A stretch of 64,000 nucleotides of DNA from Patescibacteria group bacterium (GTDB lineage: Bacteria > Patescibacteriota > Minisyncoccia > Minisyncoccales > Staskawiczbacteraceae). Positions 1 through 64,000 of the stretch are shown here, one piece after another. The notes below the pieces were generated by a model. It saw nothing but the letters and a program-made list of their open reading frames with translations, made no database searches and was not told where the DNA came from. A program made the translations under genes and the position numbers. How positions within the stretch are numbered: the stretch's first letter is position 1; every line of letters starts with the position of its first letter. The stretch is taken from positions 29,537-93,536 of the forward strand of contig JAHJTG010000016.1 in the NCBI GenBank assembly GCA_018829965.1, in the 5' to 3' direction.

Positions 1-1203
1 CGGGTTAAGCTTGGAAGCGGAGCGCGCGGGCAAATAACCCGCGATGCAGCCAATTAAAAAAGAAAATCCTAGACTGAATATAATCAATTGGGGAGTTATT
101 GATGCCTGTAGATATAAATTACCGGTTGCTTTAACAGCAAATTCTATAGCCTTGGCCAAACCTAATCCTAAAATCATCCCTCCAATTCCTCCAAATAGTC
201 CAAAAAACCCGGATTCTATTAAGAAAATAGTATTAATAGCGGAATTCTTAGCGCCAATAGCCTTCATGATGCCGATTTCTTTCGTTCTTTCTCGAACTGA
301 AGTATACATAGTATTCATAATTCCTACCCCGCCGACGATAATAGCGATTGAAGCAAAACCGAAAATAGCTATTTGTATCATTCCCAATATACTGCCCACG
401 ATATCCATTACTTTTTCAGAACTTAAAACAGAAAATGAAGGAGAATCTGCTCCCCTTACCCTCTTTCTGGTTTCTAAAAGATTGCTTTTAATATTTTCAA
501 TTACTTCGTCTATTTCGTAGCCCTGCTTAGCTCTTGCTAAAACAATCTTAGCTCCTTTTTTTTCACCAGTGATATCTTTAAAAATATCTAAATCAACGGT
601 AATTGTAGAATCGTCCTGTTTATTTCCCAAAGACTTTAAAACTCCGGAAATTATGAATTTCCTTCCGCTAATAAAAGCTTCGTCTCCAACTTTCATCCCT
701 GGAAAAACATCTGTAGGAACAGCTGAACCGACAATAATTTCTTTTTTACCAATAACAGGCCAATCCCCTTCTTTTATGCTCCAGCCAAAGTCATTTTTTA
801 AAATATCCATTCCGTCTTTCCAAGAAACGCCGTTTATTAATATTGTTTTAACTTTTCCTTCGTGTCTAACAGCTTCTCCTTTATAATTCATGGGCACGAT
901 TGTTTCCACTCCTTCTGCTTTTTTAATTGCGTCCATATCTTTTTCCGTTAGCTCAAGGCCTCCACTCATCATAGTTGCCATATCGGTTATCTCTCCAGGA
1001 AAAATCATAATCAAGTCTTTGCCCATCATTTTTAATTGCTGCATTAAAGCTGTTTTTATCCCCTCGCTTAAAGACATTAAGGAAACAATCAAAAATACCC
1101 CGATGACAACACCGATTATAGTAAGCCAACTGCGTAAACGCCTAGCCTTTAAGCTTTTTATGGCAATTTTAAAGTATTCTTTTATGAAGTTTATTTTTCC
1201 CAT
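1..1203 (-). CDS. ABC transporter permease, MacB/FtsX family (3' end runs off the window)
   Basis: Own translation of the minus strand from ATG at 1203: MGKINFIKEYFKIAIKSLKARRLRSWLTIIGVVIGVFLIV..., open to position 1 (...IGIMKAIGAKNSAINTIFLIESGFFGLFGG...YLPARSASKLNP). N-terminal TM, large loop, C-terminal FtsX-type TM block. Starts 2 nt after the ATPase stop. Absent from the ORF track because there is no stop in the window. Confidence 0.85.
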   Translation of the reverse strand, partial: MGKINFIKEYFKIAIKSLKARRLRSWLTIIGVVIGVFLIVSLMSLSEGIKTALMQQLKMMGKDLIMIFPGEITDMATMMSGGLELTEKDMDAIKKAEGVETIVPMNYKGEAVRHEGKVKTILINGVSWKDGMDILKNDFGWSIKEGDWPVIGKKEIIVGSAVPTDVFPGMKVGDEAFISGRKFIISGVLKSLGNKQDDSTITVDLDIFKDITGEKKGAKIVLARAKQGYEIDEVIENIKSNLLETRKRVRGADSPSFSVLSSEKVMDIVGSILGMIQIAIFGFASIAIIVGGVGIMNTMYTSVRERTKEIGIMKAIGAKNSAINTIFLIESGFFGLFGGIGGMILGLGLAKAIEFAVKATGNLYLQASITPQLIIFSLGFSFLIGCIAGYLPARSASKLNP

Positions 1204-1205
1204 AA

Positions 1206-1943
1206 TTATGATTTATGTGAGTTTTGTTCCCATAACACTTTTTCTTCTTGAAAATGGTTATGAATTATCTGCCCGTCCTGAATATGAATTATATTCTGGC
1301 TATAATGGGCAATAGTCGGGTCATGAGTTACAACAATAATTGTTTTCTTTTCTTTTTTATGTAATTCTGATAAAGCTTCCATAATTATTTTCCCTGTGCT
1401 GGAATCCAAATTACCCGTAGGCTCATCGGCGATTATTATTTCCGGGTCGTTAGATAGAGACCTGGCAATTGCAACTCTTTGCTGTTCTCCGCCAGAAAGC
1501 TCGCCTGGCCTGTGATGAGCCCTTTTTTGCATATCAAAAGATGCTAATAATTTTTCCGCTCTTTCTTTTCTTTCTAATTCTGGCACTGATTGAAAAATCA
1601 TCGGCATTATTATGTTTTCCAACGCGTTAAGATTTTGCAAAAGATTAAATTGCTGGAAAACAAACCCAATTTTTTGACCCCTGATTTTAGCTAATTCATT
1701 TTCAGAAAAACCAGAGACATTCTCCCCTTCCAAGAATATTTTTCCTTTTGTCGGAACATCTAAAAGGCCTAAAAGATACATTAAGGTTGATTTGCCAGAA
1801 CCAGAAGGTCCCATTATCGTAACAAAAGAACCCTTCCTTATTTCTAAGTTTATTCCTTTAAGAACAGGAAGTTCTATCTTGCCTAATTGATAGATCTTCC
1901 AGACGTTTTCTAATTTGATTAAAGACTCAGACATGCTTGACAA
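1206..1943 (-). CDS. ABC transporter ATP-binding protein (MacB/LolD type)
   Basis: Walker A GPSGSGKST, signature LSGGEQQRVAIARS, Walker B IIIADEPTGNLD, H-loop VTHD. Immediately upstream of the FtsX-type permease. Confidence 0.93.
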   Translation of the reverse strand: MSSMSESLIKLENVWKIYQLGKIELPVLKGINLEIRKGSFVTIMGPSGSGKSTLMYLLGLLDVPTKGKIFLEGENVSGFSENELAKIRGQKIGFVFQQFNLLQNLNALENIIMPMIFQSVPELERKERAEKLLASFDMQKRAHHRPGELSGGEQQRVAIARSLSNDPEIIIADEPTGNLDSSTGKIIMEALSELHKKEKKTIIVVTHDPTIAHYSQNIIHIQDGQIIHNHFQEEKVLWEQNSHKS

Positions 1944-2040
1944 GGTTTTAATAGTGTATTATGATATATGTATAAATTAAATTGTTTTTTAAGAAATAAA
2001 GGATGGCGTTCGTCCTTTAATACAGAACGTATAAACAGAA

Positions 2041-2553
2041 ATGGATTTTAAAGATTGGAGATTTAAAATGAAAAAACGAAAAGGTTTAACGACGCTGAAT
2101 TTTTTGTTAATGATTATTATTTTTTTATCCTTTGTAGTCTCAGTAGGCTTAATAGACCTCGCCATAAGAACAAACGCGAGGCTAACCAACGAGCAAGTAA
2201 TCGCGGAACCCAACACTGATAGTAGCTATAAGAGCGTTCCTTATGATTCTAACTGCGACGAACCTAACTGTTATACTATCGGCTATTCTGGAGACGAACA
2301 TGGAACTGGGTGCACGGTCAGATATTTAAAAGACCTTATGGTAAGAATATCGATAGTAGTTGACAAGACTGAAGTAAAAGACACAGAGAAGAAGGCTGCC
2401 GAGCTACTCAAAACGGCGAAAAAAATGATTGAACAGAATGACAAGATAATTAGCACAGAAACTATCACAGATATAGACGGAGTAGGATTTATCTGCCAAG
2501 AATTCAAGCTCACTCTTAAGTCCGCTGATCCAAATTCTCCTCCTTCTTCCTGA
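2041..2553 (+). CDS. hypothetical membrane-anchored/exported protein (start may be the MKKRKG Met at 2068)
   Basis: 170-aa ORF with a basic N-terminus and one hydrophobic helix (LNFLLMIIIFLSFVVSVGLIDL). Followed by a good rho-independent terminator on the same strand. Lone plus-strand gene between the efflux adaptor and the ATPase. Confidence 0.55.
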   Translation: MDFKDWRFKMKKRKGLTTLNFLLMIIIFLSFVVSVGLIDLAIRTNARLTNEQVIAEPNTDSSYKSVPYDSNCDEPNCYTIGYSGDEHGTGCTVRYLKDLMVRISIVVDKTEVKDTEKKAAELLKTAKKMIEQNDKIISTETITDIDGVGFICQEFKLTLKSADPNSPPSS

Positions 2554-2577
2554 CACTAGCTTCTCTGGCAACCAAAG

Positions 2578-2611
2578 GCGTTAACTATCAAAAGTTAACG
2601 CTTCTTTTTTT
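2578..2611 (+). terminator. rho-independent terminator
   Basis: gcgttaac-tatcaaaa-gttaacgc hairpin followed by ttcttttttt. Confidence 0.75.
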
Positions 2612-2685
2612 ACATACGAATTTTAAAAAGCAGATTTATCGTTTACCTTCACGGGAACAGTTCCTGCGAACTTTATCTGTGAGTT

Positions 2686-2706
2686 TACGGGGGTGCGACC
2701 CCCGTA
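2686..2706. repeat. GC hairpin TACGGGGG-n5-CCCCCGTA, stop-proximal (copy 1 of 2)
   Basis: tacgggggtgcgacccccgta, 2 nt from the adaptor-gene stop. Near-identical to the copy at 4624-4654. Confidence 0.8.
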
Positions 2707-2708
2707 GC

Positions 2709-4229
2709 TTATTCAATCACAATTTCCTCACCCTCTATCAAACCGGAGATGACTTCTACTTTACCATCACTCCCCTCTAATCCAATCTGTATTCCTATTT
2801 CTTCTTGTTTCTTGTCTTTTAAAACTAAAACTGTAATTTTTCCGTTTTCTTGAACAGCTTCTTTCGGCACCACCAATACATTATTTTTTTCTGCGGTTTT
2901 TATAACAATATCAACCGTCATCCCAGGTTTTGCACCTTCTTTTAATTCATCAAAAGCAATCGTAACTTCGTAATAGACAACTCCGTCAACTAGTTTTCCA
3001 GCTGGATTAATTGTTATTACCTTTCCCGTCAATGTTTCGTTTGAAAAAGCAGCTACCTTAATATCAACTGAATTCCCATTTTTAATCTTAACAATATCTT
3101 CTTCATAGATATCAACCTTTACTTGAAACGGGTCTAAAGAAATCAAAGAAATAGGCAATTCTGTAGCTTGGGCTATTTCACCAACTTTCTTATCCACTTT
3201 TGTCACTATAGCTTTTATTGGGCTACGAAGCGAAGCATCGTTAATCTGTGTTTGTAATAAACTAACGTTTGCCTCTGCCTCATTCACTTTTGCTTGATAA
3301 TAGTCAATGTCTTCCTGTCTTGGCTTGGCTTTTTTAAAAGCGAGTTCGTCTTCAGCTGTTTGAAAAGCGATTTTATCAGAAGAAATGGCCTGCTGGTCAT
3401 CAGTAACGCTAGTTAAACTTGTAATGATATACGACCTATGATTATCTAATATTGTTTTATCAGCAGACGAAACTTTTGAATAATAGGCTGCTGATTCGCA
3501 AGTTTCTCTAATAATCTTTAGAGCATTAGAAGTACTGGTTAATCCAATAATTGTTTTAGAAACTGCGCTGTTAATATTGTCGTTAGTTGAATTACTTTTA
3601 GCTACATCTAAGTACGGCTTAACTATTGTCAAAGCTTCTCCAATCACATCTTTATTGTCTCTCACTTTTGTGCCTTCTTGGTCGCCAGCGTTAAAATAAC
3701 TGGTTTGAATTGTGCCAACAGCGTTATAGGCATTGTAGATTTTCAAATGAGCATCGTCTAGTCCATTTAAAGCATCTTGATAGGCTTTATTCAAATCATC
3801 CTGGGCCGCATTTCTTGCGCTTTCCACGACCTTAATGTCCTCGGCAGTAGAACCAGCTATTAATTTATCGTATTGGGTTTGAGCCACAGCTAAAGATGCT
3901 TCAGCTCCATTAAGCTGAACATAAAGCTGGTTTATTTCTAATTTAGCCAAAGTGCTCCCTTTTTCTACAATATCTCCAACTTTAATATCCATTCTTTCAA
4001 TTCTTCCTGAAGTTTTAAAACCAAGGTTTATTTCTTGAGCACCTTCCACAGAACCAGTTTCTGCAACTTCTTGGATAATATCTCCTCTGACAACTTTAAC
4101 TGTTTTTAAAGCGCTATCCCCTTTTTTAAAAATATTTCCAAAAAGGAAAAAGGCTATTATCAATATAATAACTGATATTATAATTATTTTTTTCTTTGTT
4201 TTTATTATATTTAGTATTTTTTTATGCAT
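2709..4229 (-). CDS. efflux periplasmic adaptor, HlyD/MacA family
   Basis: N-terminal TM (IIIISVIILIIAFFLF), lipoyl-like hairpin motifs, long coiled-coil middle, C-terminal beta-barrel segments. Start placed at MHKKILN (4229); the track ORF extends to 4319 but only adds non-membrane residues. Confidence 0.8.
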   Translation of the reverse strand: MHKKILNIIKTKKKIIIISVIILIIAFFLFGNIFKKGDSALKTVKVVRGDIIQEVAETGSVEGAQEINLGFKTSGRIERMDIKVGDIVEKGSTLAKLEINQLYVQLNGAEASLAVAQTQYDKLIAGSTAEDIKVVESARNAAQDDLNKAYQDALNGLDDAHLKIYNAYNAVGTIQTSYFNAGDQEGTKVRDNKDVIGEALTIVKPYLDVAKSNSTNDNINSAVSKTIIGLTSTSNALKIIRETCESAAYYSKVSSADKTILDNHRSYIITSLTSVTDDQQAISSDKIAFQTAEDELAFKKAKPRQEDIDYYQAKVNEAEANVSLLQTQINDASLRSPIKAIVTKVDKKVGEIAQATELPISLISLDPFQVKVDIYEEDIVKIKNGNSVDIKVAAFSNETLTGKVITINPAGKLVDGVVYYEVTIAFDELKEGAKPGMTVDIVIKTAEKNNVLVVPKEAVQENGKITVLVLKDKKQEEIGIQIGLEGSDGKVEVISGLIEGEEIVIE

Positions 4230-4623
4230 TGTTTTTATGGTTTTTAATAAAGTTTTTAATTGACCTATCGCGAGTCTTTTCAACGCTTGCTGAAAAACAG
4301 CAGGCAGGAAGCTCGTCATTTTTTAAATGATACCTTAAACATTCGCAACAAGTCCCCTTCCTCTCGCAATCTGGATAAGTGCAGGGACAGGCTTCTAAAT
4401 TCTTTTGTTTTTTTTACACTCCATCTATTCTATTGGATTAGTTTATTGTATATTATATCGCTTTATTATTATTTTATTATAACAAAAAATTGCCTATAGG
4501 GCAATTTTACTAGTTTTAACTATACGATAATCTGTCGCACAATGAGTTAAAAAATGGAAACCTGATTTCCTCCTCATGTCCTCCGCCTAACATTTCCCGC
4601 TACATTTCTAATTTCTAATTATT

Positions 4624-4654
4624 AAGCTTACGGGGGTCGTACCCCCGTAAGCTT
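4624..4654. repeat. GC hairpin AAGCTTACGGGGG-n5-CCCCCGTAAGCTT (copy 2 of 2)
   Basis: aagcttacgggggtcgtacccccgtaagctt, downstream of the prmC stop. Confidence 0.8.
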
Positions 4655-4671
4655 TAATCTCTATTAAAAAT

Positions 4672-5529
4672 TTAAATTTGTATTATTATATATCGCCATT
4701 TGTTAAATTGGTCTTTATGAAATCGGTAATTTTTGTATCCGAACTTCTTTAACAATCTTTCAATCTCTTTTTTCTGTTCAGGGCTGAACTCCATAAATAT
4801 TTTTCCTCGCCCTTCCGAAGCCTTGCTGAGTCCGTCCGTAGCTTTAAGTGAAGGAGGAGCGAAGGAGGGTGCTTCTTTTAGAAACCTCCTGATGCAAAAA
4901 AACCCGTCTTTACCGCCGAATATTGCTTTTTTAGGTTCGTGTTTTAGAACAGCTTTTTGAACTTTCTTTAAGTTTCCTTTGCTGATATATGGAGGATTAG
5001 CAAAGATATAATCATACTCTCCTTTTATCTTGCTAAAAACATCGGATTGAATTATCTTATATCTTTTTTTATCTATATTGTTCAGCTTTAAGTTTAATTC
5101 AATTTGTTTTAAAAACCTTTTATCCTTTTCAGCAAAATCAACCTTGCTATTTTTAATATTCTTAAGAATTGCCAAGCCAATACACCCTGACCCAGAAAAG
5201 ATATCTAAAATATTCAGCTTAATATTTCCTGTTTTTACTTTTTCAGCCGTATATCCAGCCGTGTAAAAAATTCGCGATCGCGAATTTTTTACACGGCTGG
5301 AATAATCCTTTTTAATTCCTTTAATCGCCTCCCTCACCCAATACTCTGTTTCCTGCCTAGGGATTAAAGGCTTTTTAGATAAATCAATTTTACAGCCTAA
5401 AAAACTAACAAAGCCGATGATATAGTCTATCGGCTCGCCGTTTTGCAATCGCTTTAAATCCTTTTTAAATCCTTTTGTTACTTTTCCGTTATATTTTTCC
5501 TTTAATAACCAACTGGCTTCTTTTTGCAT
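4672..5529 (-). CDS. prmC: release-factor glutamine N5-methyltransferase (PrmC/HemK) carrying in-frame repeat insertions
   Basis: SAM motif LDIFSGSGCIGLA and catalytic NPPY (FANPPYI). Two GC-rich insertions (5254-5299 and about 4800-4875) interrupt otherwise collinear HemK sequence. Confidence 0.88.
   Translation of the reverse strand: MQKEASWLLKEKYNGKVTKGFKKDLKRLQNGEPIDYIIGFVSFLGCKIDLSKKPLIPRQETEYWVREAIKGIKKDYSSRVKNSRSRIFYTAGYTAEKVKTGNIKLNILDIFSGSGCIGLAILKNIKNSKVDFAEKDKRFLKQIELNLKLNNIDKKRYKIIQSDVFSKIKGEYDYIFANPPYISKGNLKKVQKAVLKHEPKKAIFGGKDGFFCIRRFLKEAPSFAPPSLKATDGLSKASEGRGKIFMEFSPEQKKEIERLLKKFGYKNYRFHKDQFNKWRYIIIQI
5254..5299. repeat. perfect 46-bp palindrome inside the prmC reading frame
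   Basis: ccagccgtgtaaaaaattcgcgatcgcgaattttttacacggctgg is its own reverse complement. Translated as SSRVKNSRSRIFYTAG. Confidence 0.95.
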
Positions 5530-5588
5530 ACAATTTATTAAATGAGTTTGGAGAAATTAGTGAGGTCGGGACCTCACTAATAATTTTT

Positions 5589-5780
5589 AACTGTTAAACG
5601 AGGCAATAAGTTTAAAAGTAAATTTCGCAGGCAATTTAGCATGGTTTCGTCGATTGGCGACCGCAACACCCGGTGTTGTCGCAACACCGGGTGTTGCGGA
5701 GTGTGTTGCGGAGTAAATTTAAATAGCCCTGAGACGCTGGACGAAGGGACTATCGGTACTTTTAAACTCGTTGCCGAACG
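5589..5780 (-). repeat. F1 long-hairpin element (CGCTCGG...CCTCGCT superfamily), copy a
   Basis: Plus strand aactgttaaacgagg-[ggcaataagtttaaaagta ... tacttttaaactcgttgcc]-gaacg. Ends 1 nt from the rlmE stop. Interior holds nested GC palindromes (gcaacacccggtgttg x2). Confidence 0.85.
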
Positions 5781-6377
5781 CTATTGTCGAGTAAATTTTT
5801 TCGCCACAATGTAAAACTCCTTACTGTGTTTTATAACTGCCATAGGCCTGACTCTTTTTAAAACCTCAAAGTGTTTTTCTACCTCTTTCACAAATTCATC
5901 TACGCATTCCCCTTCAAAGATTTTAGATATGAAACTTCCGCCTCTTCTTAACACAATCTTTGCTATTTCAAATGCTTTTTCAGAAAGTTCTAAAGACTTT
6001 CCCACATCAGACCATATTACTCCGGTAGTCTTTGGAGCCAAATCAGCAACTAATGCATCGCACTTTCCTTGCCATGCTTTCAAATCATCTTCTGTTATTT
6101 CTAAAATATCTTTTTTAATAAAAGAGATATTGTTCCTCGGAGGTATTTTAATATCCTCAATATCAATGCCCAATACCCTGCCCTTCGGACCAACCGTATC
6201 TGAAATATATATTATCCAAGAACCCGGAGCGCAACCTAAATCTAAAACCACGTCATTTTTCCTAATGACTCTGAGTTTATCATTTATTTCTTTCAGCTTA
6301 TAGACTGACCTTGCGGGATAACCCTCTTTTTTTGCTTTGCGAGTATAGAACTCGCGTTTTTTATCTTTGCGGTACAC
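5781..6377 (-). CDS. rlmE: 23S rRNA 2'-O-ribose methyltransferase RlmE/FtsJ (present ORF starts with GTG at a repeat junction)
   Basis: ARSVYKLKEIN and DLGCAPGSW SAM motif, plus the DxxxK-type FtsJ core. The first codon GTG straddles the left end of MITE F3a. Confidence 0.88.
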   Translation of the reverse strand: MYRKDKKREFYTRKAKKEGYPARSVYKLKEINDKLRVIRKNDVVLDLGCAPGSWIIYISDTVGPKGRVLGIDIEDIKIPPRNNISFIKKDILEITEDDLKAWQGKCDALVADLAPKTTGVIWSDVGKSLELSEKAFEIAKIVLRRGGSFISKIFEGECVDEFVKEVEKHFEVLKRVRPMAVIKHSKEFYIVAKKFTRQ

Positions 6378-6506
6378 CCCGTTAGAAGTCCTTGACGAAA
6401 AAATTTATAAATAAATTTTTTCTATCAACAGAACAAAACATTAATTTAATAAACATTTGATTACCATATTAGTTGTTTGCTTTAATAAAAACAGACTTCT
6501 AACGTG
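6377..6506. mobile_element. F3 MITE copy a (TIR CCCCGTTAGAAGTC / GACTTCTAACGTG, TSD GTACA)
   Basis: 13-14 bp terminal inverted repeats. Identical 5-bp GTACA at 6372-6376 and 6507-6511. Interior related to copy c. Confidence 0.85.
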
Positions 6507-6526
6507 GTACATATTTGTATTATAAC

Positions 6527-6556
6527 AAAAAAAACCCGCTATAGACGGGCTTTTTA
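6527..6556 (-). terminator. putative rho-independent terminator after rplU
   Basis: Minus strand: aaaaaGCCCGtctatagCGGGTtttttttt. Short GC stem plus an 8-T run. Confidence 0.5.
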
Positions 6557-6562
6557 GAGAAT

Positions 6563-6877
6563 CTACTCTGCCTCTATCTTTAATATCTCTACTTCGGTAT
6601 AGGGCTGTCTGTGCCCCATCTTTTTATGAAAACGTTTCTTAGCCTTGTATTTATATATGGTAATCTTATCTCCCTTCCCCTGCTTTAAAATTTTTCCTAC
6701 AACCTTGGCTCCTTTTACTAAAGGAGTACCGATTTCTACTTTCTTGTTTCTTTCCAATAATAAAACTTCGGAAAAAATAATTTCCTCCCCTTCTTTTTTC
6801 TCTATTTTCTCAATCTTTAATTTTTCTTCGGGGGAAACAATATATTGCTTCCCACCGGTTTTTATTACTGCCAACAT
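6563..6877 (-). CDS. rplU: 50S ribosomal protein L21
   Basis: MLAVIKTGGKQYIV... and C-terminal GHRQPYTEV, typical of L21. Confidence 0.95.
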   Translation of the reverse strand: MLAVIKTGGKQYIVSPEEKLKIEKIEKKEGEEIIFSEVLLLERNKKVEIGTPLVKGAKVVGKILKQGKGDKITIYKYKAKKRFHKKMGHRQPYTEVEILKIEAE

Positions 6878-6894
6878 AAGTATTTTTGTTTTTT

Positions 6895-7043
6895 AACTGT
6901 TAAGCGAGGCAGTAGTTATAAAAGTGCCCCTCGCAGGCGATTTTGCATGGTTCCGCCTCGTGGCGGAAAAATCGCCGAGAGTGGAGATGACCAAACCTCG
7001 CAGGGGTTTGGATTATCGCCACTTTTATGGCTACTACCGAGCG
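6895..7043 (-). repeat. F1 long-hairpin element, copy b
   Basis: aactgttaagcgagg-[ggcagtagttataaaagtg ... cacttttatggctactacc]-gagcg. Ends 1 nt before the rmuC stop. Confidence 0.85.
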
Positions 7044-7044
7044 T

Positions 7045-8079
7045 CTATTCAATTAGAGACTGTTCAACCTCTTTTATAGTTTTAATATTATTTTCCGTAC
7101 CTGTTATTTTTACCACATCTTTATCTATTTTTGCAAGCTCTTTTGACGCTTTATTGTAAGAACCGACTGTTATATTCAAATGCCCGCCCATTTTCTTCAT
7201 ATATTCGCTGTATGTTCCCAAATGCCTTCCCAGCCTTTCAACTTCTTTTATAACCTCCTTTGCCTGTTCTGATATCTTCTGATTTTTCAATCCTTGCAAA
7301 ACCGTCTGCAAATAAGCAAGAAATGATGTCGGGGAAACAATTATTACTTTCTTTCTGCCAGCGTAATATATCAGATTATTCGTATCTTCGGTTATCGTCC
7401 CCACTTTATTGATAAGCAAATCGTAATATACAGCTTCAGAAGGAATAAACATAAAAGCAAAATCCATTGTGTTTTCTTCTGGTTTTACATATTTTGATGT
7501 CTCTTCAATCCTGGCTTTTAAATCTTGGACAAAAGCATTCTCATATCTCTTTTTGTCTTCTGGATTCCTTGATTCTAGAATGCGGTTATAGTTTTCCAAG
7601 CTGAACTTTGAATCAATCGGAATAATGCGCTTGTCTACAAAAACCACTGCGTCAACTATTGTCCCGTCTTTAAACGAATACTGCATTTGAAAAGAACCGG
7701 GAGGCAAAACATTTTTTAAAACAGTTTCAAGATAATACTCTCCTAAAACTCCTCTTTGTTTGGGATTTTTCAAAATATCCTGAAGGCTCTGCAACTGGTC
7801 GGCAAAACCTACGACCTGACGGTTGGTTTCATCAAGTTTAGTTAGTTTTTCAGTAACATCGCTGATAATTTTAGCGCTTTGTCCGAACTGCACTTGAATA
7901 GTTTTATTTGATTCAGACAACTGGCTTTCCAAAGTTTTCCTGATATCGCTTAATTGCTGTTGAATCATTAAAGAGGCATCGCTTTTTGTTTCAGATTTCT
8001 TCTTAAATAATAAAAAAAACACTCCTGTCAAGCCGAAAAAAATTAAAACCAAAAAGCTGATTATTATTGCTTGTTCCAT
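7045..8079 (-). CDS. rmuC: DNA recombination protein RmuC
   Basis: N-terminal TM, long coiled coil, C-terminal RmuC nuclease-like block (VDAVVFVDKRIIPIDSKF...FMFIPSEAVY). Confidence 0.85.
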   Translation of the reverse strand: MEQAIIISFLVLIFFGLTGVFFLLFKKKSETKSDASLMIQQQLSDIRKTLESQLSESNKTIQVQFGQSAKIISDVTEKLTKLDETNRQVVGFADQLQSLQDILKNPKQRGVLGEYYLETVLKNVLPPGSFQMQYSFKDGTIVDAVVFVDKRIIPIDSKFSLENYNRILESRNPEDKKRYENAFVQDLKARIEETSKYVKPEENTMDFAFMFIPSEAVYYDLLINKVGTITEDTNNLIYYAGRKKVIIVSPTSFLAYLQTVLQGLKNQKISEQAKEVIKEVERLGRHLGTYSEYMKKMGGHLNITVGSYNKASKELAKIDKDVVKITGTENNIKTIKEVEQSLIE

Positions 8080-8124
8080 TAAAGTTATATTATATTATTT
8101 TACTCAAAGATTCAACACTGTAAT

Positions 8125-9111
8125 TTACCTGAGAAATATCTCTGTAATCAGAAAAGCTATATAAAGAAAGAGCAAAAACAGACCTTCTTTTTTAGTGATT
8201 TTCTGACCCGTTTTAACAACTAATAAAAAGAAGAAAGCGGCAATCACTGTAAATATTCTAGCTGTTATAAATGGAGAAAAATCTTTGATTTCAAAAGGTG
8301 AAACCAAAGCAACTATTCCTAATACTAAAGTAGCGCAAACAATAACAGAGCCCATTATATCTCCGAGAATCATCCAATTTTGATTTTTTTTTGCTGAAAT
8401 AAATATAAAATATATTTCTGGGAAACAATTCGCTAAACCAACAATAAGGATACCGATGATAGAAAGCGGAATATTAAAAGAAATGGAAAAAAATTGAGCG
8501 CTTTTTATAATCCCCTCCGAAGCTAACAAAAGCATGCCCAAAAGAAAAACAATTTTTAATAAACTTTTAAAAAAATCGATTACTCCCGCGATAGATTTTC
8601 TTTCTTTATTGTCATATATTTTTTTAAATCTATCTTCTTTTGAAAAAATCCAGAAGGTGTAAAATAAAAATGCGAAAATCAAAACTAACCCATCTCCCCT
8701 ACTTAAGTTTCCATCAGAAATTAAAAGCAAGGGTAGTAAAACAATTGCTGTTGTAAAAAGAGCGCTCGTTTGAACCATTCTGCTTCCGGTTGATAAATTT
8801 CCGTGTGTTAAAAAAACCGCTAAAGCCAATACTAACGACAAATCAACCATATTCCCGCCGAGTATATCTCCAAAAGCAAGCTGAGGTAAACCATGAAGAA
8901 CAGCACTTATATCCACAAAAAGGTTCGGGATAGAAGTGGCGAAAGCCATAACAAAAAAAGCGACTATAAATTCGCGCCACTTTAAAAATTTTGCAATTTT
9001 TATAAGAGAATCTACTAATATTGAACCCAGCCAAGGCAAAGCAAGACAAGAAGCAATAAAAATAAGCAGATAGAGCCAAATCATACCCAGTATATCAACA
9101 TCCAGAGCCAA
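8125..9111 (-). CDS. Ca2+/cation antiporter (CaCA/YrbG family)
   Basis: About 10 TM helices with two alpha-repeat-like motifs (AFATSIPNLF...GDILGGNMVDLSLVL and GLANCFPEIY...GDIMGSVIVCATLVLG). Confidence 0.75.
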   Translation of the reverse strand: MALDVDILGMIWLYLLIFIASCLALPWLGSILVDSLIKIAKFLKWREFIVAFFVMAFATSIPNLFVDISAVLHGLPQLAFGDILGGNMVDLSLVLALAVFLTHGNLSTGSRMVQTSALFTTAIVLLPLLLISDGNLSRGDGLVLIFAFLFYTFWIFSKEDRFKKIYDNKERKSIAGVIDFFKSLLKIVFLLGMLLLASEGIIKSAQFFSISFNIPLSIIGILIVGLANCFPEIYFIFISAKKNQNWMILGDIMGSVIVCATLVLGIVALVSPFEIKDFSPFITARIFTVIAAFFFLLVVKTGQKITKKEGLFLLFLYIAFLITEIFLR

Positions 9112-9238
9112 ACATAATATAATTATGTTTTCGGCTTGAATGGTGTTTAATATTTAATAAGTTGATATTCAGTAATACTAACTCTCGCAGTGGGTTTAGC
9201 ATTATATTGCCGAAAACACTGGATGTTGTATTACTGGG

Positions 9239-10366
9239 TCATAAAAATTTAAAAAAGTAAATTATTTCGTAAATTATTCCCATAATAAAAATGGAGATCA
9301 ATGGATAAGCTAGAAATCTTATTTTTCTTTTTTCAACCTTTCTATACATTAAAAGAATCAATATTCCTTCCGCAGCTAAAGCAACTGCACCAATAAACCC
9401 TATAACTCCGATAAAATCTTTAAAACCAACAACGTAAAGAATAAGCGGTATGAAGCAAGTTAACGCCCAAGAAATATTCTTTGGTATTTTAATATCATAC
9501 CATAAAACTTTCTTAAGATTTAATCCTATAGCGATAAAAGATGTAAAAGTGGCTAAAATCCCAGCGATAAACATAATATTAACAATTCCATTTCCCAAAA
9601 CATTTTTTAAACCAGAAATTGCCTCGTAAGACGTACTCGAGCCAGATATTGAGGTTATTAAAAGTATGAATAAAAAATAACACAAAGCCGGAATAATAGC
9701 GCTGGCAATAACTACTTTTTTTATCATTTTTTTATCTCTACCTAACATCTCTTCAATCTCAGGAATTAATGTAGCTCCCCATAAAGCAAATAATATCGGG
9801 CCGTAAGGCAAAAATAAATTACCTGAGCTTTTTACCTGAAATGGCAAGTTTTCTAATCTTATAAACCCGAGCCCGTTTTGAAAAACAATAAGCAACGAGA
9901 TAAAAAATAAAAGCATGCCCCAAAATTCAATCTTGGAAATTGCCTTTGTCCCCCAAAAGATAAAAAGGGCTCCTGTAAGAAAATATATAAAAGTGTAAAT
10001 AAAATTACTACCTCCAAAAATAGGCACTAATAAATTACTTAAAAAATCTCCGCCGATAATAATATAAGCTAAAATAGTACCGAATGACCCTAATATTATT
10101 ATTATCGTGGCTGCTATTCTCCCTGCTTTCCCTAAGTGAAATTGGCTATAGCCCGGCAGACGTAAAAAATCAGGAGTTTTTAAGGCAACTTCCGCGAAAA
10201 ACAAATGAATCAGAAGTACCAAAGCCGTCAAAACAACTAAATATCCCAACATCACCCAGAGCCCTACCTTTACAGTAATATACGGCAAAGAAAAAAGACC
10301 AACCCCGATAATGGTGCCCGATAAAGTAGCTACTGTTAAAATGTATTTTTTAAAAGACGAGGTCAT
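9239..10366 (-). CDS. amino-acid permease (APC-superfamily, Trp/Tyr-permease-like)
   Basis: 375 aa, about 11 TM helices, N-terminal GTIIGVGLFSLP motif typical of amino-acid/H+ symporters. Confidence 0.6.
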   Translation of the reverse strand: MTSSFKKYILTVATLSGTIIGVGLFSLPYITVKVGLWVMLGYLVVLTALVLLIHLFFAEVALKTPDFLRLPGYSQFHLGKAGRIAATIIIILGSFGTILAYIIIGGDFLSNLLVPIFGGSNFIYTFIYFLTGALFIFWGTKAISKIEFWGMLLFFISLLIVFQNGLGFIRLENLPFQVKSSGNLFLPYGPILFALWGATLIPEIEEMLGRDKKMIKKVVIASAIIPALCYFLFILLITSISGSSTSYEAISGLKNVLGNGIVNIMFIAGILATFTSFIAIGLNLKKVLWYDIKIPKNISWALTCFIPLILYVVGFKDFIGVIGFIGAVALAAEGILILLMYRKVEKRKIRFLAYPLISIFIMGIIYEIIYFFKFL

Positions 10367-10380
10367 AGTTTTATTCTATC

Positions 10381-10405
10381 AAAAAATCGCCTGATTGGCG
10401 ATTTA
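10381..10405 (-). terminator. rho-independent terminator after the DEAD-box gene
   Basis: Minus strand AATCGCCaatcaGGCGATTttttt. Confidence 0.6.
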
Positions 10406-10407
10406 AT

Positions 10408-11760
10408 TTAGCGCTTTCTATAATCAAAACGGCTTGATGGCCTACGACCAGACGGCCTACTATTTCTATGTGAAAAATAACTGCCTCTATTAAAACCACT
10501 GGGAGCATTAGATTGTCCCGATTCTATCGAGTATCCTTGATGGTTCCGACTTTGTCGAGAATCCTCGACTTTGTCGGGACTTTGCCATCTGGACTGACTT
10601 GAATGAGCTGGAAGATCGGGTAATCTTGAAATAGGAAGATATAGTCTGGTTAATCTTTCAATTTCTCTAACTTTAGCCCCTTGATCTGGTAAAACAAAAG
10701 AAATAGCTTTACCTGACATACCGGCCCTGCCAGTTCTTCCGATACGATGGACATAGTCTTCTGGATTTTCAGGAAGGTCATAATTAATAACTAATTCAAT
10801 ACCTTTAACATCTATACCGCGTGAAGCAATATCAGTTGCCACAAGCACCCTATATCTACCTATCTTAAATCCCTCTAATGCTTCTTTTCTTTGTCGGAGT
10901 GATTTATTTGAATGTATTTCTGCCGCAGAAACTCCAATATTGCGTAAATCTTCACAAATTCTCCTTGCGTTAAATTTAATTCTTAAAAAGATTAAAACGC
11001 TTCCCTTATATTCTTTAATCAATTTTCTCAATAACGAAGGCTTTTGGTCTTTTCTAACAACAAACAATTCGTGCTCAATATTTTTAGCAGTAGTCCCGGT
11101 TTTAGCTATCTCTACCCTAACAGGAAGCTTCATGTGATTGCTGGCAATTTTTACAATGCCATCTGGCATTGTTGCCGAAAATAACATAGTTTGTCTATCT
11201 TTAGGTAATACTTGTAGTATTTTAGCTATCTGTGGAGCAAAACCCATATCAAACATTCTATCGGCTTCATCTAAAACTAAGACTGTAACATCGCGCAAAT
11301 TAAGAGTTCTCTGTTGAAGATGGTCATTAATCCTTCCTGGAGTACCAATAACAACATTAGGATTATTACGGATCGCTCTTATTTGATTATAAATAGGGGC
11401 TCCACCGATTAACACAACTGTTTTTATGCCAAATCCTCTCCCTATCTTTTCTATAGCCTCACTCACCTGTATAGCTAATTCACGGGTTGGTAATACGATT
11501 AATCCCCTTCCCTTACCAGCTTTTAAAAGCCGCTGGACTAAAGGAATACCAAAAGCTAAGGTCTTACCTGTGCCTGTTTGAGCTATACCAATAATATCTT
11601 TGCCTTCAATAGCTGCAGGAATTGCTTTGTGTTGTATTGAGGTTGGAACTTTAAAATCCATTCTTAAAAGTACATCAAGAATCTTTGGAGCTATCCCAAG
11701 ACCGCCAAAAGTCATTTCTGTTTCGCTTAATATATGTTTTTCTGTTTGTTTGTTTATCAT
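10408..11760 (-). CDS. DEAD-box ATP-dependent RNA helicase with R/S/G-rich tail
   Basis: Q motif, AQTGTGKT, PTRELA, DEAD, SAT, HRIGRTGRAG. The C-terminal tail contains an in-frame GC-rich repeat (10517-10580). Confidence 0.93.
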   Translation of the reverse strand: MINKQTEKHILSETEMTFGGLGIAPKILDVLLRMDFKVPTSIQHKAIPAAIEGKDIIGIAQTGTGKTLAFGIPLVQRLLKAGKGRGLIVLPTRELAIQVSEAIEKIGRGFGIKTVVLIGGAPIYNQIRAIRNNPNVVIGTPGRINDHLQQRTLNLRDVTVLVLDEADRMFDMGFAPQIAKILQVLPKDRQTMLFSATMPDGIVKIASNHMKLPVRVEIAKTGTTAKNIEHELFVVRKDQKPSLLRKLIKEYKGSVLIFLRIKFNARRICEDLRNIGVSAAEIHSNKSLRQRKEALEGFKIGRYRVLVATDIASRGIDVKGIELVINYDLPENPEDYVHRIGRTGRAGMSGKAISFVLPDQGAKVREIERLTRLYLPISRLPDLPAHSSQSRWQSPDKVEDSRQSRNHQGYSIESGQSNAPSGFNRGSYFSHRNSRPSGRRPSSRFDYRKR

Positions 11761-11870
11761 TTAAAAAATATGTGGCTAAAGAGCCACACAACCACTATAC
11801 ATTAAATTATTAAAAATGTCAAAAAAAAGCCCTTGATGTTTCCATCTTGGGCTTTTTGTTTATATTCCTC

Positions 11871-12851
11871 TTACATTAAAGCAAGAGAATTTCTTCTTAG
11901 GTTTATTAAATTAAGCGCTTTTTTTTCTTTCGTCTTAATTTGCTTAACCGCCTTCACAGTGTCAGAAATAACCTTCATACTTTTACAACATTCTTCTGTT
12001 TGCTCACCAATTTTAACTAAATCTTTATATGAGAAAGCAGAAAGAAAATCATTTAATGAAATATCGGGAGCTTTAAGAAAAGCTGGCAGAGATTCTTTCA
12101 TTACCGTGAGTAAAGATATTAATGAACCTCTTCTTCTTTCGGGTCTACTAGCTATTCCTCCTACCTTTAACCCTGCCTCTGCTGCCTTAATTTCTACATA
12201 GTGCCTAGCCGTTTTCATACGCATCTTCTTCTCTGTCGTCTCTTTTGCTATTGCAAATTGTAAATCACCAGGTAAAGCTGTCAGCAAGATAGCAATTGCA
12301 AATTTAAGGCGCTCTTCAAACCTAACACTATAATCCATCATGGCGACAACTCTTGGGTCTAATTTTGTCAGGCTTAAGTGTTGATAAACCCAACAATTAG
12401 ATTTGGCAAACATAGCTGCAATTTGATTAACATTGTATTTACCTTTTGCATGAATCCGCCTTATAGCTAAAGCAACTTCGTATGGCGTATGTCCCTCTCT
12501 ACCAAAATTTGCAACAACTGATCTAATAAGACGTTCGTCTTCTTCCTCATTCGGAAGAACTATTGCCTGTATAACCTTACGACCAATCCATCTGCATGCT
12601 AGCCAACGGCGTTCACCATCATTAATTGAAAAGTATTCTGGATCCTTAGGATCTACCATTACCGAAATCGGCACTTTCTGGCCAACTTGGTTAATACTTT
12701 CACCTAAAGCCTGGATCGCCTTCTTATTAAAATGTTTTCTCGGTTGATCCGACCATGGCCTCACTTTTTCAACGAACAAAGTTCTTACTGAGCCTCTTTC
12801 TTGCCTTGCCTTTTCTACTGCCTCTTTCGTTAAAACGTTTCCATCAGACAT
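11871..12851 (-). CDS. ParB/Sulfiredoxin-like N-terminal-domain protein
   Basis: ParB-N signature around FSINDGERRWLAC (GxRR box) followed by an HTH-like segment. No adjacent parA. Confidence 0.65.
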   Translation of the reverse strand: MSDGNVLTKEAVEKARQERGSVRTLFVEKVRPWSDQPRKHFNKKAIQALGESINQVGQKVPISVMVDPKDPEYFSINDGERRWLACRWIGRKVIQAIVLPNEEEDERLIRSVVANFGREGHTPYEVALAIRRIHAKGKYNVNQIAAMFAKSNCWVYQHLSLTKLDPRVVAMMDYSVRFEERLKFAIAILLTALPGDLQFAIAKETTEKKMRMKTARHYVEIKAAEAGLKVGGIASRPERRRGSLISLLTVMKESLPAFLKAPDISLNDFLSAFSYKDLVKIGEQTEECCKSMKVISDTVKAVKQIKTKEKKALNLINLRRNSLALM

Positions 12852-12944
12852 ACATTCTCTCCTTATCTTTAAATTCCTACTGTTATTTATCTACAAACAA
12901 TTTCTTATATATTATACTCTAGATTAATTTTGTCAAACCCCACC

Positions 12945-14411
12945 TTATTTCTTACTCAACGCCCCTAAATCCAGAGTGAAATCCACTTTTATCTTCTCTA
13001 CAAAATTTTGAACGTGACTTACTAATATCATAACGCCGTCAAAATCATTAATTGCTTTTGCAATTACTGGGATATGGCGGAAATTAATATGGTTTGTAGG
13101 CTCATCTAGAATAAGCAAGCCTGGTTTCTCTAATGCTATTGCAGCAAAAGCAACTAATCCCTTCTGACCTTCAGAAAGCGACCCGACCTTAGCTCTCAAT
13201 ATCTCTGCGTCTAAAAGAAACCCGGCTGCGTGAGCTCTCAAACTTTGCTCTGTGCCATCACCTCCCATTGCTTTTATAAGAGTTTGATATACGGTTGCGT
13301 TAAAATCCAATGTTGAAAAATCTTGCCTATAGTATCCAATCTTAACTCCGGCTTTAACGTGCTCCCCCTTTGCATGGCCTGAAGCTAATTTTTCTAAAAG
13401 CGTAGTTTTACCAATTCCATTTGGCCCGACTAAAAGCAATCTTTCTTTTTTATTCAAGGTTACATTCACTTTTTTGCTTACAACTTTGTTCTTTACCGCG
13501 ACTGTGACAGAGTCTAATTGTAAAATCACACCTCCAATATCTTTTTGAGACGGGATGATAAAGTTTCTTATTGTTTTATCTTCTCTCCTTAGTTCTACAA
13601 CCTCACCTTCTAACTCCTCTATCTTTTTTTTCATCTTTGAAGAAACATCTCTTAAATGTCCCCCTTTTTGAGCAAAGAAGTTAGCTTGCTCTTTTCTGCG
13701 AGAAATATCTTTTTCTAATCTAATGTTTTTCATACGCTCTCTTTCTAAACGCATTCTAATTTCTTCAACAACGATAAAGTAATCGCCTGCATATTGCTCA
13801 ACCTTTTTTGAGAATATATCTAAGTATAGTACGCCTTGGGTAAAAGTATTTAAGAAATCTGCATCGTGGGAAATAACAATACAGGTTTTTGGATAATTAA
13901 TAATAAACTTTGTTAAATGGGCAATACCTGCTTTATCTAAATTATTTGTCGGCTCATCTAATAAAAGTAAATCCGGGTCCTGTATTAAAGCTGATGCCAA
14001 AAGAAGCCTTGCTTGCTGTCCTCCAGAAAGAGTTTTAATTACTCTATCGTGGGGAGAAGAAAGGTTTATTATCTCTAAAACATCATCAATTTTTTTATCA
14101 ATATTATATACTTTTTCTGTAAAACACTTTTCAAAAAACTCTTTTATGGTCAAGTCTAAATACTCGCGAGGAATTACTTGTTTAGCTGTAGCTATTGTTA
14201 AATCCTTACTCACATTAACCGAACCTGAATCAGGTTTTGATTCACCAGTTATTAATTGAAGGATCGTACTCTTCCCTGCGCCATTCTGTCCCATTAATGT
14301 AATCTTTGAACCTCTACGTACAGAAAAGCTAGCCTCATTTAAAATTGGCTGGTTTACTCCCCACTCAAAAGAAACATTACTAAATTTTACTATTATTTCA
14401 TCTGCTGACAT
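12945..14411 (-). CDS. ABC-F family ATPase (two ABC domains, no TM)
   Basis: GQNGAGKST / LSGGQQARLLLA / LLLLDEPTNNLD, then GPNGIGKTT / LSEGQKGLVAFA / LLILDEPTNHIN, with a charged linker between them. Confidence 0.9.
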   Translation of the reverse strand: MSADEIIVKFSNVSFEWGVNQPILNEASFSVRRGSKITLMGQNGAGKSTILQLITGESKPDSGSVNVSKDLTIATAKQVIPREYLDLTIKEFFEKCFTEKVYNIDKKIDDVLEIINLSSPHDRVIKTLSGGQQARLLLASALIQDPDLLLLDEPTNNLDKAGIAHLTKFIINYPKTCIVISHDADFLNTFTQGVLYLDIFSKKVEQYAGDYFIVVEEIRMRLERERMKNIRLEKDISRRKEQANFFAQKGGHLRDVSSKMKKKIEELEGEVVELRREDKTIRNFIIPSQKDIGGVILQLDSVTVAVKNKVVSKKVNVTLNKKERLLLVGPNGIGKTTLLEKLASGHAKGEHVKAGVKIGYYRQDFSTLDFNATVYQTLIKAMGGDGTEQSLRAHAAGFLLDAEILRAKVGSLSEGQKGLVAFAAIALEKPGLLILDEPTNHINFRHIPVIAKAINDFDGVMILVSHVQNFVEKIKVDFTLDLGALSKK

Positions 14412-14454
14412 GAGACGTATATTATCTTATTTTTTAGTAAATATCCAATTTATT

Positions 14455-14483
14455 TAAAAAATCGCCGAAGTGGCGATTTTTTC
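14455..14483. terminator. bidirectional rho-independent terminator
   Basis: aaaaaATCGCCgaagtGGCGATttttt. Confidence 0.65.
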
Positions 14484-14497
14484 ACCTTTTTTATTAC

Positions 14498-15760
14498 CTA
14501 AATAAGCGAAATCTTTTTCAGTTCTTTTGCCATTCCCTTGGACGCCTCTCTTAGCTGTTTATCTACATTGAAAGCCTTCTCGTTTACATAAAAAGCCATA
14601 TCATTTATTGCTACAAGTTTTAACCCAGCTAAAGAACGTAGTCTAGATAAAGCCACATAACCCATTCCTTCAACAAAACACTTAGAAAGGTCTATTTCTG
14701 CGGCATCTAAGTTCATACCTTGGCTTTTATGCACTGTTATAGCCCAAGCCAACCGCAATGGCAATTGATTTATTCTTGCTATTATCTTCCCTTCTTCGTC
14801 AACCGTCCAGCCAGCTAGCTTTGCAGTAATTTTTCGGCCATAAATGGTTTCTACAATCGGCAAACCCTCAGTATCAAAATCAATCACCTTACCTTGTGTT
14901 CCGTTCACATAGCCAACTTCAAAATTGTTTTTCAAAAACATCACCCTTGCTCCTTTTTTTAAAACTAAGCGCTCTGGCGCCAAACAACTTTTCTTTAAAG
15001 CATTTATAACATCTCGTTTGCCGGTGGCGGTCATATGATAAATAAATTCCTCGCCAGTAATCTTTTCTAATTCAATGCTATTTACTGTGTCAACATCAAT
15101 ATTGTGGGTATATAATTTTGTAGGGATTTCTAAAAAGTTATCTTGTTGGGGTCTACCCATTAATATTTTTTTTGATTCTTCAACGCTATTATTTCTAATA
15201 TGGTTTAATAAATCAAACAAATTTTTATCTTTGTGCCTGTGCTGTTCTTCAAGATAACAAACTTTCATATCCATATTTTTCCACGCCTTTGATTCAACCA
15301 CAAACTTTACCTCGCCACTTTTACTTATCGGTGGAAGCTGGAAAAGATCGCCAGAACAAATAACCTGCATCCCCCCAAATGGCATAAAACTTACTTTAAA
15401 CTGCTGACAGGCACGGTCAACCGCATCAAACTGGGCAGCCGTAAGCATTGATATCTCGTCAATAATTAAAATCTTAGTATTCTTATAATGCTTTTTTAAA
15501 TAGGACTTTTTCATTAACTTCTGAATATCTTTTTTGGTAAGGGTTTCTTTTATCCCAAGCCCTGACCACGAATGCAAAGTTGTCCCATTCATATGAGTAG
15601 CGGCAATCCCAGTGCTGGCTGTAACTGCCACCGATTTATCATTCTCTTTTAAATAATCTATATATTTGTTTAATAAAAAAGTTTTCCCGCTTCCAGGCGG
15701 GCCGGTTAGGAATACGTTGTATCCCATTTTCATTATTTTTAACGCTTCTTCTTGGGTCAT
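14498..15760 (-). CDS. PIF1/RecD-like SF1B DNA helicase
   Basis: GPPGSGKTF Walker A, LIIDEISM Walker B, QLPPI motif, C-terminal AITVHKSQG. Confidence 0.88.
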   Translation of the reverse strand: MTQEEALKIMKMGYNVFLTGPPGSGKTFLLNKYIDYLKENDKSVAVTASTGIAATHMNGTTLHSWSGLGIKETLTKKDIQKLMKKSYLKKHYKNTKILIIDEISMLTAAQFDAVDRACQQFKVSFMPFGGMQVICSGDLFQLPPISKSGEVKFVVESKAWKNMDMKVCYLEEQHRHKDKNLFDLLNHIRNNSVEESKKILMGRPQQDNFLEIPTKLYTHNIDVDTVNSIELEKITGEEFIYHMTATGKRDVINALKKSCLAPERLVLKKGARVMFLKNNFEVGYVNGTQGKVIDFDTEGLPIVETIYGRKITAKLAGWTVDEEGKIIARINQLPLRLAWAITVHKSQGMNLDAAEIDLSKCFVEGMGYVALSRLRSLAGLKLVAINDMAFYVNEKAFNVDKQLREASKGMAKELKKISLI

Positions 15761-15786
15761 TTTAAAGTTTGAATTATAAAATGGTT

Positions 15787-16626
15787 TTAAAGTAGATACA
15801 ATTCTTGGTTATATCCGCCGATACCAACAAACTCTGCCTCACCTTTCAAAATCTTTTCGTATGGCTGACACGAAAAACAACCTTGAGATCCACGAGGACA
15901 TTCAAAACGGCCAATCCCCCGAGCCTCTTTAACTTTTCTAGCAATAGTTAAAACTTTTTCCCGCGCGCTAGTAATTTCTGGTAAAGCAACGCTTGAAGGA
16001 GTATCTGCATTGTCTAAATACCAGTAAGCAGCACCAGAAACTTTTCTTTTTTGCAGAGCGTTTAGAAGTAAAATGTAAATTGGCAGTTGAAGGGAATCCT
16101 GCCCTTCTTCGTTCTTTCCAGTTTTAAAATCAATCACCCGAATACTATCGTCTGCCTCAATATATTCTAACCAATCAATCTTCCCGCATAAAATTATATT
16201 ATCTTCCTCTGATAAAAAGAAATTCGGCAACATCTCACTTTCTTCATTTTTCAGTTTTATTGTTTTCTTCAATAAAGGTCCTGGATTTTTTGCGACTCTC
16301 TCTATCATTTGCTTCGCACGCTCTTTTGCATCCGACTCTTCTTTTTCTGCTCTAAATCCGCCAATTTTTCCAGAAACTTTTTTCCAATTTTCTTCAAATG
16401 CTTCCAATAACGATTTTTTAAATCTATCTTCCACCTTATACTTCGTTAAACTCTCTAATGTTTCGTGCACAGCCGAGCCTAATGATAAAGCCGGACTTAC
16501 TAAGTTTATCTTTCTGTTGTCCTTACTTTTATATATATTATGCAAATAATATGCCCGAGGACATTTTAAAAAGTCGTTAATGGACGAATGCGACACCCAT
16601 GTTGAATTGTATTTATCTTTTGCCAT
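15787..16626 (-). CDS. Cas4/AddB-type PD-(D/E)XK nuclease with 4-Cys cluster
   Basis: N-terminal CPRAYYL, nuclease core GKIDWLE...VIDFKTGK...QLPIY, C-terminal CPRGSQGCFSC. Confidence 0.8.
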   Translation of the reverse strand: MAKDKYNSTWVSHSSINDFLKCPRAYYLHNIYKSKDNRKINLVSPALSLGSAVHETLESLTKYKVEDRFKKSLLEAFEENWKKVSGKIGGFRAEKEESDAKERAKQMIERVAKNPGPLLKKTIKLKNEESEMLPNFFLSEEDNIILCGKIDWLEYIEADDSIRVIDFKTGKNEEGQDSLQLPIYILLLNALQKRKVSGAAYWYLDNADTPSSVALPEITSAREKVLTIARKVKEARGIGRFECPRGSQGCFSCQPYEKILKGEAEFVGIGGYNQELYLL

Positions 16627-16750
16627 ATTTATGAGCGAAGAAAGAATGAAAACTGAGGAAGGGAGAAAATAACAAAGTTATTTTCGACGACCGAAACTTT
16701 CATTCTGACTGAGCGATTAAATATATAGGCGATTTATCGCCTCTATAATT
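16627..16750 (-). repeat. F2 start-codon-abutting leader element, copy a
   Basis: Gene-sense strand: TTATAGAG-[GGCGATAAATCGCC]-TATATATTTAATCGCTCAGTCAGAATGAAA...TTTCATTCTTTCTTCGCTCATAAAT-ATG. Fills the whole spacer between the UvrD-like stop and the nuclease ATG. Confidence 0.85.
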
Positions 16751-19747
16751 TTAAGTTTGTCTAAAATCGCAAATATCTCTGAAGTCGCAATACTCGCACT
16801 GCCAGCCCGGAGTTGGCTCAAACTTACTATCTTTTATTGCCTCAATTTCTGCGATTATCTTTTCTTTTCTATCCTGCTTTTCTTTATCTGAGCCTAGAAA
16901 TGATGCTTGGCTATTGTTATCTAGGTAGTAATAGGCTAATTCTTTTGGTTTAATATTTAAAACCTCTTCTGCTGCTATTTGATAGATTAATAACTGGGAT
17001 TTATCGTCAGCTTCTAGCTTTTCTTTCGGTTTACCAGTTTTGTAATCAATAATCTTTACTCCATTTTCAGAATCATCAATCCTATCTATCACTCCGTATA
17101 AATTATATCCCCCTACTTTTAAATTGAAAGGTAGCTCTAATGCCAACTCATTGTTAATTTTTAAAATCTTTGGAGGATTCTTTTTAAAATCTTCGTAAAA
17201 ATCCTTAATTATCCTTTTGCCTAGTTTATAATAATCATCTTTTTGTTTTTTTGATTCGTACCACTCGCCAATCCAATTTCGTTCATAAAGCTTTTCCAAT
17301 ATTTTAAATTCATCCCCTTTCCCACTCTTCTTCCCAGTTATTGGGACGTATGACGTCCCAATAACTTTTTTACTAGGGCCGAATAGAGATTCTTGATTTA
17401 CTTTACTGGCTTCGTTTACATTTTTTAAAAAATTGTAAAGAGTGGCGTGCATTGTTTTACCGAACGAAAACACCGCCTTGCCCCTAATAGGAATCTTTAG
17501 AATAAACCCAAACTTGTACTGCAACGGACATTTTTCAAAGGCAGCCAGTTGGGAGAAAGAAAAATGCTCTGGCAAATACTTATTCTCTAATGTCTTAGGC
17601 TTTCTTATCTCTACCTTATCGGCTAATAAGCCCTTCTTTTCTTTAACTGCATCCCCTTTTGATTCTTCGTATCCCATTTCAATTAAAAATCTGGAAAGCT
17701 TCTTTTTTCTTTGACCTCCGTAATCTTGGGCCGATGTGAAATATAATCCTTTTTTAGCTCTCGTCATTGCCACATAACAAATACGCCTTTCTTCTTGCAA
17801 ATGCACGTCGCCTGTTGGTTTAATATCCTTAATTAATTCATCTGGTAATTCAATCGGTTCTTTTCTTTCTATCACAGGGAAACGCCTATCAACCATGCTT
17901 ACCAGAAACACATACTTAAACTCCAAGCCCTTAGCCGCGTGTATTGTCATTATTTTAACCATATCAGGACCTTGTTCTGGGTCAAATTCAAGTTTTCCTT
18001 CTTCTCCTGATTCAAGTTCTAAAGTAAGCTCCTCCATAAAGTTTTTTAAAGCAGGAGCAATTGCTGACTCCTCAAAACTTTGAACCTTATCGTAAAATTG
18101 GTTTAACAGGTCTAACTTCTCTTTTTCGTCTCGATTAATTAAATACTTTAAGTATCCGGAATCATTCATAAACGCCACTAATATCTCAATAACCGTTTTG
18201 TCTTTAACTAAAATGCTGTGTTTTTTGATTATAGAAAGGATAAAGCTTATCTTTTCTTTAGTTTGGGCGCTTACTCCAGTAATCAGCGGGGCTTCTTGCA
18301 ATGCCTCAAAAAGTGATTTGGTTTTTTTATGACCATATTGAGTAATAGTAGCAATATCCTCATCTGATATTTCCAAAAACGGCAAACTCAAAATCCTATA
18401 AACCGCTGCGCATTCATGGTAGTTATCCAATAATTTAAAGTAAGAGATAATATCTAAAATGACTGGCTTTGAATAAAGTCCTCTTGAAGCTAAAAATTGG
18501 TATGGCATGCCCGCTCTTTCTAAGGCTCTGACAAAGGGAATCGCTGTATCGTTTGCTCTTACTAAAATAGCAAAGTCGCTATAACTTGAATCTTTATCTC
18601 TCTTTAAAATTTCAGCAATCTTTTTTATTGTTTTCCTTACTTCTTCGTCTAAGCTTTTGGCACTAATATGTTCTATCACTCCTTCCCCCTTGTTCTCTGC
18701 AATTAACTTTTTATCAATCTTGTTTACAAACTCCAATCTATCAGGGTCGTTTGCTTTAATAAAAACATACGCTTTGTCTAAAATGTTTTGCGTAGACCTA
18801 TAGTTATTTATTAAAGATATTTGTTTGGCTTTTGTCCCGATTTCATCGAGGATCCTCGACGGCGAAGCCGTCGGGAAAAAATCCTTAGCAAACTGCACAA
18901 TATTATTAAAAGAAGCGCCTCTCCATCTATAAATAGCTTGGTCGTCGTCGGCACAGACAGTTAAATTATTTCCCGGTTCGGCTAATATCTTTATTAACTC
19001 ATACTGGGCGTAGTTTGTGTCTTGGAACTCGTCAACTAAAATATATTTAAACTTTTCCCTATACTTTTTTAAAATCAACGGACGCTTTTTAAATAAAAGC
19101 AAACAATAGTTTATTAAATCACCAAAATCCAATACGTCGTTATCTAAAAGCATTTTTTGATAAATATAGTAGGCATTAGCAACTTCTTTTATTCTTTCTG
19201 TCTCTTGGACTTCCGGCAAATCGTCTAAGCTTGTTTTTAAGCTATCTGCATATTTTAAATAGTCTTCTGGGTAAATACCTTGGTCTTTGCAGTGGGAAAA
19301 ATGATAAATTAGGGATTGTATAAACTTCGTGGGGTTCCCCAATGATTTGTAATAATTCAATTCAAATTTATTTAAGTTTTGACGAGCTAACAGCCACCCG
19401 GCGGTTCCATCTAATATTTTAAAATCGGGAGGCAATCCAATATCTAAAGCATTTTCCTTTAAAACTCTTTCGCAGAAGGCGTGGAATGTAGAAATCCACA
19501 AATCCATATATCCAAAGTCCAAAAGCTGGTCTACTCTTTCTTCCATCTCCCCTGCTGCCTTTTCAGTAAAAGTAACTGCTAAAATCTCCTCTGGCTTTGC
19601 CAAGCCCTTTTCAATTAAATTAACTATTCGCTGAGTAATAACCGTGGTTTTACCAGTTCCCGCCCCAGCCACAATTAAAAGAGGCCCCTTACCATGGACC
19701 ACCGCTTCCTTTTGCTCTTTGTTTAGTTTTTCCAAATTTAACGCCAT
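16751..19747 (-). CDS. UvrD/PcrA-type SF1A helicase fused to a C-terminal Cas4-like Fe-S PD-(D/E)XK nuclease
   Basis: AGAGTGKTT, DEFQDTN, helicase motifs through VAMTRAK. C-terminus has CPLQYKF, IDRIDD...IIDYKTGK...QLLIYQ, CEYCDFRDIC. Start set at MALNLEKL (19747), directly after F2 copy b; the track ORF reads on into the repeat. Confidence 0.88.
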   Translation of the reverse strand: MALNLEKLNKEQKEAVVHGKGPLLIVAGAGTGKTTVITQRIVNLIEKGLAKPEEILAVTFTEKAAGEMEERVDQLLDFGYMDLWISTFHAFCERVLKENALDIGLPPDFKILDGTAGWLLARQNLNKFELNYYKSLGNPTKFIQSLIYHFSHCKDQGIYPEDYLKYADSLKTSLDDLPEVQETERIKEVANAYYIYQKMLLDNDVLDFGDLINYCLLLFKKRPLILKKYREKFKYILVDEFQDTNYAQYELIKILAEPGNNLTVCADDDQAIYRWRGASFNNIVQFAKDFFPTASPSRILDEIGTKAKQISLINNYRSTQNILDKAYVFIKANDPDRLEFVNKIDKKLIAENKGEGVIEHISAKSLDEEVRKTIKKIAEILKRDKDSSYSDFAILVRANDTAIPFVRALERAGMPYQFLASRGLYSKPVILDIISYFKLLDNYHECAAVYRILSLPFLEISDEDIATITQYGHKKTKSLFEALQEAPLITGVSAQTKEKISFILSIIKKHSILVKDKTVIEILVAFMNDSGYLKYLINRDEKEKLDLLNQFYDKVQSFEESAIAPALKNFMEELTLELESGEEGKLEFDPEQGPDMVKIMTIHAAKGLEFKYVFLVSMVDRRFPVIERKEPIELPDELIKDIKPTGDVHLQEERRICYVAMTRAKKGLYFTSAQDYGGQRKKKLSRFLIEMGYEESKGDAVKEKKGLLADKVEIRKPKTLENKYLPEHFSFSQLAAFEKCPLQYKFGFILKIPIRGKAVFSFGKTMHATLYNFLKNVNEASKVNQESLFGPSKKVIGTSYVPITGKKSGKGDEFKILEKLYERNWIGEWYESKKQKDDYYKLGKRIIKDFYEDFKKNPPKILKINNELALELPFNLKVGGYNLYGVIDRIDDSENGVKIIDYKTGKPKEKLEADDKSQLLIYQIAAEEVLNIKPKELAYYYLDNNSQASFLGSDKEKQDRKEKIIAEIEAIKDSKFEPTPGWQCEYCDFRDICDFRQT

Positions 19748-19876
19748 AATTATGAGCGAGGAAGGAATGAAAATTGAGGAAGGAAAAAGTAAAAGTTTAC
19801 TTTTATTTTTGGCAACCGAAAATTTCATTCCGACCGAGCGATTAATTATATAGATAGCGAAGCTATCTCTATAATT
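19748..19876 (-). repeat. F2 leader element, copy b
   Basis: Gene-sense: ATTATAGAG-[ATAGCTTCGCTAT]-CTATATAATTAATCGCTCGGTCGGAATGAAA...TTTCATTCCTTCCTCGCTCATAATT-ATG. Confidence 0.85.
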
Positions 19877-19974
19877 TATTAAATCATTTTACCATAAATA
19901 TCACTCTCAAAACAAAAATCGCTCGGTCACCTGAGGCGATATAGGAGCGATTTTTTAATGCGTTATTTTCGATT

Positions 19975-20280
19975 CTAATCTAATTGAATTACGAGCAATC
20001 CTTTCTCCTTAATCACCCATTCTTGACCAAAATCGTTGAGATTGAATTTTAAGATATAACTTACTTTTTTCTCTATGCTTCTGCCCGTATATTCTTTTGT
20101 TTTCGGGTCATATTCTTCCAATAACAAAACATCGCCTTCTTTTACATCAAAATCGGCCAACCTTAATTAAAATTTCTTTTTACCCGAAACGATTAAGTTA
20201 AAATACTCCGGCCAAATTTTCTTGCGCCACGTAGTGGTCGCTTTCGGCGACCTACTACTGTGGTTTTTTATTATTGACAT
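19975..20280 (-). pseudogene. DUF3850/ASCH-like protein gene interrupted by an in-frame TAA (20167-20169)
   Basis: Own translation from ATG 20280: MSIIKNHSSRSPKATTTWRKKIWPEYFNLIVSGKKKF*LRLADFDVKEGDVLLLEEYDPKTKEYTGRSI... The KIWPEYF...FE(I/L)R...GD.LLL.EYD pattern is continuous across the stop, so TAA replaces an expected GAA. The track ORF (19975-20160) begins at a TTG. Confidence 0.6.
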
Positions 20281-20366
20281 AAATTTATTTGCCTAATTTT
20301 TTTTGTTGACCAGATGGGTATTTTTGTTCCCTTATTCGCGCGAATTAGACCAAGGGAATCTACACG

Positions 20367-20400
20367 GAACATTCTGACATTCTTGAGAATGTCAGAATGT
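20367..20400. repeat. P-palindrome copy 1 (ACATTCTnACATTCT / AGAATGTnAGAATGT)
   Basis: aacattctgacattc-ttga-gaatgtcagaatgtt. Confidence 0.85.
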
Positions 20401-20424
20401 TTTTATATACCTCCAAAATTTTAA

Positions 20425-20706
20425 CTAAGTTCTAAATAATTTTCGCAGTTCTGTTTTTGTCTGATTCAAAATTCTTTTTCTCGCCGGTTTTAAATTTTTG
20501 CCTGCCCGATTGATATAAAAATTAAGCATTGACATCGCTGATTGAAACGACGTTCCTTTCCGGCGCTCGCTCGCGAGCGCCGATTCTTTTAGTGAAAGGG
20601 CGATTTTTTTCGGGTTGTCCCACGTAAAAACGCCTTCTTCCAAGTCAAGAGCATTGCTGTATTTTGTCACTCTATCAGACCAAAATTTGGTTTGCTTTTT
20701 AGTCAT
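20425..20706 (-). CDS. DUF3175-like small protein
   Basis: 93 aa. The pattern WSDRVTKYSNALDLEEGVF...SLK.SA..S.RRK...FQSAMSMLNFYINRAG matches my recollection of DUF3175. Confidence 0.55.
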   Translation of the reverse strand: MTKKQTKFWSDRVTKYSNALDLEEGVFTWDNPKKIALSLKESALASERRKGTSFQSAMSMLNFYINRAGKNLKPARKRILNQTKTELRKLFRT

Positions 20707-20788
20707 TCTATTTTTAAAAATAGAAACTAAAGTTTATATATTTGCGGCGTTCGGTCGGAAAATAAAAGCAATCTTTTCTTTTCCTCCC

Positions 20789-21181
20789 TCACTTGCAATT
20801 ATTGATGATTGTTTTTAAATAGGGCCAGAAAATAAGAATGCCGATAATTGCCGCGCCAAAAATAACCAAAAATACAAAAGCCGAAAGCAAATCTTTTATT
20901 ATTTTAACGCGCGGGTCATGGCTTGGCTGTAAAAAGTCCAAAAAGCGCTCCATAATGGAATTAATCATTTCTAATCCAAGCACGGAAAAAATCATTACTA
21001 AAAGCACGGCCTTTTCTGTTCTGGTGGTCGGGAAATAAAGCATTGCTCCGACAACTAATAGAGCCGCTGTTGCCATATATTTAAAAGCCGGCTCTTTAAC
21101 AAGAACCGTCCATAATCCTTTCCAAGAATTCTGAAAACTCAAAAAAATATTTTTCCTTCTCTGATTATTATTTTGTTCCAT
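20789..21181 (-). CDS. dgkA: diacylglycerol/undecaprenol kinase (DgkA family)
   Basis: 3-TM small kinase. Contains SFQNSWKGL, EPAFKY, LVLGLEMINSIMERFLD, KIIKDLLSAFV. Confidence 0.8.
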   Translation of the reverse strand: MEQNNNQRRKNIFLSFQNSWKGLWTVLVKEPAFKYMATAALLVVGAMLYFPTTRTEKAVLLVMIFSVLGLEMINSIMERFLDFLQPSHDPRVKIIKDLLSAFVFLVIFGAAIIGILIFWPYLKTIINNCK

Positions 21182-21194
21182 TTTATTATTTTAT

Positions 21195-21228
21195 CATTCC
21201 GACATTCTCAAGAATGCGAGAATGTCGT
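21195..21228. repeat. P-palindrome copy 2 (degenerate)
   Basis: cattccGACATTCTCaagaatgcGAGAATGTCg. Overlaps the ArsR-like stop and lies 15 nt upstream of the dgkA ATG. Confidence 0.7.
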
Positions 21229-21495
21229 TATAAATTTGTAGAAAATTTTGCCGTAAGGTGAAAGAAAATGGGCGACTTCCCTATCCCGATATTTTTTATT
21301 AACCAAACCTGCCTGCGTTAATTTTTGCGTATGTCCCGAGATTGTTTTTATATTACATTCTAAACTCTCGGCAATATTGTCTAAACTAATTCCCCCGTTT
21401 TCGGCAACCAGTTTTAAAATCTCGATTCGGCGATGATTAGATATGCCTTTAAAGTGTCTTTCTAATTGTTTTGCGGTTTTTATTTTTGTTTTCAT
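21208..21495 (-). CDS. ArsR/SmtB-family winged-helix transcriptional regulator
   Basis: 95 aa. Contains FKGISNHRRIEILKLV...ISLDNIAESLECNIKTISGHTQKLTQAGLV (HTH_5-type). Confidence 0.75.
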   Translation of the reverse strand: MKTKIKTAKQLERHFKGISNHRRIEILKLVAENGGISLDNIAESLECNIKTISGHTQKLTQAGLVNKKYRDREVAHFLSPYGKIFYKFITTFSHS

Positions 21496-21501
21496 ATCCT
21501 C

Positions 21502-21535
21502 ATTTTACCATAACATTCTCACATTCTCGAGAATG
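21502..21535. repeat. P-palindrome copy 3 (perfect 34 bp)
   Basis: aacattctcacattctcgagaatgtgagaatgtt. Lies 7 nt upstream of the ArsR-like ATG. Confidence 0.95.
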
Positions 21536-21592
21536 TGAGAATGTTTATTTACTCTTTGAATTATGTTTCCAAAATTTTAAGCTTTTCCATAA

Positions 21593-22315
21593 TTATTTCT
21601 TTGAATTTTTGCCGTTAATAACAATTAGGGCGTGAAAATCCTGATATAAACGAAAATCTTTTCTCAAGTTTTCCTCAAATAATTTTTGCAGAAACTGATA
21701 ATCCGTCTTGTCTGCCAAATTACGCTCTTTAACTAATCTTCTGGTATATTCATCTATAACAAAAACTGGTTTATCTAAAGCGTAAAGTAAAATGCTATCA
21801 GCTGTTTCCGGTCCAATGCCTTTTAATTTTAGCAGTTCTTCCCTTAATTCTTTGAGTTCTGTTTTTTTCATTCTTTCCAAACTGCCATCCCGATTTAATC
21901 GAGGATCTCCCGATGAAATCGAGGATCCTCGACTCTGTCGGGACTCGACAGAGTCGGGATAATTCTCCACGATAAATTTGGATAAATTAAATAGATATTG
22001 GGCCTTGGTTTTGTAAAATCCCGAGGGTTTAATTAAAGGCACTAATCTTTTTGCGCCCAATTGATAAAGAGCCTTTAGCGAATTTATCTTTGCTTTCTTT
22101 AAATTATTTAAAGCCAATTCTACGTTTTTCCAATTTGTTCTCTGAGTTAAAATCGCCCCGATTGCTATTTCCTCTCTTTCTCGTCTAATTTTAGACCTTT
22201 TACACCAAAGTTTCCATTGTCCCTTAGGCGTTCCGTATTTCTTTTTTAACTCTTTATATAATTTCTCAAATTGTTTAACGTCGGATGTTAAACATTCACG
22301 TCGGGTGTTAAACAT
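21593..22315 (-). CDS. endonuclease III-related HhH-GPD DNA glycosylase with in-frame GC-rich insertion
   Basis: ILTQRTNWKNV and the HhH motif LKGIGPETADSILLYALDKPVFVIDEYTRR. About 23 extra residues (SRQSRGSSISSGDPRLNRDGS) are encoded by the repeat at 21889-21958. Confidence 0.8.
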   Translation of the reverse strand: MFNTRRECLTSDVKQFEKLYKELKKKYGTPKGQWKLWCKRSKIRREREEIAIGAILTQRTNWKNVELALNNLKKAKINSLKALYQLGAKRLVPLIKPSGFYKTKAQYLFNLSKFIVENYPDSVESRQSRGSSISSGDPRLNRDGSLERMKKTELKELREELLKLKGIGPETADSILLYALDKPVFVIDEYTRRLVKERNLADKTDYQFLQKLFEENLRKDFRLYQDFHALIVINGKNSKK

Positions 22316-22324
22316 TCATTTTTG

Positions 22325-22356
22325 ACATTCTCACATTCTCGAGAATGTGAGAATGA
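22325..22356. repeat. P-palindrome copy 4
   Basis: acattctcacattctcgagaatgtgagaatga. Lies 10 nt upstream of the nth-like ATG. Confidence 0.9.
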
Positions 22357-22486
22357 TTTTATTTTAATTCTCTTTTAAATGCTTTGGATAAAATGGATTT
22401 AGTCTAATTTTTTTGTTGGCCAGAGCATAAATTAATGGTGGCTGACCCCATTTTTTCTCAAGTCTAGTTCAAACTTGTGCGTTATG

Positions 22487-22561
22487 CGCCGCCATCGGGA
22501 TTTGAACCCGAGTCTCCAGCTTGAGAAGCTGATGTCCTAGACCAGACTAGACGATGGCGGC
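22487..22561 (-). tRNA. tRNA-Glu (anticodon CUC)
   Basis: Hand fold: GCCGCCA TC GTC TAGTCTGGTCTAG GAC A TCAGC TTCTCAA GCTGG AGAC TCGGG TTCAAAT CCCGA TGGCGGC G. No encoded CCA. Confidence 0.9.
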
Positions 22562-22646
22562 ATTTATTAAAATTTAACATAAAACTTACTCTCTGTCGAT
22601 AAAAAAATCGCCTTAAAGTTAGAGCGATTTTTTATAACAATTTTAT

Positions 22647-23279
22647 CTATTTCCACTTCATTTTCAACGCCTCGGATATTTCCACGAGGTTTAAACCTAG
22701 AATAGTGCCAACGCAACTTGTTGCCAAGGCGGAATAAACATGCTCTTTTCCGACAGAATCCTGCCAGATAGGTATGCTTTTCCCGTTATGATTTATTTTA
22801 AAATTCGCACCTTCGTTATCTGTGTTGACATCACTTGCCATAAAATCAGCTCCCTGTTCAAAGCCGAAGGTAATATCTTTTAAATTAGCCGTGTCGTTTA
22901 TTTTCACAGCTGATTTATCATCAAAATTCAAAACTAAAAATCCGTAAGAAGGGATTAATTGAGCTAATTCGGATATTTGTTTTATTTCTTTTAAAATCTC
23001 TACCATATGAGTTACAACCAAAATCGGCAATGGAGACAATCTTACCAGCTCAGCCATCTTTTTAAAGATTTTTTCACTTTCTAAATTTGTTTCTATAATA
23101 AAAACGTTTTTTATTAAAATATCAAAAAGATTAGGAGTTTTCTTAATCAACTTCTTAACTTTAAAATTGCTTTCCAAAATATGGGAAATAGATTCAACAG
23201 CCAAACTCTTGCCTTTGCCAGACACTATAATAACTTTTATCTTTTTAAGACGGAAAATAGTTTTGAATATGAAATTCAT
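22647..23279 (-). CDS. short Mur-ligase-like protein (central domain only, degenerate P-loop)
   Basis: 210 aa in the position where murE/murF follows ftsI. IIVSGKGKS stands in place of GxNGKTT. VLNFDD and GKEHVYSALA resemble MurF central-domain motifs. No C-terminal domain. Confidence 0.4.
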   Translation of the reverse strand: MNFIFKTIFRLKKIKVIIVSGKGKSLAVESISHILESNFKVKKLIKKTPNLFDILIKNVFIIETNLESEKIFKKMAELVRLSPLPILVVTHMVEILKEIKQISELAQLIPSYGFLVLNFDDKSAVKINDTANLKDITFGFEQGADFMASDVNTDNEGANFKINHNGKSIPIWQDSVGKEHVYSALATSCVGTILGLNLVEISEALKMKWK

Positions 23280-23372
23280 AATTATGAGTGAGGGAGGAAT
23301 ATATGAAAAATTTTCATATATTCCGACTGAACGATTAATTATATAAATTACTTTTAGTAATTTCTATATAAT
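23280..23372 (-). repeat. F2 leader element, copy c
   Basis: Gene-sense: ATTATATAG-[AAATTACTAAAAGTAATTT]-ATATAATTAATCGTTCAGTCGGAATATATGAAAA...TTTTCATATATTCCTCCCTCACTCATAATT-ATG. Starts at the ftsI stop. Confidence 0.85.
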
Positions 23373-25052
23373 TTAATCGTCTGAATAGTCTTGCGGTATC
23401 TGCCAATAGTTTAAAACATATTGAGCTAATTTTGAAAATATTGGAGCAGCTGATAAACTTGAGCTTCTGCTTGTAGGATTATCTAATTTTATCAATGCAA
23501 CGAATCTTGGATTCAAAGCTGGAGCAAACCCAACAAAGCTGTGAATGGTTTTATCTGGATAATAACCAGCTTTATCTTCGTAAGCTATTTGAGCTGTTCC
23601 TGTTTTCCCTGCGATATAGTAGCCGGGGACTTTTGCTCGTCCAGCGACACCATTATCAACCACGCTGATTAACATTGTTGTTAACTGGGAAGCAGTGCTC
23701 TGATTGATTACTTCCCTCAAAACCTTTGGTGAAGTTTGAAGCTCTTCTCTTTGATTGTTTACAATTTTCTCTACTATGTATGGTTTTACTAACTTTCCCC
23801 CATTAGCGAAAACACAAAAAGCTCTGATGAACTGAATTGGGGTCATTTCAATACCCTGGCCAAAACTTGCAGTAGCAAAATTAATTTCTTTTCCGTTTCT
23901 TAAGTTTTGATTCTTAGAATAAACCTCACCCTGTAAATCAATACCTGTTTTTTCTCCAAAACCGAATTTATCAATATAGTCTAGATAAACATCGTGGGAA
24001 ATTAGTTTTGAAACAAAGATAGCTCCTGTATTAAGGGATTTCTCTAAAACCCCTGTCATTGTTTGCTCCCCGTATTTCTTATCATCAAAATTACAAATAT
24101 TTCTTGTACCAATTTTTACACAACCCTCATCTATATAACTTGTTTCTGGAGTTACTTTTCCTTCGTTTAAAGCAATCGCCATAGTAATAGGTTTTAATAT
24201 AGAACCCAATTCAAAAATCTTTTGTACTACTGAGTTTTGAAATATTGCTAAATCTTTTTCTTTAGAATATTGATTCGGGTCAAAGCTGGGATAATTCGCA
24301 AGCGCTACAATTCTGCCTGTCTGCGGATCCATTACTATAATCTGACCGGAGTCAATATTAAAATCTTCTTTTGCTTTTTTTAATAAGCTTTCTGCTTCAA
24401 ATTGAATACTGTAATCAATTGTTAGATATAAATCAGAACCGTCTAAACTATTTACTTCAATGCTGGCAGGATTAAAAAAAACAGAACTGCGGGACCCTTC
24501 TGTGAAGCTTTTTTCTCCTTTTAAAATACTGTCGTAATATCCCTCTACGCCATACTGGCCGATTTGCTCTTCGCCTCCGACGAAACCAATCACCTGGGCA
24601 GCTATTTTTGTTTGAGGGTAATATCTACCTGGTTGGTTTTCTAAATGCACTCCTTTTAAACCCGCTCTCTTAATCTTTGCAACCTCGTCTTCTGTTAATT
24701 TGTTTTTAATCAATGTATAGGAGTCCCCTCTTTCAATCTTAGAAAGAATCTGTTTTGATGTGTCTCCGATAATTTCGCTTAAAGCATCTGCAGTCTCTTC
24801 TTTATTCTCAATCTCCTGAGGATTTATATATACTAACCACTTGTCGTTGTTTATAGCCAAACTCTTAGTTTTACCAGCAAAGAAAACTTCTCCTCTTTCT
24901 CCCTGAATCTCTTGGAAAATAGCTTGCTGGCCTAAAGCTTGAGCTTGATAGAACTTATGATTTAATATCTGGAGATAAAATAAGCGGCTAATAATAGCCA
25001 CTCCAAAAAGAACGATGAGTATGAAGATAAAATTAATTCGTCCGTTTCTCAT
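23373..25052 (-). CDS. ftsI: penicillin-binding protein 2/3 (FtsI-type transpeptidase)
   Basis: N-terminal TM, dimerisation domain, transpeptidase motifs S-x-x-K (GSILKP), SxN (SLNTG), KTGT. Confidence 0.9.
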   Translation of the reverse strand: MRNGRINFIFILIVLFGVAIISRLFYLQILNHKFYQAQALGQQAIFQEIQGERGEVFFAGKTKSLAINNDKWLVYINPQEIENKEETADALSEIIGDTSKQILSKIERGDSYTLIKNKLTEDEVAKIKRAGLKGVHLENQPGRYYPQTKIAAQVIGFVGGEEQIGQYGVEGYYDSILKGEKSFTEGSRSSVFFNPASIEVNSLDGSDLYLTIDYSIQFEAESLLKKAKEDFNIDSGQIIVMDPQTGRIVALANYPSFDPNQYSKEKDLAIFQNSVVQKIFELGSILKPITMAIALNEGKVTPETSYIDEGCVKIGTRNICNFDDKKYGEQTMTGVLEKSLNTGAIFVSKLISHDVYLDYIDKFGFGEKTGIDLQGEVYSKNQNLRNGKEINFATASFGQGIEMTPIQFIRAFCVFANGGKLVKPYIVEKIVNNQREELQTSPKVLREVINQSTASQLTTMLISVVDNGVAGRAKVPGYYIAGKTGTAQIAYEDKAGYYPDKTIHSFVGFAPALNPRFVALIKLDNPTSRSSSLSAAPIFSKLAQYVLNYWQIPQDYSDD

Positions 25053-25433
25053 TTACCTCTGGGCTAATGAACTATCTAGAATTTGGATGTATCCTATTCT
25101 TTTAACTTGAGTAAAGTTTAATTCTGCTGCCTTGCTTTGAATGTTTTCTAAATAACTGATTTGAGCAAGCCTTATTTCTAAATTCTTGTTTCCTTGAATG
25201 AGATTATCAACTTGCGCTTGATAGCTTTTAATCACATATCCCCCTCGAATCATTTCATTTATTTGGAAAACATACAAAACCGAAAAGAACAACACTCCGC
25301 AAAAACCAAACAACAAAAGAGCTTTCCAATTAATCTTCGGCAATCTAATTGTCGCCATTTTGGCGAGCCTCGCCATCGGGCGGGAAGATGCCTTTTGCAA
25401 AGAGAGTGTTTGAACTAATGCATGTGTTGTCAT
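25053..25433 (-). CDS. ftsL: FtsL-like cell-division protein (true start probably an internal Met)
   Basis: Single TM (ALLLFGFCGVLFFSVLYVF) followed by a coiled coil. Sits between rsmH and ftsI. Confidence 0.65.
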   Translation of the reverse strand: MTTHALVQTLSLQKASSRPMARLAKMATIRLPKINWKALLLFGFCGVLFFSVLYVFQINEMIRGGYVIKSYQAQVDNLIQGNKNLEIRLAQISYLENIQSKAAELNFTQVKRIGYIQILDSSLAQR

Positions 25434-25568
25434 AACTTTGAAAACTCTAAGTTCTAATTTCTAAATCCTAAATAATTTCAAAATTCAAATATCTAAATTA
25501 TAAACACTTTTGAACTTTGGGTTTTGAAATTGTAATTTATTTAGAGTTTAGGATTTGGGATTTAGAAT
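25434..25568. repeat. F4 inverted heptamer-array element, copy a
   Basis: (TCTAAnT)n ... taaataatttcaaaa / ttttgaaattgtaatttattta ... (AGGATTT/GGGATTT)n. Fills the rsmH-ftsL spacer and abuts the ftsL-ORF ATG. Confidence 0.8.
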
Positions 25569-26522
25569 TTATGTTTTAACTATTGCTCTTAATTTTGCTG
25601 ACCTTGAACGATTATTTGATTTAATTTCCTCTAATGAGGCTGTAATCGGCTTTTTTGTTAATATTTTTATTACGCCGTCTTTTGATTGGTCTCTAAAAAA
25701 GTTTTTAACGATTCTGTCTTCCAGAGAATGAAAGGAGATAACCACTAATCTTCCTCCGGGTTCTAACACCTCTATTGCTTGAGGTAAAACATTCTTCAAA
25801 TTCTCTAACTCCTGATTAACTGCGATTCTTAATGCTTGGAATGTTCTTGTTGCAAAATGGATTCTTCCTCTTTCATATCCTCTCGGTACTGCTTTTTTAA
25901 TAACTTCTATCAAGTCAGTTGTTGTTTCAAGTTTTTTTACCCTTCGAGCTTCTACGATCGCTTTAGCGATTCTTCTTGATAATCTTTCCTCCCCGTATTC
26001 TCTCAAGATTGCTTCTATGTCGTTCTCTCTCCAGCTGTTTACTATCTGCCTTGCAGTCAGCTCGTTATCCTTTAAATAACGCATATCAAGCGGTTCATTT
26101 TTCATAAAGGCGAATCCCCTGCCTGAATCGTCTAGGTGCCAACTAGACATTCCTAGATCCAGTAAAATCCCATTTACCCCGTTAGAGGTTTGTCCCCCTT
26201 GTTCATCTTGTTCCCCTTCCGAGCCTCCTTGACCTCTAACTGGGCGAGCTGACCCGAAGTTATTATCTCGGATAATTTCTTTTAAATTTGTATAAGAACC
26301 AACAACAAGAATGATTCGATTCTTGTAATTTTCAATTTCCAATTTACAATTTTCAATTTGTTGACTATCTAAATCGATTCCTAAAAGTTTTCCATTCGGA
26401 CCGCTTCTCTCTAATATCGCAATCGCATGACCGCCTTCGCCTATTGTGCAATCAATAAAGTTTTCATTGCTCTTTGGATTTAAATATTCAAGGACTTCTT
26501 TTGGCAGAACGGGTATATGCAT
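25569..26522 (-). CDS. rsmH: 16S rRNA m4C1402 methyltransferase RsmH with in-frame F3-like insertion
   Basis: MHIPVL, DCTIGEGGH, ILLDLGMSS, RGFAFMKNEPLDMR, SFHSLEDRIVK. About 25 extra residues come from 26177-26244. Confidence 0.92.
   Translation of the reverse strand: MHIPVLPKEVLEYLNPKSNENFIDCTIGEGGHAIAILERSGPNGKLLGIDLDSQQIENCKLEIENYKNRIILVVGSYTNLKEIIRDNNFGSARPVRGQGGSEGEQDEQGGQTSNGVNGILLDLGMSSWHLDDSGRGFAFMKNEPLDMRYLKDNELTARQIVNSWRENDIEAILREYGEERLSRRIAKAIVEARRVKKLETTTDLIEVIKKAVPRGYERGRIHFATRTFQALRIAVNQELENLKNVLPQAIEVLEPGGRLVVISFHSLEDRIVKNFFRDQSKDGVIKILTKKPITASLEEIKSNNRSRSAKLRAIVKT
26177..26244. mobile_element. F3-related short inverted-repeat element inside rsmH
   Basis: Left end ccccgttagaggtttg versus F3b ctccgttagaagtttgc. 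Right end acctctaactggg versus F3 acttctaacgggg. GC-rich interior, translated in frame. Confidence 0.65.
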
Positions 26523-26523
26523 T

Positions 26524-26940
26524 TTATTTCGCTTTCTCGCTTTTATTCATATTTTCATCCTGTTTGGTTATATAACTATTCCATCTTTTTGCGTCCCAGA
26601 CTTCTAATTCTTTATTTAATCCGCAAATTACTACTTCTTTCTCTAAACCAGCGTATTTTTTTAAATAATCTGGAATAAGAATTCTGCCTAATTTATCAAA
26701 GCTGACCTCCATAGCGCCGGCAAGAATAACTCTGGCAAAACCGCGTGCTTCTGGTTCGGTAATCGGGAGTCCGCCTAATTTCTTCAACATATCCTGCCAG
26801 CTCTTTTTGGTATAAACAACTAAACACTTAGTTATGCCCTTGGTGATTATAACTCTTACTCCAAGTTCGCCTCTAAACTTAGCGGGCATAGCTAATCTTT
26901 TTTTAACGTCAATTTTATATCTATATTCACCAGTAAACAT
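26524..26940 (-). CDS. mraZ: transcriptional regulator MraZ
   Basis: MFTGEY.YKID.K.R..MP.KFR, two SpoVT/AbrB-like halves. First gene of the dcw cluster. Confidence 0.93.
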   Translation of the reverse strand: MFTGEYRYKIDVKKRLAMPAKFRGELGVRVIITKGITKCLVVYTKKSWQDMLKKLGGLPITEPEARGFARVILAGAMEVSFDKLGRILIPDYLKKYAGLEKEVVICGLNKELEVWDAKRWNSYITKQDENMNKSEKAK

Positions 26941-26981
26941 ACGAATAATTTTTAAATAATTTCTTAATGGCTCAAATTTTA

Positions 26982-27201
26982 AACTGTTAAGTGAGGCGAC
27001 GAGTTTAAAAGTAAATTTCGCAGGCTCAATCTTTCAGTTAAGCGAGGCAATAATGTATGCGGGTGCACTTCGGAGCCAAGCTGTAAATGAGGACTCGGAA
27101 TAATATTGCCTACGTGCTTGGCGAGAAATAGGCGCGGCGGAGGAATAAATCTATTTTGGCTTAAGCCGACGCCGTGCTCCCGCATATATTATTGCCGAGT
27201 G
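26982..27201 (-). repeat. F1 composite: truncated arm of copy-a type plus a full copy nearly identical to copy e
   Basis: aactgttaagtgaggcgacgagtttaaaagtaaatttcgcagg (compare 5589-5630), then agttaagcgagg-[ggcaataatgtatgcggg ... cccgcatatattattgcc]-gagtg. About 100 nt match 44305-44425. Confidence 0.85.
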
Positions 27202-27202
27202 T

Positions 27203-27352
27203 TATCCACAGGTTAATTAGGTTCTCCCACACTTATCCACTATTATCCACTACATATCCTTTATACCCCACTTTATAGGATTGGGTCAACACTTATAAAC
27301 CCAAGCTCATTTCCCTAGGGAAAACACTTATTTCTCCACAGGAAATCCACTA
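27203..27352 (-). promoter_or_regulatory. array of seven GTGG(A/G) boxes in helical phase upstream of mraZ (candidate MraZ operator; also DnaA-box-like)
   Basis: CCAC cores on the plus strand at 27206, 27227, 27237, 27247, 27268, 27336 and 27347 (spacings 21, 10, 10, 21, -, 11). Includes TTATCCACA, TTATCCACT x2 and TTCTCCACA. Confidence 0.55.
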
Positions 27353-27380
27353 TTGAATAAATTGTGATTCCCTTTTTCAG

Positions 27381-27416
27381 CAAAACTAAAAAACCAGCCT
27401 CATCGGACTGGTTTTC
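27381..27416 (-). terminator. putative rho-independent terminator
   Basis: Minus strand: AAAACCAGtccgatgaggCTGGTTTTttagtttt, downstream of the 27438 stop. Confidence 0.5.
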
Positions 27417-27437
27417 TAAAACCTTGTTTCTTTTAGA

Positions 27438-28970
27438 CTAAGGACATTTGTATATTTTGCCAGAACAATATCCTTTATTCCCAGGATTAATTGTAGTCTC
27501 ATGGCTTGCTCCTAAAATATCCATACAGAAATATCTTACCTCATCAACACATTTTAAACCTGGAGAACATTCCATGGCTGAATCTGAAATTAAAGACGGC
27601 AACTTCACATAGGCACAATAATAATTCTTAGATTTATTAATAATTACTTCATTGCCACTAATTGCCTTTATCTCGTCGCAATAAGGTTTTATGCTATCGT
27701 TCTGACAAGAAACATTAGTGTAAGCACCATCTTTCATATACATTAAATTCATTTCGTTATTTAATTCAGCCATACTGCTTTCAATTTTTAAGTTCCTATA
27801 CTGCGGAAACGCTTCTTCAAATTCTTTAAAGATTACTGGCGCCTCGACTGCTATTGGCTGATCAAACTTTGAATTAGTTATTTCAATACCTAAACCAACC
27901 ACTCCTTCTTGATCGCCAGTAATCTTAGCAAGGTCTATGCTTTTGTCTAACTTGAATCCATAAAGAAAATTATCCTTCATGCCTATTGAAAGCTCAGCAT
28001 TAATCTCTCCTATCTTATTTAAAAACTCTGAAACCATCCCTTCTATTGCGCCATCAGGTAATGACGTTAATGATTCCTGGCCATATTGCTTCATTGCCTC
28101 GCTTGCTAAAGCTTCTACTAAACTCGCTACCTTGTTATTATCCAACGCAACTAAATAGTGATACATTTTTTGACCACCGATTATTTGATTAGATAATTGC
28201 TTTTTTACAGCATAGAATTTGTTTTCAGATAATATTCTTTTGATTTGCTCGGCAAGAACGGCTCTTTGAGCGTTGTCATTTTGCAGAAATTGATTATACG
28301 AAAATTGGGTGATTGGAATTTTAATCCAACTCCCTATTACACTGTTTAAATCAATCCCCATCATCATTAAAAGTGGCTCTACAGAAGGGGCATTAACTTC
28401 CCCGATATTAAAATATCCTTCGCTAAGACTAACCATTTTCACATTAAACTTTGCTGAATTGACTGTTACCGAAGCCCCGACTCCATTAATCAATGATATT
28501 CCATAATCTCCTTGTATTCTCGGGTTGTTTACATCCTTATCCCAATCACCACTAAAAGTAATTGTCGCTGCCATAGAATCCTGACTATTTACATCTAAAT
28601 CTATCTTTGCTTCAGAATGAGCTGATTTTATCGCTATCATCTTCTCCATCATTAAAGCTGTAATCTTTTCCGGATCAGGCCTGAAAGGATTCCAAACAGG
28701 ATCCCAGATTCTCATGGCTAAAGATGTCCCAACGCCAACAATTGCTAATACTATTACAGCAATTATGACCTTAATCAAAATACCTGATTTTTTCCCTGGC
28801 TGTGGCTGTTTAAGCCCAATAGATGAAGAAGGAATTGGAGTTGGAACGGGAGGCGGAGTTGGAATTGGATTAGGATGTGGAGGCGGTGGAGTGGGACGAG
28901 GAGGAATTGGATTTAGTTTAGGGGACATCATTGTTCCCCCACTGATTGGTTGGCCTGGTATTTGTTCCAT
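27438..28970 (-). CDS. hypothetical membrane-anchored surface protein (Pro-rich N-terminus, Cys-rich C-terminus)
   Basis: N-terminal PIPPRPTPPPPHPNPIPTPPPVPTPIP, one TM (ILIKVIIAVIVLAIVGVGT), large extracytoplasmic region. The last approx. 95 aa contain 10 Cys. Confidence 0.6.
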   Translation of the reverse strand: MEQIPGQPISGGTMMSPKLNPIPPRPTPPPPHPNPIPTPPPVPTPIPSSSIGLKQPQPGKKSGILIKVIIAVIVLAIVGVGTSLAMRIWDPVWNPFRPDPEKITALMMEKMIAIKSAHSEAKIDLDVNSQDSMAATITFSGDWDKDVNNPRIQGDYGISLINGVGASVTVNSAKFNVKMVSLSEGYFNIGEVNAPSVEPLLMMMGIDLNSVIGSWIKIPITQFSYNQFLQNDNAQRAVLAEQIKRILSENKFYAVKKQLSNQIIGGQKMYHYLVALDNNKVASLVEALASEAMKQYGQESLTSLPDGAIEGMVSEFLNKIGEINAELSIGMKDNFLYGFKLDKSIDLAKITGDQEGVVGLGIEITNSKFDQPIAVEAPVIFKEFEEAFPQYRNLKIESSMAELNNEMNLMYMKDGAYTNVSCQNDSIKPYCDEIKAISGNEVIINKSKNYYCAYVKLPSLISDSAMECSPGLKCVDEVRYFCMDILGASHETTINPGNKGYCSGKIYKCP

Positions 28971-28986
28971 ATGTTTTTATATTTTA

Positions 28987-31632
28987 TTAATTTATTTTCT
29001 TTTTAGTTTTTTCTTCCCCTGCCCGCAATGCTTCCGGCCTGCCCGCAGTTTCTACAGCGTTGCAGGCGGGCATAGCCGATGCAGGCGGGTCTATTTTTAC
29101 TAATTCAAATTTTTCTGGAGAAATTTCAAATCTATCTCCTCTTTTAAGATTATCTGATAAAAGAGCTTGAGCAACTGTGCTCTCAATATTATTCTGAATA
29201 ACTCTTCTCATTTCTCTTGCCCCAAAAGCTGGCTTGTAAGATAGTTCAACAACTTTTTCTTTCAATGATTCTGTAATTATAAAGTCTACGTTTTTTTCCT
29301 TTAAGCTCTTTTTCAAAGATGCCAGCATTAATTGGGAAATATCTAAAAGATTATCTTTTGTCAAAGGTTTGAAAATAACAACTGCGTCAAAACGATTGAT
29401 AAACTCTGGCCTGAATATTCCTTTATTAAATAAACTGCTTAAAAGTTTTTCTTTATCGATCGGCTCGTTTTTTCCAGTCGCTTCAAATATCACTTCTGAG
29501 CCAGCGTTAGAAGTACATATAATAATAGTGCTGGTAAACACGGTTTTTCTTCCTTGACCATCGGTTATATTGCCTTCGTCTAAAACCTGCAAGAATAAAT
29601 TTAAAATATTTGGATGAGCTTTTTCAATTTCATCTATCAGCAATAAAGAAAATGGCTTTTCTCTCACTGGCGTAGTTAATAACCCCTCTTCTCCTCTGAC
29701 TCCCAACAAACGAGGGATATCGGCAATAGCTTGGAATTCTGACATATCCAGTCTTATCATCCTTTCTTCCCCGCCAAAATAGATTTGGGCTAGTGCTTTT
29801 GAGGTTTCTGTTTTACCAACGCCAGTAGGACCCAAGAACAAGAAAGATCCTATCGGCCTTTTTTTAGATCCAATCCCCGCTCTTGCCCTCCTCATTGCGA
29901 TGGAAATTTCTTTTACTGCTTCTTCTTGGTTAATAATTCTAACGTGAATTAACTTTTCTAAATTAAGTAAAGTCTTTTTCTCTTCAACCTCAATTTTACC
30001 AACAGGAATTTCTGTTTTTGTAGAAATAACTTTTGCTACATGCTCTGGCAAAACTACTTTTTCTTTGGCAGACCTAGCTACATAAACTGCAACGTCTTGC
30101 AATAAATCAATTGCTTTTTTAGGGAACGGCTGATTCGGAATATATCGAGCAGATAAAGAAACCAATTCTCTTATTGCAGGATAGGTTATAAAAATCTTGT
30201 ATTTTCGCTCTAATTCTAAGGCTAAGTTTTGAAGAATTCTAATCGTTTCTTGCTCTGAAACTTCTGAAATTTCTATTTTTCCAAACATTTCTAACAAAGA
30301 AGGATTATTTTCTAGTCTGGTGTGAAGCCCGCTATAATCAGTTGTTGCCACAAACCTGAATTCTGGAGCTTTTAGATATTTTCCAATAACACCAGAAATA
30401 TCAACCATGCCGGGTTGATTTACTTCAATCCCTATATAGTTGTGAAATTCTTTAATAACTAAAACTATATTCCCTGCCGTAACAACCTCTTGGAAGATTC
30501 TATCTAATGTATTTTCCACTTCTTCGGGATTATTAATCCTGGAAAGCAAGGCTGTCATATCCAGTTCCACCACTCTGTAATAATTTAGTTCGGGAAGACT
30601 TTTTCCCAAACAGGTTTTTTTAGCCAATCCTTCAATAATACTTTCTCTGCCAGCTCCTGGGTCTCCAATAATCAGAACATTTTTAAGGCCTGATTTAGCT
30701 AAAGCCATTTGGACTTGCTCTATTTCTTTTTCATGACCAATAATAGCTTTAAAAAGCCACTTTCTAATATTCTTTGTCCAATCAATAGAATATTGGTCTA
30801 AGATAATTGTGTACCCCGACGCCCAATCTTTACCCATAGAACCATAGACAGACAAGTTTTCTTTTTTCCAAAACTTTCTATTTTCTTCTATTTTTCTATC
30901 AAGATAATCAAACCATAAGGTAAGGTTTTCAAAATCTTCTGTCTTAAGATTTGCATCAATTAATATTTGTTCAAAAAATCCTGCGTGGGATATGCCAATT
31001 AAAATATCCATCTCTTCAATCCTTGTATGTTTACGCTCATTAGCCGTTTCCGCTGCTTGGAGTATGACTTTATTAAAATCTTCTGAATATAGTCCTATAG
31101 GGTTTTTGTCTCTTTTTGATTTTTCTAAAGAGTTTTTCAAATTATGTAATACATTTATTGGATCAAGCCCCATGCGCATAAAAATATAGCCTACCACTTT
31201 ACTCTTTTCTAAGGCCGCGTATAACAAAGCTGTTGCAGAAACTTCAGATATTTTTCTTTTCCGACAGAAATGAATAGCGCCTTCAATAATTTTAGCTGAC
31301 CCAAGAGTCAAAAATTCTGCTAAATTATAGTCCTCTGGATTTTTAATTGCATCTGCGAGATTAATTTTTAATTCTGGAGTTTTGAGCTTTATATTAAAAA
31401 ATAGACCGCTTTCCCAAAAGATAAGAAAAAGAAATAAAAATAAGACCGATATCTTTAAAGATATTGTTAAAGAAAGTGGGCCAAAAAGAGAAAAACCGAC
31501 AAAAGCGAGCGACAAAACAAACAATATTGAAAAGAAGTTTTTAAAAAACTTAGCAAACCTAAAAAGAGGAAACTTTTCCTGTTTTACCGCTCGAAATATT
31601 TTTGTTTCTTTTAAATTAAATTGTTGTGCCAT
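28987..31632 (-). CDS. membrane-anchored Clp/Hsp100-family AAA+ ATPase (ClpB/ClpC-like, degenerate first AAA domain)
   Basis: Start at MAQQFNL (31632), 2 nt after the upstream stop. Two or three N-terminal TM helices, Clp_N repeats, D1 with GDPGAGRES / VLVIKEFH (Walker A Lys and Walker B acid lost), D2 with GPTGVGKTE / LLLIDEIEKAH. The C-terminal tail is encoded by GC palindromes. Confidence 0.8.
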   Translation of the reverse strand: MAQQFNLKETKIFRAVKQEKFPLFRFAKFFKNFFSILFVLSLAFVGFSLFGPLSLTISLKISVLFLFLFLIFWESGLFFNIKLKTPELKINLADAIKNPEDYNLAEFLTLGSAKIIEGAIHFCRKRKISEVSATALLYAALEKSKVVGYIFMRMGLDPINVLHNLKNSLEKSKRDKNPIGLYSEDFNKVILQAAETANERKHTRIEEMDILIGISHAGFFEQILIDANLKTEDFENLTLWFDYLDRKIEENRKFWKKENLSVYGSMGKDWASGYTIILDQYSIDWTKNIRKWLFKAIIGHEKEIEQVQMALAKSGLKNVLIIGDPGAGRESIIEGLAKKTCLGKSLPELNYYRVVELDMTALLSRINNPEEVENTLDRIFQEVVTAGNIVLVIKEFHNYIGIEVNQPGMVDISGVIGKYLKAPEFRFVATTDYSGLHTRLENNPSLLEMFGKIEISEVSEQETIRILQNLALELERKYKIFITYPAIRELVSLSARYIPNQPFPKKAIDLLQDVAVYVARSAKEKVVLPEHVAKVISTKTEIPVGKIEVEEKKTLLNLEKLIHVRIINQEEAVKEISIAMRRARAGIGSKKRPIGSFLFLGPTGVGKTETSKALAQIYFGGEERMIRLDMSEFQAIADIPRLLGVRGEEGLLTTPVREKPFSLLLIDEIEKAHPNILNLFLQVLDEGNITDGQGRKTVFTSTIIICTSNAGSEVIFEATGKNEPIDKEKLLSSLFNKGIFRPEFINRFDAVVIFKPLTKDNLLDISQLMLASLKKSLKEKNVDFIITESLKEKVVELSYKPAFGAREMRRVIQNNIESTVAQALLSDNLKRGDRFEISPEKFELVKIDPPASAMPACNAVETAGRPEALRAGEEKTKKKIN

Positions 31633-31634
31633 AT

Positions 31635-32015
31635 TTAAAGAATATTCAAAACAAATAATAAGCCGGCTAAAGAAAGCAGAGGTAGTAATAACCAACCTAC
31701 GAAAACAATTGCGCCGAAAAGAAAAACGCAGATCTGGAAGATGACCCCGACAATAATCAAAGTAATTCTGCAAATCGCCCCGATAAACCGTGAAAAGATA
31801 TTAGAGGTAATTGTTTCAAAATATCCCATAAGGTCAAACCCCCGAGGATATCCCCATTTGTATCTTCTCCAGGGAGAAAAAAGAGTTTTAAAAAGCAATG
31901 GAGTTGAAAAGAAATTTACGCTGAATTGAATATAGTTTTTCCAGACCTTTAACAAAAACTTCGGAGCTTCGTAAAAATGCCAAAAAAACCAGGAAATTAT
32001 AATATTATTTGACAT
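31635..32015 (-). CDS. hypothetical integral membrane protein
   Basis: 126 aa. Hydrophobic C-terminal half (ITLIIVGVIFQICVFLFGAIVFVGWLLLPLLSLAGLLFVL). Tightly packed with its neighbours. Confidence 0.5.
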   Translation of the reverse strand: MSNNIIISWFFWHFYEAPKFLLKVWKNYIQFSVNFFSTPLLFKTLFSPWRRYKWGYPRGFDLMGYFETITSNIFSRFIGAICRITLIIVGVIFQICVFLFGAIVFVGWLLLPLLSLAGLLFVLNIL

Positions 32016-32023
32016 AGATTTAT

Positions 32024-32380
32024 TTAACTGACTGGACTATTTTTAACAGCAACTAATTTAATACCCAAACCAGCGATTTTCCCGCCTCCTAATACTAAGA
32101 TTCCAACTAATATTGACCAGCTTATTAAATTCATAGTTTTTGGAAGCATGTCTGCTGGAAGTAAATCACCTATCTGATTTTTGATTATGTCTTCCATCAT
32201 TTTTTGCGGGTCTTGGGTATTAACGCTATTTGAAGAGGTTTTTGATACTAATGGGACAGGAAAAAGCTCGGGAACTTTTGATTCGCCGGTAAAGATTTTA
32301 TAAGAGGTGAAAAGAGTACACCCGATTATAACTAAACCGATTGCGAGAAGTGAGTAGCCTATGATTTTATTGTAATGCAT
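32024..32380 (-). CDS. hypothetical membrane protein (2 TM)
   Basis: 118 aa with N- and C-terminal hydrophobic helices. Confidence 0.5.
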   Translation of the reverse strand: MHYNKIIGYSLLAIGLVIIGCTLFTSYKIFTGESKVPELFPVPLVSKTSSNSVNTQDPQKMMEDIIKNQIGDLLPADMLPKTMNLISWSILVGILVLGGGKIAGLGIKLVAVKNSPVS

Positions 32381-32470
32381 ATTTTTAATAATAGTTTTAA
32401 TTTATCTCAGTGGACGGTGTCCCGCCATCGGCGGGACGACCATTTCGACTTGCCCGCCTAAATTTTGGTG

Positions 32471-32542
32471 TGGGCGACACAGGGCTCGAACCTGTAACCT
32501 TTCCGATGTGACCGGAATGCTCTGCCATTGAGCTAGTCGCCC
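32471..32542 (-). tRNA. tRNA-Val (anticodon CAC)
   Basis: GGGCGAC TA GCTC AATGGCA GAGC A TTCCG GTCACAT CGGAA AGGTT ACAGG TTCGAGC CCTGT GTCGCCC A. No encoded CCA. Confidence 0.9.
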
Positions 32543-32612
32543 AAAATTTGGGCGGGTGAATGAACGAAACGCTGTGTTATTTCTATTTTAACACTTCTAT
32601 AATCATAAGCAA

Positions 32613-32646
32613 TAAAAAAAACACGGAAATCGCTTTCCGTGTTTTA
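32613..32646 (-). terminator. rho-independent terminator of the 32794-33336 gene
   Basis: Minus strand ACACGGAAAgcgaTTTCCGTGT followed by 8 T. Confidence 0.75.
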
Positions 32647-32793
32647 CCTCGACGAGCTTACGCCCACTCAGGCCTAAAGTTTTTTCTTAATTAAAAAACT
32701 TTTTTGCATTTCATAGGGCTTACGTTTCCAAAAGTTCAAGAAACCAAGATTCAATAAAGAGCCAAGCTTCCAAATTCCCAAGGATTTTGAAGA

Positions 32794-33336
32794 TTACTTG
32801 CGACGACCGAGGAAGCGAGCGCCCTCATTCCAATCATTCTCGAAATAGTACAGGTTCAAGTCCCGATCATCAGCCCTGCCGCACAAATACGGCACGCGGA
32901 GAGAGCCAGCGGGATGCCGCCAGGACGACTTTAGAGCAACTATCGGAAATTGTCGTTGAAGCTCCGGTTGATCTTCTCCTAACGCAAGTAGGTCCACGAT
33001 ATCTCCGGGGTCACAACCAGCTTTAGACATCTCGTCAATTGCATCATCGCTTAAAATACGCCGATTGAATTGGAAAAGAACGAGCTCTTTCTCCTTTTTA
33101 CCACTACCTACGACCGGAAAATTCTCTTGAGTGATATCGCTATTCACCTGATCATATTTACCAGCTTTAATCATTTCCATTAAGGGCTTAGTGTAGTCCA
33201 CTGTGAGGTTGTAAACGATCCGGTCTTTCAGGACTACAATTAATTCTCCTGAAAGAAATTTTTGCACTCCTTCTATGCCACCAAGTTTGTTTACTATCGC
33301 TTCAATTTGACCAAGGGTTAAATTTCCGTACTTCAT
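32794..33336 (-). CDS. hypothetical protein, compositionally atypical (GC-rich 3' half)
   Basis: 180-aa ORF with its own promoter, an AAGGTGA Shine-Dalgarno sequence and a terminator. No family recognised. Confidence 0.6.
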   Translation of the reverse strand: MKYGNLTLGQIEAIVNKLGGIEGVQKFLSGELIVVLKDRIVYNLTVDYTKPLMEMIKAGKYDQVNSDITQENFPVVGSGKKEKELVLFQFNRRILSDDAIDEMSKAGCDPGDIVDLLALGEDQPELQRQFPIVALKSSWRHPAGSLRVPYLCGRADDRDLNLYYFENDWNEGARFLGRRK

Positions 33337-33441
33337 AAATCACCTTACCTTTCTCGGCTGTTTGCCGAAAGAATTCCCTCTGCCCGAGGTTATAGGGATC
33401 GCACAATGCGATATTTTAAAGAGCTTAATTAATACATTTAT

Positions 33442-33471
33442 ACTATACCATACAGCATCATACCTTGTCAA
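33442..33471 (-). promoter_or_regulatory. sigma70-type promoter (TTGACA, 18-nt spacer, TGgTATAGT)
   Basis: Minus strand ctaTTGACAaggtatgatgctgtatggTATAGTa, about 105 nt upstream of the 33336 ATG. Confidence 0.6.
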
Positions 33472-33478
33472 TAGTTAA

Positions 33479-34330
33479 CTAATCTATTATCTCCGCTAGT
33501 AACTTATTAATATAATCCATCGAAGAATCGTTCAGAATTACTACATCATAAGTATGTTTATATGCTTCCAAGCTCTCTTCTACTCTCTCATTCAGAAATC
33601 CTACTTTAATTAAATTTTCGTAATCAAAACCCTTAACCATTCCTATATCGCTTAAGCTGTCTCCTAATAATAAGACATTTTTCCTGTCTTTTATTTTACT
33701 AAAGAATGGAGAATCATTAATTATTGTTTCGTCTTTATTCATCCCGTGGATAATCGGCTGCTTAACAGCAATAGCTTTGCCGTTTTTATCCCACTCGTAT
33801 GAATTGGAAATGATATAAATATTTTCGTATAGTTTTCCTTGTTTTTCCAAAAGCATTGAAATAGCATCTCCCCCTACTCCGCTTGAAGATATAATAAGCA
33901 AAGGGATATTATGATTTTTTAAAAAATCTATAAACCCTGAAAAGCCATCTCTGAATTTAACCTTTCCAGATTCAACAATTTTTTCTATATCCTTCTTATT
34001 CAACCCTGACTTAATTAATAAATCAAAATGGGTTGTCCACCACTCTTGCATTGCTTTTTTCTTTTCCTCAAAGGAAACTTTCGGGTCTATTTCAATCTGA
34101 TAATATTTATCATGAAGCTCTTTAGCTTTTTTAGTATAATCGGGAGTCATATAATTGCCGTCGTACAAAATAGATATAATAGAAGAAACGCTTTTCCCGC
34201 CAACAAAAGCTGATGTGAGCGTTCTATCAAAATCAGCTAAAACATGTAGCCCCCTAGCCCCTTTTTCAGAAATCGCTTTCTTTATTTTCTCTAACTCCTG
34301 CGGGTTTGAAATGATGATATTTTCTTCCAT
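33479..34330 (-). CDS. HAD-superfamily hydrolase, pyrimidine 5'-nucleotidase (UMPH-1)-like
   Basis: Motif I DFDRTLT, a cap domain inserted after motif I, ISSSGVG, C-terminal LLLGDSLSD. Confidence 0.6.
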   Translation of the reverse strand: MEENIIISNPQELEKIKKAISEKGARGLHVLADFDRTLTSAFVGGKSVSSIISILYDGNYMTPDYTKKAKELHDKYYQIEIDPKVSFEEKKKAMQEWWTTHFDLLIKSGLNKKDIEKIVESGKVKFRDGFSGFIDFLKNHNIPLLIISSSGVGGDAISMLLEKQGKLYENIYIISNSYEWDKNGKAIAVKQPIIHGMNKDETIINDSPFFSKIKDRKNVLLLGDSLSDIGMVKGFDYENLIKVGFLNERVEESLEAYKHTYDVVILNDSSMDYINKLLAEIID

Positions 34331-34390
34331 GTTTTCTTTATTTTAGATTAGCTTTATTTTAAAAAATTTTCAATAATAAAAACTTTATAC

Positions 34391-34420
34391 AAAAAAAACC
34401 GCTCGCAAGCGGTTTTTTCT
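34391..34420. terminator. bidirectional rho-independent terminator
   Basis: aaaaaaaaCCGCTcgcaAGCGGtttttt. Confidence 0.75.
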
Positions 34421-34427
34421 TTTTCTA

Positions 34428-34566
34428 AACTGTTAAGCGAGGAAAGTAATTTCTTTTACGATTCGGAGCGAATTGGATTGGTGTCGCCTTAGGCGACCAA
34501 TTCGCGAGTAGTAGCAAATTTTTCGCTGGAAAAAATTCGCGTGTAAAAGAAATTACTTTCCGAGCG
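34428..34566 (-). repeat. F1 long-hairpin element, copy d
   Basis: aactgttaagcgagg-[ggaaagtaatttcttttac ... gtaaaagaaattactttcc]-gagcg. Perfect 19-bp outer stem. Abuts the rplL stop. Confidence 0.88.
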
Positions 34567-35085
34567 CTACTTTAACTCTACTTTCGCTCCTACTGCTTCA
34601 AACTTCTTTTTGATGTCTTCTGCTTCCTCTTTCTTGGCGTTTTCTTTAACCATTTGAGGAGCTGCGGCTGCGGCATCAACTAAGTCCTTTGATTCCTTTA
34701 ATCCTTTGCCAGTAATATCTCTTACAATCTTAATAACGTCAATTTTCTTTTGTCCAACATCTTTTAACTCTATGTTAAATGAAGTTTTCTCTTCTTCTGG
34801 AGCTACTGCTACGGCCGGAGCTGCTGCTACGACTGGAGCTGCTGCTGATACGCCGAATTTGCTTTCTAATACTTTTACCAATTCGGCTAGATCTAAAACT
34901 GACATTTTCTCTATTTCTCCAACTAATGATTGAAATTTAACTGGAACTTCTATTTTTTTTTCATTGTCCATCGGAGGTTGAGTAGTTGTAGTACCGGTTA
35001 AATCCGGCTTACTTCCAGGATCAACGGAAGTAGTTTTGGTATTAGAAGTTGCCGTTGTGGGTTTGTTTTCTTTTTCTTCTGTCAT
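34567..35085 (-). CDS. rplL: 50S ribosomal protein L7/L12 with approx. 45-aa T/P-rich N-terminal extension
   Basis: Core [23 protein letters not shown], Ala-rich hinge, C-terminal domain [24 protein letters not shown]...[10 protein letters not shown]. An alternative internal start is Met-39 (34971). Confidence 0.9.
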
Positions 35086-35103
35086 ATATTTTTATTATTT
35101 TAA

Positions 35104-35625
35104 TTATTTTTTAATTGCGCTTAAAGCGTACAATAGACCTTTAATGTTTCCTTGTAAAACATTTACAAAACCTGAAACTGGTGAAGCAATACTGCCTACC
35201 AATTTTGCTAATAATTCATCCCTTGAAGGAATCCTTGATAAGGTAAGAATCATTTCCTTATTAGCATACTTATTTTCAAAAATACCTCCTAAAATCTTTA
35301 AGTTTTCGCTTTCTTTACTAAATTGAGCTGAAATTTTGGCTGGAGATACTTCGTCTTCTATTCCGAAAACTATAGCTAATTGTCCAGGAATATTCTTTTT
35401 TGCTTCTTCCCAGATAACAGCGTTAGCTCCCTCAAAAGCAATACCCCATAATGTCTTTTTAGAAACCTTAAGGGTACATCCAGCTGCCTTTAATTTTTGC
35501 CTAAAAGAAAAGATATCTTTGGAATTAACCTTAGAAAAATCAACAAAAACTATTGATTTTTTGTTCTCAATTCTTTTCTTTAAATCTTCTACTGCTTTTT
35601 TCTTTTGATCTTTTGTTAGGGCCAT
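35104..35625 (-). CDS. rplJ: 50S ribosomal protein L10
   Basis: 173 aa. VFVDFSKVNSKDIFSFRQKL and the C-terminal helix region. Immediately upstream of rplL. Confidence 0.92.
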   Translation of the reverse strand: MALTKDQKKKAVEDLKKRIENKKSIVFVDFSKVNSKDIFSFRQKLKAAGCTLKVSKKTLWGIAFEGANAVIWEEAKKNIPGQLAIVFGIEDEVSPAKISAQFSKESENLKILGGIFENKYANKEMILTLSRIPSRDELLAKLVGSIASPVSGFVNVLQGNIKGLLYALSAIKK

Positions 35626-35760
35626 AATAGTTTTGCTTCACAAAAGAAACTCTAAATTCTAAGCTCTAAACTCTAAACTCGTCGTGTTTGTAATTTTTAA
35701 TTTAGAATTTTGAATTTATTTAGGATTTAGAATTTCGGATTTAGAATTTTTACAAAATAA
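35626..35760. repeat. F4 inverted heptamer-array element, copy b
   Basis: aaactctaaattctaagctctaaactctaaactcg ... tttagaattttgaatttatttaggatttagaatttcggatttagaattt. Starts at the rplJ ATG. Confidence 0.8.
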
Positions 35761-35771
35761 AATGCCTGCTA

Positions 35772-35857
35772 CCGCAGACAGCTTAAAACAAGTAAAAAAC
35801 TTGTAGCGCCTCGATGGGATTTATTTCCGGCTTATTCCGAAAACCCATTGTCTGTGG
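35772..35857 (-). promoter_or_regulatory. structured RNA upstream of rplJ (candidate L10 autoregulatory leader)
   Basis: Minus strand: CCACAGACA-[AUGGG..CGGAAUAAGCCG..CCCAU]-..-[ACAAGU UUUUU ACUUGU]-..-UGUCUGCGG. A closed multi-stem junction in the position of the L10 leader. Confidence 0.4.
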
Positions 35858-36055
35858 CTTATTTCGTATATATTAATATCTTACACGATAGGATATGGAT
35901 GTCAACCCTTCCACTAATTTTTACAACAGAAATTGAATACTGATAATGACAGCCGCAGTCATCCACCTTTTTTGAAAAGGTGAAGGACGCAGGCGCTTCG
36001 CATATTATACAAACTACTATAGCGGCCTCTGCTGAAATTAGTGAAGGATCAATAG

Positions 36056-37054
36056 TTAAATGCCATATTTAGCCCTAGCCTTATTATGTTCTGCGAATGT
36101 CTTACTAAAAATTGTTGTGCCGTCAGGAGTTGATAAAAAGTATAAATAATCGCTTTCTGTTGGATATATAGCGGCCACTATGCTATCTAATCCCGGATTT
36201 GAAATAGGTCCCAAGGGCAAACCCCTATATTTATATGTGTTATATGGCGAATCTATTTTAGTATCTTCTGTTAAAACTTCTGTGCTTTTTTTACCAGTGA
36301 TATATACTACTGTTGCACATGACTGAAGGGGTATCCCAAGTTTTAATCTTTTCCAGAAAATTCCAGAAACAAGCTTCTTGTCTTCTAAAGTTCTTACTTC
36401 CCTCTCAATTAAAGAGGCCATTGTAATAACTTCAAAGATTGACTTCCCTTGACGAGCGATTTCTTGCCTTAATTCCGAAGATAATTTTCTATCAAAATTA
36501 GATAGAACCTTTTTTATAACCTCTCCAACAGCGGTCCCTGGAATAATTTTATAAGTATCTGGAAAAAGATAACCCTCTAAGTCTGCACCTATGGGCTTAT
36601 CATTTAAAAAATTGAAATCTTGGTTAAAATCTTTTTCAACCAAATTAAAAAACTCTTCTTTGTTACAAATTCCTTTTTCCTCAAAGTATTGAGCTATATC
36701 CTTCAAATTCCATCCTTCAATTATAGTTATCTTTTCTTTTTTAACATCTCCTTTGATAAACTTCCCGAGCATATCATCAATATTCATTGCAGGAGATAAT
36801 TCATATGTACCTATTTGGAGTTTTTTTGCCTTGCCAAGAAGTGAAGTATAAAATCTAAAAATAGACGGGTGTTTTATTAATCCTTGATTTCTTAAGCCAA
36901 TCGAGATTGCTTTTGCTCCTTGACCTTTTTGAATATTAAAATCAATTATTTCATTAGAGCTTTGATTTAAAGGTAAATAAATTTCGCTCCATAAAAAAAC
37001 AACACCTATGATAAAAATTAGCGCTGTTAATAATAAAATTGGTTTTTTGCCCAT
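36056..37054 (-). CDS. mltG: endolytic murein transglycosylase MltG (YceG-like)
   Basis: N-terminal TM, LysM-like segment, catalytic region MASLIEREV, and GLPLGPISNPG. Confidence 0.9.
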   Translation of the reverse strand: MGKKPILLLTALIFIIGVVFLWSEIYLPLNQSSNEIIDFNIQKGQGAKAISIGLRNQGLIKHPSIFRFYTSLLGKAKKLQIGTYELSPAMNIDDMLGKFIKGDVKKEKITIIEGWNLKDIAQYFEEKGICNKEEFFNLVEKDFNQDFNFLNDKPIGADLEGYLFPDTYKIIPGTAVGEVIKKVLSNFDRKLSSELRQEIARQGKSIFEVITMASLIEREVRTLEDKKLVSGIFWKRLKLGIPLQSCATVVYITGKKSTEVLTEDTKIDSPYNTYKYRGLPLGPISNPGLDSIVAAIYPTESDYLYFLSTPDGTTIFSKTFAEHNKARAKYGI

Positions 37055-37060
37055 TGTCTG

Positions 37061-37696
37061 CTATTTGCTTATTAGAGGAACGAAAACAAAGCCCGGGTAT
37101 TCTATTTCCTCGTATTTATTATCTGTTTTTTTTATAATCGTTTTAATCGAATTCCCTACTGGAGCTACTATTTTACCACCGATTTTCAGCTGTTTTTTCC
37201 AGGCAAGAGGAATTTTTGCGCAGGATGCAGACACTAATATTTTATCAAACCCTTCGACAAGCTCAGGGTCGGTAGCAAGACCAGAATACCTTTTTGAACC
37301 GTCCCCTAAAACATACTTAACAATTCCTTTTTCTATAAAGCTATACTTTGCCACATTCTGCTCGCCAAATTCTTTTAACTCCGGGATTAATTCAATAGAA
37401 ACTATTTTGCCTGTCTCCCCTACTATTTGAGCTAAAAGAGCTGTTGTCCAGCCAGAGCCGGAACCAATGTCTAAAATCTTCTCGCCTATTTTCGGCTGTA
37501 ATTGCTCTAACATAAAAGCAACCACTGCAGGTTGCGATATGGTTTGATTAAAACCAATGGGAAGCGCTTCATTAAGCTCGGCAAGTTTTTTCATTCCTTC
37601 TGGCAAAAAATCCTGCCTCTTTATTTTTATAAAGGCGTCTTTTATAGAATCGGTTTTCAACCAACCTTCTTGAATTAAAGAATCTATAAGATTCAT
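37061..37696 (-). CDS. pcm: protein-L-isoaspartate O-methyltransferase
   Basis: QTISQPAVVAFMLE, LDIGSGSGWTTALLA, GGKIVAPVG. Confidence 0.9.
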   Translation of the reverse strand: MNLIDSLIQEGWLKTDSIKDAFIKIKRQDFLPEGMKKLAELNEALPIGFNQTISQPAVVAFMLEQLQPKIGEKILDIGSGSGWTTALLAQIVGETGKIVSIELIPELKEFGEQNVAKYSFIEKGIVKYVLGDGSKRYSGLATDPELVEGFDKILVSASCAKIPLAWKKQLKIGGKIVAPVGNSIKTIIKKTDNKYEEIEYPGFVFVPLISK

Positions 37697-37822
37697 AATA
37701 AACTCTAAATTCTAATATCTAAATTCTAAATAATTTCAAAACTAAAATATTTAAACTCGAAAAGTGTTTTGAATTTTGTGATTTAGAATTTGGGATTTAT
37801 TTAGGATTTAGTGCTTAGGATT
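37697..37822. repeat. F4 inverted heptamer-array element, copy c
   Basis: aaactctaaattctaatatctaaattctaaataatttcaaaa ... tttgaattttgtgatttagaatttgggatttatttaggatttag. Abuts the pcm ATG. Confidence 0.8.
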
Positions 37823-38200
37823 TTACAGTAACTTTCCTTGTCTTAATTTTTTAGTGATAGTTTCGGCTTTTTCTTTGCCTTCTTTGGTGATAGTAAATTC
37901 AGTTTTAGGATCTCCTTTAATAAGTTTCTGATTTCTCAATGCTCTTAATGGTCTGTCTAATTTCCTCGCATCCGGCCATTGAGGGTAGCTCTTAAAGCCA
38001 AAAACATCTGGGAATAAAATAAAGGATTGATTGACTAATTTCTCAAACTTACAATCTTGCTTGTTTGATAATATTGAATAAATACTAAAAAGAATCAAAT
38101 CACCTATCGACATCTTGGGAAAAGCTGTTTTTGTTTTATTTTTTTTATCTTTACTCATAATAGATGAACTTATTTTATTTTTCCCAAACAATATGTCCAT
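37823..38200 (-). CDS. hypothetical protein (first gene downstream of the R-M pair; start uncertain)
   Basis: 125-aa ORF overlapping the HNH gene by 26 nt. Internal Mets at residues 15 and 30 would remove the overlap. Confidence 0.45.
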   Translation of the reverse strand: MDILFGKNKISSSIMSKDKKNKTKTAFPKMSIGDLILFSIYSILSNKQDCKFEKLVNQSFILFPDVFGFKSYPQWPDARKLDRPLRALRNQKLIKGDPKTEFTITKEGKEKAETITKKLRQGKLL

Positions 38201-38759
38201 TTATATTGTGCTTTTCATAAGTCTCCAATACATCTACACAAAATTTAACCAATTCTTGGTTCTTTTCTCTTTTTGCTAATTCATATAAACGAATGAACAT
38301 TTTCTTACCTGTCTCGGTTTGCTTTAAATTCTTTTTAATAAAATTGTGTTGAGAGCACAAAGTTTGACCATTTTCTATTGTTGCTTCACCGCCTAAATCT
38401 TTGGGCTTTATATGATCAATGTGCAAATCCATGCCATCTTTTTTTCCCCTTCCGCAAATAACACACTTATAGCCATCTCTTTTTAAAATAGCTTCTTTTT
38501 GTAAAACACTAAAATCTTCCAATTTTCTTTTATGTGCTTTATCAGGATCATATTTATAAATTCCTTTAGAAATTTTAATCAAAAATCCGCTTTGAGACAA
38601 TTTACGAATAGCTCTATCTGGATCACGAAAGACATTTCCAGTTCTCTTTTTATAAGTCGTAACAACCCAATCTACAACTTCGGGGTGTTTTATATCTCTA
38701 TTTGGATTTTTCTTAAAAAACTCAATGATTAAGTCTTGTTGAATTACATTATTTTTCAT
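38175..38759 (-). CDS. HNH-family endonuclease (candidate type II restriction enzyme)
   Basis: CVICGRGKK...HIDHIKPKDLGGEATIENGQTLCSQHN (Cys pair plus H-N-H). Directly downstream of a DNA methyltransferase. Confidence 0.75.
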   Translation of the reverse strand: MKNNVIQQDLIIEFFKKNPNRDIKHPEVVDWVVTTYKKRTGNVFRDPDRAIRKLSQSGFLIKISKGIYKYDPDKAHKRKLEDFSVLQKEAILKRDGYKCVICGRGKKDGMDLHIDHIKPKDLGGEATIENGQTLCSQHNFIKKNLKQTETGKKMFIRLYELAKREKNQELVKFCVDVLETYEKHNINGHIVWEK

Positions 38760-38785
38760 AATTTTATTTAATTTATTAAGTTTGA

Positions 38786-39607
38786 TTAATTAATTTTCGC
38801 TTCTATCTGTAATCGATTAATCGCTATATCGCAATATTCTTTATCAATATCAACACCAATACTTTTTCTATTATGTGAATATGAGGCGATCAAAGTTGAA
38901 CCGCTTCCTAAAAAGGGATCTAAAACCGTATCACCTATAAAAGAAAATAATTTTATACATCTTCTTGGTAGCTCAACAGGAAATGGCGCAGGATGGCCAC
39001 CTGCTCCTTTTTTACTTTGACCATTAAATGTCCAAACACCATTTGTCCAATCCATAAACTCTTGCTTTGTAATATCATTTTTTCTACTACTTCCAGTTTT
39101 TTTCCAACTATCTTTATATAAAACTAAGATCAATTCTACTGGAGCAATAACATATGGAGCAGAAGCCGACATAAACGAACCCCAAGCAGTACGACGAGAT
39201 ATATTCCCCTCGTTCCAAATTATTGTTGAGTGATATTTCCAGCCAACATCCTTTGCGATTTTTGTAATATCTGCACCAACTGATTTTTGGCCACCTTTAT
39301 TTTTATCAAGCGGAATATTTAATAAAAAGCGCCCTTCATTTTTTGCTAAATCAAAACATTTTTTAATCCATTTTTGGGTAAATTCTAAATAATCTTCATA
39401 AGTCAAATTATCGGCATGAGAATTATAATGAATATCAACATTATAGGGCGGAGAAGTAACTATCAAATCAACTGAATTTTTTGGAATAGCTGTAATCTTC
39501 AAAATATCGTCTTTATAAATCAGAAGATTATCCCTTTCAAAATAGGGTTTTTGAGATTGCACATTATTAATATTTTTATTTTCTTCTATTATCGTTGTAT
39601 TTATCAT
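38786..39607 (-). CDS. beta-class N4-cytosine/N6-adenine DNA methyltransferase
   Basis: Catalytic DLIVTSPPYNV precedes the SAM motif VLDPFLGSGST (circularly permuted beta order). Confidence 0.88.
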   Translation of the reverse strand: MINTTIIEENKNINNVQSQKPYFERDNLLIYKDDILKITAIPKNSVDLIVTSPPYNVDIHYNSHADNLTYEDYLEFTQKWIKKCFDLAKNEGRFLLNIPLDKNKGGQKSVGADITKIAKDVGWKYHSTIIWNEGNISRRTAWGSFMSASAPYVIAPVELILVLYKDSWKKTGSSRKNDITKQEFMDWTNGVWTFNGQSKKGAGGHPAPFPVELPRRCIKLFSFIGDTVLDPFLGSGSTLIASYSHNRKSIGVDIDKEYCDIAINRLQIEAKIN

Positions 39608-39726
39608 TTAATTGATGTTTTGTAAAATGTTAGATTCTTTTCGCTTATTTTCTTTTTTGCCATATAATTTTTGAAATTTTATATTGCGGGCTTGCCTCGC
39701 CGAAGGTCGCTTAAGGTGACCGAAGG

Positions 39727-39797
39727 CGGGTCCGCCTGGACTCGAACCAGGAACAGTGGTTTTGGAGACCACAATTATACCATTTAACTACGGACCC
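39727..39797 (-). tRNA. tRNA-Trp (anticodon CCA)
   Basis: GGGTCCG TA GTTA AATGGTA TAAT T GTGGT CTCCAAA ACCAC TGTT CCTGG TTCGAGT CCAGG CGGACCC G. Confidence 0.9.
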
Positions 39798-39856
39798 ATA
39801 TATGGCAAGGCAGGCGGGGAGATTCCTATGATAGCCATTTCACCACACCCCCATTT

Positions 39857-40198
39857 CTATTTTTCATTCCAATCGTTTCTTTTATCTTTTCTACACCCCT
39901 TGTAAGAAAAACCCTTCGGGTGTCTTTTCTTTAACTTATTTATATTCTCTTTCAATACATCATTTAAATTCCAACCGTAAAAATTACAAATCATTGCAAT
40001 ATACCACATAGTATCGCCTAAGTTTTCTCTTATCCCGTTCTTCTGGTCGTCATTCTGAGAATATGTCTTTTTTATACAACCGGCCACATCTCCGGCTTCT
40101 CCAGAAATGCCCAAACCCCAAGTCATTATTTCCTTTTCCTTATCTTTAAACTTTTTTGACGTTGTTTTACAAAGCTTTTGATAATCTTTTAGATTCAT
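39857..40198 (-). CDS. MazG-like nucleotide pyrophosphohydrolase
   Basis: 113 aa. GLGISGEAGDVAGCIKK ... ENLGDTMWYIAM (EExxE/D-type all-alpha NTP-PPase pattern). Confidence 0.7.
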   Translation of the reverse strand: MNLKDYQKLCKTTSKKFKDKEKEIMTWGLGISGEAGDVAGCIKKTYSQNDDQKNGIRENLGDTMWYIAMICNFYGWNLNDVLKENINKLKKRHPKGFSYKGCRKDKRNDWNEK

Positions 40199-40203
40199 AT
40201 TTT

Positions 40204-40240
40204 AAAATTATCGTTTTTCTTCCTTGTGTAGTGTATGTTT
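40204..40240 (-). pseudogene. 37-bp relic of the rpmG 3' end (direct repeat of 41023-41059)
   Basis: 33/37 identity by hand alignment. Reads KHTLHKEEKR* versus KHTLHKEGKR* in intact rpmG. Confidence 0.7.
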
Positions 40241-40256
40241 CAAATGGGTAGTAACC

Positions 40257-40832
40257 TTATAAAATCTTTTTTTCTTTGAACCTTTCTATATCTTCTAGCA
40301 GCAAAAGCCTTGAGATAGTTGCGTATTTCTGCATCCCTAAAGACGGAGCATGAGCAAAGCCGACATATTCAATTTTTTTCTCTTTATATTTTATATAACA
40401 AATAGCGGGTATCAAATCGGTATCGGAACTTATTAAAACAGCCGTATCATATATATTATCAACCGCTCCTACTATCAAGTCGACTGCGATTTTAACATCT
40501 GTGCCCTTCTCTTTGTACATTTTTCCAATAGGCATAATCCTGCCACGTTTTATTGTAAAGCCATCTTTTTCAAGATTAGTAAAAAACTTTTGCTGTCCAT
40601 AAACTAACTGTTGGCTTTTTTCTGTCTTGTCTGTATTCCTGAAAACGCCTGTATAATATCTTTTTGAAACACATATTCTTTCTCCGACTAAAAAATCTAT
40701 CATACCCTTAAAGCTAAACTTAACGCCAGCAGGATAATTTATCTCTTTATCTTTTAAGTAACCGTAAAAATTGCTTCCATCTATGTAAATAGCGACTCTT
40801 TCTTTACCCTTTTTATTTATTTGATTATCCAT
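40257..40832 (-). CDS. NYN-domain (LabA-like) putative RNase
   Basis: RVAIYIDGSNFY, GTDVKIAVDL, LISSDTDLIPAI. Confidence 0.8.
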   Translation of the reverse strand: MDNQINKKGKERVAIYIDGSNFYGYLKDKEINYPAGVKFSFKGMIDFLVGERICVSKRYYTGVFRNTDKTEKSQQLVYGQQKFFTNLEKDGFTIKRGRIMPIGKMYKEKGTDVKIAVDLIVGAVDNIYDTAVLISSDTDLIPAICYIKYKEKKIEYVGFAHAPSLGMQKYATISRLLLLEDIERFKEKKIL

Positions 40833-41026
40833 ATGGCATAATTATACTACTGATTATAATAAAAAACTACCCTTGCCGAAGCAGGGGTAGTGTTCATATT
40901 AGATTTATCATACTCCCGTATAATTCATTGTCAATACCCTCGTAATAATCTAAAGCTTTTTTTTGTCGCACCCTCCTTCGCCCTAAACCCTGCGGGGTCG
41001 GGCTTCGGACGGGCAAAGCAATAAAA

Positions 41027-41188
41027 TTATCTTTTTCCTTCCTTGTGCAGAGTATGTTTTCTGCATCTCTTGCAGAATTTTTTCATTTCTAATTTCTTTT
41101 CAGCTGCTTTCTTTGATTTTTTTGTAAAGTAATTTATCTCCTTACAAACAGTACATAGAATCTTTGAAGCTTGTTTTTTCTTTGCCAT
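41027..41188 (-). CDS. rpmG: 50S ribosomal protein L33 (below the ORF-track length cutoff)
   Basis: Own translation: MAKKKQASKILCTVCKEINYFTKKSKKAAEKKLEMKKFCKRCRKHTLHKEGKR* (53 aa; CxxC...CxxC zinc ribbon, KHTLHKE). Confidence 0.9.
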   Translation of the reverse strand: MAKKKQASKILCTVCKEINYFTKKSKKAAEKKLEMKKFCKRCRKHTLHKEGKR

Positions 41189-41274
41189 ATTTATGAGCGA
41201 GGAAAGAATAAAAATTAATTTTTATTCTGACCGAGCGATTAAATATATAGGCGATTTATCGCCTCTATAATTTT
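41189..41274 (-). repeat. F2 leader element, copy d
   Basis: Gene-sense: TTATAGAG-[GGCGATAAATCGCC]-TATATATTTAATCGCTCGGTCAGAATAAAAATTAATTTTTATTCTTTCCTCGCTCATAAAT-ATG(rpmG). Confidence 0.85.
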
Positions 41275-41288
41275 AAATAATTTTAATC

Positions 41289-41547
<259 letters not shown>

Positions 41548-41557
<10 letters not shown>

Positions 41558-42138
41558 AATAAATTAACTAATATATTTCTTAATTTTGTATTAGCGTAGT
41601 AAACCGTTAAAACGCCGTACTTACTTTTATTCCTATAATTTCCTAATTTCCCTGTAATAGTTATTGTCGGCTTATAAAATTGTTCTTTTTTTATTTTTAA
41701 TTCTCTCGTCCAATAATTATACGCCTCATTTAAGTTAATATCTGAAAATGTGTGTAAGTGAAACTTTAAATCTTTTTTATCTATATTGAAGAATATAACG
41801 AGAAATTTAATAAATTTTCTCAATAAAGATGCGTCGGAATTTCCTAACTTAACTGTGTTTTTATTTGCCTTATTACCTTCGCCCCAATACAATCCGATCC
41901 CCAATCCGAATAATTTAGCCTCTTCCATATTTTTTGGCGGAATAAACTTAAAAGGATCTCCTTTGGGATGATTTTTTACGTAGATAGCCTCACTTATCGT
42001 CCTTTTAGAAATACAATATTTTTTAAGCCAATAATTTATTCCTCGCTCAGAACATTTGAATATTTCTGCAATTTCTGCTGTAGATTTTTTATTCTTTATA
42101 TATAATTCTTTAAGTTTTCCTTGCGTTAAATTTTTCAT
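41548..42138 (-). CDS. LAGLIDADG-family homing endonuclease (single motif) with N-terminal HTH
   Basis: HTH STAEIAEIFKCSERGINYWLKKY, LAGLIDADG motif LFGLGIGLYWGEGNK. Stop codon (CCG ATG TAG) lies inside the first 10 nt of tRNA-Thr. Confidence 0.8.
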
Positions 42139-42227
42139 AATAACAATATATATTTATTATAAACTATTGTTATTATATGTTCAATCTATTCCTCACCAAA
42201 TATATAGTCTACCATGAAGTTGAATTG

Positions 42228-42310
42228 TGGGCGCGGCAGGACTTGCACCTGCGAAGGTCAGGGACCGTCAGATTTACAGTCTGATGCCTTTGCTGCTCAG
42301 CCACACGCCC
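42228..42310 (-). tRNA. tRNA-Tyr (anticodon GUA), long variable arm
   Basis: GGGCGTG ... CAGACTGTAAATCTG ... variable arm ACGGTCCCTGACCTTC ... GCAGG TGCAAGT CCTGC CGCGCCC A. Confidence 0.9.
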
Positions 42311-42341
42311 GTAATTTCTTTTGTATTCTAACACAGAATAC

Positions 42342-43043
42342 TTAATTTTCAATGATTTTTCTGTTCTTCTCTCTCCACTCTTTAATTTTTTTATGATCTC
42401 CGGAAGTTAACACTTCAGGAACCCGCCATTTTTTAAAAACTTCCGGCCTAGTATATTGAGCGTATTCTATAAATCCCCCACTCTTTGTAATCCGTTCTTT
42501 TAATAATTTTTTCTTGCCAATAACTTTTGGGACTAACCTTGATATAGTTTCGACAACAATCATTGCCGGCAACTCTCCGCCCATTAAATCGTAATCCCCT
42601 ATTGATAATTCTAAATCTGCGATATTTTTAGCTACTCTTTCATCAACTCCTTCGTATCTTCCGCAAATCATAATTATTCTTTTTGATTTTGAAAGTTGAT
42701 GCGCTATCTTTTGATTAAACTTTTGTCCCCTTGGAGTAAATAATATCACCTTCGTTTTTGAATTTTTGGCTTTGAATTTTGGGCTTGTTTGGGATTTGGG
42801 ATTTGGGATTTGGGATTTCTTTAAATCTGCCACAGCTTTAAATATTGGCTCTACTTTCATTACCATGCCTAACCCACCTCCAAAAGGCTTATCGTCAACT
42901 GTTTTATGCTTACCATCTGCCCAATCTCTTAAATTGTGGATATTAACAGAAATCAGCTTATTTTTTATAGCTTTCCCGATAAGGGATTCTTTAAAATAGC
43001 TTTTGAAGATATCCGGAAAAATAGTGATGATATCGAATTTCAT
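42342..43043 (-). CDS. trmD: tRNA (guanine37-N1)-methyltransferase TrmD with heptamer-repeat insertion
   Basis: MKFDIITIFPDIF, DDKPFGGGLGMVMK, ICGRYEGVDERV, SIGDYDLMGGELPAM. About 23 extra residues (KKSQIPNPKSQTSPKFKAKNSKT) lie at 42753-42821. Confidence 0.92.
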   Translation of the reverse strand: MKFDIITIFPDIFKSYFKESLIGKAIKNKLISVNIHNLRDWADGKHKTVDDKPFGGGLGMVMKVEPIFKAVADLKKSQIPNPKSQTSPKFKAKNSKTKVILFTPRGQKFNQKIAHQLSKSKRIIMICGRYEGVDERVAKNIADLELSIGDYDLMGGELPAMIVVETISRLVPKVIGKKKLLKERITKSGGFIEYAQYTRPEVFKKWRVPEVLTSGDHKKIKEWREKNRKIIEN

Positions 43044-43180
43044 ATTTGCTTCGCAAATCGCTGATTAATGCGGATTTTAACTGATTTATACTGATAACAT
43101 ATCCGTATAAATCCGCGGTTTATAAAAACGAAAACGGCACCACCTTAATGATAGCACCGTTCCCGAAAATCTGTAAATTA

Positions 43181-43498
43181 TTACAGAGAAAGATTATCTA
43201 TTTCTTCTGAAGGTTTCTTTTCTTCAGTTGCTCTTGGAGCGCGACCACCTTCTGGCTCTTCAATCTTTAGATTGACACGAGCGTGGTTCTTTAGACCAAC
43301 TATTCTAACCAAGTTTCTAATTGCCTTGGCAGTTGCTCCTTCGCGACCAATAATTTGACCCATATCCTCTGGGTTTACTTTTAAAGAAAGCAGAACTCCC
43401 ATTTCATCAACTTTTCTATCAACCTCTACGTCTTTTGGATTGTCAACTAATGCTTTTATTAAAAATTCAAGAAATTCTTTATCAAGTTCTTTTGCCAT
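43181..43498 (-). CDS. KH-domain RNA-binding protein (YlqC/UPF0109)
   Basis: LSLKVNPEDMGQIIGREGATAKAIRNLV. Lies between rpsP and trmD as in many bacteria. Confidence 0.85.
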   Translation of the reverse strand: MAKELDKEFLEFLIKALVDNPKDVEVDRKVDEMGVLLSLKVNPEDMGQIIGREGATAKAIRNLVRIVGLKNHARVNLKIEEPEGGRAPRATEEKKPSEEIDNLSL

Positions 43499-43677
43499 AT
43501 TTTATCAATAAGTGAATAATACTAATAATTATCTTACAGTAGCCCTCGTTTTTTGGACGAGGTTCACCTTTTAGGGCGCGACCTTTGCTGAGATTCTCCA
43601 TTACTAACAAACAAGAGAATCAGAATTCTTTATAGCTACTGTTTTATATTTTACTCTTTTTTAAAAGGATGTCAAAT

Positions 43678-44223
43678 TTATTGTGGAACACCCGGTGTTC
43701 CGTCAACACTTGTTCCACCAACACCGGGTGTTGATTTTGCCTCTTCTTTTGCCTTTACTTCTTCCTTCTTAGATTCCTCTTTCTTCTCTACTACAACCTC
43801 TGGCTTTGCTTCTTCTTTCTTTTCTTCTTTCTTTGGTTCTTCCTTTGGTGTTTCTACGGCTGGAGTTACCGGTGCTATTGGTGTTATAGTCGCTTCTACA
43901 ACTGGTGCTATTGGGGCTGGTGCTGTCGGGGCTGCCGCCACTCCTTCTTTCTTCTTGCTTTTAACGTGAGTTGCTATTTTTTTACCTTCTATTACTTTTT
44001 CTCTTATTAAAAGGTTATGGATACTGACTGATGGCTGCGCGCCTTTTGAAATCCAATATTTTATTCGAGCGTTTTTTAAAGTCTTCTTTTTAGTAAAAGG
44101 ATTATATGTACCTAAAATCTCAACGCAGTCCCCAGCGCAAGAAGATTTTCTTTTATCAACAACTACAATCCTATAAGACGGCTGATTCTTTTTTCCTATT
44201 CTTGTGAATCTTATAACTAGCAT
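43678..44223 (-). CDS. rpsP: 30S ribosomal protein S16 with approx. 95-aa low-complexity C-terminal extension
   Basis: MLVIRFTRIGKKNQPSYRIVVVDKR core, then an A/P/E/K-rich tail. The last approx. 18 codons are encoded by GC palindromes at 43685-43733. Confidence 0.92.
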   Translation of the reverse strand: MLVIRFTRIGKKNQPSYRIVVVDKRKSSCAGDCVEILGTYNPFTKKKTLKNARIKYWISKGAQPSVSIHNLLIREKVIEGKKIATHVKSKKKEGVAAAPTAPAPIAPVVEATITPIAPVTPAVETPKEEPKKEEKKEEAKPEVVVEKKEESKKEEVKAKEEAKSTPGVGGTSVDGTPGVPQ

Positions 44224-44287
44224 AATATATTAATTTTAAATTTTAAATTTTAAATTTTTAAATAATTTCTTAATGATTCAACTCCTA

Positions 44288-44425
44288 AACTGTCTAACGA
44301 GGCAATAATGTATGCGGGTGCACTTCGGAGGTCGCCTAAGGCGACCGAGAAATAGGCGCGGCGGAGAAATAAATTTGTTTTTACTTAAGCCGACGCCGTG
44401 CTCCCGCATATATTATTGCCGAGCA
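44288..44425 (-). repeat. F1 long-hairpin element, copy e
   Basis: aactgtctaacgagg-[ggcaataatgtatgcggg ... cccgcatatattattgcc]-gagca. Ends 2 nt before the rnc stop. Confidence 0.88.
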
Positions 44426-44427
44426 AA

Positions 44428-45117
44428 TCACCAGGATTTTTTAACTAAAGCGTTTTTTGCCGCTGATTCTTCTGCCTCTTGTTTTGAAGAACCTTCGCCC
44501 TCTGCAATTGGTTCATCTTTTAAAAATACTCCGACCACGAAGCTTTTTGAATGGTCTGGCCCCCACTCTTTAGCTACCCTATAAACAGGGGTAATGCCAG
44601 CTCTTTCTTGGGCTTCTTCCTGAAAACGGGATTTTGAATCTTTAAAAAGGTTGTTTTCTATAATATTGGGCAATTTTACAATTAAATGTTTTTTTAAAAA
44701 CTTATCACAAACCTCATAACCGGAATCAAGATACATAGCGCCCATTAAGGATTCAAAAGTGTTTGCCAAAATATATTGTTTTGCTTTTCCGTCCTCTTTT
44801 GCCTCTCCTTTGGATAATAATAAAAATTCTCCTAAATCTAATTCTTGGGCTGTTTGAGCCAACATTTTGGCATTTACCAATGATGCCCTCCAATTAGTTA
44901 AATCCCCTTCTGGTTTTGAGGGATATTCATGATATAGATACTGGCTAATAACAAGCTCTATTACCGCATCGCCTAAAAACTCTAACCTTTCATTGTGGCT
45001 TAAATTAAAATCAGGATTTTCGTTTAAATAAGACCTATGAACAAAGGCCTGCGTTAAAAGGTCTTTATTTTTAAATTTTATATTTAATTTCTTTTCAAAA
45101 TCAGAAAATTCTTTCAT
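44428..45117 (-). CDS. rnc: ribonuclease III
   Basis: NERLEFLGDAV signature and a C-terminal dsRBD (GPDHSKSFVVGV...GSSKQEAEESAAKNAL). Confidence 0.93.
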   Translation of the reverse strand: MKEFSDFEKKLNIKFKNKDLLTQAFVHRSYLNENPDFNLSHNERLEFLGDAVIELVISQYLYHEYPSKPEGDLTNWRASLVNAKMLAQTAQELDLGEFLLLSKGEAKEDGKAKQYILANTFESLMGAMYLDSGYEVCDKFLKKHLIVKLPNIIENNLFKDSKSRFQEEAQERAGITPVYRVAKEWGPDHSKSFVVGVFLKDEPIAEGEGSSKQEAEESAAKNALVKKSW

Positions 45118-45192
45118 TATCTTCTTACGAATTACGAATATTTTCGAATTACGAATTCGTAATTCGGTGACATTCGTAATTCGTAGGGTTAT
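45118..45192. repeat. F6 CGAATTACGAAT palindromic element, copy 1
   Basis: cttacgaattacgaatattttcgaattacgaattcgtaattcggtgacattcgtaattcgtagg. Abuts the rnc ATG. Confidence 0.85.
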
Positions 45193-45621
45193 TTATTCTT
45201 CTATTCCAATTTCTTTGTAAACCGTACCCAACACTCCATTGATAAATTTGCCGGAACTTTCTCCGCCAAATGTTTTTGCAAGTTCAATGGCTTCATTTAT
45301 AGCAACTTTCGGAGGAACTTCTTTTTTATCGCTGTAAATCAACTCATAAAGGCCTATTCTCAAAACATTTCTATCAATAAGAGATATCTGCAAAATTGGC
45401 CACTCTGGAGCTGCTTTTTCAATAATATTATCCAGTTTCTTTAAATGCTTTGTCGCGCCTTCTATTAAGTCCCAAACAAATTTAGTATCTTCAAGGCCCG
45501 GTCCAAAATTTTGAATATTTCTTTCCACGATTTTATCCAAAGTGTTTTTCTTTTGGCCATAAAAATCCCATTCATATAAGCTCTGCATTGCGATTGAACG
45601 TGATAAATGTCTACTAGCCAT
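45193..45621 (-). CDS. nusB: transcription antitermination factor NusB
   Basis: 142 aa. [14 protein letters not shown]..., [31 protein letters not shown]. Confidence 0.9.
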
Positions 45622-45692
45622 TTTTCTTACGAATTACATATTAAACCGAATTACGAATTCGTAATTCGAAAGTATTCGTAATTCGTAGGATA
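45622..45692. repeat. F6 CGAATTACGAAT palindromic element, copy 2
   Basis: cttacgaattacatattaaaccgaattacgaattcgtaattcgaaagtattcgtaattcgtagg. Abuts the nusB ATG. Confidence 0.85.
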
Positions 45693-45977
45693 TTATTTCT
45701 TTGATAGTCCTTCCATGGTCATTGGCTTGTCTTTCCCTCCCTCTTTCTCTTTGGTTTTCATTTCCTTTTCCCTCTGTTTTCTTTCTTTTTTAGTCAGTTT
45801 CCCTAAAATATCAACCACTTCTTTATTGTTATAAAATCCGCAATACTTGCAAACTATATGCGGTTTAAGCGGTTTTTTACATTTCGAACACAACATTAAA
45901 ATAGGCGCCTTTAAAAAAAGGTGCATTCTCCTTTGATCCCGTCTTGAGCTTGTTTTTCGTCTTTTTGGTACGGCCAT
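45693..45977 (-). CDS. rpmF: 50S ribosomal protein L32 with K/E-rich C-terminal extension
   Basis: MAVPKRRKTSSRRDQRR...CSKCKKPLKPHIVCKYCGFY, then approx. 35 extra charged residues. Confidence 0.9.
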   Translation of the reverse strand: MAVPKRRKTSSRRDQRRMHLFLKAPILMLCSKCKKPLKPHIVCKYCGFYNNKEVVDILGKLTKKERKQREKEMKTKEKEGGKDKPMTMEGLSKK

Positions 45978-46082
45978 TCTTTTTAGATTTTAGGATTTAG
46001 GATTTAGGGTTTAGTAAGTTGACTAAACGCTGAACGCTAAACGCTAATTTTTAGTTTACCAAATAATTTAATTCTTAGCAAG

Positions 46083-46186
46083 CTCCGTTAGAAGTTTGCG
46101 ATTGTATAAATTAATGGCAAAATTCCAACTGGAATTTTGCCATTAATTTTTTATAATTATTTTTGCAGTGGCAAACTTCTAACGGG
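46083..46186. mobile_element. F3 MITE copy b
   Basis: TIR ctccgttagaagtttgc / gcaaacttctaacgggg (15 bp perfect core). Flanks gcaag / gtaag (4 of 5). The interior is itself a hairpin (aattaatggcaaaattcca...tggaattttgccattaatt). Confidence 0.8.
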
Positions 46187-46251
46187 GTAAGTTTTATAGC
46201 CCAAATAATATGATATAATAAGAAAATATTATTTTCTAAAAAGATAATACG

Positions 46252-48693
46252 ATGTTCAAGATTTCTAGCGTCATTAAAAAAAATTTAGCAAAATACGGCA
46301 TTTGGATAATTTTTTCGATTTTTATCTTAACAACTTTTAGTTTCTTTTGCGATAAAACATTTGATAATCAAGAAATAGATTATTTAAGGATTTCTCAGAG
46401 GAGTGTTGAAAAGATTATCTTTGATAATTATGGAGATCAAATGCCTTTTTGGTTTTTATTGGTAAAATTTTATACTGGGGTATTCGGTAAATCTGAAATT
46501 TCTCTTAAGATATTATCAATCAGCATATTTCTTTTGTCGGCTTTTGTTTTATATAAAATCTGCGAAATTTACGGTTTAAATAAACATTTAACTACCAGCT
46601 TGTTTTTATTCAATCCTTTGTTATTAAGGGAAATCGCTTTCACCTTCAAGCACTGGTCATTTCTAGTTTTAACGGCTCTCTCGGCTCTTTATTTTTTTGA
46701 AAAATTTAAGAGCACTAAAAGTAAAAAATATCTTTTTCTTTTATTCTCAATAATTATTGCAGGAATTTATTCAAATCTTATTTTTTTAATTTTTCTCTGT
46801 GCTTTTACAATTTACATATTAGCGAACTTAATATCAAAACAGATTTCTTTTAAGATTTTCGCACTTTTTCTAATTATATGCGCATTTTCTACCTTACCGT
46901 TTCTTTATTATTACGAAAAAGCCGCACACCAATTAATTGATGTGCAGGGAAACCACATGGATTGGGGCACATCAACAAGGGGTCTTGATTTTATAAAAGA
47001 ATCTTTAGGCGCTATTGCTGGCGTTAAGTACTTGGATAAACATAATTTGCTTTATAATGGATTTATTTGGCTGATTTTATTACTTATTATTATTCAAATA
47101 ATTCCTTTCAAAAAAATCCGAGAAAATATTAAGCTATCTTATGCAAAACTTTGGTTAGCTTCAACTATTTTTTTTATTTTGATATTTCTAATGTTTTGGA
47201 CATCACGCACGCCAGTAGAATCCAGATATTTCGCCGTAACTGTCCCATTTTTTTGTCTGGCGATTTTCCCGAAATCAAAAAGGCTTTATGCTTTAATAAC
47301 CGTTATTTTACTTTTTTCATTAACTATTTTTTCTTCATGGCAAATGGCTAAAGGTTATCATTTTGATAATTGGAAGGGTGTAACTTCTTTTTTACAACCC
47401 AAAATCAAAGAAAATACCCAAATTTTAATACTCTATAAGTTTAACGTAGGAGATTTACTAATGGAATATTATCTAAAAAAACCTGTAACGCGGCTGTATA
47501 GCTTAGAAAGTGCTTCAATTTTATATTCTGACGATATTTGGGTAGTCAGGCGACACGGTAAATATGACGCAATCTATAAGATAGCCGATGAATATAATAT
47601 AGAAGAATATAAAGAATTTGAACCGATAATACTTTTTCACTTAACGAAAAAATCACCGGAAAAAAACAAAAGTTTAATTTTTAATAACCCTTTGATAGAA
47701 ATAGAAAAAGGTAGAAAAACTCAAAAACTCGAGTTTTTAAACGGCGCAATCAGCGCCTGGAACTGTAAAAAGGATTGGCAGAGAATCCGAATAGATAAAA
47801 TAACTTCTGGTAATAAAGAAAAAGTGTGTCTTTTTACCCACCCGAGAAACAATACGAAAATTAATCTTATTTACAAAGACATTAAACTTAGCAAAAGCAT
47901 TAAATTCTCCTCTGGAATCTCCGATTCTATGGTAATTGGAGATAAAAGCCCGGTTTATATGGATGTCTACATTGATAATGTTTTTATAAAAAGAATTATC
48001 AATCCTGACACAAAAGGATGGCTAACCACAAAAATTGACACTAACCAATACGAAAACAAATCAGCAGATTTAAAACTTGTTGTTTACACCGACTATGACG
48101 AAAAAAGACACTTCTGCTTTGACGCCGAAGTCGTTGACGAAAATGCGCCAAATGATTATTTTTACAACAATATCAAAAAAGCAATAGCCAAAGTAGAAGA
48201 CCAACCCTATAGCATCTATCAAACCGCTTCAATTTGGCCACACAATGAAACTAAACCTCCTTTTTTAGACTCTAAAATTTTTGAACGCTGGGATTGCGAA
48301 GAAAATTTAATAACAAAAAGTAAAATCTGGAACACAATAGGAAAATCTTTTGCTATTTCTGGAAATGAATTTAAAGAAGCTATCTGGTTCCATCCAATAG
48401 CCAATAAGATGAAATCCTTGGAATACAATAATATCAACTTATATGTCGATAAAATTATCGGCTATTACGGAATAAATGATTATGCTCTGCCAAAAACATT
48501 GAATCCGATCCTAACATTTACAATCACGGCTAACGGAGAAAAAATATATGAAGAGAAGTTTAAACCGACGGCTGGCTGGAAAGATTTCGATGTACCGTTT
48601 AATAAAGTTTTAAATAGCATAGTCTTCAGTATCACGACAACAAATGACAGATGGAATCATTTTTTCTTCAATGCCTTTTTGGAAAATAAATAA
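46252..48693 (+). CDS. large polytopic membrane protein, GT-C (ArnT/PMT-like) fold candidate, with approx. 400-aa C-terminal extracytoplasmic domain
   Basis: 813 aa. More than 10 N-terminal TM helices laid out like lipid-carrier-dependent glycosyltransferases, followed by a soluble domain. First gene of the plus-strand glycosylation block. Confidence 0.5.
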   Translation: MFKISSVIKKNLAKYGIWIIFSIFILTTFSFFCDKTFDNQEIDYLRISQRSVEKIIFDNYGDQMPFWFLLVKFYTGVFGKSEISLKILSISIFLLSAFVLYKICEIYGLNKHLTTSLFLFNPLLLREIAFTFKHWSFLVLTALSALYFFEKFKSTKSKKYLFLLFSIIIAGIYSNLIFLIFLCAFTIYILANLISKQISFKIFALFLIICAFSTLPFLYYYEKAAHQLIDVQGNHMDWGTSTRGLDFIKESLGAIAGVKYLDKHNLLYNGFIWLILLLIIIQIIPFKKIRENIKLSYAKLWLASTIFFILIFLMFWTSRTPVESRYFAVTVPFFCLAIFPKSKRLYALITVILLFSLTIFSSWQMAKGYHFDNWKGVTSFLQPKIKENTQILILYKFNVGDLLMEYYLKKPVTRLYSLESASILYSDDIWVVRRHGKYDAIYKIADEYNIEEYKEFEPIILFHLTKKSPEKNKSLIFNNPLIEIEKGRKTQKLEFLNGAISAWNCKKDWQRIRIDKITSGNKEKVCLFTHPRNNTKINLIYKDIKLSKSIKFSSGISDSMVIGDKSPVYMDVYIDNVFIKRIINPDTKGWLTTKIDTNQYENKSADLKLVVYTDYDEKRHFCFDAEVVDENAPNDYFYNNIKKAIAKVEDQPYSIYQTASIWPHNETKPPFLDSKIFERWDCEENLITKSKIWNTIGKSFAISGNEFKEAIWFHPIANKMKSLEYNNINLYVDKIIGYYGINDYALPKTLNPILTFTITANGEKIYEEKFKPTAGWKDFDVPFNKVLNSIVFSITTTNDRWNHFFFNAFLENK

Positions 48694-48779
48694 TCTTATA
48701 GAAATAACTTCGTTATTTATATAATTATTGCATTCGGTCGAAATGAAAATTAATTTTCATTTCTTCCTCATTTATAATT
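48694..48779 (+). repeat. F2 leader element, copy e (only plus-strand copy; same orientation relative to its gene)
   Basis: TTATAGAAATAACTTCGTTATTTATATAATTATTGCATTCGGTCGAAATGAAAATTAATTTTCATTTCTTCCTCATTTATAATT-ATG. Confidence 0.8.
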
Positions 48780-49484
48780 ATGAGCATTTCAATTATTATC
48801 CCTTTTTATAATGAAGAGGATTGCATAGAAGATTGTATTTTACAGACAAAAAAAGTTTTTAAAAAAACTGACTATGAGATAATAGCCGTCAACGACGGCA
48901 GTAAAGATAATTCTCATAATATAGTTTCAAAAATTACCGAAACCAACCCAAAAATAAAATGCATATCTTGCTCACAAAATAAAGGTTATTCTAATGCTAT
49001 TCAAGAAGGTATAAAAAACTCTATTAAAGATTACGTTTCTTTTATTGACGCTGACCTTCAATATCCGCCAGAAGAATTAATGAAAATGTATGATTTTGCC
49101 CTAAAAAACGATTTGAAATTCGTTATAGGCGCTCCTCAAAAAAAATATCAAAAACCTATTAGGATGCTGCTTTCTTCCGCCTATAACTCTTATATTGCCC
49201 TACTTTTCGGATTAAAATTGAAAGATGCTAATTCTTTGAAACTGATGAAAAGAGAAAATCTTGAAAAAATAAATTTTAGATACGGATATGGAATGATTGA
49301 AATTGAGGTATTGCTCGGTTTTAAAATGCAAGGAATACCCATAAACACTTATCCAATAAATGTCCGAGAAAGAATCGCAGGCAAATCAAAGTGTAGTTTT
49401 AAAATAATTTATCGTACCCTTATAGATTGCGCAAAGCTTAGATTCTTAAAAAATAAACTATTGAAAAATGTTCAACCAAATTAA
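48780..49484 (+). CDS. GT2-family glycosyltransferase (polyprenyl-phosphate sugar synthase-like)
   Basis: ISIIIPFYNEE, VNDGSKD, DADLQYPP (DxD). Confidence 0.85.
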   Translation: MSISIIIPFYNEEDCIEDCILQTKKVFKKTDYEIIAVNDGSKDNSHNIVSKITETNPKIKCISCSQNKGYSNAIQEGIKNSIKDYVSFIDADLQYPPEELMKMYDFALKNDLKFVIGAPQKKYQKPIRMLLSSAYNSYIALLFGLKLKDANSLKLMKRENLEKINFRYGYGMIEIEVLLGFKMQGIPINTYPINVRERIAGKSKCSFKIIYRTLIDCAKLRFLKNKLLKNVQPN

Positions 49485-50610
49485 AAAAAGCGATATTCTC
49501 AAAATCTCTTTAATTCTATTAGTTTTAATCTCTTCGGTTCTTTTTCTATACCGCCCTCATTTTAAAATAAATTTTGGCGGTGGAGATAATTTAGAATGGT
49601 ATGAAGAGGCCAAAGAAAGAGACACTTTGACAAAAATTTTCGATTTTCAATACTATTCTGGGAGATATGGTCCCAGCTCTTATTTTAACCCAGTCCAGTT
49701 GGTCATTTGGCGATACATGACAACTAATTATGGACAGCGGTCATATCCCTACCATTTTCTCTGTATTTTAATTCATTTAATTAATGTCGTTCTCGTCTTT
49801 TTTATTCTTAATAATTTTATTAAAAATAAATTCTTTTCTTTTTCAGCGACTTTAAGTTTTGCAATTTACTATCTAAATTTTAAAACGATCGGCTGGATTG
49901 CGGCGACAATTACTACAGGTTTAACCGCTTTTTTCTTGCTTTCCACTTTCTTATTATTTTTGAAATATTTTCAAACAAAAAATAGATTATTGTATTTTTT
50001 ATCGTTATTAACTTTCCTTATAGGAACTTTTGCAAAAGAAACCGTTGTATTTGTGGCTCCTATATTATTGACTTATTATCTTACGACTCAGAGAAAAAAG
50101 ATTTTCAAATTTATAAAAACTGATTTGATTTTCTTACCTTATTTAGTGTTATCACTGCCTATAATCTTAATTACCTCTACGAGACTAAGTAGTTCTGCGC
50201 TAATTAATAATTGGGGCGGATTTAATTTTGGAATACATATGTTTTATAGGTTTATTGATTTTCTTATTTATCTAATTACTGTAATCCCCGTATCTTTTAA
50301 TATTCAAATAACTATTACGATGTTTATTTTAATTTCTTTCCCCATTTTAATTTATTATGGAATAAAAGATAAAAATTTATTATTTCTCGCTATCTGTTTA
50401 TTCTTATTAATTTTAATTTATATTTACTCTAATTTCCGCGATATTTATAATTTAGGTAGATATTTATATCTGCCTTCAGTCGCCTGGTTTGGTCTGCTGT
50501 ATTACATAGTTTCAAATATAAAAAACCTAAAAATAAAAATACTAAGCTCTTTCTGTTTAATCAACTACACAATAATCTTGAATCTATTTTTAATATTAAC
50601 AAAAGGATGA
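49468..50610 (+). CDS. polytopic membrane protein (GT-C-like / glycan polymerase-like)
   Basis: 380 aa, about 10 TM helices. Overlaps the upstream GT2 stop by 17 nt. Confidence 0.45.
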   Translation: MFNQIKKSDILKISLILLVLISSVLFLYRPHFKINFGGGDNLEWYEEAKERDTLTKIFDFQYYSGRYGPSSYFNPVQLVIWRYMTTNYGQRSYPYHFLCILIHLINVVLVFFILNNFIKNKFFSFSATLSFAIYYLNFKTIGWIAATITTGLTAFFLLSTFLLFLKYFQTKNRLLYFLSLLTFLIGTFAKETVVFVAPILLTYYLTTQRKKIFKFIKTDLIFLPYLVLSLPIILITSTRLSSSALINNWGGFNFGIHMFYRFIDFLIYLITVIPVSFNIQITITMFILISFPILIYYGIKDKNLLFLAICLFLLILIYIYSNFRDIYNLGRYLYLPSVAWFGLLYYIVSNIKNLKIKILSSFCLINYTIILNLFLILTKG

Positions 50611-50981
50611 AAGATAAATTAAAAAAACTGATTCCAATTTTTATCCTTACTTATTGCCTGATTATTGTTCCGACTATTTTGTATAAATATAGTGTTTATT
50701 TAGATAAACCAAATAATTATATATGGGAGCAAGTAAAAGAATATCTAATCTATTCCGGAAAATATAATAATGAACCGATTGTTTTTAATCCAAGCTGGTT
50801 AAAAAACTATGCTACCGACTATAGTCGATTCCAAAAATTTAATATTGTGAGAAAAAATAATAATTTTTACAGTTATTGGTTAATTTCGATGGATAAAAAA
50901 TCCGTCCCAAAAAATTATCAGGCGGTTGCAACTAAGGAAATTAAAAATTTATTTGTCTTTAAATTAATACAGGTAAAATGA
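50607..50981 (+). CDS. hypothetical membrane-anchored protein
   Basis: 124 aa, one N-terminal TM. 4-nt overlaps with both neighbours. Confidence 0.45.
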   Translation: MKDKLKKLIPIFILTYCLIIVPTILYKYSVYLDKPNNYIWEQVKEYLIYSGKYNNEPIVFNPSWLKNYATDYSRFQKFNIVRKNNNFYSYWLISMDKKSVPKNYQAVATKEIKNLFVFKLIQVK

Positions 50982-51763
50982 TTGCTTTAACAATAGATTG
51001 CGAACAATGGAACTGCCCTTTATTAGAAGGGAAAAAAGTTAATGAAAATAACGAAACTTCTTTCAGTAAAAAAGGAAATGAAATTATTTTGGATTTGCTT
51101 GATAAATATAAAATAAAAGCCACTTTTTTTATTACAGGATACTTTGCCGAAAAAGAGCCTGAACAGGTAAGGCTTATAAAAGAAAACGGCCATGAAATCG
51201 CCTGCCACGGATATAATCATTTTTATCGCGACAATAAAGATTTAGATATAAAACAAGACATAGTTAAAGCAAAAGGAATTCTGGAAAAAATAACCGGGGA
51301 AAACATAAAAGGTTTCCGAGCGCCGCAAATGCAGTACTCTGAAAAACTAATTGAAATATTAGACGATTTAAATTTTAAATATGACAGCTCCCTACATCCC
51401 TGTTATCTGCCGGGATATTACAATAATTTAACTAAACCGACTGAAATCTTCAAACCATTAGAAAATTGTGACGTTATAGAAATACCCGCTTCGGTCAGCT
51501 CTTTTCGTTTTCCAATCAGCTGGTTATTTATTAGATTATTCGGCATCAACCGAGTAATTATCGCTTGTAAAAAGTTACTGAAAAAAAATATGAGACCGGT
51601 TCTATATTTCCACTCTTGGGAATTTATTGAAATGGAAAGTAAATATGTGCCTTTTTATTATAACTTTCACACCGGCAAATCTTTCGCGAAAGACATTGAA
51701 AAATTAATACGCGAATTTAAAAACGCTCCTTTTGTGCCCTTAGAAACCTTAATTAAAATTTAG
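50978..51763 (+). CDS. polysaccharide deacetylase (CE4 family)
   Basis: ALTIDCE, ATFFITGYFAEKEPEQVRLIKENGHEIACHGYNH, GFRAP. Confidence 0.8.
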   Translation: MIALTIDCEQWNCPLLEGKKVNENNETSFSKKGNEIILDLLDKYKIKATFFITGYFAEKEPEQVRLIKENGHEIACHGYNHFYRDNKDLDIKQDIVKAKGILEKITGENIKGFRAPQMQYSEKLIEILDDLNFKYDSSLHPCYLPGYYNNLTKPTEIFKPLENCDVIEIPASVSSFRFPISWLFIRLFGINRVIIACKKLLKKNMRPVLYFHSWEFIEMESKYVPFYYNFHTGKSFAKDIEKLIREFKNAPFVPLETLIKI

Positions 51764-52486
51764 ATGACGAGTGTAAAAAATTATATTATTGTAATCCCAG
51801 TATTTAATGAGGAAAAAAGAGTTGAAAAAGGGATTTTAGGATTAGAAAATTTTGTTTATCACAAATTAAAGGAATATCCGATTAAAATTATTATCGCTGA
51901 TGGAAAGAGCACTGATAAAACAACTGAAATTGTTAAAAAGTTGGAAAAAAAGTTTAATAACCTGCGATTAAAAGAAATCGGAAGAAAAGGGAAAGGATTT
52001 CAATTAAAAAAAACATTTTTAGAAGAAAAAGCTGATTTTTTTATTCAAATGGATATTGACTTAGCAGTTCCTTTAAAATATATGGAAGAATTAATTTTTT
52101 GGTTAGAAAAAGGTTGCGATATAGTAATCGGCTCAAGATTTAAAAAAGAAAGTAAAGTAAAAAGAAGTATTTATAGAAGAATATTAAGTTCAGGTTATAG
52201 TTTTCTAGTAAGATTATTTTTTGGAACCTCAATTATGGATTATCAATGTGGCTTTAAGGGATTAAATTCTGAAAAAATAAAGTTAGTCCTCCCTGAAACT
52301 AAAGATAATAAATGGTTTTTTGACACAGAGTTAATTTTAAGAGGATTAAAAAAAGGATTTAAAATTAAAGAAATTCCAATAGAATGGGAAGAAAAATCGA
52401 GTTCTAAGTTAAATATCTTAAAAGACGGTTTTTTAATGTTTTTTTCACTTTTGAGATTAAGGTTGAGAAACCGTAATCGAAATTAA
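51764..52486 (+). CDS. GT2-family glycosyltransferase (polyprenyl-phosphate sugar synthase-like)
   Basis: IIVIPVFNEE, ADGKSTD, MDIDLAVP, GSRF, QCGFKG. Confidence 0.85.
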   Translation: MTSVKNYIIVIPVFNEEKRVEKGILGLENFVYHKLKEYPIKIIIADGKSTDKTTEIVKKLEKKFNNLRLKEIGRKGKGFQLKKTFLEEKADFFIQMDIDLAVPLKYMEELIFWLEKGCDIVIGSRFKKESKVKRSIYRRILSSGYSFLVRLFFGTSIMDYQCGFKGLNSEKIKLVLPETKDNKWFFDTELILRGLKKGFKIKEIPIEWEEKSSSKLNILKDGFLMFFSLLRLRLRNRNRN

Positions 52487-53764
52487 TGAACTATCGGCTA
52501 GTTCGTTAATTATATTAAGATAACTGTTTAATCCGTGGCAAACAGAGTCGGTTCTTATGTATTCCTGTCTTTGATCCCAAGGAATGCCACCGAGCGCCAT
52601 TTCTGGATTTTTAACACCAGACATACTTTCTTTTGGATAAGTGTTTTGGACGAGCCATCTTGTCGCCAAAACTACCGCCTCTTTATATTTTTCGCAGTCA
52701 TTTTTGTTTTCCTTTTGGCAAAAATCATAGAGCTCGGACATAACCTCGCTTATCCAGCCAACACCGCTGGTTGAATAAACGCCTTTCCACTGGCCATAAG
52801 TTGAAAGCTTATTCGGATCATCCATCTGGTCGTTTAAAATCCTATTAGCCATTTCAAAAACAATTTTTTCATAATAATCGCTTTTTTTAGCGCGATAAAA
52901 ATCAATCAAAGACATAACAACCCAAGAGTTTGATATAGGATTTATTTCACGGTAATCATCTTTGATATAATTTCTGCCAACTTCCTCATACTTTCCCGCT
53001 AGATATTTGGCAATATTTTCCGCTCCTTTATAATAATTTTCTTCTTTTGTCGCTAAATAAAGTCGTGAAAAAGCAGAAAGGACCTGCCCGTTATAAAGCA
53101 GAGATTCTTTTGTCCCAGAAAACCATTTTTTACTTTCACTATCGTACCTTATATAAGATTTCGTTGAACCATTGCTTTTTTTCATAGTTAACAGCCAATC
53201 CCCTGCCAACTTGGCAGATTCCAAATATTTTTTGTCGCCAGATAACTCATATAATTTTATTAAAGTAAAAATAGTTTTAGCGCTAGTGCCGGTAAAATAT
53301 TTCAGCTCTTTTTCTTTGATATCTAAATCATAAGAATAATAAAAAGCGCCAAAAACCTTTTTATCTTCTTTATTCTGCATAGAAAGGATAAAATCAGCGC
53401 TGTTATAAATTTGCTTTAAAAGTTCTTCGTCTTTTTCAGAGTTGTAAATTTTCAAAAGAGTATAAATAGTAGAAGAAGTGTAAATTGTATATAATTTATT
53501 TTCAAAAGTGTCGTCAGTTGGGTAATAATATTTATGCGCTCCATTTTCGTTTTTATCTATTGTCCTTAAAAGATAATCTTTTCCTTGCTGGATTTTTTCT
53601 TGAATTAAATTTTTATCAAGATAGCGTATTTCCGGCCATTGTCCTATGTTTTTTTCAATTTTGTTATTTATAACTGAACCTGAAAGTAGGACTGATAAAA
53701 TAATTGCCGCCAAAATTAAAATGGAGAAAATAAAAACTTTATTAAAAAATATTTTCTTGTTCAT
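52457..53764 (-). CDS. hypothetical exported protein (repeat-helical, possibly alpha/alpha-toroid)
   Basis: 435 aa with a signal-anchor N-terminus. Recurrent aromatic/Gly-containing helical repeats. Its 3' end overlaps the convergent GT2 gene by 30 nt. Confidence 0.45.
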   Translation of the reverse strand: MNKKIFFNKVFIFSILILAAIILSVLLSGSVINNKIEKNIGQWPEIRYLDKNLIQEKIQQGKDYLLRTIDKNENGAHKYYYPTDDTFENKLYTIYTSSTIYTLLKIYNSEKDEELLKQIYNSADFILSMQNKEDKKVFGAFYYSYDLDIKEKELKYFTGTSAKTIFTLIKLYELSGDKKYLESAKLAGDWLLTMKKSNGSTKSYIRYDSESKKWFSGTKESLLYNGQVLSAFSRLYLATKEENYYKGAENIAKYLAGKYEEVGRNYIKDDYREINPISNSWVVMSLIDFYRAKKSDYYEKIVFEMANRILNDQMDDPNKLSTYGQWKGVYSTSGVGWISEVMSELYDFCQKENKNDCEKYKEAVVLATRWLVQNTYPKESMSGVKNPEMALGGIPWDQRQEYIRTDSVCHGLNSYLNIINELADSSLISITVSQP

Positions 53765-53822
53765 AAGCTTATCGTTAAAACTTTCTAATTTAAATAATAA
53801 CGCAAGTAGATGAGATAGTAAA

Positions 53823-53951
53823 CCTCGTTAGAAATTTTTGACGAAAAATATTTTTTCAAAATATTTTTCTCGCACTCGTAAAAAATGACCTCTAATAATC
53901 TACTTTATTTCTACAAACGGCCTTATTTTAGGCAGGCAAACTTCTAACGGG
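53823..53951. mobile_element. F3 MITE copy c (TSD GTAAA)
   Basis: TIR cctcgttagaaattt / gcaaacttctaacggg. Identical GTAAA at 53818-53822 and 53952-53956. Left interior matches copy a (ttgacgaaaaa). Confidence 0.85.
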
Positions 53952-53956
53952 GTAAA

Positions 53957-53990
53957 TAAAAAAGGCAAAGAGATAATTTTCTTTGCCTTA
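53957..53990 (-). terminator. rho-independent terminator
   Basis: Minus strand GGCAAAGaaaattatctCTTTGCCtttttt. Confidence 0.7.
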
Positions 53991-54010
53991 AGATTTTTAC
54001 TTTGCCGGTT

Positions 54011-54907
54011 TTAATCAGCTTTTGAGATAATCGGGGTTAGCGGCAATAAAGACTTCGTAATTTCAGGTTGTTTAGATTTAGTTATTGTGTTTACATCTTC
54101 TGTCGGCGTTGTTGGCAAGTTTGCTGTTGCAGAATTTAATAATTCTGTCTCCGCGACTAATGCCTTAAAAATACGAACTACTTCAATATTTGTAGTATTA
54201 TTGGAATCAGCAGAAAACTTATCAAGTTGATCGACCACATAATTTGGATTAACGGGATGTCTCTGGCTTTTCCAGGCTAATGGGTCAAAGCGAATAGAAT
54301 TATTTGAGTCAACTAGCTTCAGTTTCTGTAGCTTAGAAATCTCAATTCTTATTTTTGGATATTTCCAAAATTTGAGAAATTCTAAAATAGCTTTTTTGTA
54401 CTCGTCGGCCGCAATGTTTTGCACAGAAACCGCTATAGTATTTTTATTTGGGAATTCTTCGCCGACCATTTTTAAGAGCTCTTTTTTCTGTTGACACTTT
54501 TCATGAATCAGTTTCGCAACCTGAGTCTCGAAAGACTTTCTTAGCACATAATTTACTTCATTATTTTCGGAAACTGGAACCCTTTCAAAAGCCTCTCTCA
54601 AATTTGCTGTTTGCACATAAAGAGGAACTAGTGAGGTTTCTTTTTTTATAACACTTGGTCTTTCCATTACCGCAGATGAGTTAATTCTCGACCTGTTCAC
54701 GATATTAAAAAATAGCACATTGCCACGAACAGGAATTAATTTTCCATCCCTTCCCTTAGGCGGTAATTTGACTGCTGCCCTTGCTGCGTCACTCACAGGA
54801 GGACATTTCCCCTTTAATTTCGGGCAAAGAAACCCGAATATGCCGAATACTACAACTACAATCCAGAGTTTGATTATTATTTTCTTCATATATATCCTTT
54901 CTTTCAC
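54011..54907 (-). CDS. hypothetical exported protein
   Basis: 298 aa with a signal/anchor (IIIKLWIVVVVFGIFGFL). No recognisable family. Confidence 0.5.
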   Translation of the reverse strand: MKERIYMKKIIIKLWIVVVVFGIFGFLCPKLKGKCPPVSDAARAAVKLPPKGRDGKLIPVRGNVLFFNIVNRSRINSSAVMERPSVIKKETSLVPLYVQTANLREAFERVPVSENNEVNYVLRKSFETQVAKLIHEKCQQKKELLKMVGEEFPNKNTIAVSVQNIAADEYKKAILEFLKFWKYPKIRIEISKLQKLKLVDSNNSIRFDPLAWKSQRHPVNPNYVVDQLDKFSADSNNTTNIEVVRIFKALVAETELLNSATANLPTTPTEDVNTITKSKQPEITKSLLPLTPIISKAD

Positions 54908-55099
54908 TATTAACTTTTTAATGTTCAGATTTAATGTTTTTACATTATTTTAATTATATCACTTTGAAACACTCTGTCAATCTTTCTATCCCCTTTAAAA
55001 GATACACAGGCCTATTTGTTTACATTTGCGGTTTTATTGCTAAAAATACAAATTGACTGGAAGATAGTAGCGGAGTAAAATTAAAAAAATTGGTATTAT

Positions 55100-55828
55100 A
55101 TGAAAAATATTTCAATCGTCATCCCAGTTTATAACGAAGAAGGGATAATAAACCGAGTAATTACAACTTTGTGCGATTTCTGCAAAAAAAATCTCCGAAA
55201 TTATAATTGGAAAATAATTATTGTTGATAATAATTCAACCGACCGTACTATGGAGATAGCAAAAAATCTTGTAAAAGAATTTAACGGCGAGATTTTCTAT
55301 AAATTTATCCCTCAAAAAGGTAAGGGCTTAGCTATTAGGGAAAGCTGGAAAAGTTTTGATGCCGATATTTATGTTTTTATGGATGCCGATTTAGCCACCG
55401 ATTTATCTGCCTTACCCACTCTTATAAGGGAATTGGAAAATGATAATAATTTGGTTATAGGGTCGCGTTTCATCAAAGGTTCTTTTGTCAAGCGCTCTCT
55501 GAGTAGAGAGATAGTTTCTAGAATTTTCAGTATTATTACCCGTTTAATGTTTGGCCTTAAGATAAAAGATTACACTTGCGGTTTCAAGGGCGTTGATAAA
55601 AATGTTATAAATAAAATATTATCACAGGTTAAAAATAATACTTTCTTTTTTGATACCGAACTGGTAATCCGTTCGGCTATTGACGGATTAAAAATAAAAG
55701 AAATACCAATTATCTGGGAAGATAGGGATAAAAACAAAAGCAGGGTTAACGTTTTAAAAGTGACGAAAGAATATTTGTGCGCATTGTCAAAATTAAAAAA
55801 AGACATAAAAGCTAAAAATATTTTATGA
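55100..55828 (+). CDS. GT2-family glycosyltransferase (polyprenyl-phosphate sugar synthase-like)
   Basis: ISIVIPVYNEE, VDNNSTD, MDADLATD, GSRF, TCGFKG. Paralogous to 51764-52486. Confidence 0.88.
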   Translation: MKNISIVIPVYNEEGIINRVITTLCDFCKKNLRNYNWKIIIVDNNSTDRTMEIAKNLVKEFNGEIFYKFIPQKGKGLAIRESWKSFDADIYVFMDADLATDLSALPTLIRELENDNNLVIGSRFIKGSFVKRSLSREIVSRIFSIITRLMFGLKIKDYTCGFKGVDKNVINKILSQVKNNTFFFDTELVIRSAIDGLKIKEIPIIWEDRDKNKSRVNVLKVTKEYLCALSKLKKDIKAKNIL

Positions 55829-57333
55829 GTTATCCTAAAAAAAGAAACATCCTGATAATTTACAGTATTATTGTTTTGATATTTTCCTATTTCACCTATT
55901 TCAAAAATTACGATTATCCTCCGGCCACTTTCTGGGACGAAGTTTATCATATTACTTCCTCTCAAAGATATATTACAGGAGTAATGTTTATGGAAGTGCA
56001 TCCGCCACTGGGAAAACTGTTTATCGCACTTGGAGAATATTTAATCCACCCAAACGATAACATTGCGCCTGAAGAGTTGCTCAAGCACACTCAAACGCAT
56101 TCTGTAGCGAAAATGGATTACATAAAAGATTTTCCGGTAGGATATTCGTTTAAAGGCGTCCGATTTTTTTCCGCTTTGTTCGCCTGGCTTTCGGCCATCG
56201 TCTTTTTTTACATACTCTATTTAATTTCCAAAAACCCTCATATTTCCCTTCTTTTTTCTTCCCTTTATATTTTTGAAAACGCCCTAATCGTCCATTCCCG
56301 CGCCGCTATGTTAGAAGGTAGTCTTTTATTTTTCGTTCTTTCGGCAATAATTTATTTTGTTTATTTAGCCCAAAAACAATCAAAAAAAACTTGGCTCAAC
56401 TATTTTATCTTAGGAATATTGGTCGGACTGGCCATATCTGTCAAAGTCACCGGAGGTATAACAGTTTTTCTATTTCCATTTCTTTTCCTTTTAGACCAAA
56501 AAGAGAAACTGAAAAACTGGAAAGAAAATAAATTACCGCTGATTAAAAAAATAATCGTTAAGGGATTAATTTTTACCAGTGGCTTTATCGCTATTTTTTG
56601 TTTGGTTTGGTATATTCATTTCTCTTTAGGCAAGACAATAATGGACAATAAATATTACAATGCATCCAATACATACAAAGAAGTTTTGAAAAATGGGGCT
56701 ACTTCTGATCTCAAGTATTTTCCGACGATGTTGAAAGACAACCTCGTTTTTATGGTTAATTACAACAAAGGCGTCCCAAAGCTTGATATCTTCAACCCGG
56801 GTGAAACCGGCAGTTATCCAATCACTTGGCCACTAGGAGAAAATTCTATAAGATATCGCTGGGAAAAAAGCGGCAATAGTGTGCGGTATATATACTTGCA
56901 GGTCAATCCAATAACTTGGTTTTTAGGGCTAGCCGGAATAATTTTGTCCTTCATTCTAATAATCGGCCGAGTGATTTTTAAAGATCCGGCTAAAAACAAA
57001 AATCTATTTTATTTCATAACAGTTTTCGCAACGCTTTATGTTATTTATATGGCAATAATGCTCCAGATAGAACGAGTAATGTATTTACACACTTACTTTA
57101 TTCCTCTTATTTTTTCTTTTATTTTAATTTTTCTCGTCTTTAATTACATTTTTGAAAGCAAAATTTTGGCTAAATCCAAAAAACTTTATCTTTGCTTAAT
57201 CCTATTTGTAATTATAATCGTCGGGGTTTACAAATTCTTCAGCCCGCTCACCTATTACCAACCGCTGACTACCGAACAATTTGAAAAACGGATGTGGTTT
57301 AATAACTTCTGGAAACTGAAACCGATAAAATAG
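55825..57333 (+). CDS. GT39/PMT-family lipid-carrier-dependent glycosyltransferase
   Basis: Loop-1 acidic motif FWDEVYH, EVHPPLGKLFIALGEYL, about 11 TM helices. ATGA overlap with the upstream GT2. Confidence 0.8.
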   Translation: MSYPKKRNILIIYSIIVLIFSYFTYFKNYDYPPATFWDEVYHITSSQRYITGVMFMEVHPPLGKLFIALGEYLIHPNDNIAPEELLKHTQTHSVAKMDYIKDFPVGYSFKGVRFFSALFAWLSAIVFFYILYLISKNPHISLLFSSLYIFENALIVHSRAAMLEGSLLFFVLSAIIYFVYLAQKQSKKTWLNYFILGILVGLAISVKVTGGITVFLFPFLFLLDQKEKLKNWKENKLPLIKKIIVKGLIFTSGFIAIFCLVWYIHFSLGKTIMDNKYYNASNTYKEVLKNGATSDLKYFPTMLKDNLVFMVNYNKGVPKLDIFNPGETGSYPITWPLGENSIRYRWEKSGNSVRYIYLQVNPITWFLGLAGIILSFILIIGRVIFKDPAKNKNLFYFITVFATLYVIYMAIMLQIERVMYLHTYFIPLIFSFILIFLVFNYIFESKILAKSKKLYLCLILFVIIIVGVYKFFSPLTYYQPLTTEQFEKRMWFNNFWKLKPIK

Positions 57334-57345
57334 TCCGCCACTAAC

Positions 57346-57377
57346 AAAAAGAGCGCCCAAGGCGCTCTTTTTGTTTT
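57346..57377. terminator. bidirectional rho-independent terminator between convergent genes
   Basis: aaaaAGAGCGCCcaaGGCGCTCTttttgttttt. Confidence 0.85.
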
Positions 57378-57388
57378 TAAATTTCTGC

Positions 57389-58663
57389 TTAAAACGGCGC
57401 GATCTCTCTCCATTTAGGCAATCCGCTTCCTCCTGATTTCACTAATATGTTATTAGGAGAAGTTAAACAATAACCGACTTCAGGATCATCAACTTTTAAC
57501 TTCATAGAGTAACTACCGCTAATATTATAGGTATGGTAAGTGTTTCCTTTATCACTGCCGACTTGACCGTCGCCAAATATCCAAGAGTATGTTATCCCGT
57601 CGCCATTTTGGCATGAATAAGAAGCACCGCTTACGTAGTAGCAAATTGACGAATCCAAGAATGTAACCAAGCTTCCAACTACAGGAACTAACGGTGAAAA
57701 ACTAAATTGAGGATAAGGCCAAGCGTGAGCAGCGGTTATAAATGTTGTTGGTATAGCAGACCAGCCAGAATCACCATGTTGGTCCCAAACTTTTGCCCGA
57801 ACATAATAAGATGTTCCGTAAGGGATGCGATCAGTAGCAGAAGGATTCAAACTTACCTGAACTATCTGGCTATTAATACTTCCTACTGGGTTTGAAACAA
57901 GAAAACTTCTGTTAATCTCTGGAGAAGAGAAATCGGAATCATTATCTACCTGAAAAGCAAAGCTTATTTCATTTTCTCCATCTATGTCGCGATATGTCCA
58001 TTGGAAAGAACCTACTATGCCATTACAATAATTTTCAGAATTAGGTACGAAAACAAAGCTTCCACTTTCAATATATGGTGACGGATTTTCTTCCTCCTCT
58101 TCTTCCTCTTCTTCCTCTTCTTCCTCTTCTTCCTCTTCTTCCTCTTCTTCCTCTTCTTCCTCTTCTTCCTCTTCTTCCTCTTCCTCCTCTTCTTCCTCTT
58201 CTTCCTCTTCTTCCTCCTCCTCCTCTTCTTCCTCTTCTTCCTCTTCTTCCTCTTCTTCACCACAAGGCCAGTCATGTTCACAATCTACAACACAACAAGG
58301 TTCGCACCAACAAACAGTTGTACAACTCTCATCACAATAAACATAACCGGTATAACACCAACTATCCCCTAGACAACACTTTTCATAAAAATAGTTGCAA
58401 GGTGGAACAGAAATTCTATCACCACAAGGTAGCCCGGATCTATCACAACAATCTTTTTCAGGGGTACCATAACCAGAACAACTTTCATCGCAACCACCAG
58501 TAGATATATTTCCAGAACAACAAGCTTCTTCAGCATCTACGTTCTCTATTTTTTCTATTTTAAAAAACCATAAACAAAAAACAATCAATGCGAATATCAA
58601 TAAAGTTGTTTTTAAAAAGGACAGGAAGGGAATTAATTGAAAATGATTTTTTCTAAAAAACAT
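57389..58663 (-). CDS. exported protein: Cys-rich module, approx. 57-residue poly-Glu tract, Ig-like and PKD domains
   Basis: Start at MFFRKN (58663) avoids overlap with the upstream gene. TM/signal LLIFALIVFCLWFF. More than 20 Cys in about 95 aa. Glu run 58088-58258. C-terminal PKD signature YSWIFGDGQ...HTYNISGSYSMKLKVDD. Confidence 0.75.
   Translation of the reverse strand: MFFRKNHFQLIPFLSFLKTTLLIFALIVFCLWFFKIEKIENVDAEEACCSGNISTGGCDESCSGYGTPEKDCCDRSGLPCGDRISVPPCNYFYEKCCLGDSWCYTGYVYCDESCTTVCWCEPCCVVDCEHDWPCGEEEEEEEEEEEEEEEEEEEEEEEEEEEEEEEEEEEEEEEEEEEEEEEEEEEEEEEEENPSPYIESGSFVFVPNSENYCNGIVGSFQWTYRDIDGENEISFAFQVDNDSDFSSPEINRSFLVSNPVGSINSQIVQVSLNPSATDRIPYGTSYYVRAKVWDQHGDSGWSAIPTTFITAAHAWPYPQFSFSPLVPVVGSLVTFLDSSICYYVSGASYSCQNGDGITYSWIFGDGQVGSDKGNTYHTYNISGSYSMKLKVDDPEVGYCLTSPNNILVKSGGSGLPKWREIAPF
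58088..58258. repeat. GAA/GAG trinucleotide tract (mostly 9-nt unit ctcttcttc), 171 nt
   Basis: Uninterrupted (ttc/ctc)n on the plus strand. Codes poly-Glu on the minus strand. Confidence 0.95.
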
Positions 58664-58671
58664 AAAAATAA

Positions 58672-59253
58672 TTATTGAATACCCTTTAATTCTAATAGAA
58701 CCTTTATCAAACAAGTTCGTCTTGCAAAATCAGAAACTTTAAAGCTTTTATCTTCTGAACAAAGAGCGGAGCTTTTTTCGTTAATCGCTTTTTCGGTAAG
58801 CGCTACTCCGCTCAGACACTCTTCCTTTAATTCAGGGGCGTCGATGATTTTTTCGCATATTTGAGTATCTAATATATTTATTGACTTATGAATTACGCTA
58901 GTATAGTTATCCACGGGAAAATAAATCTTTTCGTCTTTTTCTTTACATTTGCTAAAACATTCAAGCGTTAAATCTATATCTTTAATAGAACTGCAATATT
59001 TAGTAGGTTCAATTTTTAACACTTCTTTATTTTCCACCTCATAAGTATAATAACATTTATTTTGAAGCTGAAGAGATGGCGCTTTAGAGCAATCCTCAGG
59101 ATTAAAATTCTTCAAAAGAACGCTCTTTTTAATACAATCGTCGTCTTTGCACCTTTCTATGGATGGTTTTAAATAAAAAAAGGCAAAAACAGCCGTTAAT
59201 ACTAAAACTATTACTATTGAAACTACTAGTATTAAAAGCTGTTTTTTATTCAT
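58672..59253 (-). CDS. Cys-rich exported protein
   Basis: 193 aa, N-terminal TM (LLILVVSIVIVLVLTAVFAFF), 13 Cys in recurring C-x(n)-C modules. Confidence 0.55.
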   Translation of the reverse strand: MNKKQLLILVVSIVIVLVLTAVFAFFYLKPSIERCKDDDCIKKSVLLKNFNPEDCSKAPSLQLQNKCYYTYEVENKEVLKIEPTKYCSSIKDIDLTLECFSKCKEKDEKIYFPVDNYTSVIHKSINILDTQICEKIIDAPELKEECLSGVALTEKAINEKSSALCSEDKSFKVSDFARRTCLIKVLLELKGIQ

Positions 59254-59273
59254 TTTATTATTTTAGCACGATT

Positions 59274-60377
59274 TTACTGGCAACCGCCACCCGCACTGCC
59301 AGAAGGGGTTACTTGCTGAGAACTCTCATATTGTTCAGAAAAACTAGACGCCGCACTTTTCTCGCTTAGTTTTTGTGAGCAAATTTCTAGATTTTCACTG
59401 AAACCACAACATAATAAAGTTTTTACCGCCTCAGCTGTTCTTCCGCCAAACCAGAATTCCGAACCTCGTTCCCCATTTAAGAACATTGTCGGAGAGCCGT
59501 TTGCCCCGTATTTTTTTTGCAAGTCAAAATCCACTTGCGCATATTTTAAACCACGACTGCTATCCGTCATACAAGCATTTAATCCACTTGTATTTATTTT
59601 AGCAGATACTAAACAACTTTCCATGTCTCCTTTTTTAATATGGCAGGAAATATAGTTCCAGTATTTGCTCCCCTCTTCTTCCCTTATACAAATCTGCCTT
59701 AAATTTTCCTGCGCTTCCGCGTCCCCATGCATTGATGTTATTTTCTCGCCCGAAATAGAACCGAGATATTCTACTTTTATATTTTCGACTAAAGAGGGGA
59801 TATTTTTAACAACTTCGGCTAAAACTCTCTGCATTTGCAAACCAAAAGGACATTTGCTTACCACAAAAGCTTCTAATAATGCTTTTTTGTCTTTTTTAAT
59901 TTCTTCACAAGATGTTTTCTGCGCATTATTATTTGCTGTTTCAGCGGTAGTTCCGCCTGTATTCCCAGTAACTGCTTTTTCGTCTAAATTATATGCCTGT
60001 GGAAAAAACAGCTTTCCATCAATTGTGGTGTACCCTATTGTTTCGTTCGTCCCTATTTTAAACCGCACTTTAATAAATCCGTCTTCTTTAATCGCATCTA
60101 TTAAAACAGCTGTTGACTGTCCTTTTAATATTTTTTCGTTAATATAAGTGATTGTTTTCTGGGCAATTTCCTGTGAAGAAGAATGTTCTGTTATCCCTAA
60201 GAATTTGAAATTTATTAATCCGCCTGAAAAACCAACAATCGCAACCGTAATAATAATACCGGCAACTGCAATCGCCGGAAGCATAAAATTTTGGGATAAT
60301 AATTTTTTGCTTGGCTTCAACTCTTTAAAAAATTTGGCCACTGCCGAAAGAATATCTTTTTTATTTAACTTAGACAT
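59274..60377 (-). CDS. membrane-anchored thioredoxin-fold (DsbA/glutaredoxin-like) protein
   Basis: N-terminal TM. Thioredoxin-like block EAFVVSKCPFGLQ...GSPTMFLNGE (active-site-like CPFG, cis-Pro-like SPT). Confidence 0.5.
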   Translation of the reverse strand: MSKLNKKDILSAVAKFFKELKPSKKLLSQNFMLPAIAVAGIIITVAIVGFSGGLINFKFLGITEHSSSQEIAQKTITYINEKILKGQSTAVLIDAIKEDGFIKVRFKIGTNETIGYTTIDGKLFFPQAYNLDEKAVTGNTGGTTAETANNNAQKTSCEEIKKDKKALLEAFVVSKCPFGLQMQRVLAEVVKNIPSLVENIKVEYLGSISGEKITSMHGDAEAQENLRQICIREEEGSKYWNYISCHIKKGDMESCLVSAKINTSGLNACMTDSSRGLKYAQVDFDLQKKYGANGSPTMFLNGERGSEFWFGGRTAEAVKTLLCCGFSENLEICSQKLSEKSAASSFSEQYESSQQVTPSGSAGGGCQ

Positions 60378-60462
60378 AGGTTTTATTTATTGAAAATATT
60401 TTTTAAATTAATAAACTTTATTATTTTTATTATACATTAAAACCTACTTGCAAAAAAGGATG

Positions 60463-61386
60463 TCAAATTGTGAATAACTTTTTTACCGGATAAAAAGACT
60501 TCCTATGTATGGGACAAGACCCGAATTTTTTCAGCATTTTTATATGTAGTTTCGTCGGATATCCTTTGTGCTTATCAAATCTGTATTGGGGATATTTTTT
60601 ATGAAACCTTTCCATTATTCTATCGCGACTGACTTTAGCGATAATACTAGCTGCTGAAATTGAAATAACTTTTTGGTCGCCCTTAATAATACTTTTTTGT
60701 GACAAACCTATATTCAACCTAAAATTTCCGTCAATCAACAAATAATCTATATTTTTGAACTTTGGATTTAGAATTTGCTCCGACTTTGTTCCGACCTTGT
60801 CGAGAATGCTCGACTTTGTCGGCATCGAGAGTCCTCGACGATGTCGGGATTTAGAGTTTAGTATTTTGGATTTAGAATTTAAATTAGCGACGGCCTTAAT
60901 CATTGCTAATTTTGTCGCTTCTAAAATATTAATTTCGTCAATGATTTTTTCCGAGACCTTTCCTATCCCCCATTTGATGTTTGGGTGAGTAGTAATAACA
61001 TCGTAAAATTGCTCTCGTTTTTTAGGTGAAAGTTGTTTTGAATCTTTGATGCCAGAAATCCAAAACCCTAAATTAGAAATCCCAAACAAATCCAAATTAC
61101 TAAATTCTAAATTCAAAATGCGTTTAGACTTTTGAGTTTTTGAATTTTGAACTTGCTCCGACTTTGTTCCGACCTTGTCGAGAATGCTCGACTTTGTCGG
61201 CATCGAGAGTCCTCGATTATATCGGGATTTAGGATTTAGGATTTTGGATTTAGGATTTTTCAGCATTACTGCTGCTGCAACCACCGGTCCCGCGAGCGGT
61301 CCGCGACCTGCCTCGTCTAATCCAACAACCGCTTTACATTCTTTCTTCCACAATTTTTTTTCTTCATTAAAATTAGGATATTTCAT
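60463..61386 (-). CDS. rnhB: ribonuclease HII carrying two in-frame copies of a composite repeat
   Basis: GLDEAGRGPLAGPVVAAAV, IKDSKQLSPKKRE, LLIDG, AASIIAKVSRD, HKGYPT, HRKSF. Extra segments at residues 43-112 and 170-212. Confidence 0.9.
   Translation of the reverse strand: MKYPNFNEEKKLWKKECKAVVGLDEAGRGPLAGPVVAAAVMLKNPKSKILNPKSRYNRGLSMPTKSSILDKVGTKSEQVQNSKTQKSKRILNLEFSNLDLFGISNLGFWISGIKDSKQLSPKKREQFYDVITTHPNIKWGIGKVSEKIIDEINILEATKLAMIKAVANLNSKSKILNSKSRHRRGLSMPTKSSILDKVGTKSEQILNPKFKNIDYLLIDGNFRLNIGLSQKSIIKGDQKVISISAASIIAKVSRDRIMERFHKKYPQYRFDKHKGYPTKLHIKMLKKFGSCPIHRKSFYPVKKLFTI
60751..60879 (-). repeat. composite heptamer-arm plus GC-core repeat, copy 2 inside rnhB
   Basis: ggatttagaatttgctccgactttgttccgaccttgtcgagaatgctcgactttgtcggcatcgagagtcctcgacgatgtcgggatttagagtttag... 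Translated NSKSKILNSKSRHRRGLSMPTKSSILDKVGTKSEQILNPKFKN. Confidence 0.85.
61051..61260 (-). repeat. composite heptamer-arm plus GC-core repeat, copy 1 inside rnhB
   Basis: The same approx. 105-nt core as 60776-60880 (few mismatches) plus an additional heptamer arm at 61060-61140. Translated KNPKSKILNPKSRYNRGLSMPTKSSILDKVGTKSEQ... Confidence 0.85.
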
Positions 61387-61417
61387 AAAATAGAATAATA
61401 ATATATAAAAATACCCT

Positions 61418-61451
61418 CCGTGAAAATCACGCTATAGCGTGATTTTCACGG
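61418..61451. promoter_or_regulatory. 34-bp perfect palindrome upstream of rnhB (operator-like)
   Basis: ccgtgaaaatcacgctatagcgtgattttcacgg. About 45 bp including the flank is identical to 62022-62070. Confidence 0.6.
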
Positions 61452-61459
61452 ATACGTCA

Positions 61460-61999
61460 CTATATCAATTTAAAAACTTTTTCGAAATAATTTTCATTAT
61501 CAATCGACTCTAAAATACCGAAACGAACATACTTATTTAAATTAAAAAATTTAACTAAAAGTCCTATTTCTTTTTTACATTCATAGGGAGTTATAAAAAT
61601 ACTCTTCTGCAATTTACAAAATCCTATTTTCTTTAATTTTTGGCGAAGCGCGTCTCTTCCTCTTTTATATTTTTCTGGAATATCAAAGGCAACTATTCTC
61701 CATTTCCCATCCCATTTCCCTTTTTTGTTTTTTAAATTATCAAGCTGATAATTTAATGCTTTTAATTCACCTTTTTTTGTTAACAATATTTCTATTAAGC
61801 CGTTTTCTTTTTTGTTTTTTTCTATAAACTTAAAGCGATAGAGATCGCTTATTTCTCTTTTTAATTCTTTTTGGTTTATTTTCTTCCATTCTTTAGAAAC
61901 CGTTCTTAATATTTTTAACTGCTTACCATGCGTATAACTACAACCAAAAGCTATCCCGCCCAATAAAAGTAATAATATTTTTTCTTTTACTGTATTCAT
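61460..61999 (-). CDS. PaaX-like regulator-family protein (winged-helix N-terminus, Cas2/VapD-like C-terminal fold)
   Basis: C-terminal WDGKWRIVAFDIPEKYKRGRDALRQKLKKIGFCKLQKSIFITPY matches my recollection of the PaaX C-terminal domain. Confidence 0.5.
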   Translation of the reverse strand: MNTVKEKILLLLLGGIAFGCSYTHGKQLKILRTVSKEWKKINQKELKREISDLYRFKFIEKNKKENGLIEILLTKKGELKALNYQLDNLKNKKGKWDGKWRIVAFDIPEKYKRGRDALRQKLKKIGFCKLQKSIFITPYECKKEIGLLVKFFNLNKYVRFGILESIDNENYFEKVFKLI

Positions 62000-62028
62000 T
62001 ATTTTGTTATATCACAAAAACATAAAAT

Positions 62029-62076
62029 ATACCCTCCGTGAAAATCACGCTATAGCGTGATTTTCACGGAGGGTAT
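62029..62076. promoter_or_regulatory. 48-bp perfect palindrome upstream of the PaaX-like gene (operator-like)
   Basis: ataccctccgtgaaaatcacgctatagcgtgattttcacggagggtat. Confidence 0.6.
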
Positions 62077-62523
62077 ATAAACGATAATAAATAAACAATA
62101 AAAAAATGAAAACGATATCCTCCCCGCACCCCTATGGGTCGGTTTTCCTGTAGGGGAATAAAAAAAATCGCTCGTTTGTCTATGAGACAATAAACGAGCG
62201 ATATCTGGAACCCCTACCTTTCAGGAGGAAAGGGGTTGACAATAAAATCGGGAGATAAACAGCAAAACAAGCTAAAGGAATAAAAATATGGATGATTGAA
62301 CGAGCAGTCGCACCCGGTGAAGAAATGCAAACTGCTCGCAGGAGGAGGAAGAAGAAGATTTCGGTTTTTATCAGATTGTTAGATATTCAGAATATCTTTT
62401 AATTTAATTGTCCAAAGAACAATTAATTAATTATTATATCATAATAAAAAATACCAGCCTGTCCGTCAATAGCATGTTATCCCCCTGCTTGCTTCAGATA
62501 TTTTAATGAGTTAGAATATCAAT

Positions 62524-62687
62524 AAACCCGTTGCGTAATAATTAATCTACTGCAAATTGAATCTTTCGGCTACAAAATCATAAAATCTCCTCGTCTTATC
62601 CATTTCATTGATAAAACTCGTCGCTTTTCTGATTTTTCGCCCGCAAATCTTCAATTTTCGTAACGAAAATTATTACGCAACGGGTTT
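62524..62687. repeat. perfect 20-bp inverted repeats enclosing 124 bp (MITE-like or long hairpin)
   Basis: aaacccgttgcgtaataatt (62524-62543) and aattattacgcaacgggttt (62668-62687). Confidence 0.8.
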
Positions 62688-62773
62688 AATTACAATGAAA
62701 TTTTCTCACCTCTTCACCCCCACACCAGAAGTTTTTGAAAAAACTTTGGTGTGGGGGCAAGCGTCCACCCTTT

Positions 62774-64000
62774 ATGACAAAATTCACACACTTACATGTT
62801 CACACCCACTATTCCCTATTAGATGGTCTGCCTAAAATTGATGAGCTTTTAAATTATACGAAAAAATTAGGGATGGATTCTATAGCTCTTACCGACCATG
62901 GTGTTCTTTACGGTGCAGTTGAGTTTTATAAAAAGGCAAAGGAGATTGGAATAAAACCAATAATTGGCTGTGAGCTCTACCAATCATATGAAGGAATGAC
63001 CCAAAAGAGACCGAATATTGATTCAAAAAGATATCATTTGATTCTTTTGGTAAAAAACGAAGAAGGTTATAAAAATTTAGTTAAATTAGTTACAAAAGCC
63101 CAATTAGAGGGCTTTTATTATAAACCAAGAATTGACGAAGATTTGCTGGCGCAACACTCAAAAGGCTTAATCTGTCTTTCTGCCTGCTTGCAGGGAAAAA
63201 TTCCTCAATTGATTTTGGCAAACAGATTAGAAGATGCAAAAAAACAGGCCTTAAAATATCAGGAAATTTTTAGCAAAGATAATTTTTATCTTGAGATACA
63301 ACATCATCAAAACATTCCAGAACAGGAAAAAATAAATAAAAATTTAATAATTTTTTCAAAAGAATTAAATATTCCTTTAGTGGCAACTAACGACAGCCAT
63401 TATTTAAAACCTGAAGACACTGAAGTCCAAGATGTTTTGATGTTAATTAACACTGGGGCTGATTCCAACGACCCCGAAAGATTAACAATGAAAGATAATA
63501 ACTTCAGCCTAAGAAAGCCGGAGGAAATGGCAGAATTGTTTAAAGAAACTCCGGAAGCCATAGAAAATACTCAAAAAATTGCTGAATCTTGTAATTTTCA
63601 GTTTGAACTCGGAAAAACAAAACTTCCTACTTTCCAAGTTCCGGATGGCAAAACCGCGGAACAATATTTAGAGGAGCTTTGCTATAAAGGAATTCCTGCC
63701 AGATACGGAGAAAATCTCCCGATAAATTCAGAAAATTTATCGAGGACTCACGATAGCTCTACTATCGGAGCAGACCCGAAAGTAATTGAAAGATTAAACT
63801 ATGAACTTTCTGTTATTAAAAAAACTGGTTTTGCCGGATATTTTTTGATTGTCCAAGATTTTGTTAATTGGGCGAAGTCAAACAGAATTGTTGTAGGACC
63901 CGGCAGAGGTTCGGCCGGCGGGTCTTTAGTAGCTTATTTAACTAATATCACCAATGTTGACCCATTAAAACACAATCTCCTTTTTGAAAGATTTTTAAAT
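62774..64000 (+). CDS. dnaE: DNA polymerase III alpha subunit, N-terminal PHP domain (3' end beyond the window)
   Basis: Own translation from ATG 62774: [67 protein letters not shown]... Open in frame to 64000 (...GPGRGSAAGSLVAY). Confidence 0.93.

Follow-up and report, generated by a model that had tools for sequence, protein, structure and literature searches.

A perfect translated palindrome in the prmC linker of a Patescibacteria group bacterium and its covarying counterparts in orthologues

Patescibacteria are ultra-small bacteria with very little known regulation. To our knowledge, coding DNA normally excludes long perfect inverted repeats, the described exceptions being the Rickettsia elements and the mitochondria of hairworms. 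A 64,000-nucleotide stretch of DNA from a Patescibacteria group bacterium (hereafter the window, meaning the whole stretch analyzed) contains such a repeat within the gene prmC. The locus raises the question of how a perfect palindrome comes to stand in translated sequence, and whether its perfection marks recent arrival or long upkeep; a preliminary description of the sequence had offered a very recent insertion or active maintenance as the two alternatives.

The palindrome and its host gene

We sought to establish the identity of the host gene and the exact extent of the repeat within it (Table 1). The encoded protein scored 137.7 bits against TIGR00536, above the cut-off of 115.5, and 177.2 bits against TIGR03534, below the cut-off of 199.1, such that it falls short of the equivalog level, for which the two inserts in this PrmC are a plausible reason. 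The PrmC motifs (NPPY, GxGxG) were invariant in the orthologue alignment, and the closest relatives of the protein came from Candidatus Staskawiczbacteria and related Paceibacteria. Together, the TIGR00536 score, the motifs and the alignment bear out the preliminary assignment to PrmC; the product is a glutamine methyltransferase of the HemK/PrmC family.

Table 1. Features of the prmC locus in the window (positions are those of the window) and linker palindromes of orthologous loci
Feature	Position	Strand	Description
Host gene prmC/hemK, 285 aa	4672-5529	-	NPPY and FSGSGCIG motifs; product identical to NCBI MBU2540033.1 (Patescibacteria group bacterium)
Extension of interdomain linker, lineage-specific, residues 73-103	5221-5313	-	KKDY, palindrome, YTAEKVKTGNI
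Perfect 48-bp palindrome	5254-5301		TCCAGCCGTGTAAAAAATTCGCGA followed by TCGCGAATTTTTTACACGGCTGGA; codes residues 77-92 (SSRVKNSRSRIFYTAG) on the minus strand
Imperfect third copy of arm end	5244-5253		CAGCCGTATA, against CAGCCGTGTA at 5256-5265, 12 nt apart
GC-rich in-frame insertion, residues 224-242	4804-4860	-	APPSLKATDGLSKASEGRG; from orthologue alignment; pLDDT <50 at 228-240
11-nt tandem repeat	4847-4868		AGTGAAGGAGG/AGCGAAGGAGG; inside the GC-rich insertion
L028 linker palindrome			TATCTTACGATTTTTCAAGCTTGAAAAATCGTAAGATA; 38 bp, perfect
L035 linker palindrome			TATACCCTGATTTTGTAAGCTTACAAAATCAGGGTATA; 38 bp, perfect
L053, L060, L100, L081 and L001 linker palindromes			38 bp, 1-3 mismatches
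L064 linker palindrome			42 bp
L082 linker palindrome			42 bp, perfect
L105/P0097 linker palindrome			42 bp, one mismatch
L102, L040 and L083			Further orthologues with linker palindromes

The palindrome is built of two 24-nt arms without a spacer and is symmetric at 48/48 positions, with its axis (between 5277 and 5278) coinciding with a codon boundary. The preliminary description had reported a perfect 46-bp palindrome at 5254-5299; the perfect symmetry stands, but that 46-mer lies at 5255-5300 and the full palindrome is 2 bp longer. Its further statements that the palindrome is in frame, and that it sits in the linker before the SAM motif, both hold, as the repeat is read as SSRVKNSRSRIFYTAG within an intact open reading frame and the encoded residues precede LDIFSGSGCIG. 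Arms of this length were far outside those of shuffled sequence: in 20 dinucleotide-preserving shuffles of the window the longest arms were 9-12 nt versus 24 nt in the real sequence, and a 23-nt arm had 0 chance matches at ≤3 mismatches (100 shuffles). The RNA fold of the region (z = -7.2 versus shuffles) agrees with the hairpin potential proposed earlier. The inner core reads A6-TTCGCGATCGCGAA-T6, and at its very center lies the octamer GCGATCGC, which is also central in the palindromes of three orthologous loci (L004, L105 and L078).

Immediately beside the palindrome, the imperfect copy of the arm end is also able to pair with the far arm (I2, 85%), and it falls within 11 codons that are absent from L004, the orthologue most closely related to the window's. 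Local duplication or template switching has left its trace in the CAGCCGTATA/CAGCCGTGTA pair. The palindrome as a whole forms a single inverted repeat, its two flanks have only TAT in common, and no consistent duplication was found at the related elements of L004 and L079.

The linker that houses the palindrome is 44 aa long, compared with 14-20 aa in palindrome-free orthologues, in which no hairpin is present; across all orthologues its length ranges from 11 to 70 aa. The reading frame nonetheless ran unbroken through the linker in 82/82 orthologues, with palindromes of 26-48 bp where present. An AlphaFold model of the host protein (pLDDT 84, pTM 0.82) contained low-confidence segments (pLDDT <50) only at residues 88-100 and 228-240, corresponding to both inserts, and the encoded peptides are therefore modeled as peripheral loops. 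The palindrome is thus an in-frame insertion at a position compatible with the fold, and its peptide is predicted from the model to be a tolerated disordered loop, carried by the protein as a passenger.

The insert at residues 224-242 corresponds to what the preliminary description called a second GC-rich, partly self-complementary block. The insertion is confirmed: the GC content of 4800-4875 is 55% versus 34% for the window, and the block is an insertion relative to most orthologues, partly common to P0002 and P0004. The self-complementarity is not, since the fold was unremarkable (z = +0.75; 150/200 shuffles folded as well) and the repeat within the block is tandem rather than inverted. The block, a real and older insertion, occupies the site at which other orthologues have a palindrome of their own (palindrome B, below).

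An assembly or amplification error such as an inverted-read join, named in the preliminary description as the finding that would undo it, has a real effect in its favor, as short-read assemblers do break at this palindrome. Logan contigs from two independent runs, ERR2191545 and SRR6514730, matched the window at 941-5283 and 1788-5283 and both terminated at 5283. Position 5283 ends the last 31-mer not wholly inside a palindrome starting at 5254, and it is there that a de Bruijn graph with k=31, the value used for Logan, would be expected to branch. Up to that point both matched with 0 mismatches, and this provides, across the left arm and center, the read-level support that had been called for. 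A contig spanning the far side of the palindrome was not found via prmC, rplU, ftsJ or the next upstream gene (7045-8079). Against an error, the flanks of the palindrome are the collinear N- and C-terminal halves of one conserved open reading frame in one frame; other long palindromes of the same organism (at 61417 and 62027) were reproduced exactly in two independent ENA assemblies; and analogous palindromes occupy the same linker site in many independently assembled genomes. We therefore reject an assembly chimera, and consider the chance of an artefact of any such kind to be negligible.

Covariation and inheritance among prmC orthologues

We then aligned the gene with its PrmC orthologues, a comparison suggested in the preliminary description. 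Arms of ≥12 nt were present at the linker site in at least 16/82 orthologues with DNA, and the arms covary. Within the class of 38-bp palindromes, 18/19 mirror positions had changed on both arms, and 88% of cells were complementary versus 40-48% when the partner was slid by 1-3 columns (0/500 shuffles equal). The signal persisted in all 17 unselected 23-aa linkers (72% pairing versus 38-46% in controls; covariation score of 0.53 versus 0.14-0.21). Symmetry also extended through the center: the pair 52:55, which is impossible in a hairpin loop, was complementary in 12/12 sequences, and of 24 long palindromes situated within prmC or directly beside it (a few are just beyond the open reading frame), 16 had a loop of ≤2 nt. 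Since a hairpin does not need symmetry through its center, this points to a process at the DNA level. Mismatches gave no clear sign of an RNA strand: G:U outnumbered A:C by 11 to 3-6 among the 38-bp palindromes but by 8 to 6 when more palindromes were included, and a sense-strand G:U excess was therefore not consistent. The linker-site sequences themselves differ widely between orthologues, and partly decayed palindromes were found in L004, L042 and L045.

To place the window's palindrome among these, we used a PrmC tree of 80 orthologues with the linker masked. In this tree L004/P0019 is the sister of the window's gene (~65% amino acid identity outside the palindrome), and it has a homologous element, TCCAGCCGTGCAGAAATCTCGCGA followed by TCGCGAGATTTTCGTACTAGTGGA, that occupies the same codons (TCC AGC CGT GCA GAA ATC TCG CGA, then TCG CGA GAT TTT CGT ACT AGT GGA). 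The inner 22 bp of this element are perfect and include a mirrored change relative to the window (TT..AA to CT..AG), and its outer right arm has decayed (18/24 symmetric). Four-fold sites outside the palindrome were identical at 14/36 positions between the two genes, which is near saturation. A further relative was found in L079 (PrmC identity 47%), which bears a 48-bp palindrome (TTCAGCCAGGTAAATTATTCACGATCGTGAATAATTTACCTGGCTGGA) that is 75% identical to the window's; it is symmetric at 23/24 positions, and its differences from the window's arm are therefore mirrored on its other arm. This copy is located outside the linker, in the leader: it follows the rplU terminator and precedes the prmC start codon by ~35 nt. 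Its similarity to the window's palindrome scored 26 versus a null maximum of 22 (300 trials).

These comparisons do not bear out a very recent insertion, given that the sister gene has a homologous element at the same codons and that linker palindromes are widespread and covarying among orthologues. Active maintenance, the other alternative offered, is favored by the covarying palindromes at the orthologous site. Nor did orthologues show the same residues without palindromic DNA, as had been raised against the element; those with similar residues have palindromic DNA. Judged by sequence comparison, the palindrome is inherited, and its perfection is not a sign of youth.

A census of palindromes (arms ≥12 nt, GC ≥30%) at 82 loci revealed prmC as a hot spot. 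The gene contained 19 palindromes in 63.7 kb versus 10 in 694 kb of other open reading frames at the same loci (~20:1), and other families with 15-33 members never had more than one palindrome each. PrmC also had the highest rate of lineage-specific insertion among the families of the locus; families 3 and 7 had insertion rates similar to PrmC, but zero palindromes. Four further prmC positions outside the linker also bear recurrent palindromes. One of these, palindrome B, reads AGGAAATTTTTGGCC..GGCCAAAAATTTCCT and codes a conserved helix, IRKFLAxAKNFL. Its two arms have changed together in L076, to ACGCGTTTTTGGCC..GGCCAAAAACGCGT, and the amino acids therefore co-vary (KFLA..AKNF to AFLA..AKNA). 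A palindrome was present in 17/82 prmC genes; ~79% of orthologues lack a strong prmC palindrome, and any function is therefore dispensable. Presence of the palindrome had no association with the upstream rplU/ftsJ context (p = 0.26, 82 loci), and we reject on this basis a role as an insulator against read-through from rplU/ftsJ.

Searches for copies elsewhere, which the preliminary description had also suggested, returned none. At ≤3-4 mismatches the arm had no second copy in the 64-kb window or in another 8 kb from this genome, nor in ~830 kb of related loci except those of L004 and L079. Viral contigs contained no copy of the arm, a single viral match (L104) being non-palindromic and due to chance. 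A metagenome scan was made with a pattern, CCGTGNANAANNTCGCGATCGCGA, that is one A shorter than the CCGTGNANAAANNTCGCGATCGCGA of the real element, and its 19 matches were chance matches to this too-short pattern in high-GC genomes. Rfam contained no family for the palindrome: only tRNAs reached the gathering score in the search, and sub-threshold matches were to generic miRNA-hairpin models.

Several known kinds of element were likewise set aside. A Rho-independent terminator is rejected: the scan of 4400-7200 gave 6 terminator-like sites without the palindrome among them, and the T-run of the palindrome lies inside the stem, whereas the consensus has a GC-rich stem, a 3-8-nt loop and a U-tract directly after the stem. 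No match to the parS consensus was found in the window at ≤3 mismatches, and GC skew was uniformly negative without a switch near prmC, which rejects an origin or terminus there. Excision or translational bypass of the hairpin is unlikely, since none of the orthologues loses the frame or admits a stop, even where the palindrome length is not a multiple of three. A PaaX-like regulator or REP-RAYT-like unit as the source of the palindrome is rejected because similarity within the same genome is at chance level (prmC palindrome versus PaaX-flanking palindromes, score 7, p = 0.06).

Three observations on palindromes elsewhere in these genomes were made along the way. Four genomes have twin palindromes on either side of a gene with a PaaX_M domain; for three of the four, the twin cores have matches among the prmC palindromes of other genomes. 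YCRCGATCGYGR-type cores were seen repeatedly among palindromes from several genomes (11 observed versus ~0.5 expected). Locally duplicated palindromes are frequent in these genomes.

Explanations for a persistent coding palindrome

We regard the existence of the palindrome, its reading frame, inheritance, covariation, central symmetry and enrichment in prmC as demonstrated. The explanation we favor, tentatively and at somewhat less than an even chance, is a coding palindrome passed down by inheritance, with correction between its arms at the DNA level and selection on its stem-loop at prmC. An inverted repeat would have settled in the flexible linker that joins the N-terminal domain of PrmC to its methyltransferase domain, and would belong to a lineage of prmC-locus palindromes in this branch of the Patescibacteria. 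Copy correction at the DNA level, most likely replication template switching on a fold-back hairpin, would keep the two arms identical: a change in one arm would be erased or copied to the other, such that the sequence would drift and the symmetry, including that of the center, would stay. Central symmetry together with mirrored multi-base changes leads us to favor arm correction of this type, and the mirrored changes seen in the aligned elements are consistent with, but no proof of, template switching. Unbiased correction alone, however, does not explain the specificity for prmC, the leader copy in L079 or the 75-83% conservation between distant genomes, and on account of these facts we consider that selection for the stem-loop probably acts as well. 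Such selection would probably favor a strong stem-loop at prmC, with throttled prmC expression as its likeliest effect; the 22-24-bp mRNA stem could act as a barrier to the ribosome or polymerase, or could form a duplex of RNase III length. Weighing against this explanation are the lack of a strong palindrome in most orthologues, the missing RNA-strand signature in the mismatches, the poor fit to a terminator and the absence of any association with the upstream rplU/ftsJ context.

Correction without any such benefit is a possibility we hold to be rather unlikely, though it deserves weight. Here the palindrome would be selfish or neutral, with no effect on prmC expression: it would have arisen once in a loop that permits it, through template switching or an inverted duplication, and would persist only through arm-to-arm correction and because its deletion would damage the gene. 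The absence of a palindrome from most orthologues, its occurrence at about five different prmC sites, the symmetry through the center, the partly decayed copies (L004, L042, L045) and the highest insertion rate of PrmC all fit this account, and the same argument has been made for the coding palindromes of Nematomorpha (PMC6649704). It is harder to reconcile with the 20-fold excess in prmC, given the equal tolerance of insertions in the palindrome-free families 3 and 7, with the related copy that L079 has elsewhere at this locus, or with a sequence conservation far above that of four-fold sites. That related copy at a different site and the similarity above neutral sites are also what a small mobile palindrome of MITE, RPE or REP type inserted in frame would leave, its likeness between genomes arising from mobility and not descent; the TAT at both ends, the recurring YCRCGATCGYGR-type cores and the common local duplication of palindromes in these genomes could be read in the same way. 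However, the searches described above found no second arm copy beyond L004 and L079, the element is just 48 bp with no convincing target-site duplication and no transposase nearby, and the window and L004 share the codon position and are sisters in the tree, which fits descent. We consider a mobile element improbable.

An operator for a dimeric DNA-binding protein controlling prmC, for which a PaaX-like winged-helix regulator would be a candidate, seems to us similarly improbable. It would accommodate symmetry that includes the center, a position either in the leader (L079) or within the gene, and a sequence conserved between distant genomes; the PaaX-like protein's own gene is bracketed by similar palindromes, as twins in four genomes, three of them with cores matching the prmC palindromes of other genomes. 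The window itself codes small wHTH proteins at 61460-61999 and 21208-21495, which have flanking palindromes of their own. Yet in the window's genome the prmC palindrome shows hardly any similarity to those flanking the PaaX-like gene, half-site recognition does not need arms of 19-24 bp whose centers covary, and the site sequences differ widely between orthologues. A more ambitious reading, which we hold to be doubtful, would have either a dedicated, lineage-wide cis element of prmC with a specific reader or an active process that homogenizes palindromes. In the first case a long dyad in the leader or coding sequence may be read by RNase III or by a palindrome-binding protein, possibly the wHTH protein of PaaX/Cas2 type, which has palindromes of the same style on both sides of its own gene, and release-factor methylation would be controlled through a translated hairpin. 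In the second, new peptide loops would be written into proteins and the amino acids of the arms would be forced to co-vary, as in L076.

Relation to known palindromic elements

A literature search returned no account of elements like these, either for Patescibacteria or for prmC. One of the closest parallels is found in the mitochondria of hairworms (Nematomorpha), where perfect inverted repeats lie in translated genes, their perfection has been credited to active maintenance, and they are gained and lost between species, with template switching or conversion proposed as the cause (PMC6649704). As in those coding palindromes, the window's palindrome lies wholly inside an open reading frame, keeps the frame and has maintained the identity of its arms over time. 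The hairworm palindromes, however, belong to animal mitochondria, are up to 284 bp long, are spread over many genes and code conserved regions with both arms (PMC6649704), whereas those described here are from bacteria, measure 38-48 bp, are concentrated in prmC, mostly in the variable linker, and show covariation that is traceable across many orthologues. The arms in the window code a hypervariable, low-pLDDT linker, and conserved coding is seen only for palindrome B in other orthologues.

The Rickettsia palindromic elements (RPEs; Ogata et al., 2000, 2002) are likewise palindromic DNA in frame in bacterial housekeeping genes, at positions tolerated by the fold. As summarized in PMC10969869 and PMC6649704, RPEs are ~150 bp long, form dispersed multi-copy families (44 insertions in R. 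conorii), code a conserved peptide and lose the identity of their repeats with time. Unlike RPEs and in-frame MITEs, which are about 100-150 bp with a family-specific peptide, the window's element is 48 bp and codes 16 aa, and in contrast to RPEs it is single-copy in ~72 kb of genome and perfectly symmetric despite its age. Template-switch mutations are known to yield perfect stems and multi-base compensatory changes in one event (Mönttinen and Löytynoja, 2022; PMC8794818), and the mirrored differences among the window, L004 and L079 and within the 38-bp class resemble these; the template-switch hairpins were described for RNA genes (rRNA), whereas the palindrome here is translated, and template switching has been proposed for coding palindromes as well (PMC6649704).

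The A6-TTCGCGATCGCGAA-T6 core also resembles the A-tract/stem/T-tract hairpins of this genome's intergenic regions, in the manner of REP/BIME elements and bidirectional terminators. In contrast to REP/BIME and REPIN-RAYT systems, the element is intragenic and not of high copy number, and no RAYT/Y1 transposase was seen; the PaaX_M-domain gene with twin palindromes does not count as a RAYT, and the twins are unlike the palindrome in prmC. The central octamer GCGATCGC is that of the cyanobacterial HIP1 element, but with 12 copies in 896 kb it lacks the high iteration of HIP1.

What distinguishes this free-standing bacterial lineage is that it retains 38-48-bp palindromes in one housekeeping gene across deep divergence, with arms changing together. 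The orthologues thereby form a natural multi-genome data set on the creation and upkeep of perfect stems, by template switching versus selection, and on how nucleic-acid symmetry may dictate protein sequence. The 20-fold excess in prmC is a hint that hairpins may control release-factor methylation. The palindromes also have a practical side, in that they break short-read assemblies at their borders and can fragment or mis-join metagenome-assembled genomes.

Twin palindromes around a PaaX_M/Cas2-like gene

We found a 179-aa PaaX_M/Cas2-like domain gene with a long perfect palindrome on either side, the two lying ~600 bp apart. Four genomes in all, the window's included, share this bracketing, with 46–64% identity between their proteins. 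In three of the four, the cores of the flanking palindromes (TTCACGATCGTGAA or TACGCGATCGCGTA) are those of prmC palindromes of other genomes, and the window version is similar to the prmC-linker palindrome of the related locus L064. The twin palindromes could be operators or cassette ends. Across about 896 kb of related loci, 14 of 66 CGATCG sites, roughly one fifth, are centres of long palindromes, and the extended core C[AG]CGATCG[CT]G was observed 11 times against ~0.5 expected.

Independent short-read contigs end exactly at the borders of long perfect palindromes, both in prmC and beside the PaaX_M/Cas2-like gene; it follows that assemblies of these genomes break up at such elements.

Palindromes and hairpins of the window and related loci (L-numbers)
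Feature	Position	Context
Palindrome pair	window 61417-61452, 62027-62078	flanks PaaX_M/Cas2-like ORF 61460-61999 (-)
Palindrome pairs, other genomes	L037 7104/7720; L078 8888/9481; L096 9853/10485	PaaX_M/Cas2-like gene
Contig breaks	L108/L109 ends, window 5283; L107 start, inside 62027 palindrome	independent contigs matching the window
Second conserved prmC palindrome	L028 6575; L029 6575; L035 1807; L060 4265; L074 6596; L076 6560	encodes helix IRKFLAxAKNFL
Hairpin, 15-bp arms	window 4622-4656	after prmC stop codon
CATTCTCACATTCTCGAGAATGTGAGAATG-type palindrome, 4 copies	window 20368-20401, 21200-21227, 21512-21545, 22326-22355	consecutive intergenic gaps
22-bp palindrome CGAATTACGAATTCGTAATTCG, two identical copies	window 45145-45166, 45647-45668	either side of nusB (45193-45621)
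Near-perfect palindrome, 42-46 bp	window 46106-46151	exactly at gene-orientation switch
GC-containing palindrome	window 17336-17366	inside UvrD/AddA-like helicase-nuclease ORF (16751-19828)
GC-containing palindrome	window 21930-21956	inside HhH-GPD glycosylase ORF (21593-22315)

A second palindrome in prmC and hairpins around the gene

Besides the linker site, prmC carries a second conserved palindrome in related genomes. In the L076 copy both arms are altered together, so that the amino acids of the two arms co-vary; here the protein sequence appears to be overridden by DNA symmetry.

Four strong hairpins lie within 1.1 kb at the window's prmC. The 250-bp gap upstream of the gene (5530–5780) holds two of them, both GC-rich (5556–5581 and 5661–5699), together with repeated GTGTTGCGG motifs. 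Upstream of prmC in L043, by ~1.07 kb, is a 56-bp palindrome (4890–4945; 26-nt arms, one mismatch), which one ORF call places in a 359-aa frame and another in an intergenic gap.

Intergenic palindrome sets

The CATTCTCACATTCTCGAGAATGTGAGAATG-type palindromes surround genes for DUF3175, diacylglycerol kinase, a small MarR/ArsR-like wHTH protein (21208–21495) and the HhH-GPD glycosylase, an arrangement that resembles a local operator set or regulon. Minus-strand genes run up to 45977 and plus-strand genes begin at 46252, on either side of the near-perfect palindrome, which possibly serves as a divergent promoter or regulatory region. Several related genomes (L033, L096) likewise have single genes bracketed by identical palindrome pairs, as nusB is here.

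Follow-up and report, generated by a model that had tools for sequence, protein, structure and literature searches.

Within the window, by which we mean the whole 64,000-nucleotide stretch of DNA that was analysed, the gene for ribosomal protein L21 (rplU, 6563..6877, minus strand; an ORF whose syntenic counterparts in the orthologous loci L001–L003 contain PF00829) lies upstream of rlmE (5781..6377, minus strand), which encodes a 198-residue protein of the 23S rRNA Um2552 2′-O-methyltransferase family. A terminator scan places an intrinsic terminator behind rplU (6529..6555, minus strand), with a hairpin that is near-identical in the orthologous loci L001 and L002, and next to it come an extended −10 element, TGtTATAAT (6519..6527, minus strand; TATAAT at 6524-6519), and, 6 nt further downstream, an ATG (6510..6512, minus strand). 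The rlmE frame starts at a GTG (6377-6375), 135 nt from this ATG, and the interval is filled by a 131-bp MITE (6377..6507, minus strand) that belongs to an inverted-repeat superfamily with the core YCCCGTTAGAAGT. On the gene (minus) strand the order is ...tgTTATAATacaaat ATG TA / CCACGTTAGAAGTC ...element... GACTTCTAACGGGG / TG TAC CGC AAA GAT.

This non-coding element entered the sequence A/TGTA at the first codons of rlmE. A perfect 4-bp target-site duplication, TGTA on the gene strand and TACA on the + strand, flanks it on the left (6508..6511, minus strand) and on the right (6373..6376, minus strand). The TG of the ancestral start codon lies within the left copy; duplication moved this TG beyond the element, where the final G of the gene-proximal arm GACTTCTAACGGGG completes a GTG, and the protein is unchanged (MYRKD...). 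An earlier note on this DNA had recognised a MITE insertion, a reading borne out by the terminal inverted repeats, the perfect duplication and further copies in the window, and had described both the separation of the −10 box and ATG from the body of rlmE and the making of the GTG at the element-target junction, which the sequence also bears out. Some of its details needed adjustment: the old ATG, which does open a 23-codon ORF, lies at 6512-6510, 1 nt away from the 6511-6513 given there; the distance to the rlmE frame had been put at 130 nt; and the repeat, written as 'GTACA', had included the last G of the repeat arm, which leaves the reconstruction the same.

The two inverted-repeat arms are 15 nt each (6376-6390 and 6494-6508) and 93% complementary. 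The promoter-proximal terminal repeat CCACGTTAGAAGTC (6494..6507, minus strand) is read as H-V-R-S by the ORF that runs from the old ATG (uORF1, 23 codons, MYHVRSLFLLKQTTNMVIKCLLN; 6441..6512, minus strand), and the UAA that ends uORF1 overlaps an AUG (UAAUG) in the frame of a second short ORF (uORF2, 24 codons; 6382..6456, minus strand; internal AUG 6441-6439). The gene-proximal terminal repeat (6377..6390, minus strand) supplies the stop codon of uORF2 (TAA 6384-6382), which stands 4 nt before the GTG, a geometry suited to termination-reinitiation coupling. Between the arms lies a perfect A/T palindrome (GAAAAAATTTAT / ATAAATTTTTTC; 6397..6422), also found in related elements of other genomes. 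The MITE is overlapped by ORFs of 22–24 codons only, and transposase coding capacity is absent. When the leader is folded (−47.3 kcal/mol, z = −5.9), the inverted repeats give a stem of 13–15 bp that adjoins the start codon and has the GUG paired at its foot.

The ancestral rlmE start and the integrity of RlmE

Removing the element and one repeat copy yields the junction TATAAT-acaaat-ATG-TAC-CGC-AAA-GAT. The earlier note had rebuilt this junction as a leaderless start and had named the sister loci as the place where a different start or promoter would speak against it. Nine orthologous rplU-rlmE or rlmE loci lack the element; all nine begin ATG-TAY-CGN, in good agreement with the reconstruction, and in six or seven a −10-like hexamer stands ~6–8 nt ahead of the ATG. 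The uninterrupted L001 and L002 read TATAAT-N8-ATG-TAT-CG, matching the rebuilt window junction. This arrangement identifies the ancestral rlmE as a leaderless-type gene, with TGnTATAAT, a 6-nt gap and a predicted ATG start without a Shine-Dalgarno (SD) motif.

The product of the interrupted locus is a 100% match to NCBI MBU2540034.1, annotated as 'RlmE family RNA methyltransferase'. PF01728 is found in its homologues and the MYRKD N-terminus is conserved among relatives. Alignment to E. coli FtsJ (1EIZ) extends across the whole domain (residues 21–192) of a full-length protein, and inspection of the printed alignment by eye shows the K-D-K-E tetrad and the SAM motifs to be present. Lineage-specific substitutions are not in excess either, with 6 versus 14 and 8 versus 9 unique changes on the window branch compared with sister lineages. 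Exact-protein look-ups with the window RlmE, P0001 and P0121 returned no contig on record and no second assembly of the same strain, and a metagenome scan with RlmE recovered relatives of at most 72% identity and no conspecific filled or empty site.

The element family and its occupancy of start codons

The element has the properties of a MITE: a length below ~300 bp, terminal inverted repeats, a duplication of fixed length, dispersed copies and presence/absence polymorphism. The repeat core YCCCGTTAGAAGT, common to all element copies, occurs four times in the window at up to two mismatches (0.10 expected by chance), and the core matches define three copies in all. The second (105 bp, 46083..46187) has the same inverted repeats and lies in a divergent intergenic region away from any start codon; the third (130 bp, 53823..53952, duplication TAAA) lies between a terminator and the next promoter. 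We had considered TAAA-flanked copies as marks of stop codons, but the copy at 53823 is at odds with this notion, which was given up.

As for the identity of the element, searches against known families gave little. The whole window searched with Rfam 15 at the gathering score returned four tRNAs only, leaving the element without a family; at permissive E-values the best score over 6300-6600 was 26 bits against a cut-off of 47, which is no credible family. No match to plasmids was obtained by blastn, and no autonomous, transposase-bearing copy was found in ~1 Mb of fetched loci, in which repeat pairs at IS-like spacing occurred at chance level (solo matches). Membership in the Correia family was rejected since the repeat sequence differs and the duplication is 4 bp rather than TA. 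An IS200/IS605-type reading was rejected because the flanks are true variable duplications, and an integron attC-type reading because the core order is wrong for attC.

Among GTDB species representatives, YCCCGTTAGAAGT repeats flank more than 120 short elements, nearly all in Patescibacteria and in many lineages, and some genomes have several such stretches each among the matches listed. Our sample was drawn by exact 10-mers at both ends and holds at least 125 non-redundant elements, 103–134 bp long among the matches listed, which is a selection by sequence rather than an unbiased census. At least 78 of the 125 sampled elements (at least 62%) occupy the exact position of a start codon: in 71 of the 125 listed, the junction RTG opens an ORF of at least 60 codons, and in seven an ATG lies inside the duplication. 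Two further listed elements are cut off by the end of the locus, and another 11 (9%) occupy the TTGA of −35 hexamers. The duplication covers TG and the last base of the element is A or G, so that T..A-ended elements rebuild ATG (49 of 55 among the matches listed are at starts) and C..G-ended elements, the type found at rlmE, rebuild GTG. The 4-bp flanks are identical in 48 of the 71 start-codon copies, and in many non-start copies, among the matches listed; in 18 of the 71 cases listed the left copy has decayed and the right RTG is kept. Locus L047, for example, retains TATAAT, and its old ATG is now ACG. As a background, the same loci contain 249 TGRA sites at called starts versus 3420 outside ORFs of at least 80 codons, an 'intergenic' control that takes in unannotated short genes.

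Genes with a start-codon copy include topA (three times), dnaB, alaS, gltX, rplD, ftsK, smc, clpB, ychF and parB, and Pfam N-terminal-domain matches in the targeted proteins begin within roughly the first 16 residues. In one subfamily the covarying hairpin is always gene-adjacent; in the subfamily of the window copy the orientation ratio is 17:2, the window copy being in the minority. Seating on the start codon with regeneration of ATG or GTG is the standard behaviour of a widespread Patescibacteria element superfamily. The GTG at rlmE is a systematic property of this family rather than a one-off, a point that the earlier note had missed.

The accumulation of copies at start codons may come from active targeting by the transposase or from preferential survival of copies whose deletion would kill a gene. 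Targeting of promoters alone, through the open complex as the sole cue, was rejected: a leaderless-type −10 box precedes only one third of the targeted genes, and many of these genes lie within operons.

Translation signals and a model for rlmE expression

The earlier note had remarked on the lack of an obvious ribosome-binding site before the rlmE GTG. An SD-like motif precedes just two of the 54 genes in the window and 54 of 594 genes in the related loci; since such sites are almost absent from these genomes, the missing one at rlmE says little. Across the Patescibacteria loci −10-like hexamers peak 6 nt before the ATG, and this −10-then-ATG arrangement is enriched in targeted genes (26/78 versus 98/594, p = 0.0009, among the matches listed). 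Native −10 boxes are still present upstream of the old ATGs of start-codon copies.

The element interiors bear signs of being open to translation. In 13 of 53 listed elements, from at least nine independent subfamilies, the uORF that opens at the old ATG runs through the entire element as far as the repeat-arm UAA, compared with 3.0 ± 1.6 (maximum 7) in shuffles. An ORF relay reaches the RTG in 19 of the 53 listed elements versus 7.9 ± 2.4 in shuffles, the window copy among them, and uORFs are longer in the observed than in the flipped orientation (Wilcoxon p = 0.007). Only 25–36% of listed elements that keep the old ATG intact offer ribosomes an unbroken path, too few for coupling to explain every copy, and a decayed old ATG can no longer serve as its starting point. 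As dnaB, alaS, gltX, topA and rplD are essential genes that have been hit, the start-codon configuration must allow expression, and we regard it, as judged from the sequences, as compatible with expression.

The model that best fits rlmE, to which we assign a probability of about 0.6, is that the native promoter reads through the element, ribosomes initiate at the old ATG and translate the element ORFs, and rlmE is translated by reinitiation at the GTG. Transcription would still start at the native −10 box and continue across the element, and ribosomes would still initiate at the old, 5′-proximal AUG, which the geometry of insertion appears always to set in the open frame of the 5′ arm (M-x-P/H-V-R-S). 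Translation of the short element ORFs would melt the repeat hairpin that would otherwise pair the start codon. The conserved 3′ repeat arm contains a UAA 4 nt ahead of the rebuilt start, and ribosomes that terminate there could then reinitiate. In the window copy the relay would take two steps, from uORF1 through the UAAUG overlap to uORF2, and from there through UAA-CGGG-GUG to rlmE. RNase III and RNase J might also process the hairpin, an alternative that does not exclude this relay.

The earlier note had offered silencing, reinitiation and a promoter inside the MITE as possible outcomes; of these reinitiation fits best, silencing is improbable, and an internal promoter as a general feature finds no support. 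That the insertion silenced or crippled rlmE, leaving a young pseudogene in which damage has not yet accumulated, is a quite unlikely reading. The promoter and old ATG now stand 135 nt from the rlmE ORF, whose GTG lacks an SD motif and is paired at the base of the −47 kcal/mol hairpin, but most genes in these genomes do without an SD motif, and dnaB, alaS, gltX, topA and rplD carry the same configuration elsewhere, which marks it as compatible with expression. The perfect duplication and repeat arms with one mismatch are consistent with a recent event, and, given its minority orientation, the window copy could be poorly tolerated and a recent insertion. E. coli can do without RlmE, so that reduced rlmE expression might be tolerated. 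Against a pseudogene, however, the ORF is full length with its catalytic tetrad and SAM motifs in the 1EIZ alignment, and unique substitutions on the window branch (6 versus 14; 8 versus 9) are no commoner than in the sister lineages. As for an artefact, with the element misplaced at a repeat during metagenome assembly, the genome is a MAG with many short repeats and the exact-protein look-ups gave no second assembly of the same strain; yet the duplication is perfect, the exact geometry recurs in other genomes, across more than 70 independent assemblies, and a chimeric join would not rebuild an in-register start codon together with an intact N-terminus. We give this explanation almost no credence.

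Two further alternatives concern the origin of the mRNA. rlmE could be driven by a promoter inside the element, at TATAAA (6409-6404), 26 nt before the GTG, with the old promoter and ATG irrelevant; the leader would be ~20 nt long with AAGGA (6393-6389), at 11-nt spacing, as a weak SD site, and a transcript without the 5′ repeat arm would leave the start codon unpaired. Outward promoters supplied by MITEs and IS elements are well known. A promoter scan nevertheless gave no two-hexamer promoter at this TATAAA, native −10 boxes are retained upstream of the old ATGs, and this genome makes hardly any use of SD motifs, so we think such an origin unlikely. An outward promoter as a general property of the element was rejected, −10-like hexamers read outward being equally frequent at both ends (31 gene-proximal versus 29 distal in the 78 start-codon copies, among the matches listed). 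Cleavage of the repeat hairpin by RNase III followed by trimming by RNase J, giving a short-leader or leaderless mRNA near the RTG with no role for the uORFs, is somewhat easier to entertain and still improbable. The 13–15-bp stem ends at the start codon, and such processing is known for the MITE hairpins of the Neisseria Correia elements. RNase III normally cuts inside a stem and not at its base, though, and this route would leave unexplained why open frames cross the elements more often than in shuffles. Processing would account for the copies with a decayed old ATG, and CPR genomes keep RNase III and RNase J, encoded by rnc and rnj (PMC12641178).

Discussion

Several known systems resemble parts of what we describe. 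The Correia elements of Neisseria (CREE/NEMIS) are likewise MITEs of ~100–150 bp with terminal inverted repeats that lie next to genes, are co-transcribed with them and form mRNA hairpins affecting expression; RNase III processing and promoter creation are documented for them. They differ in their TA duplication, their 26-bp repeats of unrelated sequence and their restriction to one genus, and neither seating on start codons nor their regeneration has been reported there, whereas here the repeats are found at the scale of a phylum and most sampled copies overlap a start codon. The Rickettsia palindromic elements are likewise short, palindromic and mobile, and reduced genomes tolerate them even within essential genes. 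They keep the reading frame and become part of the translated protein, unlike the present elements, which stay outside the mature ORF with the start codon rebuilt on the far side.

Neutralisation of an insert during translation, with the DNA kept, is known from T4 gene 60 and the Magnusiomyces mitochondrial 'byp' elements, in which an insert of 27–55 nt between matching short repeats (the take-off and landing codons) is hopped by the elongating ribosome. In our case the insert is 100–135 nt long and sits at the initiation codon, and the evidence points towards termination-reinitiation rather than hopping. Overlap or close spacing of stop and start without an SD motif is the classical coupling geometry, and the UAA 4 nt before RUG and the UAAUG or RUGA overlaps conform to it; the difference is that the stop codon comes from the inverted repeat of a mobile element and that the upstream 'cistron', which belongs to the element, encodes a peptide without meaning. 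The IS1380 family, a candidate source of the transposase, shares ends that begin with CC and duplications of 4–5 bp (ISfinder family table), but no transposase-bearing copy with these repeats was found in the fetched loci. Landing with nucleotide precision on a landmark of gene expression, here the start codon or the −35 hexamer, recalls yeast Ty3 at Pol III start sites. Ty3 belongs to the eukaryotic retroelements and is led to its sites by transcription factors, whereas for the window family survivorship bias is an alternative to targeting.

Literature on Patescibacteria MITEs, leaderless genes of CPR bacteria and MITEs at start codons yielded no published description of such a family. Tentatively, and with the odds somewhat against it, we propose that these phylum-wide elements home to start codons, and secondarily to −35/−10 hexamers, and that their inverted repeats carry all that is needed for harmlessness. 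The kit would consist of a purine at the element end to restore the start codon, a 5′ arm that stays open to translation and a 3′ arm with a stop positioned for reinitiation, and the element may also be a mobile 5′ regulatory module now used by the host. If this proposal is true, it would represent a new 'safe haven' strategy of selfish elements in compact, SD-poor genomes. If copies are targeted, we know of no earlier description of a bacterial DNA element that seeks out translation starts; if they are survivors, they would show how deletion bias shapes where mobile DNA persists in streamlined genomes.

On its own, the rlmE case is a neat, reconstructible insertion, and its value is as an entry point to the larger pattern in Patescibacteria. 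Annotators should read a GTG start or a short upstream ORF at an element junction as made by the element. The insertions amount to hundreds of natural 'experiments' in which a leaderless or SD-less start, placed 100–135 nt from its promoter behind a strong hairpin, apparently still works. Through such insertions, the little-studied initiation of translation in CPR bacteria becomes directly testable.

The rlmE locus and its ancestral start

On this Patescibacteria contig (34% GC) the minus-strand gene order Na/Ca exchanger, rmuC, rplU, rlmE is shared with the closest relatives. A terminator scan placed an intrinsic terminator 3' of rplU (6555-6529); an extended -10 sequence, TGtTATAAT (6527-6519), six further bases, the old rlmE ATG (6512-6510) and the bases TA then lead, all on the minus strand, into the 131-bp element (6507-6377). 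The element is delimited by inverted repeats of 14-15 nt (CCACGTTAGAAGTC / GACTTCTAACGGGG) and bordered on both sides by a perfect TGTA duplication, and the body of rlmE, from TGTACCGCAAAGAT, comes right after it. The called rlmE start is a GTG (6377-6375) whose G is the final base of the element and whose TG comes from the duplication. The earlier note, which proposed that a MITE had split the rlmE start codon from its promoter, described the locus correctly overall but set the ATG off by one base and the ATG-GTG spacing at 130 nt instead of 135 nt.

We compared nine orthologous loci, L001-L003 (RlmE 86%, 85% and 75% identical) and the more distant L124-L129. All nine lack the element and start with ATG-TAY-CGN, which bears out the uninterrupted junction that the earlier note had rebuilt. 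L001 and L002 carry the terminator hairpin nearly base for base as in the window, with TATAAT-N8-ATG; L124, L126 and L127 have TGnTAnnnT or TAAGAT, 6 nt and ATG; the -10 box is absent before rlmE in L003. The RlmE N-terminus MYRKD is kept across the family. These starts and -10 boxes therefore place a -10 box a few bases 5' of the ATG in the ancestral rlmE, an arrangement of leaderless type.

Such an arrangement is common here: a -10-like hexamer lies 5-9 nt 5' of the ATG in 16 of 54 window genes (about 30%), and in related loci these hexamers peak sharply 6 nt 5' of the ATG (44 of 594 genes; background about 4-15 per position). SD-like motifs precede only 2 of the 54 ATG-start window genes and 54 of the 594; the window figures for both signals suggest widespread leaderless or SD-independent initiation in this organism. 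Since SD-like motifs are so rare, the lack of a ribosome-binding site before the GTG carries no information.

Other repeats are present in the window. A separate family (about 140-200 bp, 63-78% identity between copies, own inverted ends AACTGTTAAACGAGGCAATAAGTTTAAAAGTA...) brackets rlmE and rplU at 5584-5790 and 6890-7030 and recurs at about 26977-27052 and 34407-34446; one copy stops 15 nt before the rplU ATG. The intergenic DNA is dense in further short repeat and palindrome families, including ATTCTGAC.GAGCGATTAA.TATATAG near 16.7, 19.8, 23.3 and 41.2 kb, ACATTCTCACATTCTCGAGAATGTGAGAATGT palindromes directly 5' of gene starts at 20.4-22.4 kb, TTTAGGATTTAGAATTT-type tandem arrays, and TTCGTAATTCG palindromes at 45.1 and 45.6 kb.

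A Patescibacteria element family at start codons and promoter boxes

Searching GTDB species representatives with the pattern CGTTAGAAGT-N77..107-ACTTCTAACG matched at least 120 stretches, nearly all from Patescibacteria and from many lineages (among the matches listed: Saccharibacteria, Paceibacterota, Kaiser-, Nealson-, Staskawicz-, Nomura-, Zambryski-, Falkow-, Komeili- and Jorgensenbacteria, and Kazan). Matches L042 and L067 come from contigs assigned to Pirellulales and Gammaproteobacteria bins, probably mis-binned CPR contigs. The working set, 125 non-redundant elements of 103-134 bp among the matches listed, has constant ends (YCCCGTTAGAAGT...ACTTCTAACGGGR) and highly diverse interiors that form many small clusters. 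Ends starting with CC and a 4-bp duplication recall the IS1380 family, a possible source of the transposase. No Rfam family matched the window element, and full-text searches on Patescibacteria MITEs, CPR leaderless genes, the repeat sequence and MITEs at start codons turned up no relevant paper; within the literature covered, the family appears to be undescribed. L021 holds two identical elements 700 bp apart (543-672 and 1247-1376), both with a TAAA duplication and similar flanks, and a close relative with the same left flank lies in another Staskawiczbacteria genome (L086, 6018-6148); the pair could be a local duplication or part of a longer composite unit.

Among the matches listed, the last element base and the first two flanking bases form, in 71 of the 125, an ATG or GTG (RTG) at the head of an ORF with 60 or more codons; in 7 more a TATG duplication holds the whole ATG, and two further start-codon cases are truncated by the locus end. 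Reconstruction gives the target A|TG(A/G)A, beyond which no position is conserved. T...A-ended elements rebuild ATG (49 of 55 listed are at starts), and C...G-ended elements, the window type, rebuild GTG (28 of 66). Element-bearing loci contain 249 TGRA sites at called gene starts, versus 3420 lying outside ORFs of 80 codons or more (888 of the latter follow an A). Gene starts thus make up only a small part of the non-coding TGRA sites available; nevertheless, at least 78 of the 125 sampled elements, and 49 of the 55 T...A-ended ones, occupy start codons. Targeting and survival may each account for this bias.

A Pfam scan matched 29 of 30 ORFs downstream of elements. The genes identified include those for DNA topoisomerase I (three genomes), DnaB, alanyl- and glutamyl-tRNA synthetases, ribosomal protein L4, FtsK, SMC, ClpB, PBP1, YchF, ParB, XerC/D, PilB and PilC, and matches to N-terminal domains begin within about the first 16 residues. 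The ORFs behind the elements begin at true N-termini, and the genes concerned must be expressed.

In a second class, 11 of the listed elements, the duplication is TTGA. The hexamer is TTGAC[AGT] in 9 of the 11, and a -10-like hexamer follows 16-18 nt downstream in 7, versus 9% of all TTGA sites; by sequence, these elements sit on -35 boxes and rebuild them. Canonical TTGACA-N17-TATAAT promoters with an element on their TTGA and a rebuilt -35 are found in L016, L041, L052, L095, L098, L101, L108, L112, L114 and L118, and a few lie on the TATA of -10 boxes (TATA|CT; L012, L026, L044, L067).

The elements also show polarity. In listed T...A elements at starts, a hairpin with a stem of 6 bp or more lies just inside the gene-proximal arm 25 times out of 49 and beside the distal arm once, with pairing kept across 19 stem sequences (e.g. 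GGAAATC/GATTTCC, GAGAATC/GATTCTC, GGAAGCG/CGCTTCC). This covarying hairpin, of 6-7 bp with a tetraloop (GGAAnnC-NNAA-GnnTTCC), is seen for example in L007 (2735-2854), L036 (2972-3091) and L085 (6713-6834). It could serve the transposase as a site at one end only, or act in RNA as a signal about 14 nt ahead of the start. The listed members of the window element's subfamily are oriented 17:2 relative to the gene, which reflects either orientation-specific insertion or selected orientation; since the window copy is among the 2, it may be less well tolerated than most.

Promoter, start and a possible route to the rebuilt start codon

The right RTG, present in 71 of 71 junction cases by construction of the set, heads a conserved protein, while the left (old) copy among these listed cases is intact in 48, has an altered duplication in 5 and is lost or shifted in 18. 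The start under selection is therefore the right copy. In 26 of 78 listed cases, twice background (p = 0.0009), the old ATG still has a native -10 box 5-9 nt 5' of it; L047 keeps TATAAT with the old ATG decayed to ACG. At the gene-proximal element end -10-like hexamers are not enriched (31 versus 29 at the other end), so that read-through from the native promoter would be the best general reading.

How ribosomes could reach the right copy is suggested by the element itself. Insertion always sets the old ATG in a stop-free frame of the 5' arm (M-x-P-V-R-S; M-Y-H-V-R-S in the window), and the 3' arm always places a UAA four bases before the rebuilt start (ACUUC-UAA-CGGG-RUG); a further frame terminates in RUGA where the duplication is of TGA type. 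Among the 53 listed elements with an intact old ATG, a uORF spans the whole element to this UAA in 13, from at least nine unrelated subfamilies, compared with 3.0 +/- 1.6 (maximum 7 in 500) when interiors are shuffled. If each stop may be relayed by an AUG no more than 6 nt away, the start is reached in 19 of the 53, the window copy included, versus 7.9 +/- 2.4 in shuffles, and uORFs are longer in the observed than in the flipped orientation (p = 0.007). In the subfamily 'comp 2' (L005 748-867, L036, L060, L068, L100) a 39-codon ORF, M-x-PVRS...ESEAQASYF*, is open through the element; it is kept in 5 of 5 listed copies with an intact old ATG, with an unconserved peptide middle, which points to selection for being translated rather than for a product.

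In the window, uORF1 (6512-6441) would be translated first; its stop codon UAA runs into an overlapping AUG (UAAUG, 6441-6439) that belongs to the uORF2 frame, and uORF2 would end at the repeat-arm UAA (6384-6382), and after CGGG initiation would occur at the GTG. The leader RNA is predicted to fold at -47.3 kcal/mol (z = -5.9) with the repeat stem reaching over the GUG, so that some opening agent is needed; a ribosome on uORF1 would open this stem. Reinitiation, one option raised in the earlier note, thus gains comparative support from the excess over shuffles but fits only between a quarter and a third of family members. RNase III cleavage of the hairpin, with subsequent trimming by RNase J, could plausibly act alongside it; CPR genomes have kept both enzymes (PMC12641178).

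RlmE in the window is full length and aligns to E. coli FtsJ over the whole domain, with the KDKE tetrad residues present as read by eye from the printed alignment. Lineage-specific substitutions in rlmE show no excess relative to its sisters, a comparison of low power if the insertion is recent. The insertion is most likely compatible with rlmE expression, and it is best understood as a typical case of a start-codon-associated MITE superfamily of Patescibacteria.

Follow-up and report, generated by a model that had tools for sequence, protein, structure and literature searches.

F2 is a two-hairpin repeat of 90-140 bp that lies directly 5' of many unrelated genes and usually gives them their start codon. 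It is carried by a sub-lineage of Candidatus Staskawiczbacteria (Parcubacteria, CPR), which are groundwater bacteria. With about even confidence, we read it as a palindromic repeat, specific to one lineage and proliferating there, that serves as a self-contained gene-start cassette and likely spreads in the manner of a MITE or a REPIN. Its promoter activity, its terminator and stabiliser roles, and its mode of spread are what we infer from sequence and predicted structure, and a role in RNA processing or masking is a serious rival to the promoter reading. The CPR, or Patescibacteria, are bacteria of tiny genome size that cannot be cultured on their own. To our knowledge, almost nothing is known of how they initiate transcription and translation.

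Architecture of F2 and its copies in the window

In the direction of the downstream gene, F2 comprises a first hairpin (hp1), a TATA(A/T)T box, a conserved 18-mer leading into a second hairpin (hp2), a CU-rich tract, an A/U-rich leader, and ATG. hp1 is a hairpin of 12-13 bp that starts at the upstream stop codon or a few nucleotides from it, and its TAG sometimes doubles as the stop codon of the upstream gene. The small copy-specific hairpin of a preliminary description of this DNA is in fact the apex of a longer palindrome, TATAGAnnn...nnnT(A/C)TATA. From the -10 box through the ATG, the element forms one imperfect palindrome in which TATAAT pairs with AUUAUG, and this pairing is called the outer helix here. 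There are two length variants, a long form with a nested inner hairpin (copies 1 and 2) and a short form (copies 3, 4, and 5).

The window, that is, the whole 64-kb stretch of DNA analyzed, contains four matches to each of two conserved F2 blocks at three mismatches or fewer, where shuffling predicts 0.01 and 0.00. The five copies of the preliminary description are real, with the common layout it gave them, and an ORF opens with the ATG at the end of every one of them; the identities that it gave to the five gene products also hold (Table 1). A covariance model, such as it had called for, finds 61 copies in all, six of them in the window, the sixth being degenerate and oppositely oriented. F2 was said to form the whole upstream spacer. 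It does so for copy 1, which runs from the stop codon of the UvrD-nuclease gene to the ATG of the PD-(D/E)XK nuclease gene, for copy 3 (PBP/FtsI-like stop codon to the ATG of a 210-aa Mur-ligase-like ORF), and for copy 5 (PMT_2-like stop codon to the ATG of the GT2 gene). Copy 2 is preceded by a longer non-coding stretch, and copy 4 by a tRNA gene. Copy 5 is more diverged than the other four (TTATTGCATTCGGTCGAAAT ... CTCATTTATAATT). Copy 6 is antisense to both of its minus-strand neighbors, dgkA and a DUF3175 gene, and extends over the final codons and the stop of dgkA. It lacks a terminal ATG, and no gene follows it on the plus strand. In total, F2 precedes five of about 60 genes in the window (roughly 8%).

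Table 1. Positions of the F2 copies, of the parts of copy 4, and of associated genes in the window
Feature	Position	Strand	Remarks
F2 copy 1	16627-16750	-	Long form, nested inner hairpin; 77.2 bits (covariance model)
F2 copy 2	19748-19876	-	Long form; 90 bits; ends at the ATG (19745-19747) of the UvrD-helicase/nuclease gene
F2 copy 3	23280-23372	-	Short form; 80.2 bits
F2 copy 4	41189-41274	-	Short form; 95.7 bits; between an intron-split tRNA gene and the ATG of rpmG (L33)
F2 copy 5	48694-48779	+	Diverged short form; 74.5 bits
F2 copy 6	20710-20803	+	Degenerate; 60.9 bits, E about 1e-8 (covariance model)
ORF opened by copy 1	15787-16626	-	PD-(D/E)XK/Cas4-like nuclease
ORF opened by copy 2	16751-19747	-	UvrD helicase-nuclease
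ORF opened by copy 3	22647-23279	-	210-aa Mur-ligase-like
ORF opened by copy 4	41027-41188	-	L33
ORF opened by copy 5	48780-49484	+	GT2 glycosyltransferase
hp1 of copy 4	41249-41264	-	AGGCGAT-AA-ATCGCCT, top of palindrome TATAGAG...CTATATA
-10-like hexamer of copy 4	41242-41247	-	TATATT; also the 5' arm of the outer helix, pairs with AAAUAUG
Conserved 18-mer of copy 4	41224-41241	-	TAATCGCTCGGTCAGAAT; predicted transcription start and 5' arm of hp2
hp2 of copy 4	41201-41232	-	GG-UC-AGAAUAAAAAU / AUUUUUAUUCU-UU-CC; conserved pyrimidine-pyrimidine mismatches
Start region of copy 4	41186-41204	-	Pyrimidine-rich tract, A/U-rich leader, own start codon (UUCCUCGCUCAUAAAU-AUG)
dgkA	20789-21181	-	Neighbor of copy 6
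DUF3175 gene	20425-20706	-	Neighbor of copy 6
RNase III gene	44428-45117

F2 matches no Rfam family. At the gathering threshold, Rfam release 15 recognizes only four tRNAs in the whole window, and the element stays unmatched at three F2-bearing loci at E up to 1. Literature searches on the promoters, leaders, and intergenic repeats of the CPR and on the literal sequences, covering part of the journals, found no description of it. A phage collection and viral contigs contain no match either, and on that ground a phage origin was rejected.

Position relative to genes

Searching Staskawiczbacteria-like genomes and metagenomes with patterns that exclude the ATG yields 48 assessable copies. Of these, 39 end exactly in ATG, and all but one of the 39 ATGs open an ORF, of 53-998 aa. 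No copy is offset from the start codon by 1-6 nt. Six others end in ATA, and the ATG of the gene is then found 7-10 nt further on, out of frame in five cases, as expected if an out-of-frame terminal ATG were harmful. The claim that F2 ends exactly at the start codon is therefore correct for most copies, with about a fifth of them not flush, and among the copies assessed this ending is far commoner than chance would give, unlike the random placement that had been feared.

Orientation is strongly biased: of the 61 copies, almost every one points toward the gene downstream, the few clear exceptions being copy 6 and the copies at loci L042 and L066:2510. In 15 of 40 copies, the upstream stop codon is at most 10 nt from TATAGA or within it, and tandem and nested units occur. 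In Staskawiczbacteria-like genomes and metagenomes, the genes downstream are unrelated housekeeping genes, such as those for EF-Tu, L31, L33, RuvA, and ThyA, and in related organisms the core genes tuf, rplC, rpmG, rpmE, tig, ruvA, and thyA are preceded by F2. The proposed service to unrelated genes is thus borne out by varied products, both in the window and at other loci.

These regularities bear on a rather improbable alternative, in which F2 is nothing but a selfish palindromic repeat, without influence on expression, and its position is a by-product. A compact genome would tolerate insertion only in the few bases between genes, copies with an in-frame ATG would survive, and the rest would lose their ATG. 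The extreme orientation bias argues against this, as do the flush ends and the empty range of offsets.

F2 genes lack a Shine-Dalgarno (SD) sequence, as first reported, but this is not special to them. An SD-like 4-mer is found upstream of 4 of 59 ORFs in the window, vs. 7 and 9 at control positions, and the absence of SD sequences is a genome-wide trait of the organism. None of the F2-bearing loci examined includes the 3' end of a 16S rRNA gene, where the anti-SD sequence would lie.

Covariation and predicted RNA folds

Covariation supports three helices: hp1, hp2, and the outer helix TATAAT/AUUAUG. Paired cells make up 97.3% in the alignment and 87.7% in shuffles, none of 500 of which reach the observed value, and about 50% when the partners are slid. 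Among 60 copies, compensatory changes are found in six of six pairs in hp1, in six of seven in hp2, and in three of eight in the outer helix. In the latter, the change from TATAAT to TATATT is matched by one from AATTATG to AAATATG (AU 46, UA 8), and a second pair also covaries (AU 56, GC 4). This helix is weak, as it contains no pairs other than A-U and G.U. In hp2, the mismatched bases of the sense strand are pyrimidines without exception, and the right arm is CU-rich even where unpaired. For copy 4, hp2 has a predicted stability of -11.3 kcal/mol (z = -5.1), and its apical part varies and covaries among copies.

Folding predictions depend on where the RNA begins. In RNA starting after the -10 box, the 5' G is predicted to be paired and the AUG free (z from -4.4 to -5.7). 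With a start 6-7 nt after the box, the predicted molecule opens with a 5'-terminal hairpin and leaves the AUG accessible, which agrees with the transcript first proposed. In RNA covering the full element, the AUG is predicted to be masked (z from -5.4 to -6.2).

The masked form is central to a second reading, improbable yet a serious competitor, in which F2 is an intercistronic or leader element that acts in RNA and is transcribed from upstream, with no promoter of its own. The hairpin formed by hp2 and the outer helix would be cut by RNase III or would mask the AUG. hp1 would be left behind to protect the 3' end of the upstream mRNA, the downstream mRNA would keep a short A/U-rich leader, and TATAAT would be maintained solely as the complement of AUUAUG. 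The covariation of the outer helix points this way, since an RNA can form this helix only when it includes the -10 sequence, and the full-length folds predict it. About a third of the copies lie from stop to start between same-strand genes, including the copy at L084, which sits between what we take to be rpsJ and rplC, a region that is normally one operon. An RNase III is encoded in the window (Table 1), and there is a precedent in the Correia element, which forms an mRNA hairpin that serves RNase III as a substrate (PMC2649163). The weakness of the outer helix nevertheless argues against this reading, as does its retention in the ATA copies, where the real AUG is 7-24 nt downstream and the start codon is no longer covered. 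In any case, action at the RNA level is compatible with the cassette reading and does not exclude it.

Covariation does not tell which strand is read, nor whether the structure forms in RNA, since G.U and A.C intermediates are about equally common in the helices (19 and 14). The comparison of these counts, intended to reveal the functional strand, was dropped as uninformative. That the antisense strand is the functional one, as a small structured RNA or a leader for which CATAAT at the ATG end would be an inward-facing -10 box, seems very unlikely. Seen from that strand, the mismatches turn into three G.A/A.G pairs in tandem (GA-GC-GA-GG-GA-GGAAU ... AUUCC-GA-CC-GA-GC-GA), and the predicted fold is slightly more stable (-26.1 vs. 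-23.5 kcal/mol). The antisense strand of copy 6 is co-directional with its neighbors, and at L042 the antisense strand of F2 lies directly 5' of the start of the 16S rRNA, the ATA end reading there as TATATT. However, only about 3 of the 61 copies are so arranged. After hp1, the antisense strand has neither a U-tract nor a conserved flank, and its small ORFs are unconserved: an opposite-strand peptide (MSEE...) was ruled out because its frame and length differ among the five copies compared by eye. The ending of F2 at start codons would also be left unexplained.

Promoter-like and terminator-like features

A pattern that leaves the hexamer free has 12 genuine matches, four in the window and eight in the genome collection, and all carry TATAAT or TATATT at that place (TATAAT in copies 2, 3, and 5). 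The hexamer is retained in all diverged subfamilies. Its A at -11 and T at -7 (positions 2 and 6) never vary, even where subfamilies differ in adjacent bases, which argues against its being only a helix arm. The -10 box of the preliminary description is thus present in every subfamily. Its companion elements are not: there is no good -35 at 16-18 nt, no extended TGn motif, and no TG before the hexamer. In a typical copy, TATAGA stands at a 17-nt spacing and matches three of six -35 positions, and copy 3 alone reaches 10 of 12 positions in a simple promoter scan (TAGAAA-17-TATAAT). In this A/T-rich DNA, promoter-like matches are no commoner than in shuffles. Canonical promoters (TTGACA-N16-18-TATAAT) are present in other intergenic regions of the same window. 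Hexamers resembling -10 boxes are found at both ends of F2, TATAAT on one strand and CATAAT on the other. Because the box covaries with the paired AUUAUG, TATAAT may be a helix arm rather than a promoter, and its promoter function is putative.

The sequence upstream of F2 also bears on the RNA-level reading. Loci L047 and L076 have a perfect canonical promoter 100-190 nt upstream of the element, which favors that reading, as does the weak -35 of F2. On the other side, of 60 copies only 9 have a candidate promoter in the 250 nt upstream, where the background is 7.9%, a scarcity that would be expected anyway for copies inside operons. L033 is the sole copy whose divergent neighbor is only 11 nt away, an arrangement taken to place a promoter inside F2; this argument is weakened by a 10/12 promoter match just upstream.

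hp1 resembles a terminator in a simple scan, on both strands in copies 1 and 4 and on the plus strand only in copy 2. Its tail, AUAUAAUUAAU, has no clean U-tract, and most hp1 stems contain only two or three G-C pairs. A resemblance to antitermination signals was also considered: CGCTCATAA of F2 agrees with CGCTCTTA of the lambda boxA/NusB site at seven of eight positions. It was set aside; the single copy linked to rRNA, at L042, has the wrong orientation.

Mobility and conservation

Nine related contigs, about 150 kb in all and with 67-87% protein identity, contain no copy of F2, and in three of them the UvrD-to-nuclease gene pair that flanks copy 1 is separated by an empty spacer of 6-10 nt. 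The variant found as copy 1 is 98-99% identical at three loci (the window, L071, and L080), one of them before tuf. Presence and absence between relatives, together with these near-identical copies, confirm that F2 is dispersed and portable, as had been proposed. Where it inserts, it may alter the protein. The product of the copy-1 gene starts with MAKDKY, and those of its three closest relatives start with M(T)EQKI(A/V/T)(K/R)DKY. The alignment shows the ATG of copy 1 in place of the native start and of about five codons, so this ATG has replaced the native N-terminus, and the end of F2 is not in every case the original start codon of the gene. The N-terminus encoded after copy 2, MALNLEKLNKEQ, corresponds to MALDLEKLNKEQ in a relative. 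Separately, a gene caller misplaced the start of the gene opened by copy 1, setting it 52 codons downstream of the true one (P0022, 227 aa instead of 279 aa).

The patchy distribution, the near-identical copies at several loci, the nested, tandem, and inverted units, and empty sites of merely 6-10 nt would all suit a selfish repeat, and a hairpin formed in DNA would give covariation without strand asymmetry. Orthologous copies are, however, far better conserved than the adjacent coding sequence. In the pair L047/L076, F2 is 93% identical, the coding sequence 74%, and the upstream region 68%, and hp1 differs by a double change from A-T to G-C. Conservation of this kind, with compensatory changes in hp1, is unlike neutral junk, and the constant sense-strand pyrimidines at the hp2 mismatches and the CU-rich right arm also argue against a selfish repeat.

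Across the 61 copies, no consistent flanking target-site duplication is seen. No transposase is recognized among 49 ORFs of the window, which also has no RAYT-like or HUH ORF, and no conserved tetranucleotide lies outside the palindromes. The hp2 unit has imperfect, covarying inverted ends (TATAATTA... / ...TAATTAT[A/G]), and when the whole element (hp1 plus hp2) is considered, only TATA is common to both ends.

Comparison with known systems

Among the closest likenesses are the Correia repeat-enclosed elements (CREE or NEMIS) of Neisseria, dispersed sequences of roughly 70-160 bp with inverted-repeat ends, which number about 100 or more in a genome and for the most part lie 5' of genes (PMC2649163). 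They can supply promoter hexamers at their ends, form a hairpin in mRNA, and exist as length variants whose location differs between related strains (PMC2649163). Judged by sequence, F2 is likewise dispersed, in the same range of length and probably of copy number, mostly 5' of genes, hairpin-forming, variable in location and length, and provided with promoter-like hexamers at its ends. Of the CREE terminal repeat, TATAG[CT]GGATTAA(CAAAAA/ATTTAAA)... (PMC2649163), its left end shares only TATAG. F2 also differs in showing no consistent TA duplication across its 61 copies, in lacking an IHF site (the motif CTTCAGCACCTTA is absent), and in being made of two separate hairpins rather than one pair of terminal repeats around a core. 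CREE stand at variable distances from genes (e.g., 98-99 bp before opa), whereas F2 is nearly always gene-oriented, ends exactly at the start codon, and gives the ATG. The host of F2 also differs, being a member of the CPR in which SD sequences are not used.

F2 resembles MITEs in its presence or absence between related genomes and in its multiple near-identical copies, and differs from them in having no target-site duplication. REP, BIME, and REPIN sequences, short palindromes outside genes, are mobilized by RAYT transposases and increase in number within a lineage, and F2 multiplies likewise. As in F2, the REP hairpin is preserved by compensatory changes, which is consistent with a single-stranded DNA or RNA intermediate, and there is no target-site duplication. 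REPs can stabilize upstream mRNA; they are mostly found after genes or between convergent genes, and have no start codons. F2 further differs from them in that no RAYT or HUH gene was found in the window, in lacking a conserved 5' tetranucleotide of the GTAG type, and in keeping fixed pyrimidine mismatches in its hp2 arms.

Other parallels concern RNA. In 5' stem-loop stabilizers (e.g., the ompA 5' UTR), engineered hairpin insulators, and bicistronic designs, a hairpin preceded by no more than a few unpaired nucleotides at the very 5' end is followed by an unstructured start region. The same shape is predicted for an mRNA initiated within F2. Those examples are single-gene or synthetic, whereas F2 is a repeated natural module with a pyrimidine tract instead of an SD sequence. 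Intercistronic RNase III sites of the T7 type are imperfect hairpins with internal loops between cistrons, and cutting leaves a 3' hairpin on the upstream product. F2 is also an imperfect hairpin with internal loops placed exactly between the cistrons of a polycistronic RNA, where its cleavage is putative; it differs in having no sequence similarity to these sites and in being chromosomal and dispersed.

Lastly, F2 could be a stem-loop tigRNA of a TIGR-Tas system or the operator of a global dimeric regulator, the least probable of the readings considered. Stem-loop TIGR arrays exist in Staskawiczbacteria, the host group of F2, and both consist of hairpin units with a secondary inner stem (bioRxiv 10.64898/2026.09.09.750476). 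tigRNAs are defined by box C/D motifs, variable spacer pairs, and clustering at tas genes (bioRxiv 10.64898/2026.09.09.750476). F2 has no box C/D motifs (no RUGAUGA or CUGA pair) and no variable spacer pairs, the would-be spacer positions being its most conserved part, and its copies are unclustered, scattered singly before housekeeping genes. Among 49 ORFs of the window, no Nop- or Tas-like protein was found, one large unannotated ORF having no PDB relative. Membership in TIGR-Tas was rejected on these defining features and is close to refuted. An operator could be seen in hp1, a 27-bp palindrome overlapping the promoter-like region, yet an operator has no need of pair-preserving compensatory changes, and hp1 has them in every pair.

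A model for F2 and its implications

A gene-start cassette would work in five steps. First, hp1 would end or stabilize the upstream transcript. Second, TATA(A/T)T at the 3' foot of hp1 would act as a -10-only promoter. Third, transcription would start in the conserved 18-mer, so that the first RNA bases are paired in hp2, and this 5'-terminal hairpin may protect the mRNA. Fourth would come the CU-rich tract and then AUAAUU as an unpaired leader; its lack of an SD sequence is in keeping with an organism that generally does not use them. Fifth, the ATG of F2 would become the start codon of whichever gene follows. As a refinement, the outer helix would be possible only in read-through RNA, in which the AUG would be masked, while it would be free on RNA started internally.

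A bolder version, which we hold only tentatively and think improbable, is that of a mobile gene-start module with all parts that replaces native 5' ends and so becomes indispensable to its host, with a possible two-state switch at the AUG. As a further possibility, the G-C/CCUCC helix at the base of hp2, ending 9-11 nt before the AUG, may dock on the 30S subunit in place of an SD duplex.

If F2 truly carries promoter, leader, and start codon, it would offer a testable model of SD-independent expression in the CPR. It would also be a natural portable expression part for a group without genetic tools, and a case of gene starts being rewritten by a repeat, as in copy 1, where a native N-terminus was replaced. 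F2 matters for annotation as well, as the misplaced start of the gene opened by copy 1 illustrates.

Architecture of the F2 repeat

Read in gene sense, F2, a two-hairpin repeat of 90-140 bp found 5' of unrelated genes, opens with (T)TATAGA(G/A), the variable top of the upstream hairpin (hp1) and T(A/C)TATA(A/T)T. It continues through TAATCG(C/T)TC(G/A)GTC(G/A)GAAT into a variable apical stem-loop, and closes with ATTCC, 8-10 pyrimidines, (C/T)ATAA(T/A)T and ATG. Three features go beyond the preliminary description. First, hp1 caps a longer palindrome with TATAGA and TATATA as its feet. Second, the stretch that opens with the TATAAT box and closes with the ATG is overall a single imperfect palindrome: TATAAT is paired to AUUAUG, GC to GC, GG to CC and GGAAU to AUUCC, and three pyrimidine-pyrimidine 2x2 mismatches, all fixed, interrupt the pairs. 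Third, F2 comes in two length classes, the long one comprising copies 1 and 2 of the window and 16 copies from elsewhere, with a second, diverged hp2-like hairpin of the same NNTC rhythm inside the loop of the downstream hairpin (hp2). Tandem one-and-a-half units are also seen (loci L026 and L048).

The five copies first described in the window lie where they were placed, and each terminates at an ATG that opens an ORF. With up to 3 mismatches allowed, both conserved blocks match four times apiece, where shuffles expect 0.01 and 0.00, and Pfam upholds the five downstream gene identities proposed earlier. A covariance model built from 25 short-form copies and run unfiltered over the window returned these five and a sixth, degenerate copy that is opposed to both flanking genes and overlaps the dgkA stop codon. 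No Rfam family matches F2. The Mur-ligase-like ORF behind copy 3 matches the Mur ligase middle domain over its second half only, and may be a truncated gene now starting at F2's own ATG.

F2 copies and other features (window positions unless a locus is named)
Feature	Position	Strand	Remark
F2 copy 1	16627-16750	-	PD-(D/E)XK/Cas4-like nuclease gene
F2 copy 2	19748-19876	-	UvrD helicase-nuclease gene
F2 copy 3	23280-23372	-	short Mur-ligase-like gene
F2 copy 4	41189-41274	-	L33 gene
F2 copy 5	48694-48779	+	GT2 gene
F2 copy 6	20710-20803	+	covariance model, 60.9 bits
F2 copy in L042 (JAPLYZ010000015.1)	5209-5306		without hp1
Mur-ligase-like ORF	22647-23279	-	210 aa
ORF	27438-28970	-	510 aa
Second upstream-repeat family	26947-27199, 44253-44423		up to about 250 nt, 82-94% identical
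Same family, partial copies	5584-5659, 6890-6965, 34407-34446; also L071:702-921
Probable mraZ	26524-26940
rpsP	43678-44223
ACATTCTCACATTCTCGAGAATGTGAGAATGT palindromes	20369-20402, 21194-21227, 21513-21546, 22325-22358		near-perfect, 31-34 nt
CGAATTACGAATTCGTAATTCG repeats	45122-45187, 45624-45689		palindromic
TTTAGGATTTAGAATTT-like short-unit arrays	25436-25575, 35641-35750, 37694-37830, 42756-42820, 45950-46012, 61054-61118
Inverted repeat, TCCGTGAAAATCACGCTATAGCGTGATTTTCACGGA core	61411-61452, 62035-62076		perfect, 42 nt
ORF within inverted repeat	61460-61999		179 aa
Interrupted tRNA gene	41290-41557	-	insert of about 190 nt
Group I intron match	41344-41532		sub-threshold, 24 bits, E = 3e-4
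GTGGAT / GTGGG / TGTGGATAA boxes	27200-27340	-	cluster
GTCGAGGATCCTCGAC palindrome family	10515-10577, 18834-18868, 21907-21941, 60788-60847, 61166-61200		35 nt

Distribution and position relative to genes

The window has a G+C content of 34%, and its gene content indicates a Candidatus Staskawiczbacteria-like member of the Parcubacteria (CPR). For the product of the copy-1 gene, the best relatives carry the label Staskawiczbacteria or Nealsonbacteria. The genuine F2 DNA matches in the genome collection come from Staskawiczbacteria MAGs too. When 185,579 species genomes were scanned with an 18-mer that includes neither the -10 box nor the ATG, 47 matches were obtained; 8 had the rest of F2, all from Staskawiczbacteria-type MAGs, and the remaining 39 were isolated chance matches in unrelated phyla. 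Metagenomes added 42 loci, and the covariance model total is 61 copies.

Placement is not random with respect to start codons: 39 of the 48 distinct assessable copies terminate in ATG, which opens an ORF of 53-998 aa in 38 of them. Six others end in ATA, with the ORF-opening ATG 7-10 nt downstream (out of frame in five of the six). A further ATA copy, the downstream unit of the L048 tandem pair, is followed only by a 19-aa ORF, and two copies ending in ATA or ACG (L042, L088) have no ORF after them. None of the 48 is offset by 1-6 nt from an ATG. Diverged subfamilies keep TATA(A/T)T and AATTAT(A/G), vary in the TAATCG part, and are mostly not flush with an ATG. The L042 copy stands back-to-back with the 5' end of a 16S rRNA gene, and its antisense strand, including the purine-rich run GAGGGAGGGAGGAAU, is the sequence directly upstream of the 16S start.

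The genes 3' of F2 are unrelated housekeeping genes, encoding EF-Tu, L3, L31, RuvA, triosephosphate isomerase, ThyA, RNase H, HPF, phosphomannomutase and trigger factor. The gene 5' of F2 is mostly on the same strand. Its stop codon lies within TATAGA or at most 10 nt from it in 15 of 40 copies, and in six copies the TAG of ATAGAA is that stop codon. Regions 5' of start codons in the window are A/T-rich, with a Shine-Dalgarno-like 4-mer upstream of only 4/59 ORFs, below control positions. Since the organism hardly uses Shine-Dalgarno sequences, a leader without one is normal for this host.

Covariation and predicted folds

Across 60 distinct aligned copies, which are mutually related and whose alignment was fitted to the model, standard pairs occupy 97.3% of cells, compared with 87.7% in shuffles (0/500 reach the observed value) and about 50% when partners are slid. 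Compensatory double changes affect 6/6 pairs of hp1, 6/7 of hp2 and 3/8 of the outer helix (the TATAAT box against AUUAUG), and RNAalifold agrees. Most telling is the outer pair between base 5 of the -10 box and the surroundings of the AUG: TATAAT accompanies AATTATG in 46 copies, and TATATT accompanies AAATATG in 8. Because G.U-type and A.C-type intermediates are about equal (19 vs 14), covariation does not tell which strand folds, nor RNA from single-stranded DNA. A strand-specific signal comes from the mismatches and the right arm, both of which are always pyrimidine-rich on the gene-sense strand.

In predicted RNA started 6-7 nt past TATA(A/T)T, the first base belongs to an hp2 pair (hp2 at -8 to -14 kcal/mol; z = -4.4 to -5.7) and the AUG is free, 9-11 nt beyond the last pair. 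Such a molecule would look like an mRNA whose 5' end is protected and whose start region is accessible. In predicted read-through RNA, the AUG is held in the outer helix, opposite the TATAAT sequence (z = -5.4 to -6.2), and hp1 forms right behind the upstream stop codon.

Mobility and start-codon use

No F2 copy was found in nine contigs that carry the nearest relatives of this gene of copy 1 (67-87% identical as proteins; about 150 kb, up to 10 kb each side). Three of these contigs (L090, L098, L099) keep the UvrD-to-nuclease gene pair with a spacer of 6-10 nt and no F2. The copy-1 variant, including its own 50-nt inner hairpin, recurs at 98-99% identity at two loci in a metagenome from another site, one of them directly 5' of tuf. 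No target-site duplication was found at F2, no transposase among 49 ORFs of the window, and no copy in phage or viral sequences.

Several observations point to the terminal ATG serving as a start codon. At the orthologous loci L047 and L076, F2 is 93% identical, compared with 74% for the gene behind it and 68% for the upstream DNA, and hp1 carries an A-T to G-C double change. The copy-1 protein starts MAKDKY and its three closest relatives M(T)EQKI(A/V/T)(K/R)DKY; judging from these sequences, F2's own ATG has taken the place of the spacer, the native start codon and some five further codons. Copy 2 retained the native N-terminus of its gene, and where F2 is not flush with a gene its terminal ATG is ATA.

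Promoter, RNA element or both

Of the preliminary interpretation as a mobile promoter cassette, the portability, the hairpins and the fixed placement at start codons stand, and the promoter is retained as a candidate only. A promoter in F2 is plausible. The -35 box is poor (3/6 match at 17 nt), promoter-like matches are no commoner than in shuffles of such A/T-rich DNA, and canonical TTGACA-N16-18-TATAAT promoters are present elsewhere in the window. Two orthologous copies have a perfect promoter 100-190 nt upstream, and the one copy with a divergent neighbor only 11 nt away has a 10/12 match just upstream. Since the TATAAT box may also be conserved merely as the complement of AUUAUG, these features make it a serious alternative that F2 acts only in RNA, as an RNase III site or AUG mask; the window does encode RNase III. 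Our preferred reading is that internal start and read-through would exist side by side. The cassette would then terminate or cap the message of the upstream gene, begin one of its own from the candidate promoter at TATA(A/T)T, and keep the AUG masked on read-through RNA.

Other repeats and features of the window

The second upstream-repeat family, marked by the motif GCCTCGCTTAACAGTTTAAAA, may also be a portable module; it precedes rpsP, other genes and an ORF that is presumably mraZ. The sequence CTTAACAG is loosely like a boxA. Upstream of the latter and mraW, at the start of the dcw cluster, the GTGGAT / GTGGG / TGTGGATAA boxes resemble DnaA or MraZ boxes. For the 510-aa ORF, neither Pfam nor the solved structures yielded a match. 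The four ACATTCTCACATTCTCGAGAATGTGAGAATGT palindromes occupy consecutive intergenic gaps of one gene string, two being flagged terminator-like. The CGAATTACGAATTCGTAATTCG repeats lie on both sides of nusB, in the gaps adjoining rnc and the upstream gene. The TTTAGGATTTAGAATTT-like arrays are found on both strands in many of the gaps between genes, where they often form inverted pairs with a gene in the middle, and the 42-nt inverted repeat surrounds the 179-aa ORF. Some GTCGAGGATCCTCGAC members (e.g., 18834, 21907) lie inside ORFs, judged by coordinates. The interrupted tRNA gene, with halves GCCGATGTAGCTCAGTGGTAGAGC... and ...GGTCACCAGTTCAAGTCTGGTCATCGGC, was missed by ARAGORN and by Rfam at gathering score; the intron match came from a relaxed search.

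Relation to known systems

The nearest known system is the Correia elements of Neisseria, dispersed elements with inverted repeats. Most of them lie 5' of genes, their ends can give rise to promoters, and RNase III accepts the hairpin in their mRNA as a substrate (PMC2649163). REP/REPIN palindromes come close as well. F2 lacks the sequence hallmarks of Correia elements; the window has no RAYT-like ORF, and F2 copies show no conserved tetranucleotide outside the palindromes. Unlike either system, F2 has a fixed orientation, terminates at a start codon that it donates, and often fills the whole stop-to-start gap. Staskawiczbacteria also have stem-loop guide RNAs, TIGR-Tas (bioRxiv 10.64898/2026.09.09.750476); F2 was ruled out as one because it has no box C/D motifs, variable spacers or tas gene link. 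No paper describing F2 was found in the searchable part of the literature. By class, F2 belongs with the small dispersed palindromic repeats that have regulatory side-effects, and what sets it apart is that it would serve as a complete gene-start module, with a predicted promoter, in a CPR bacterium.
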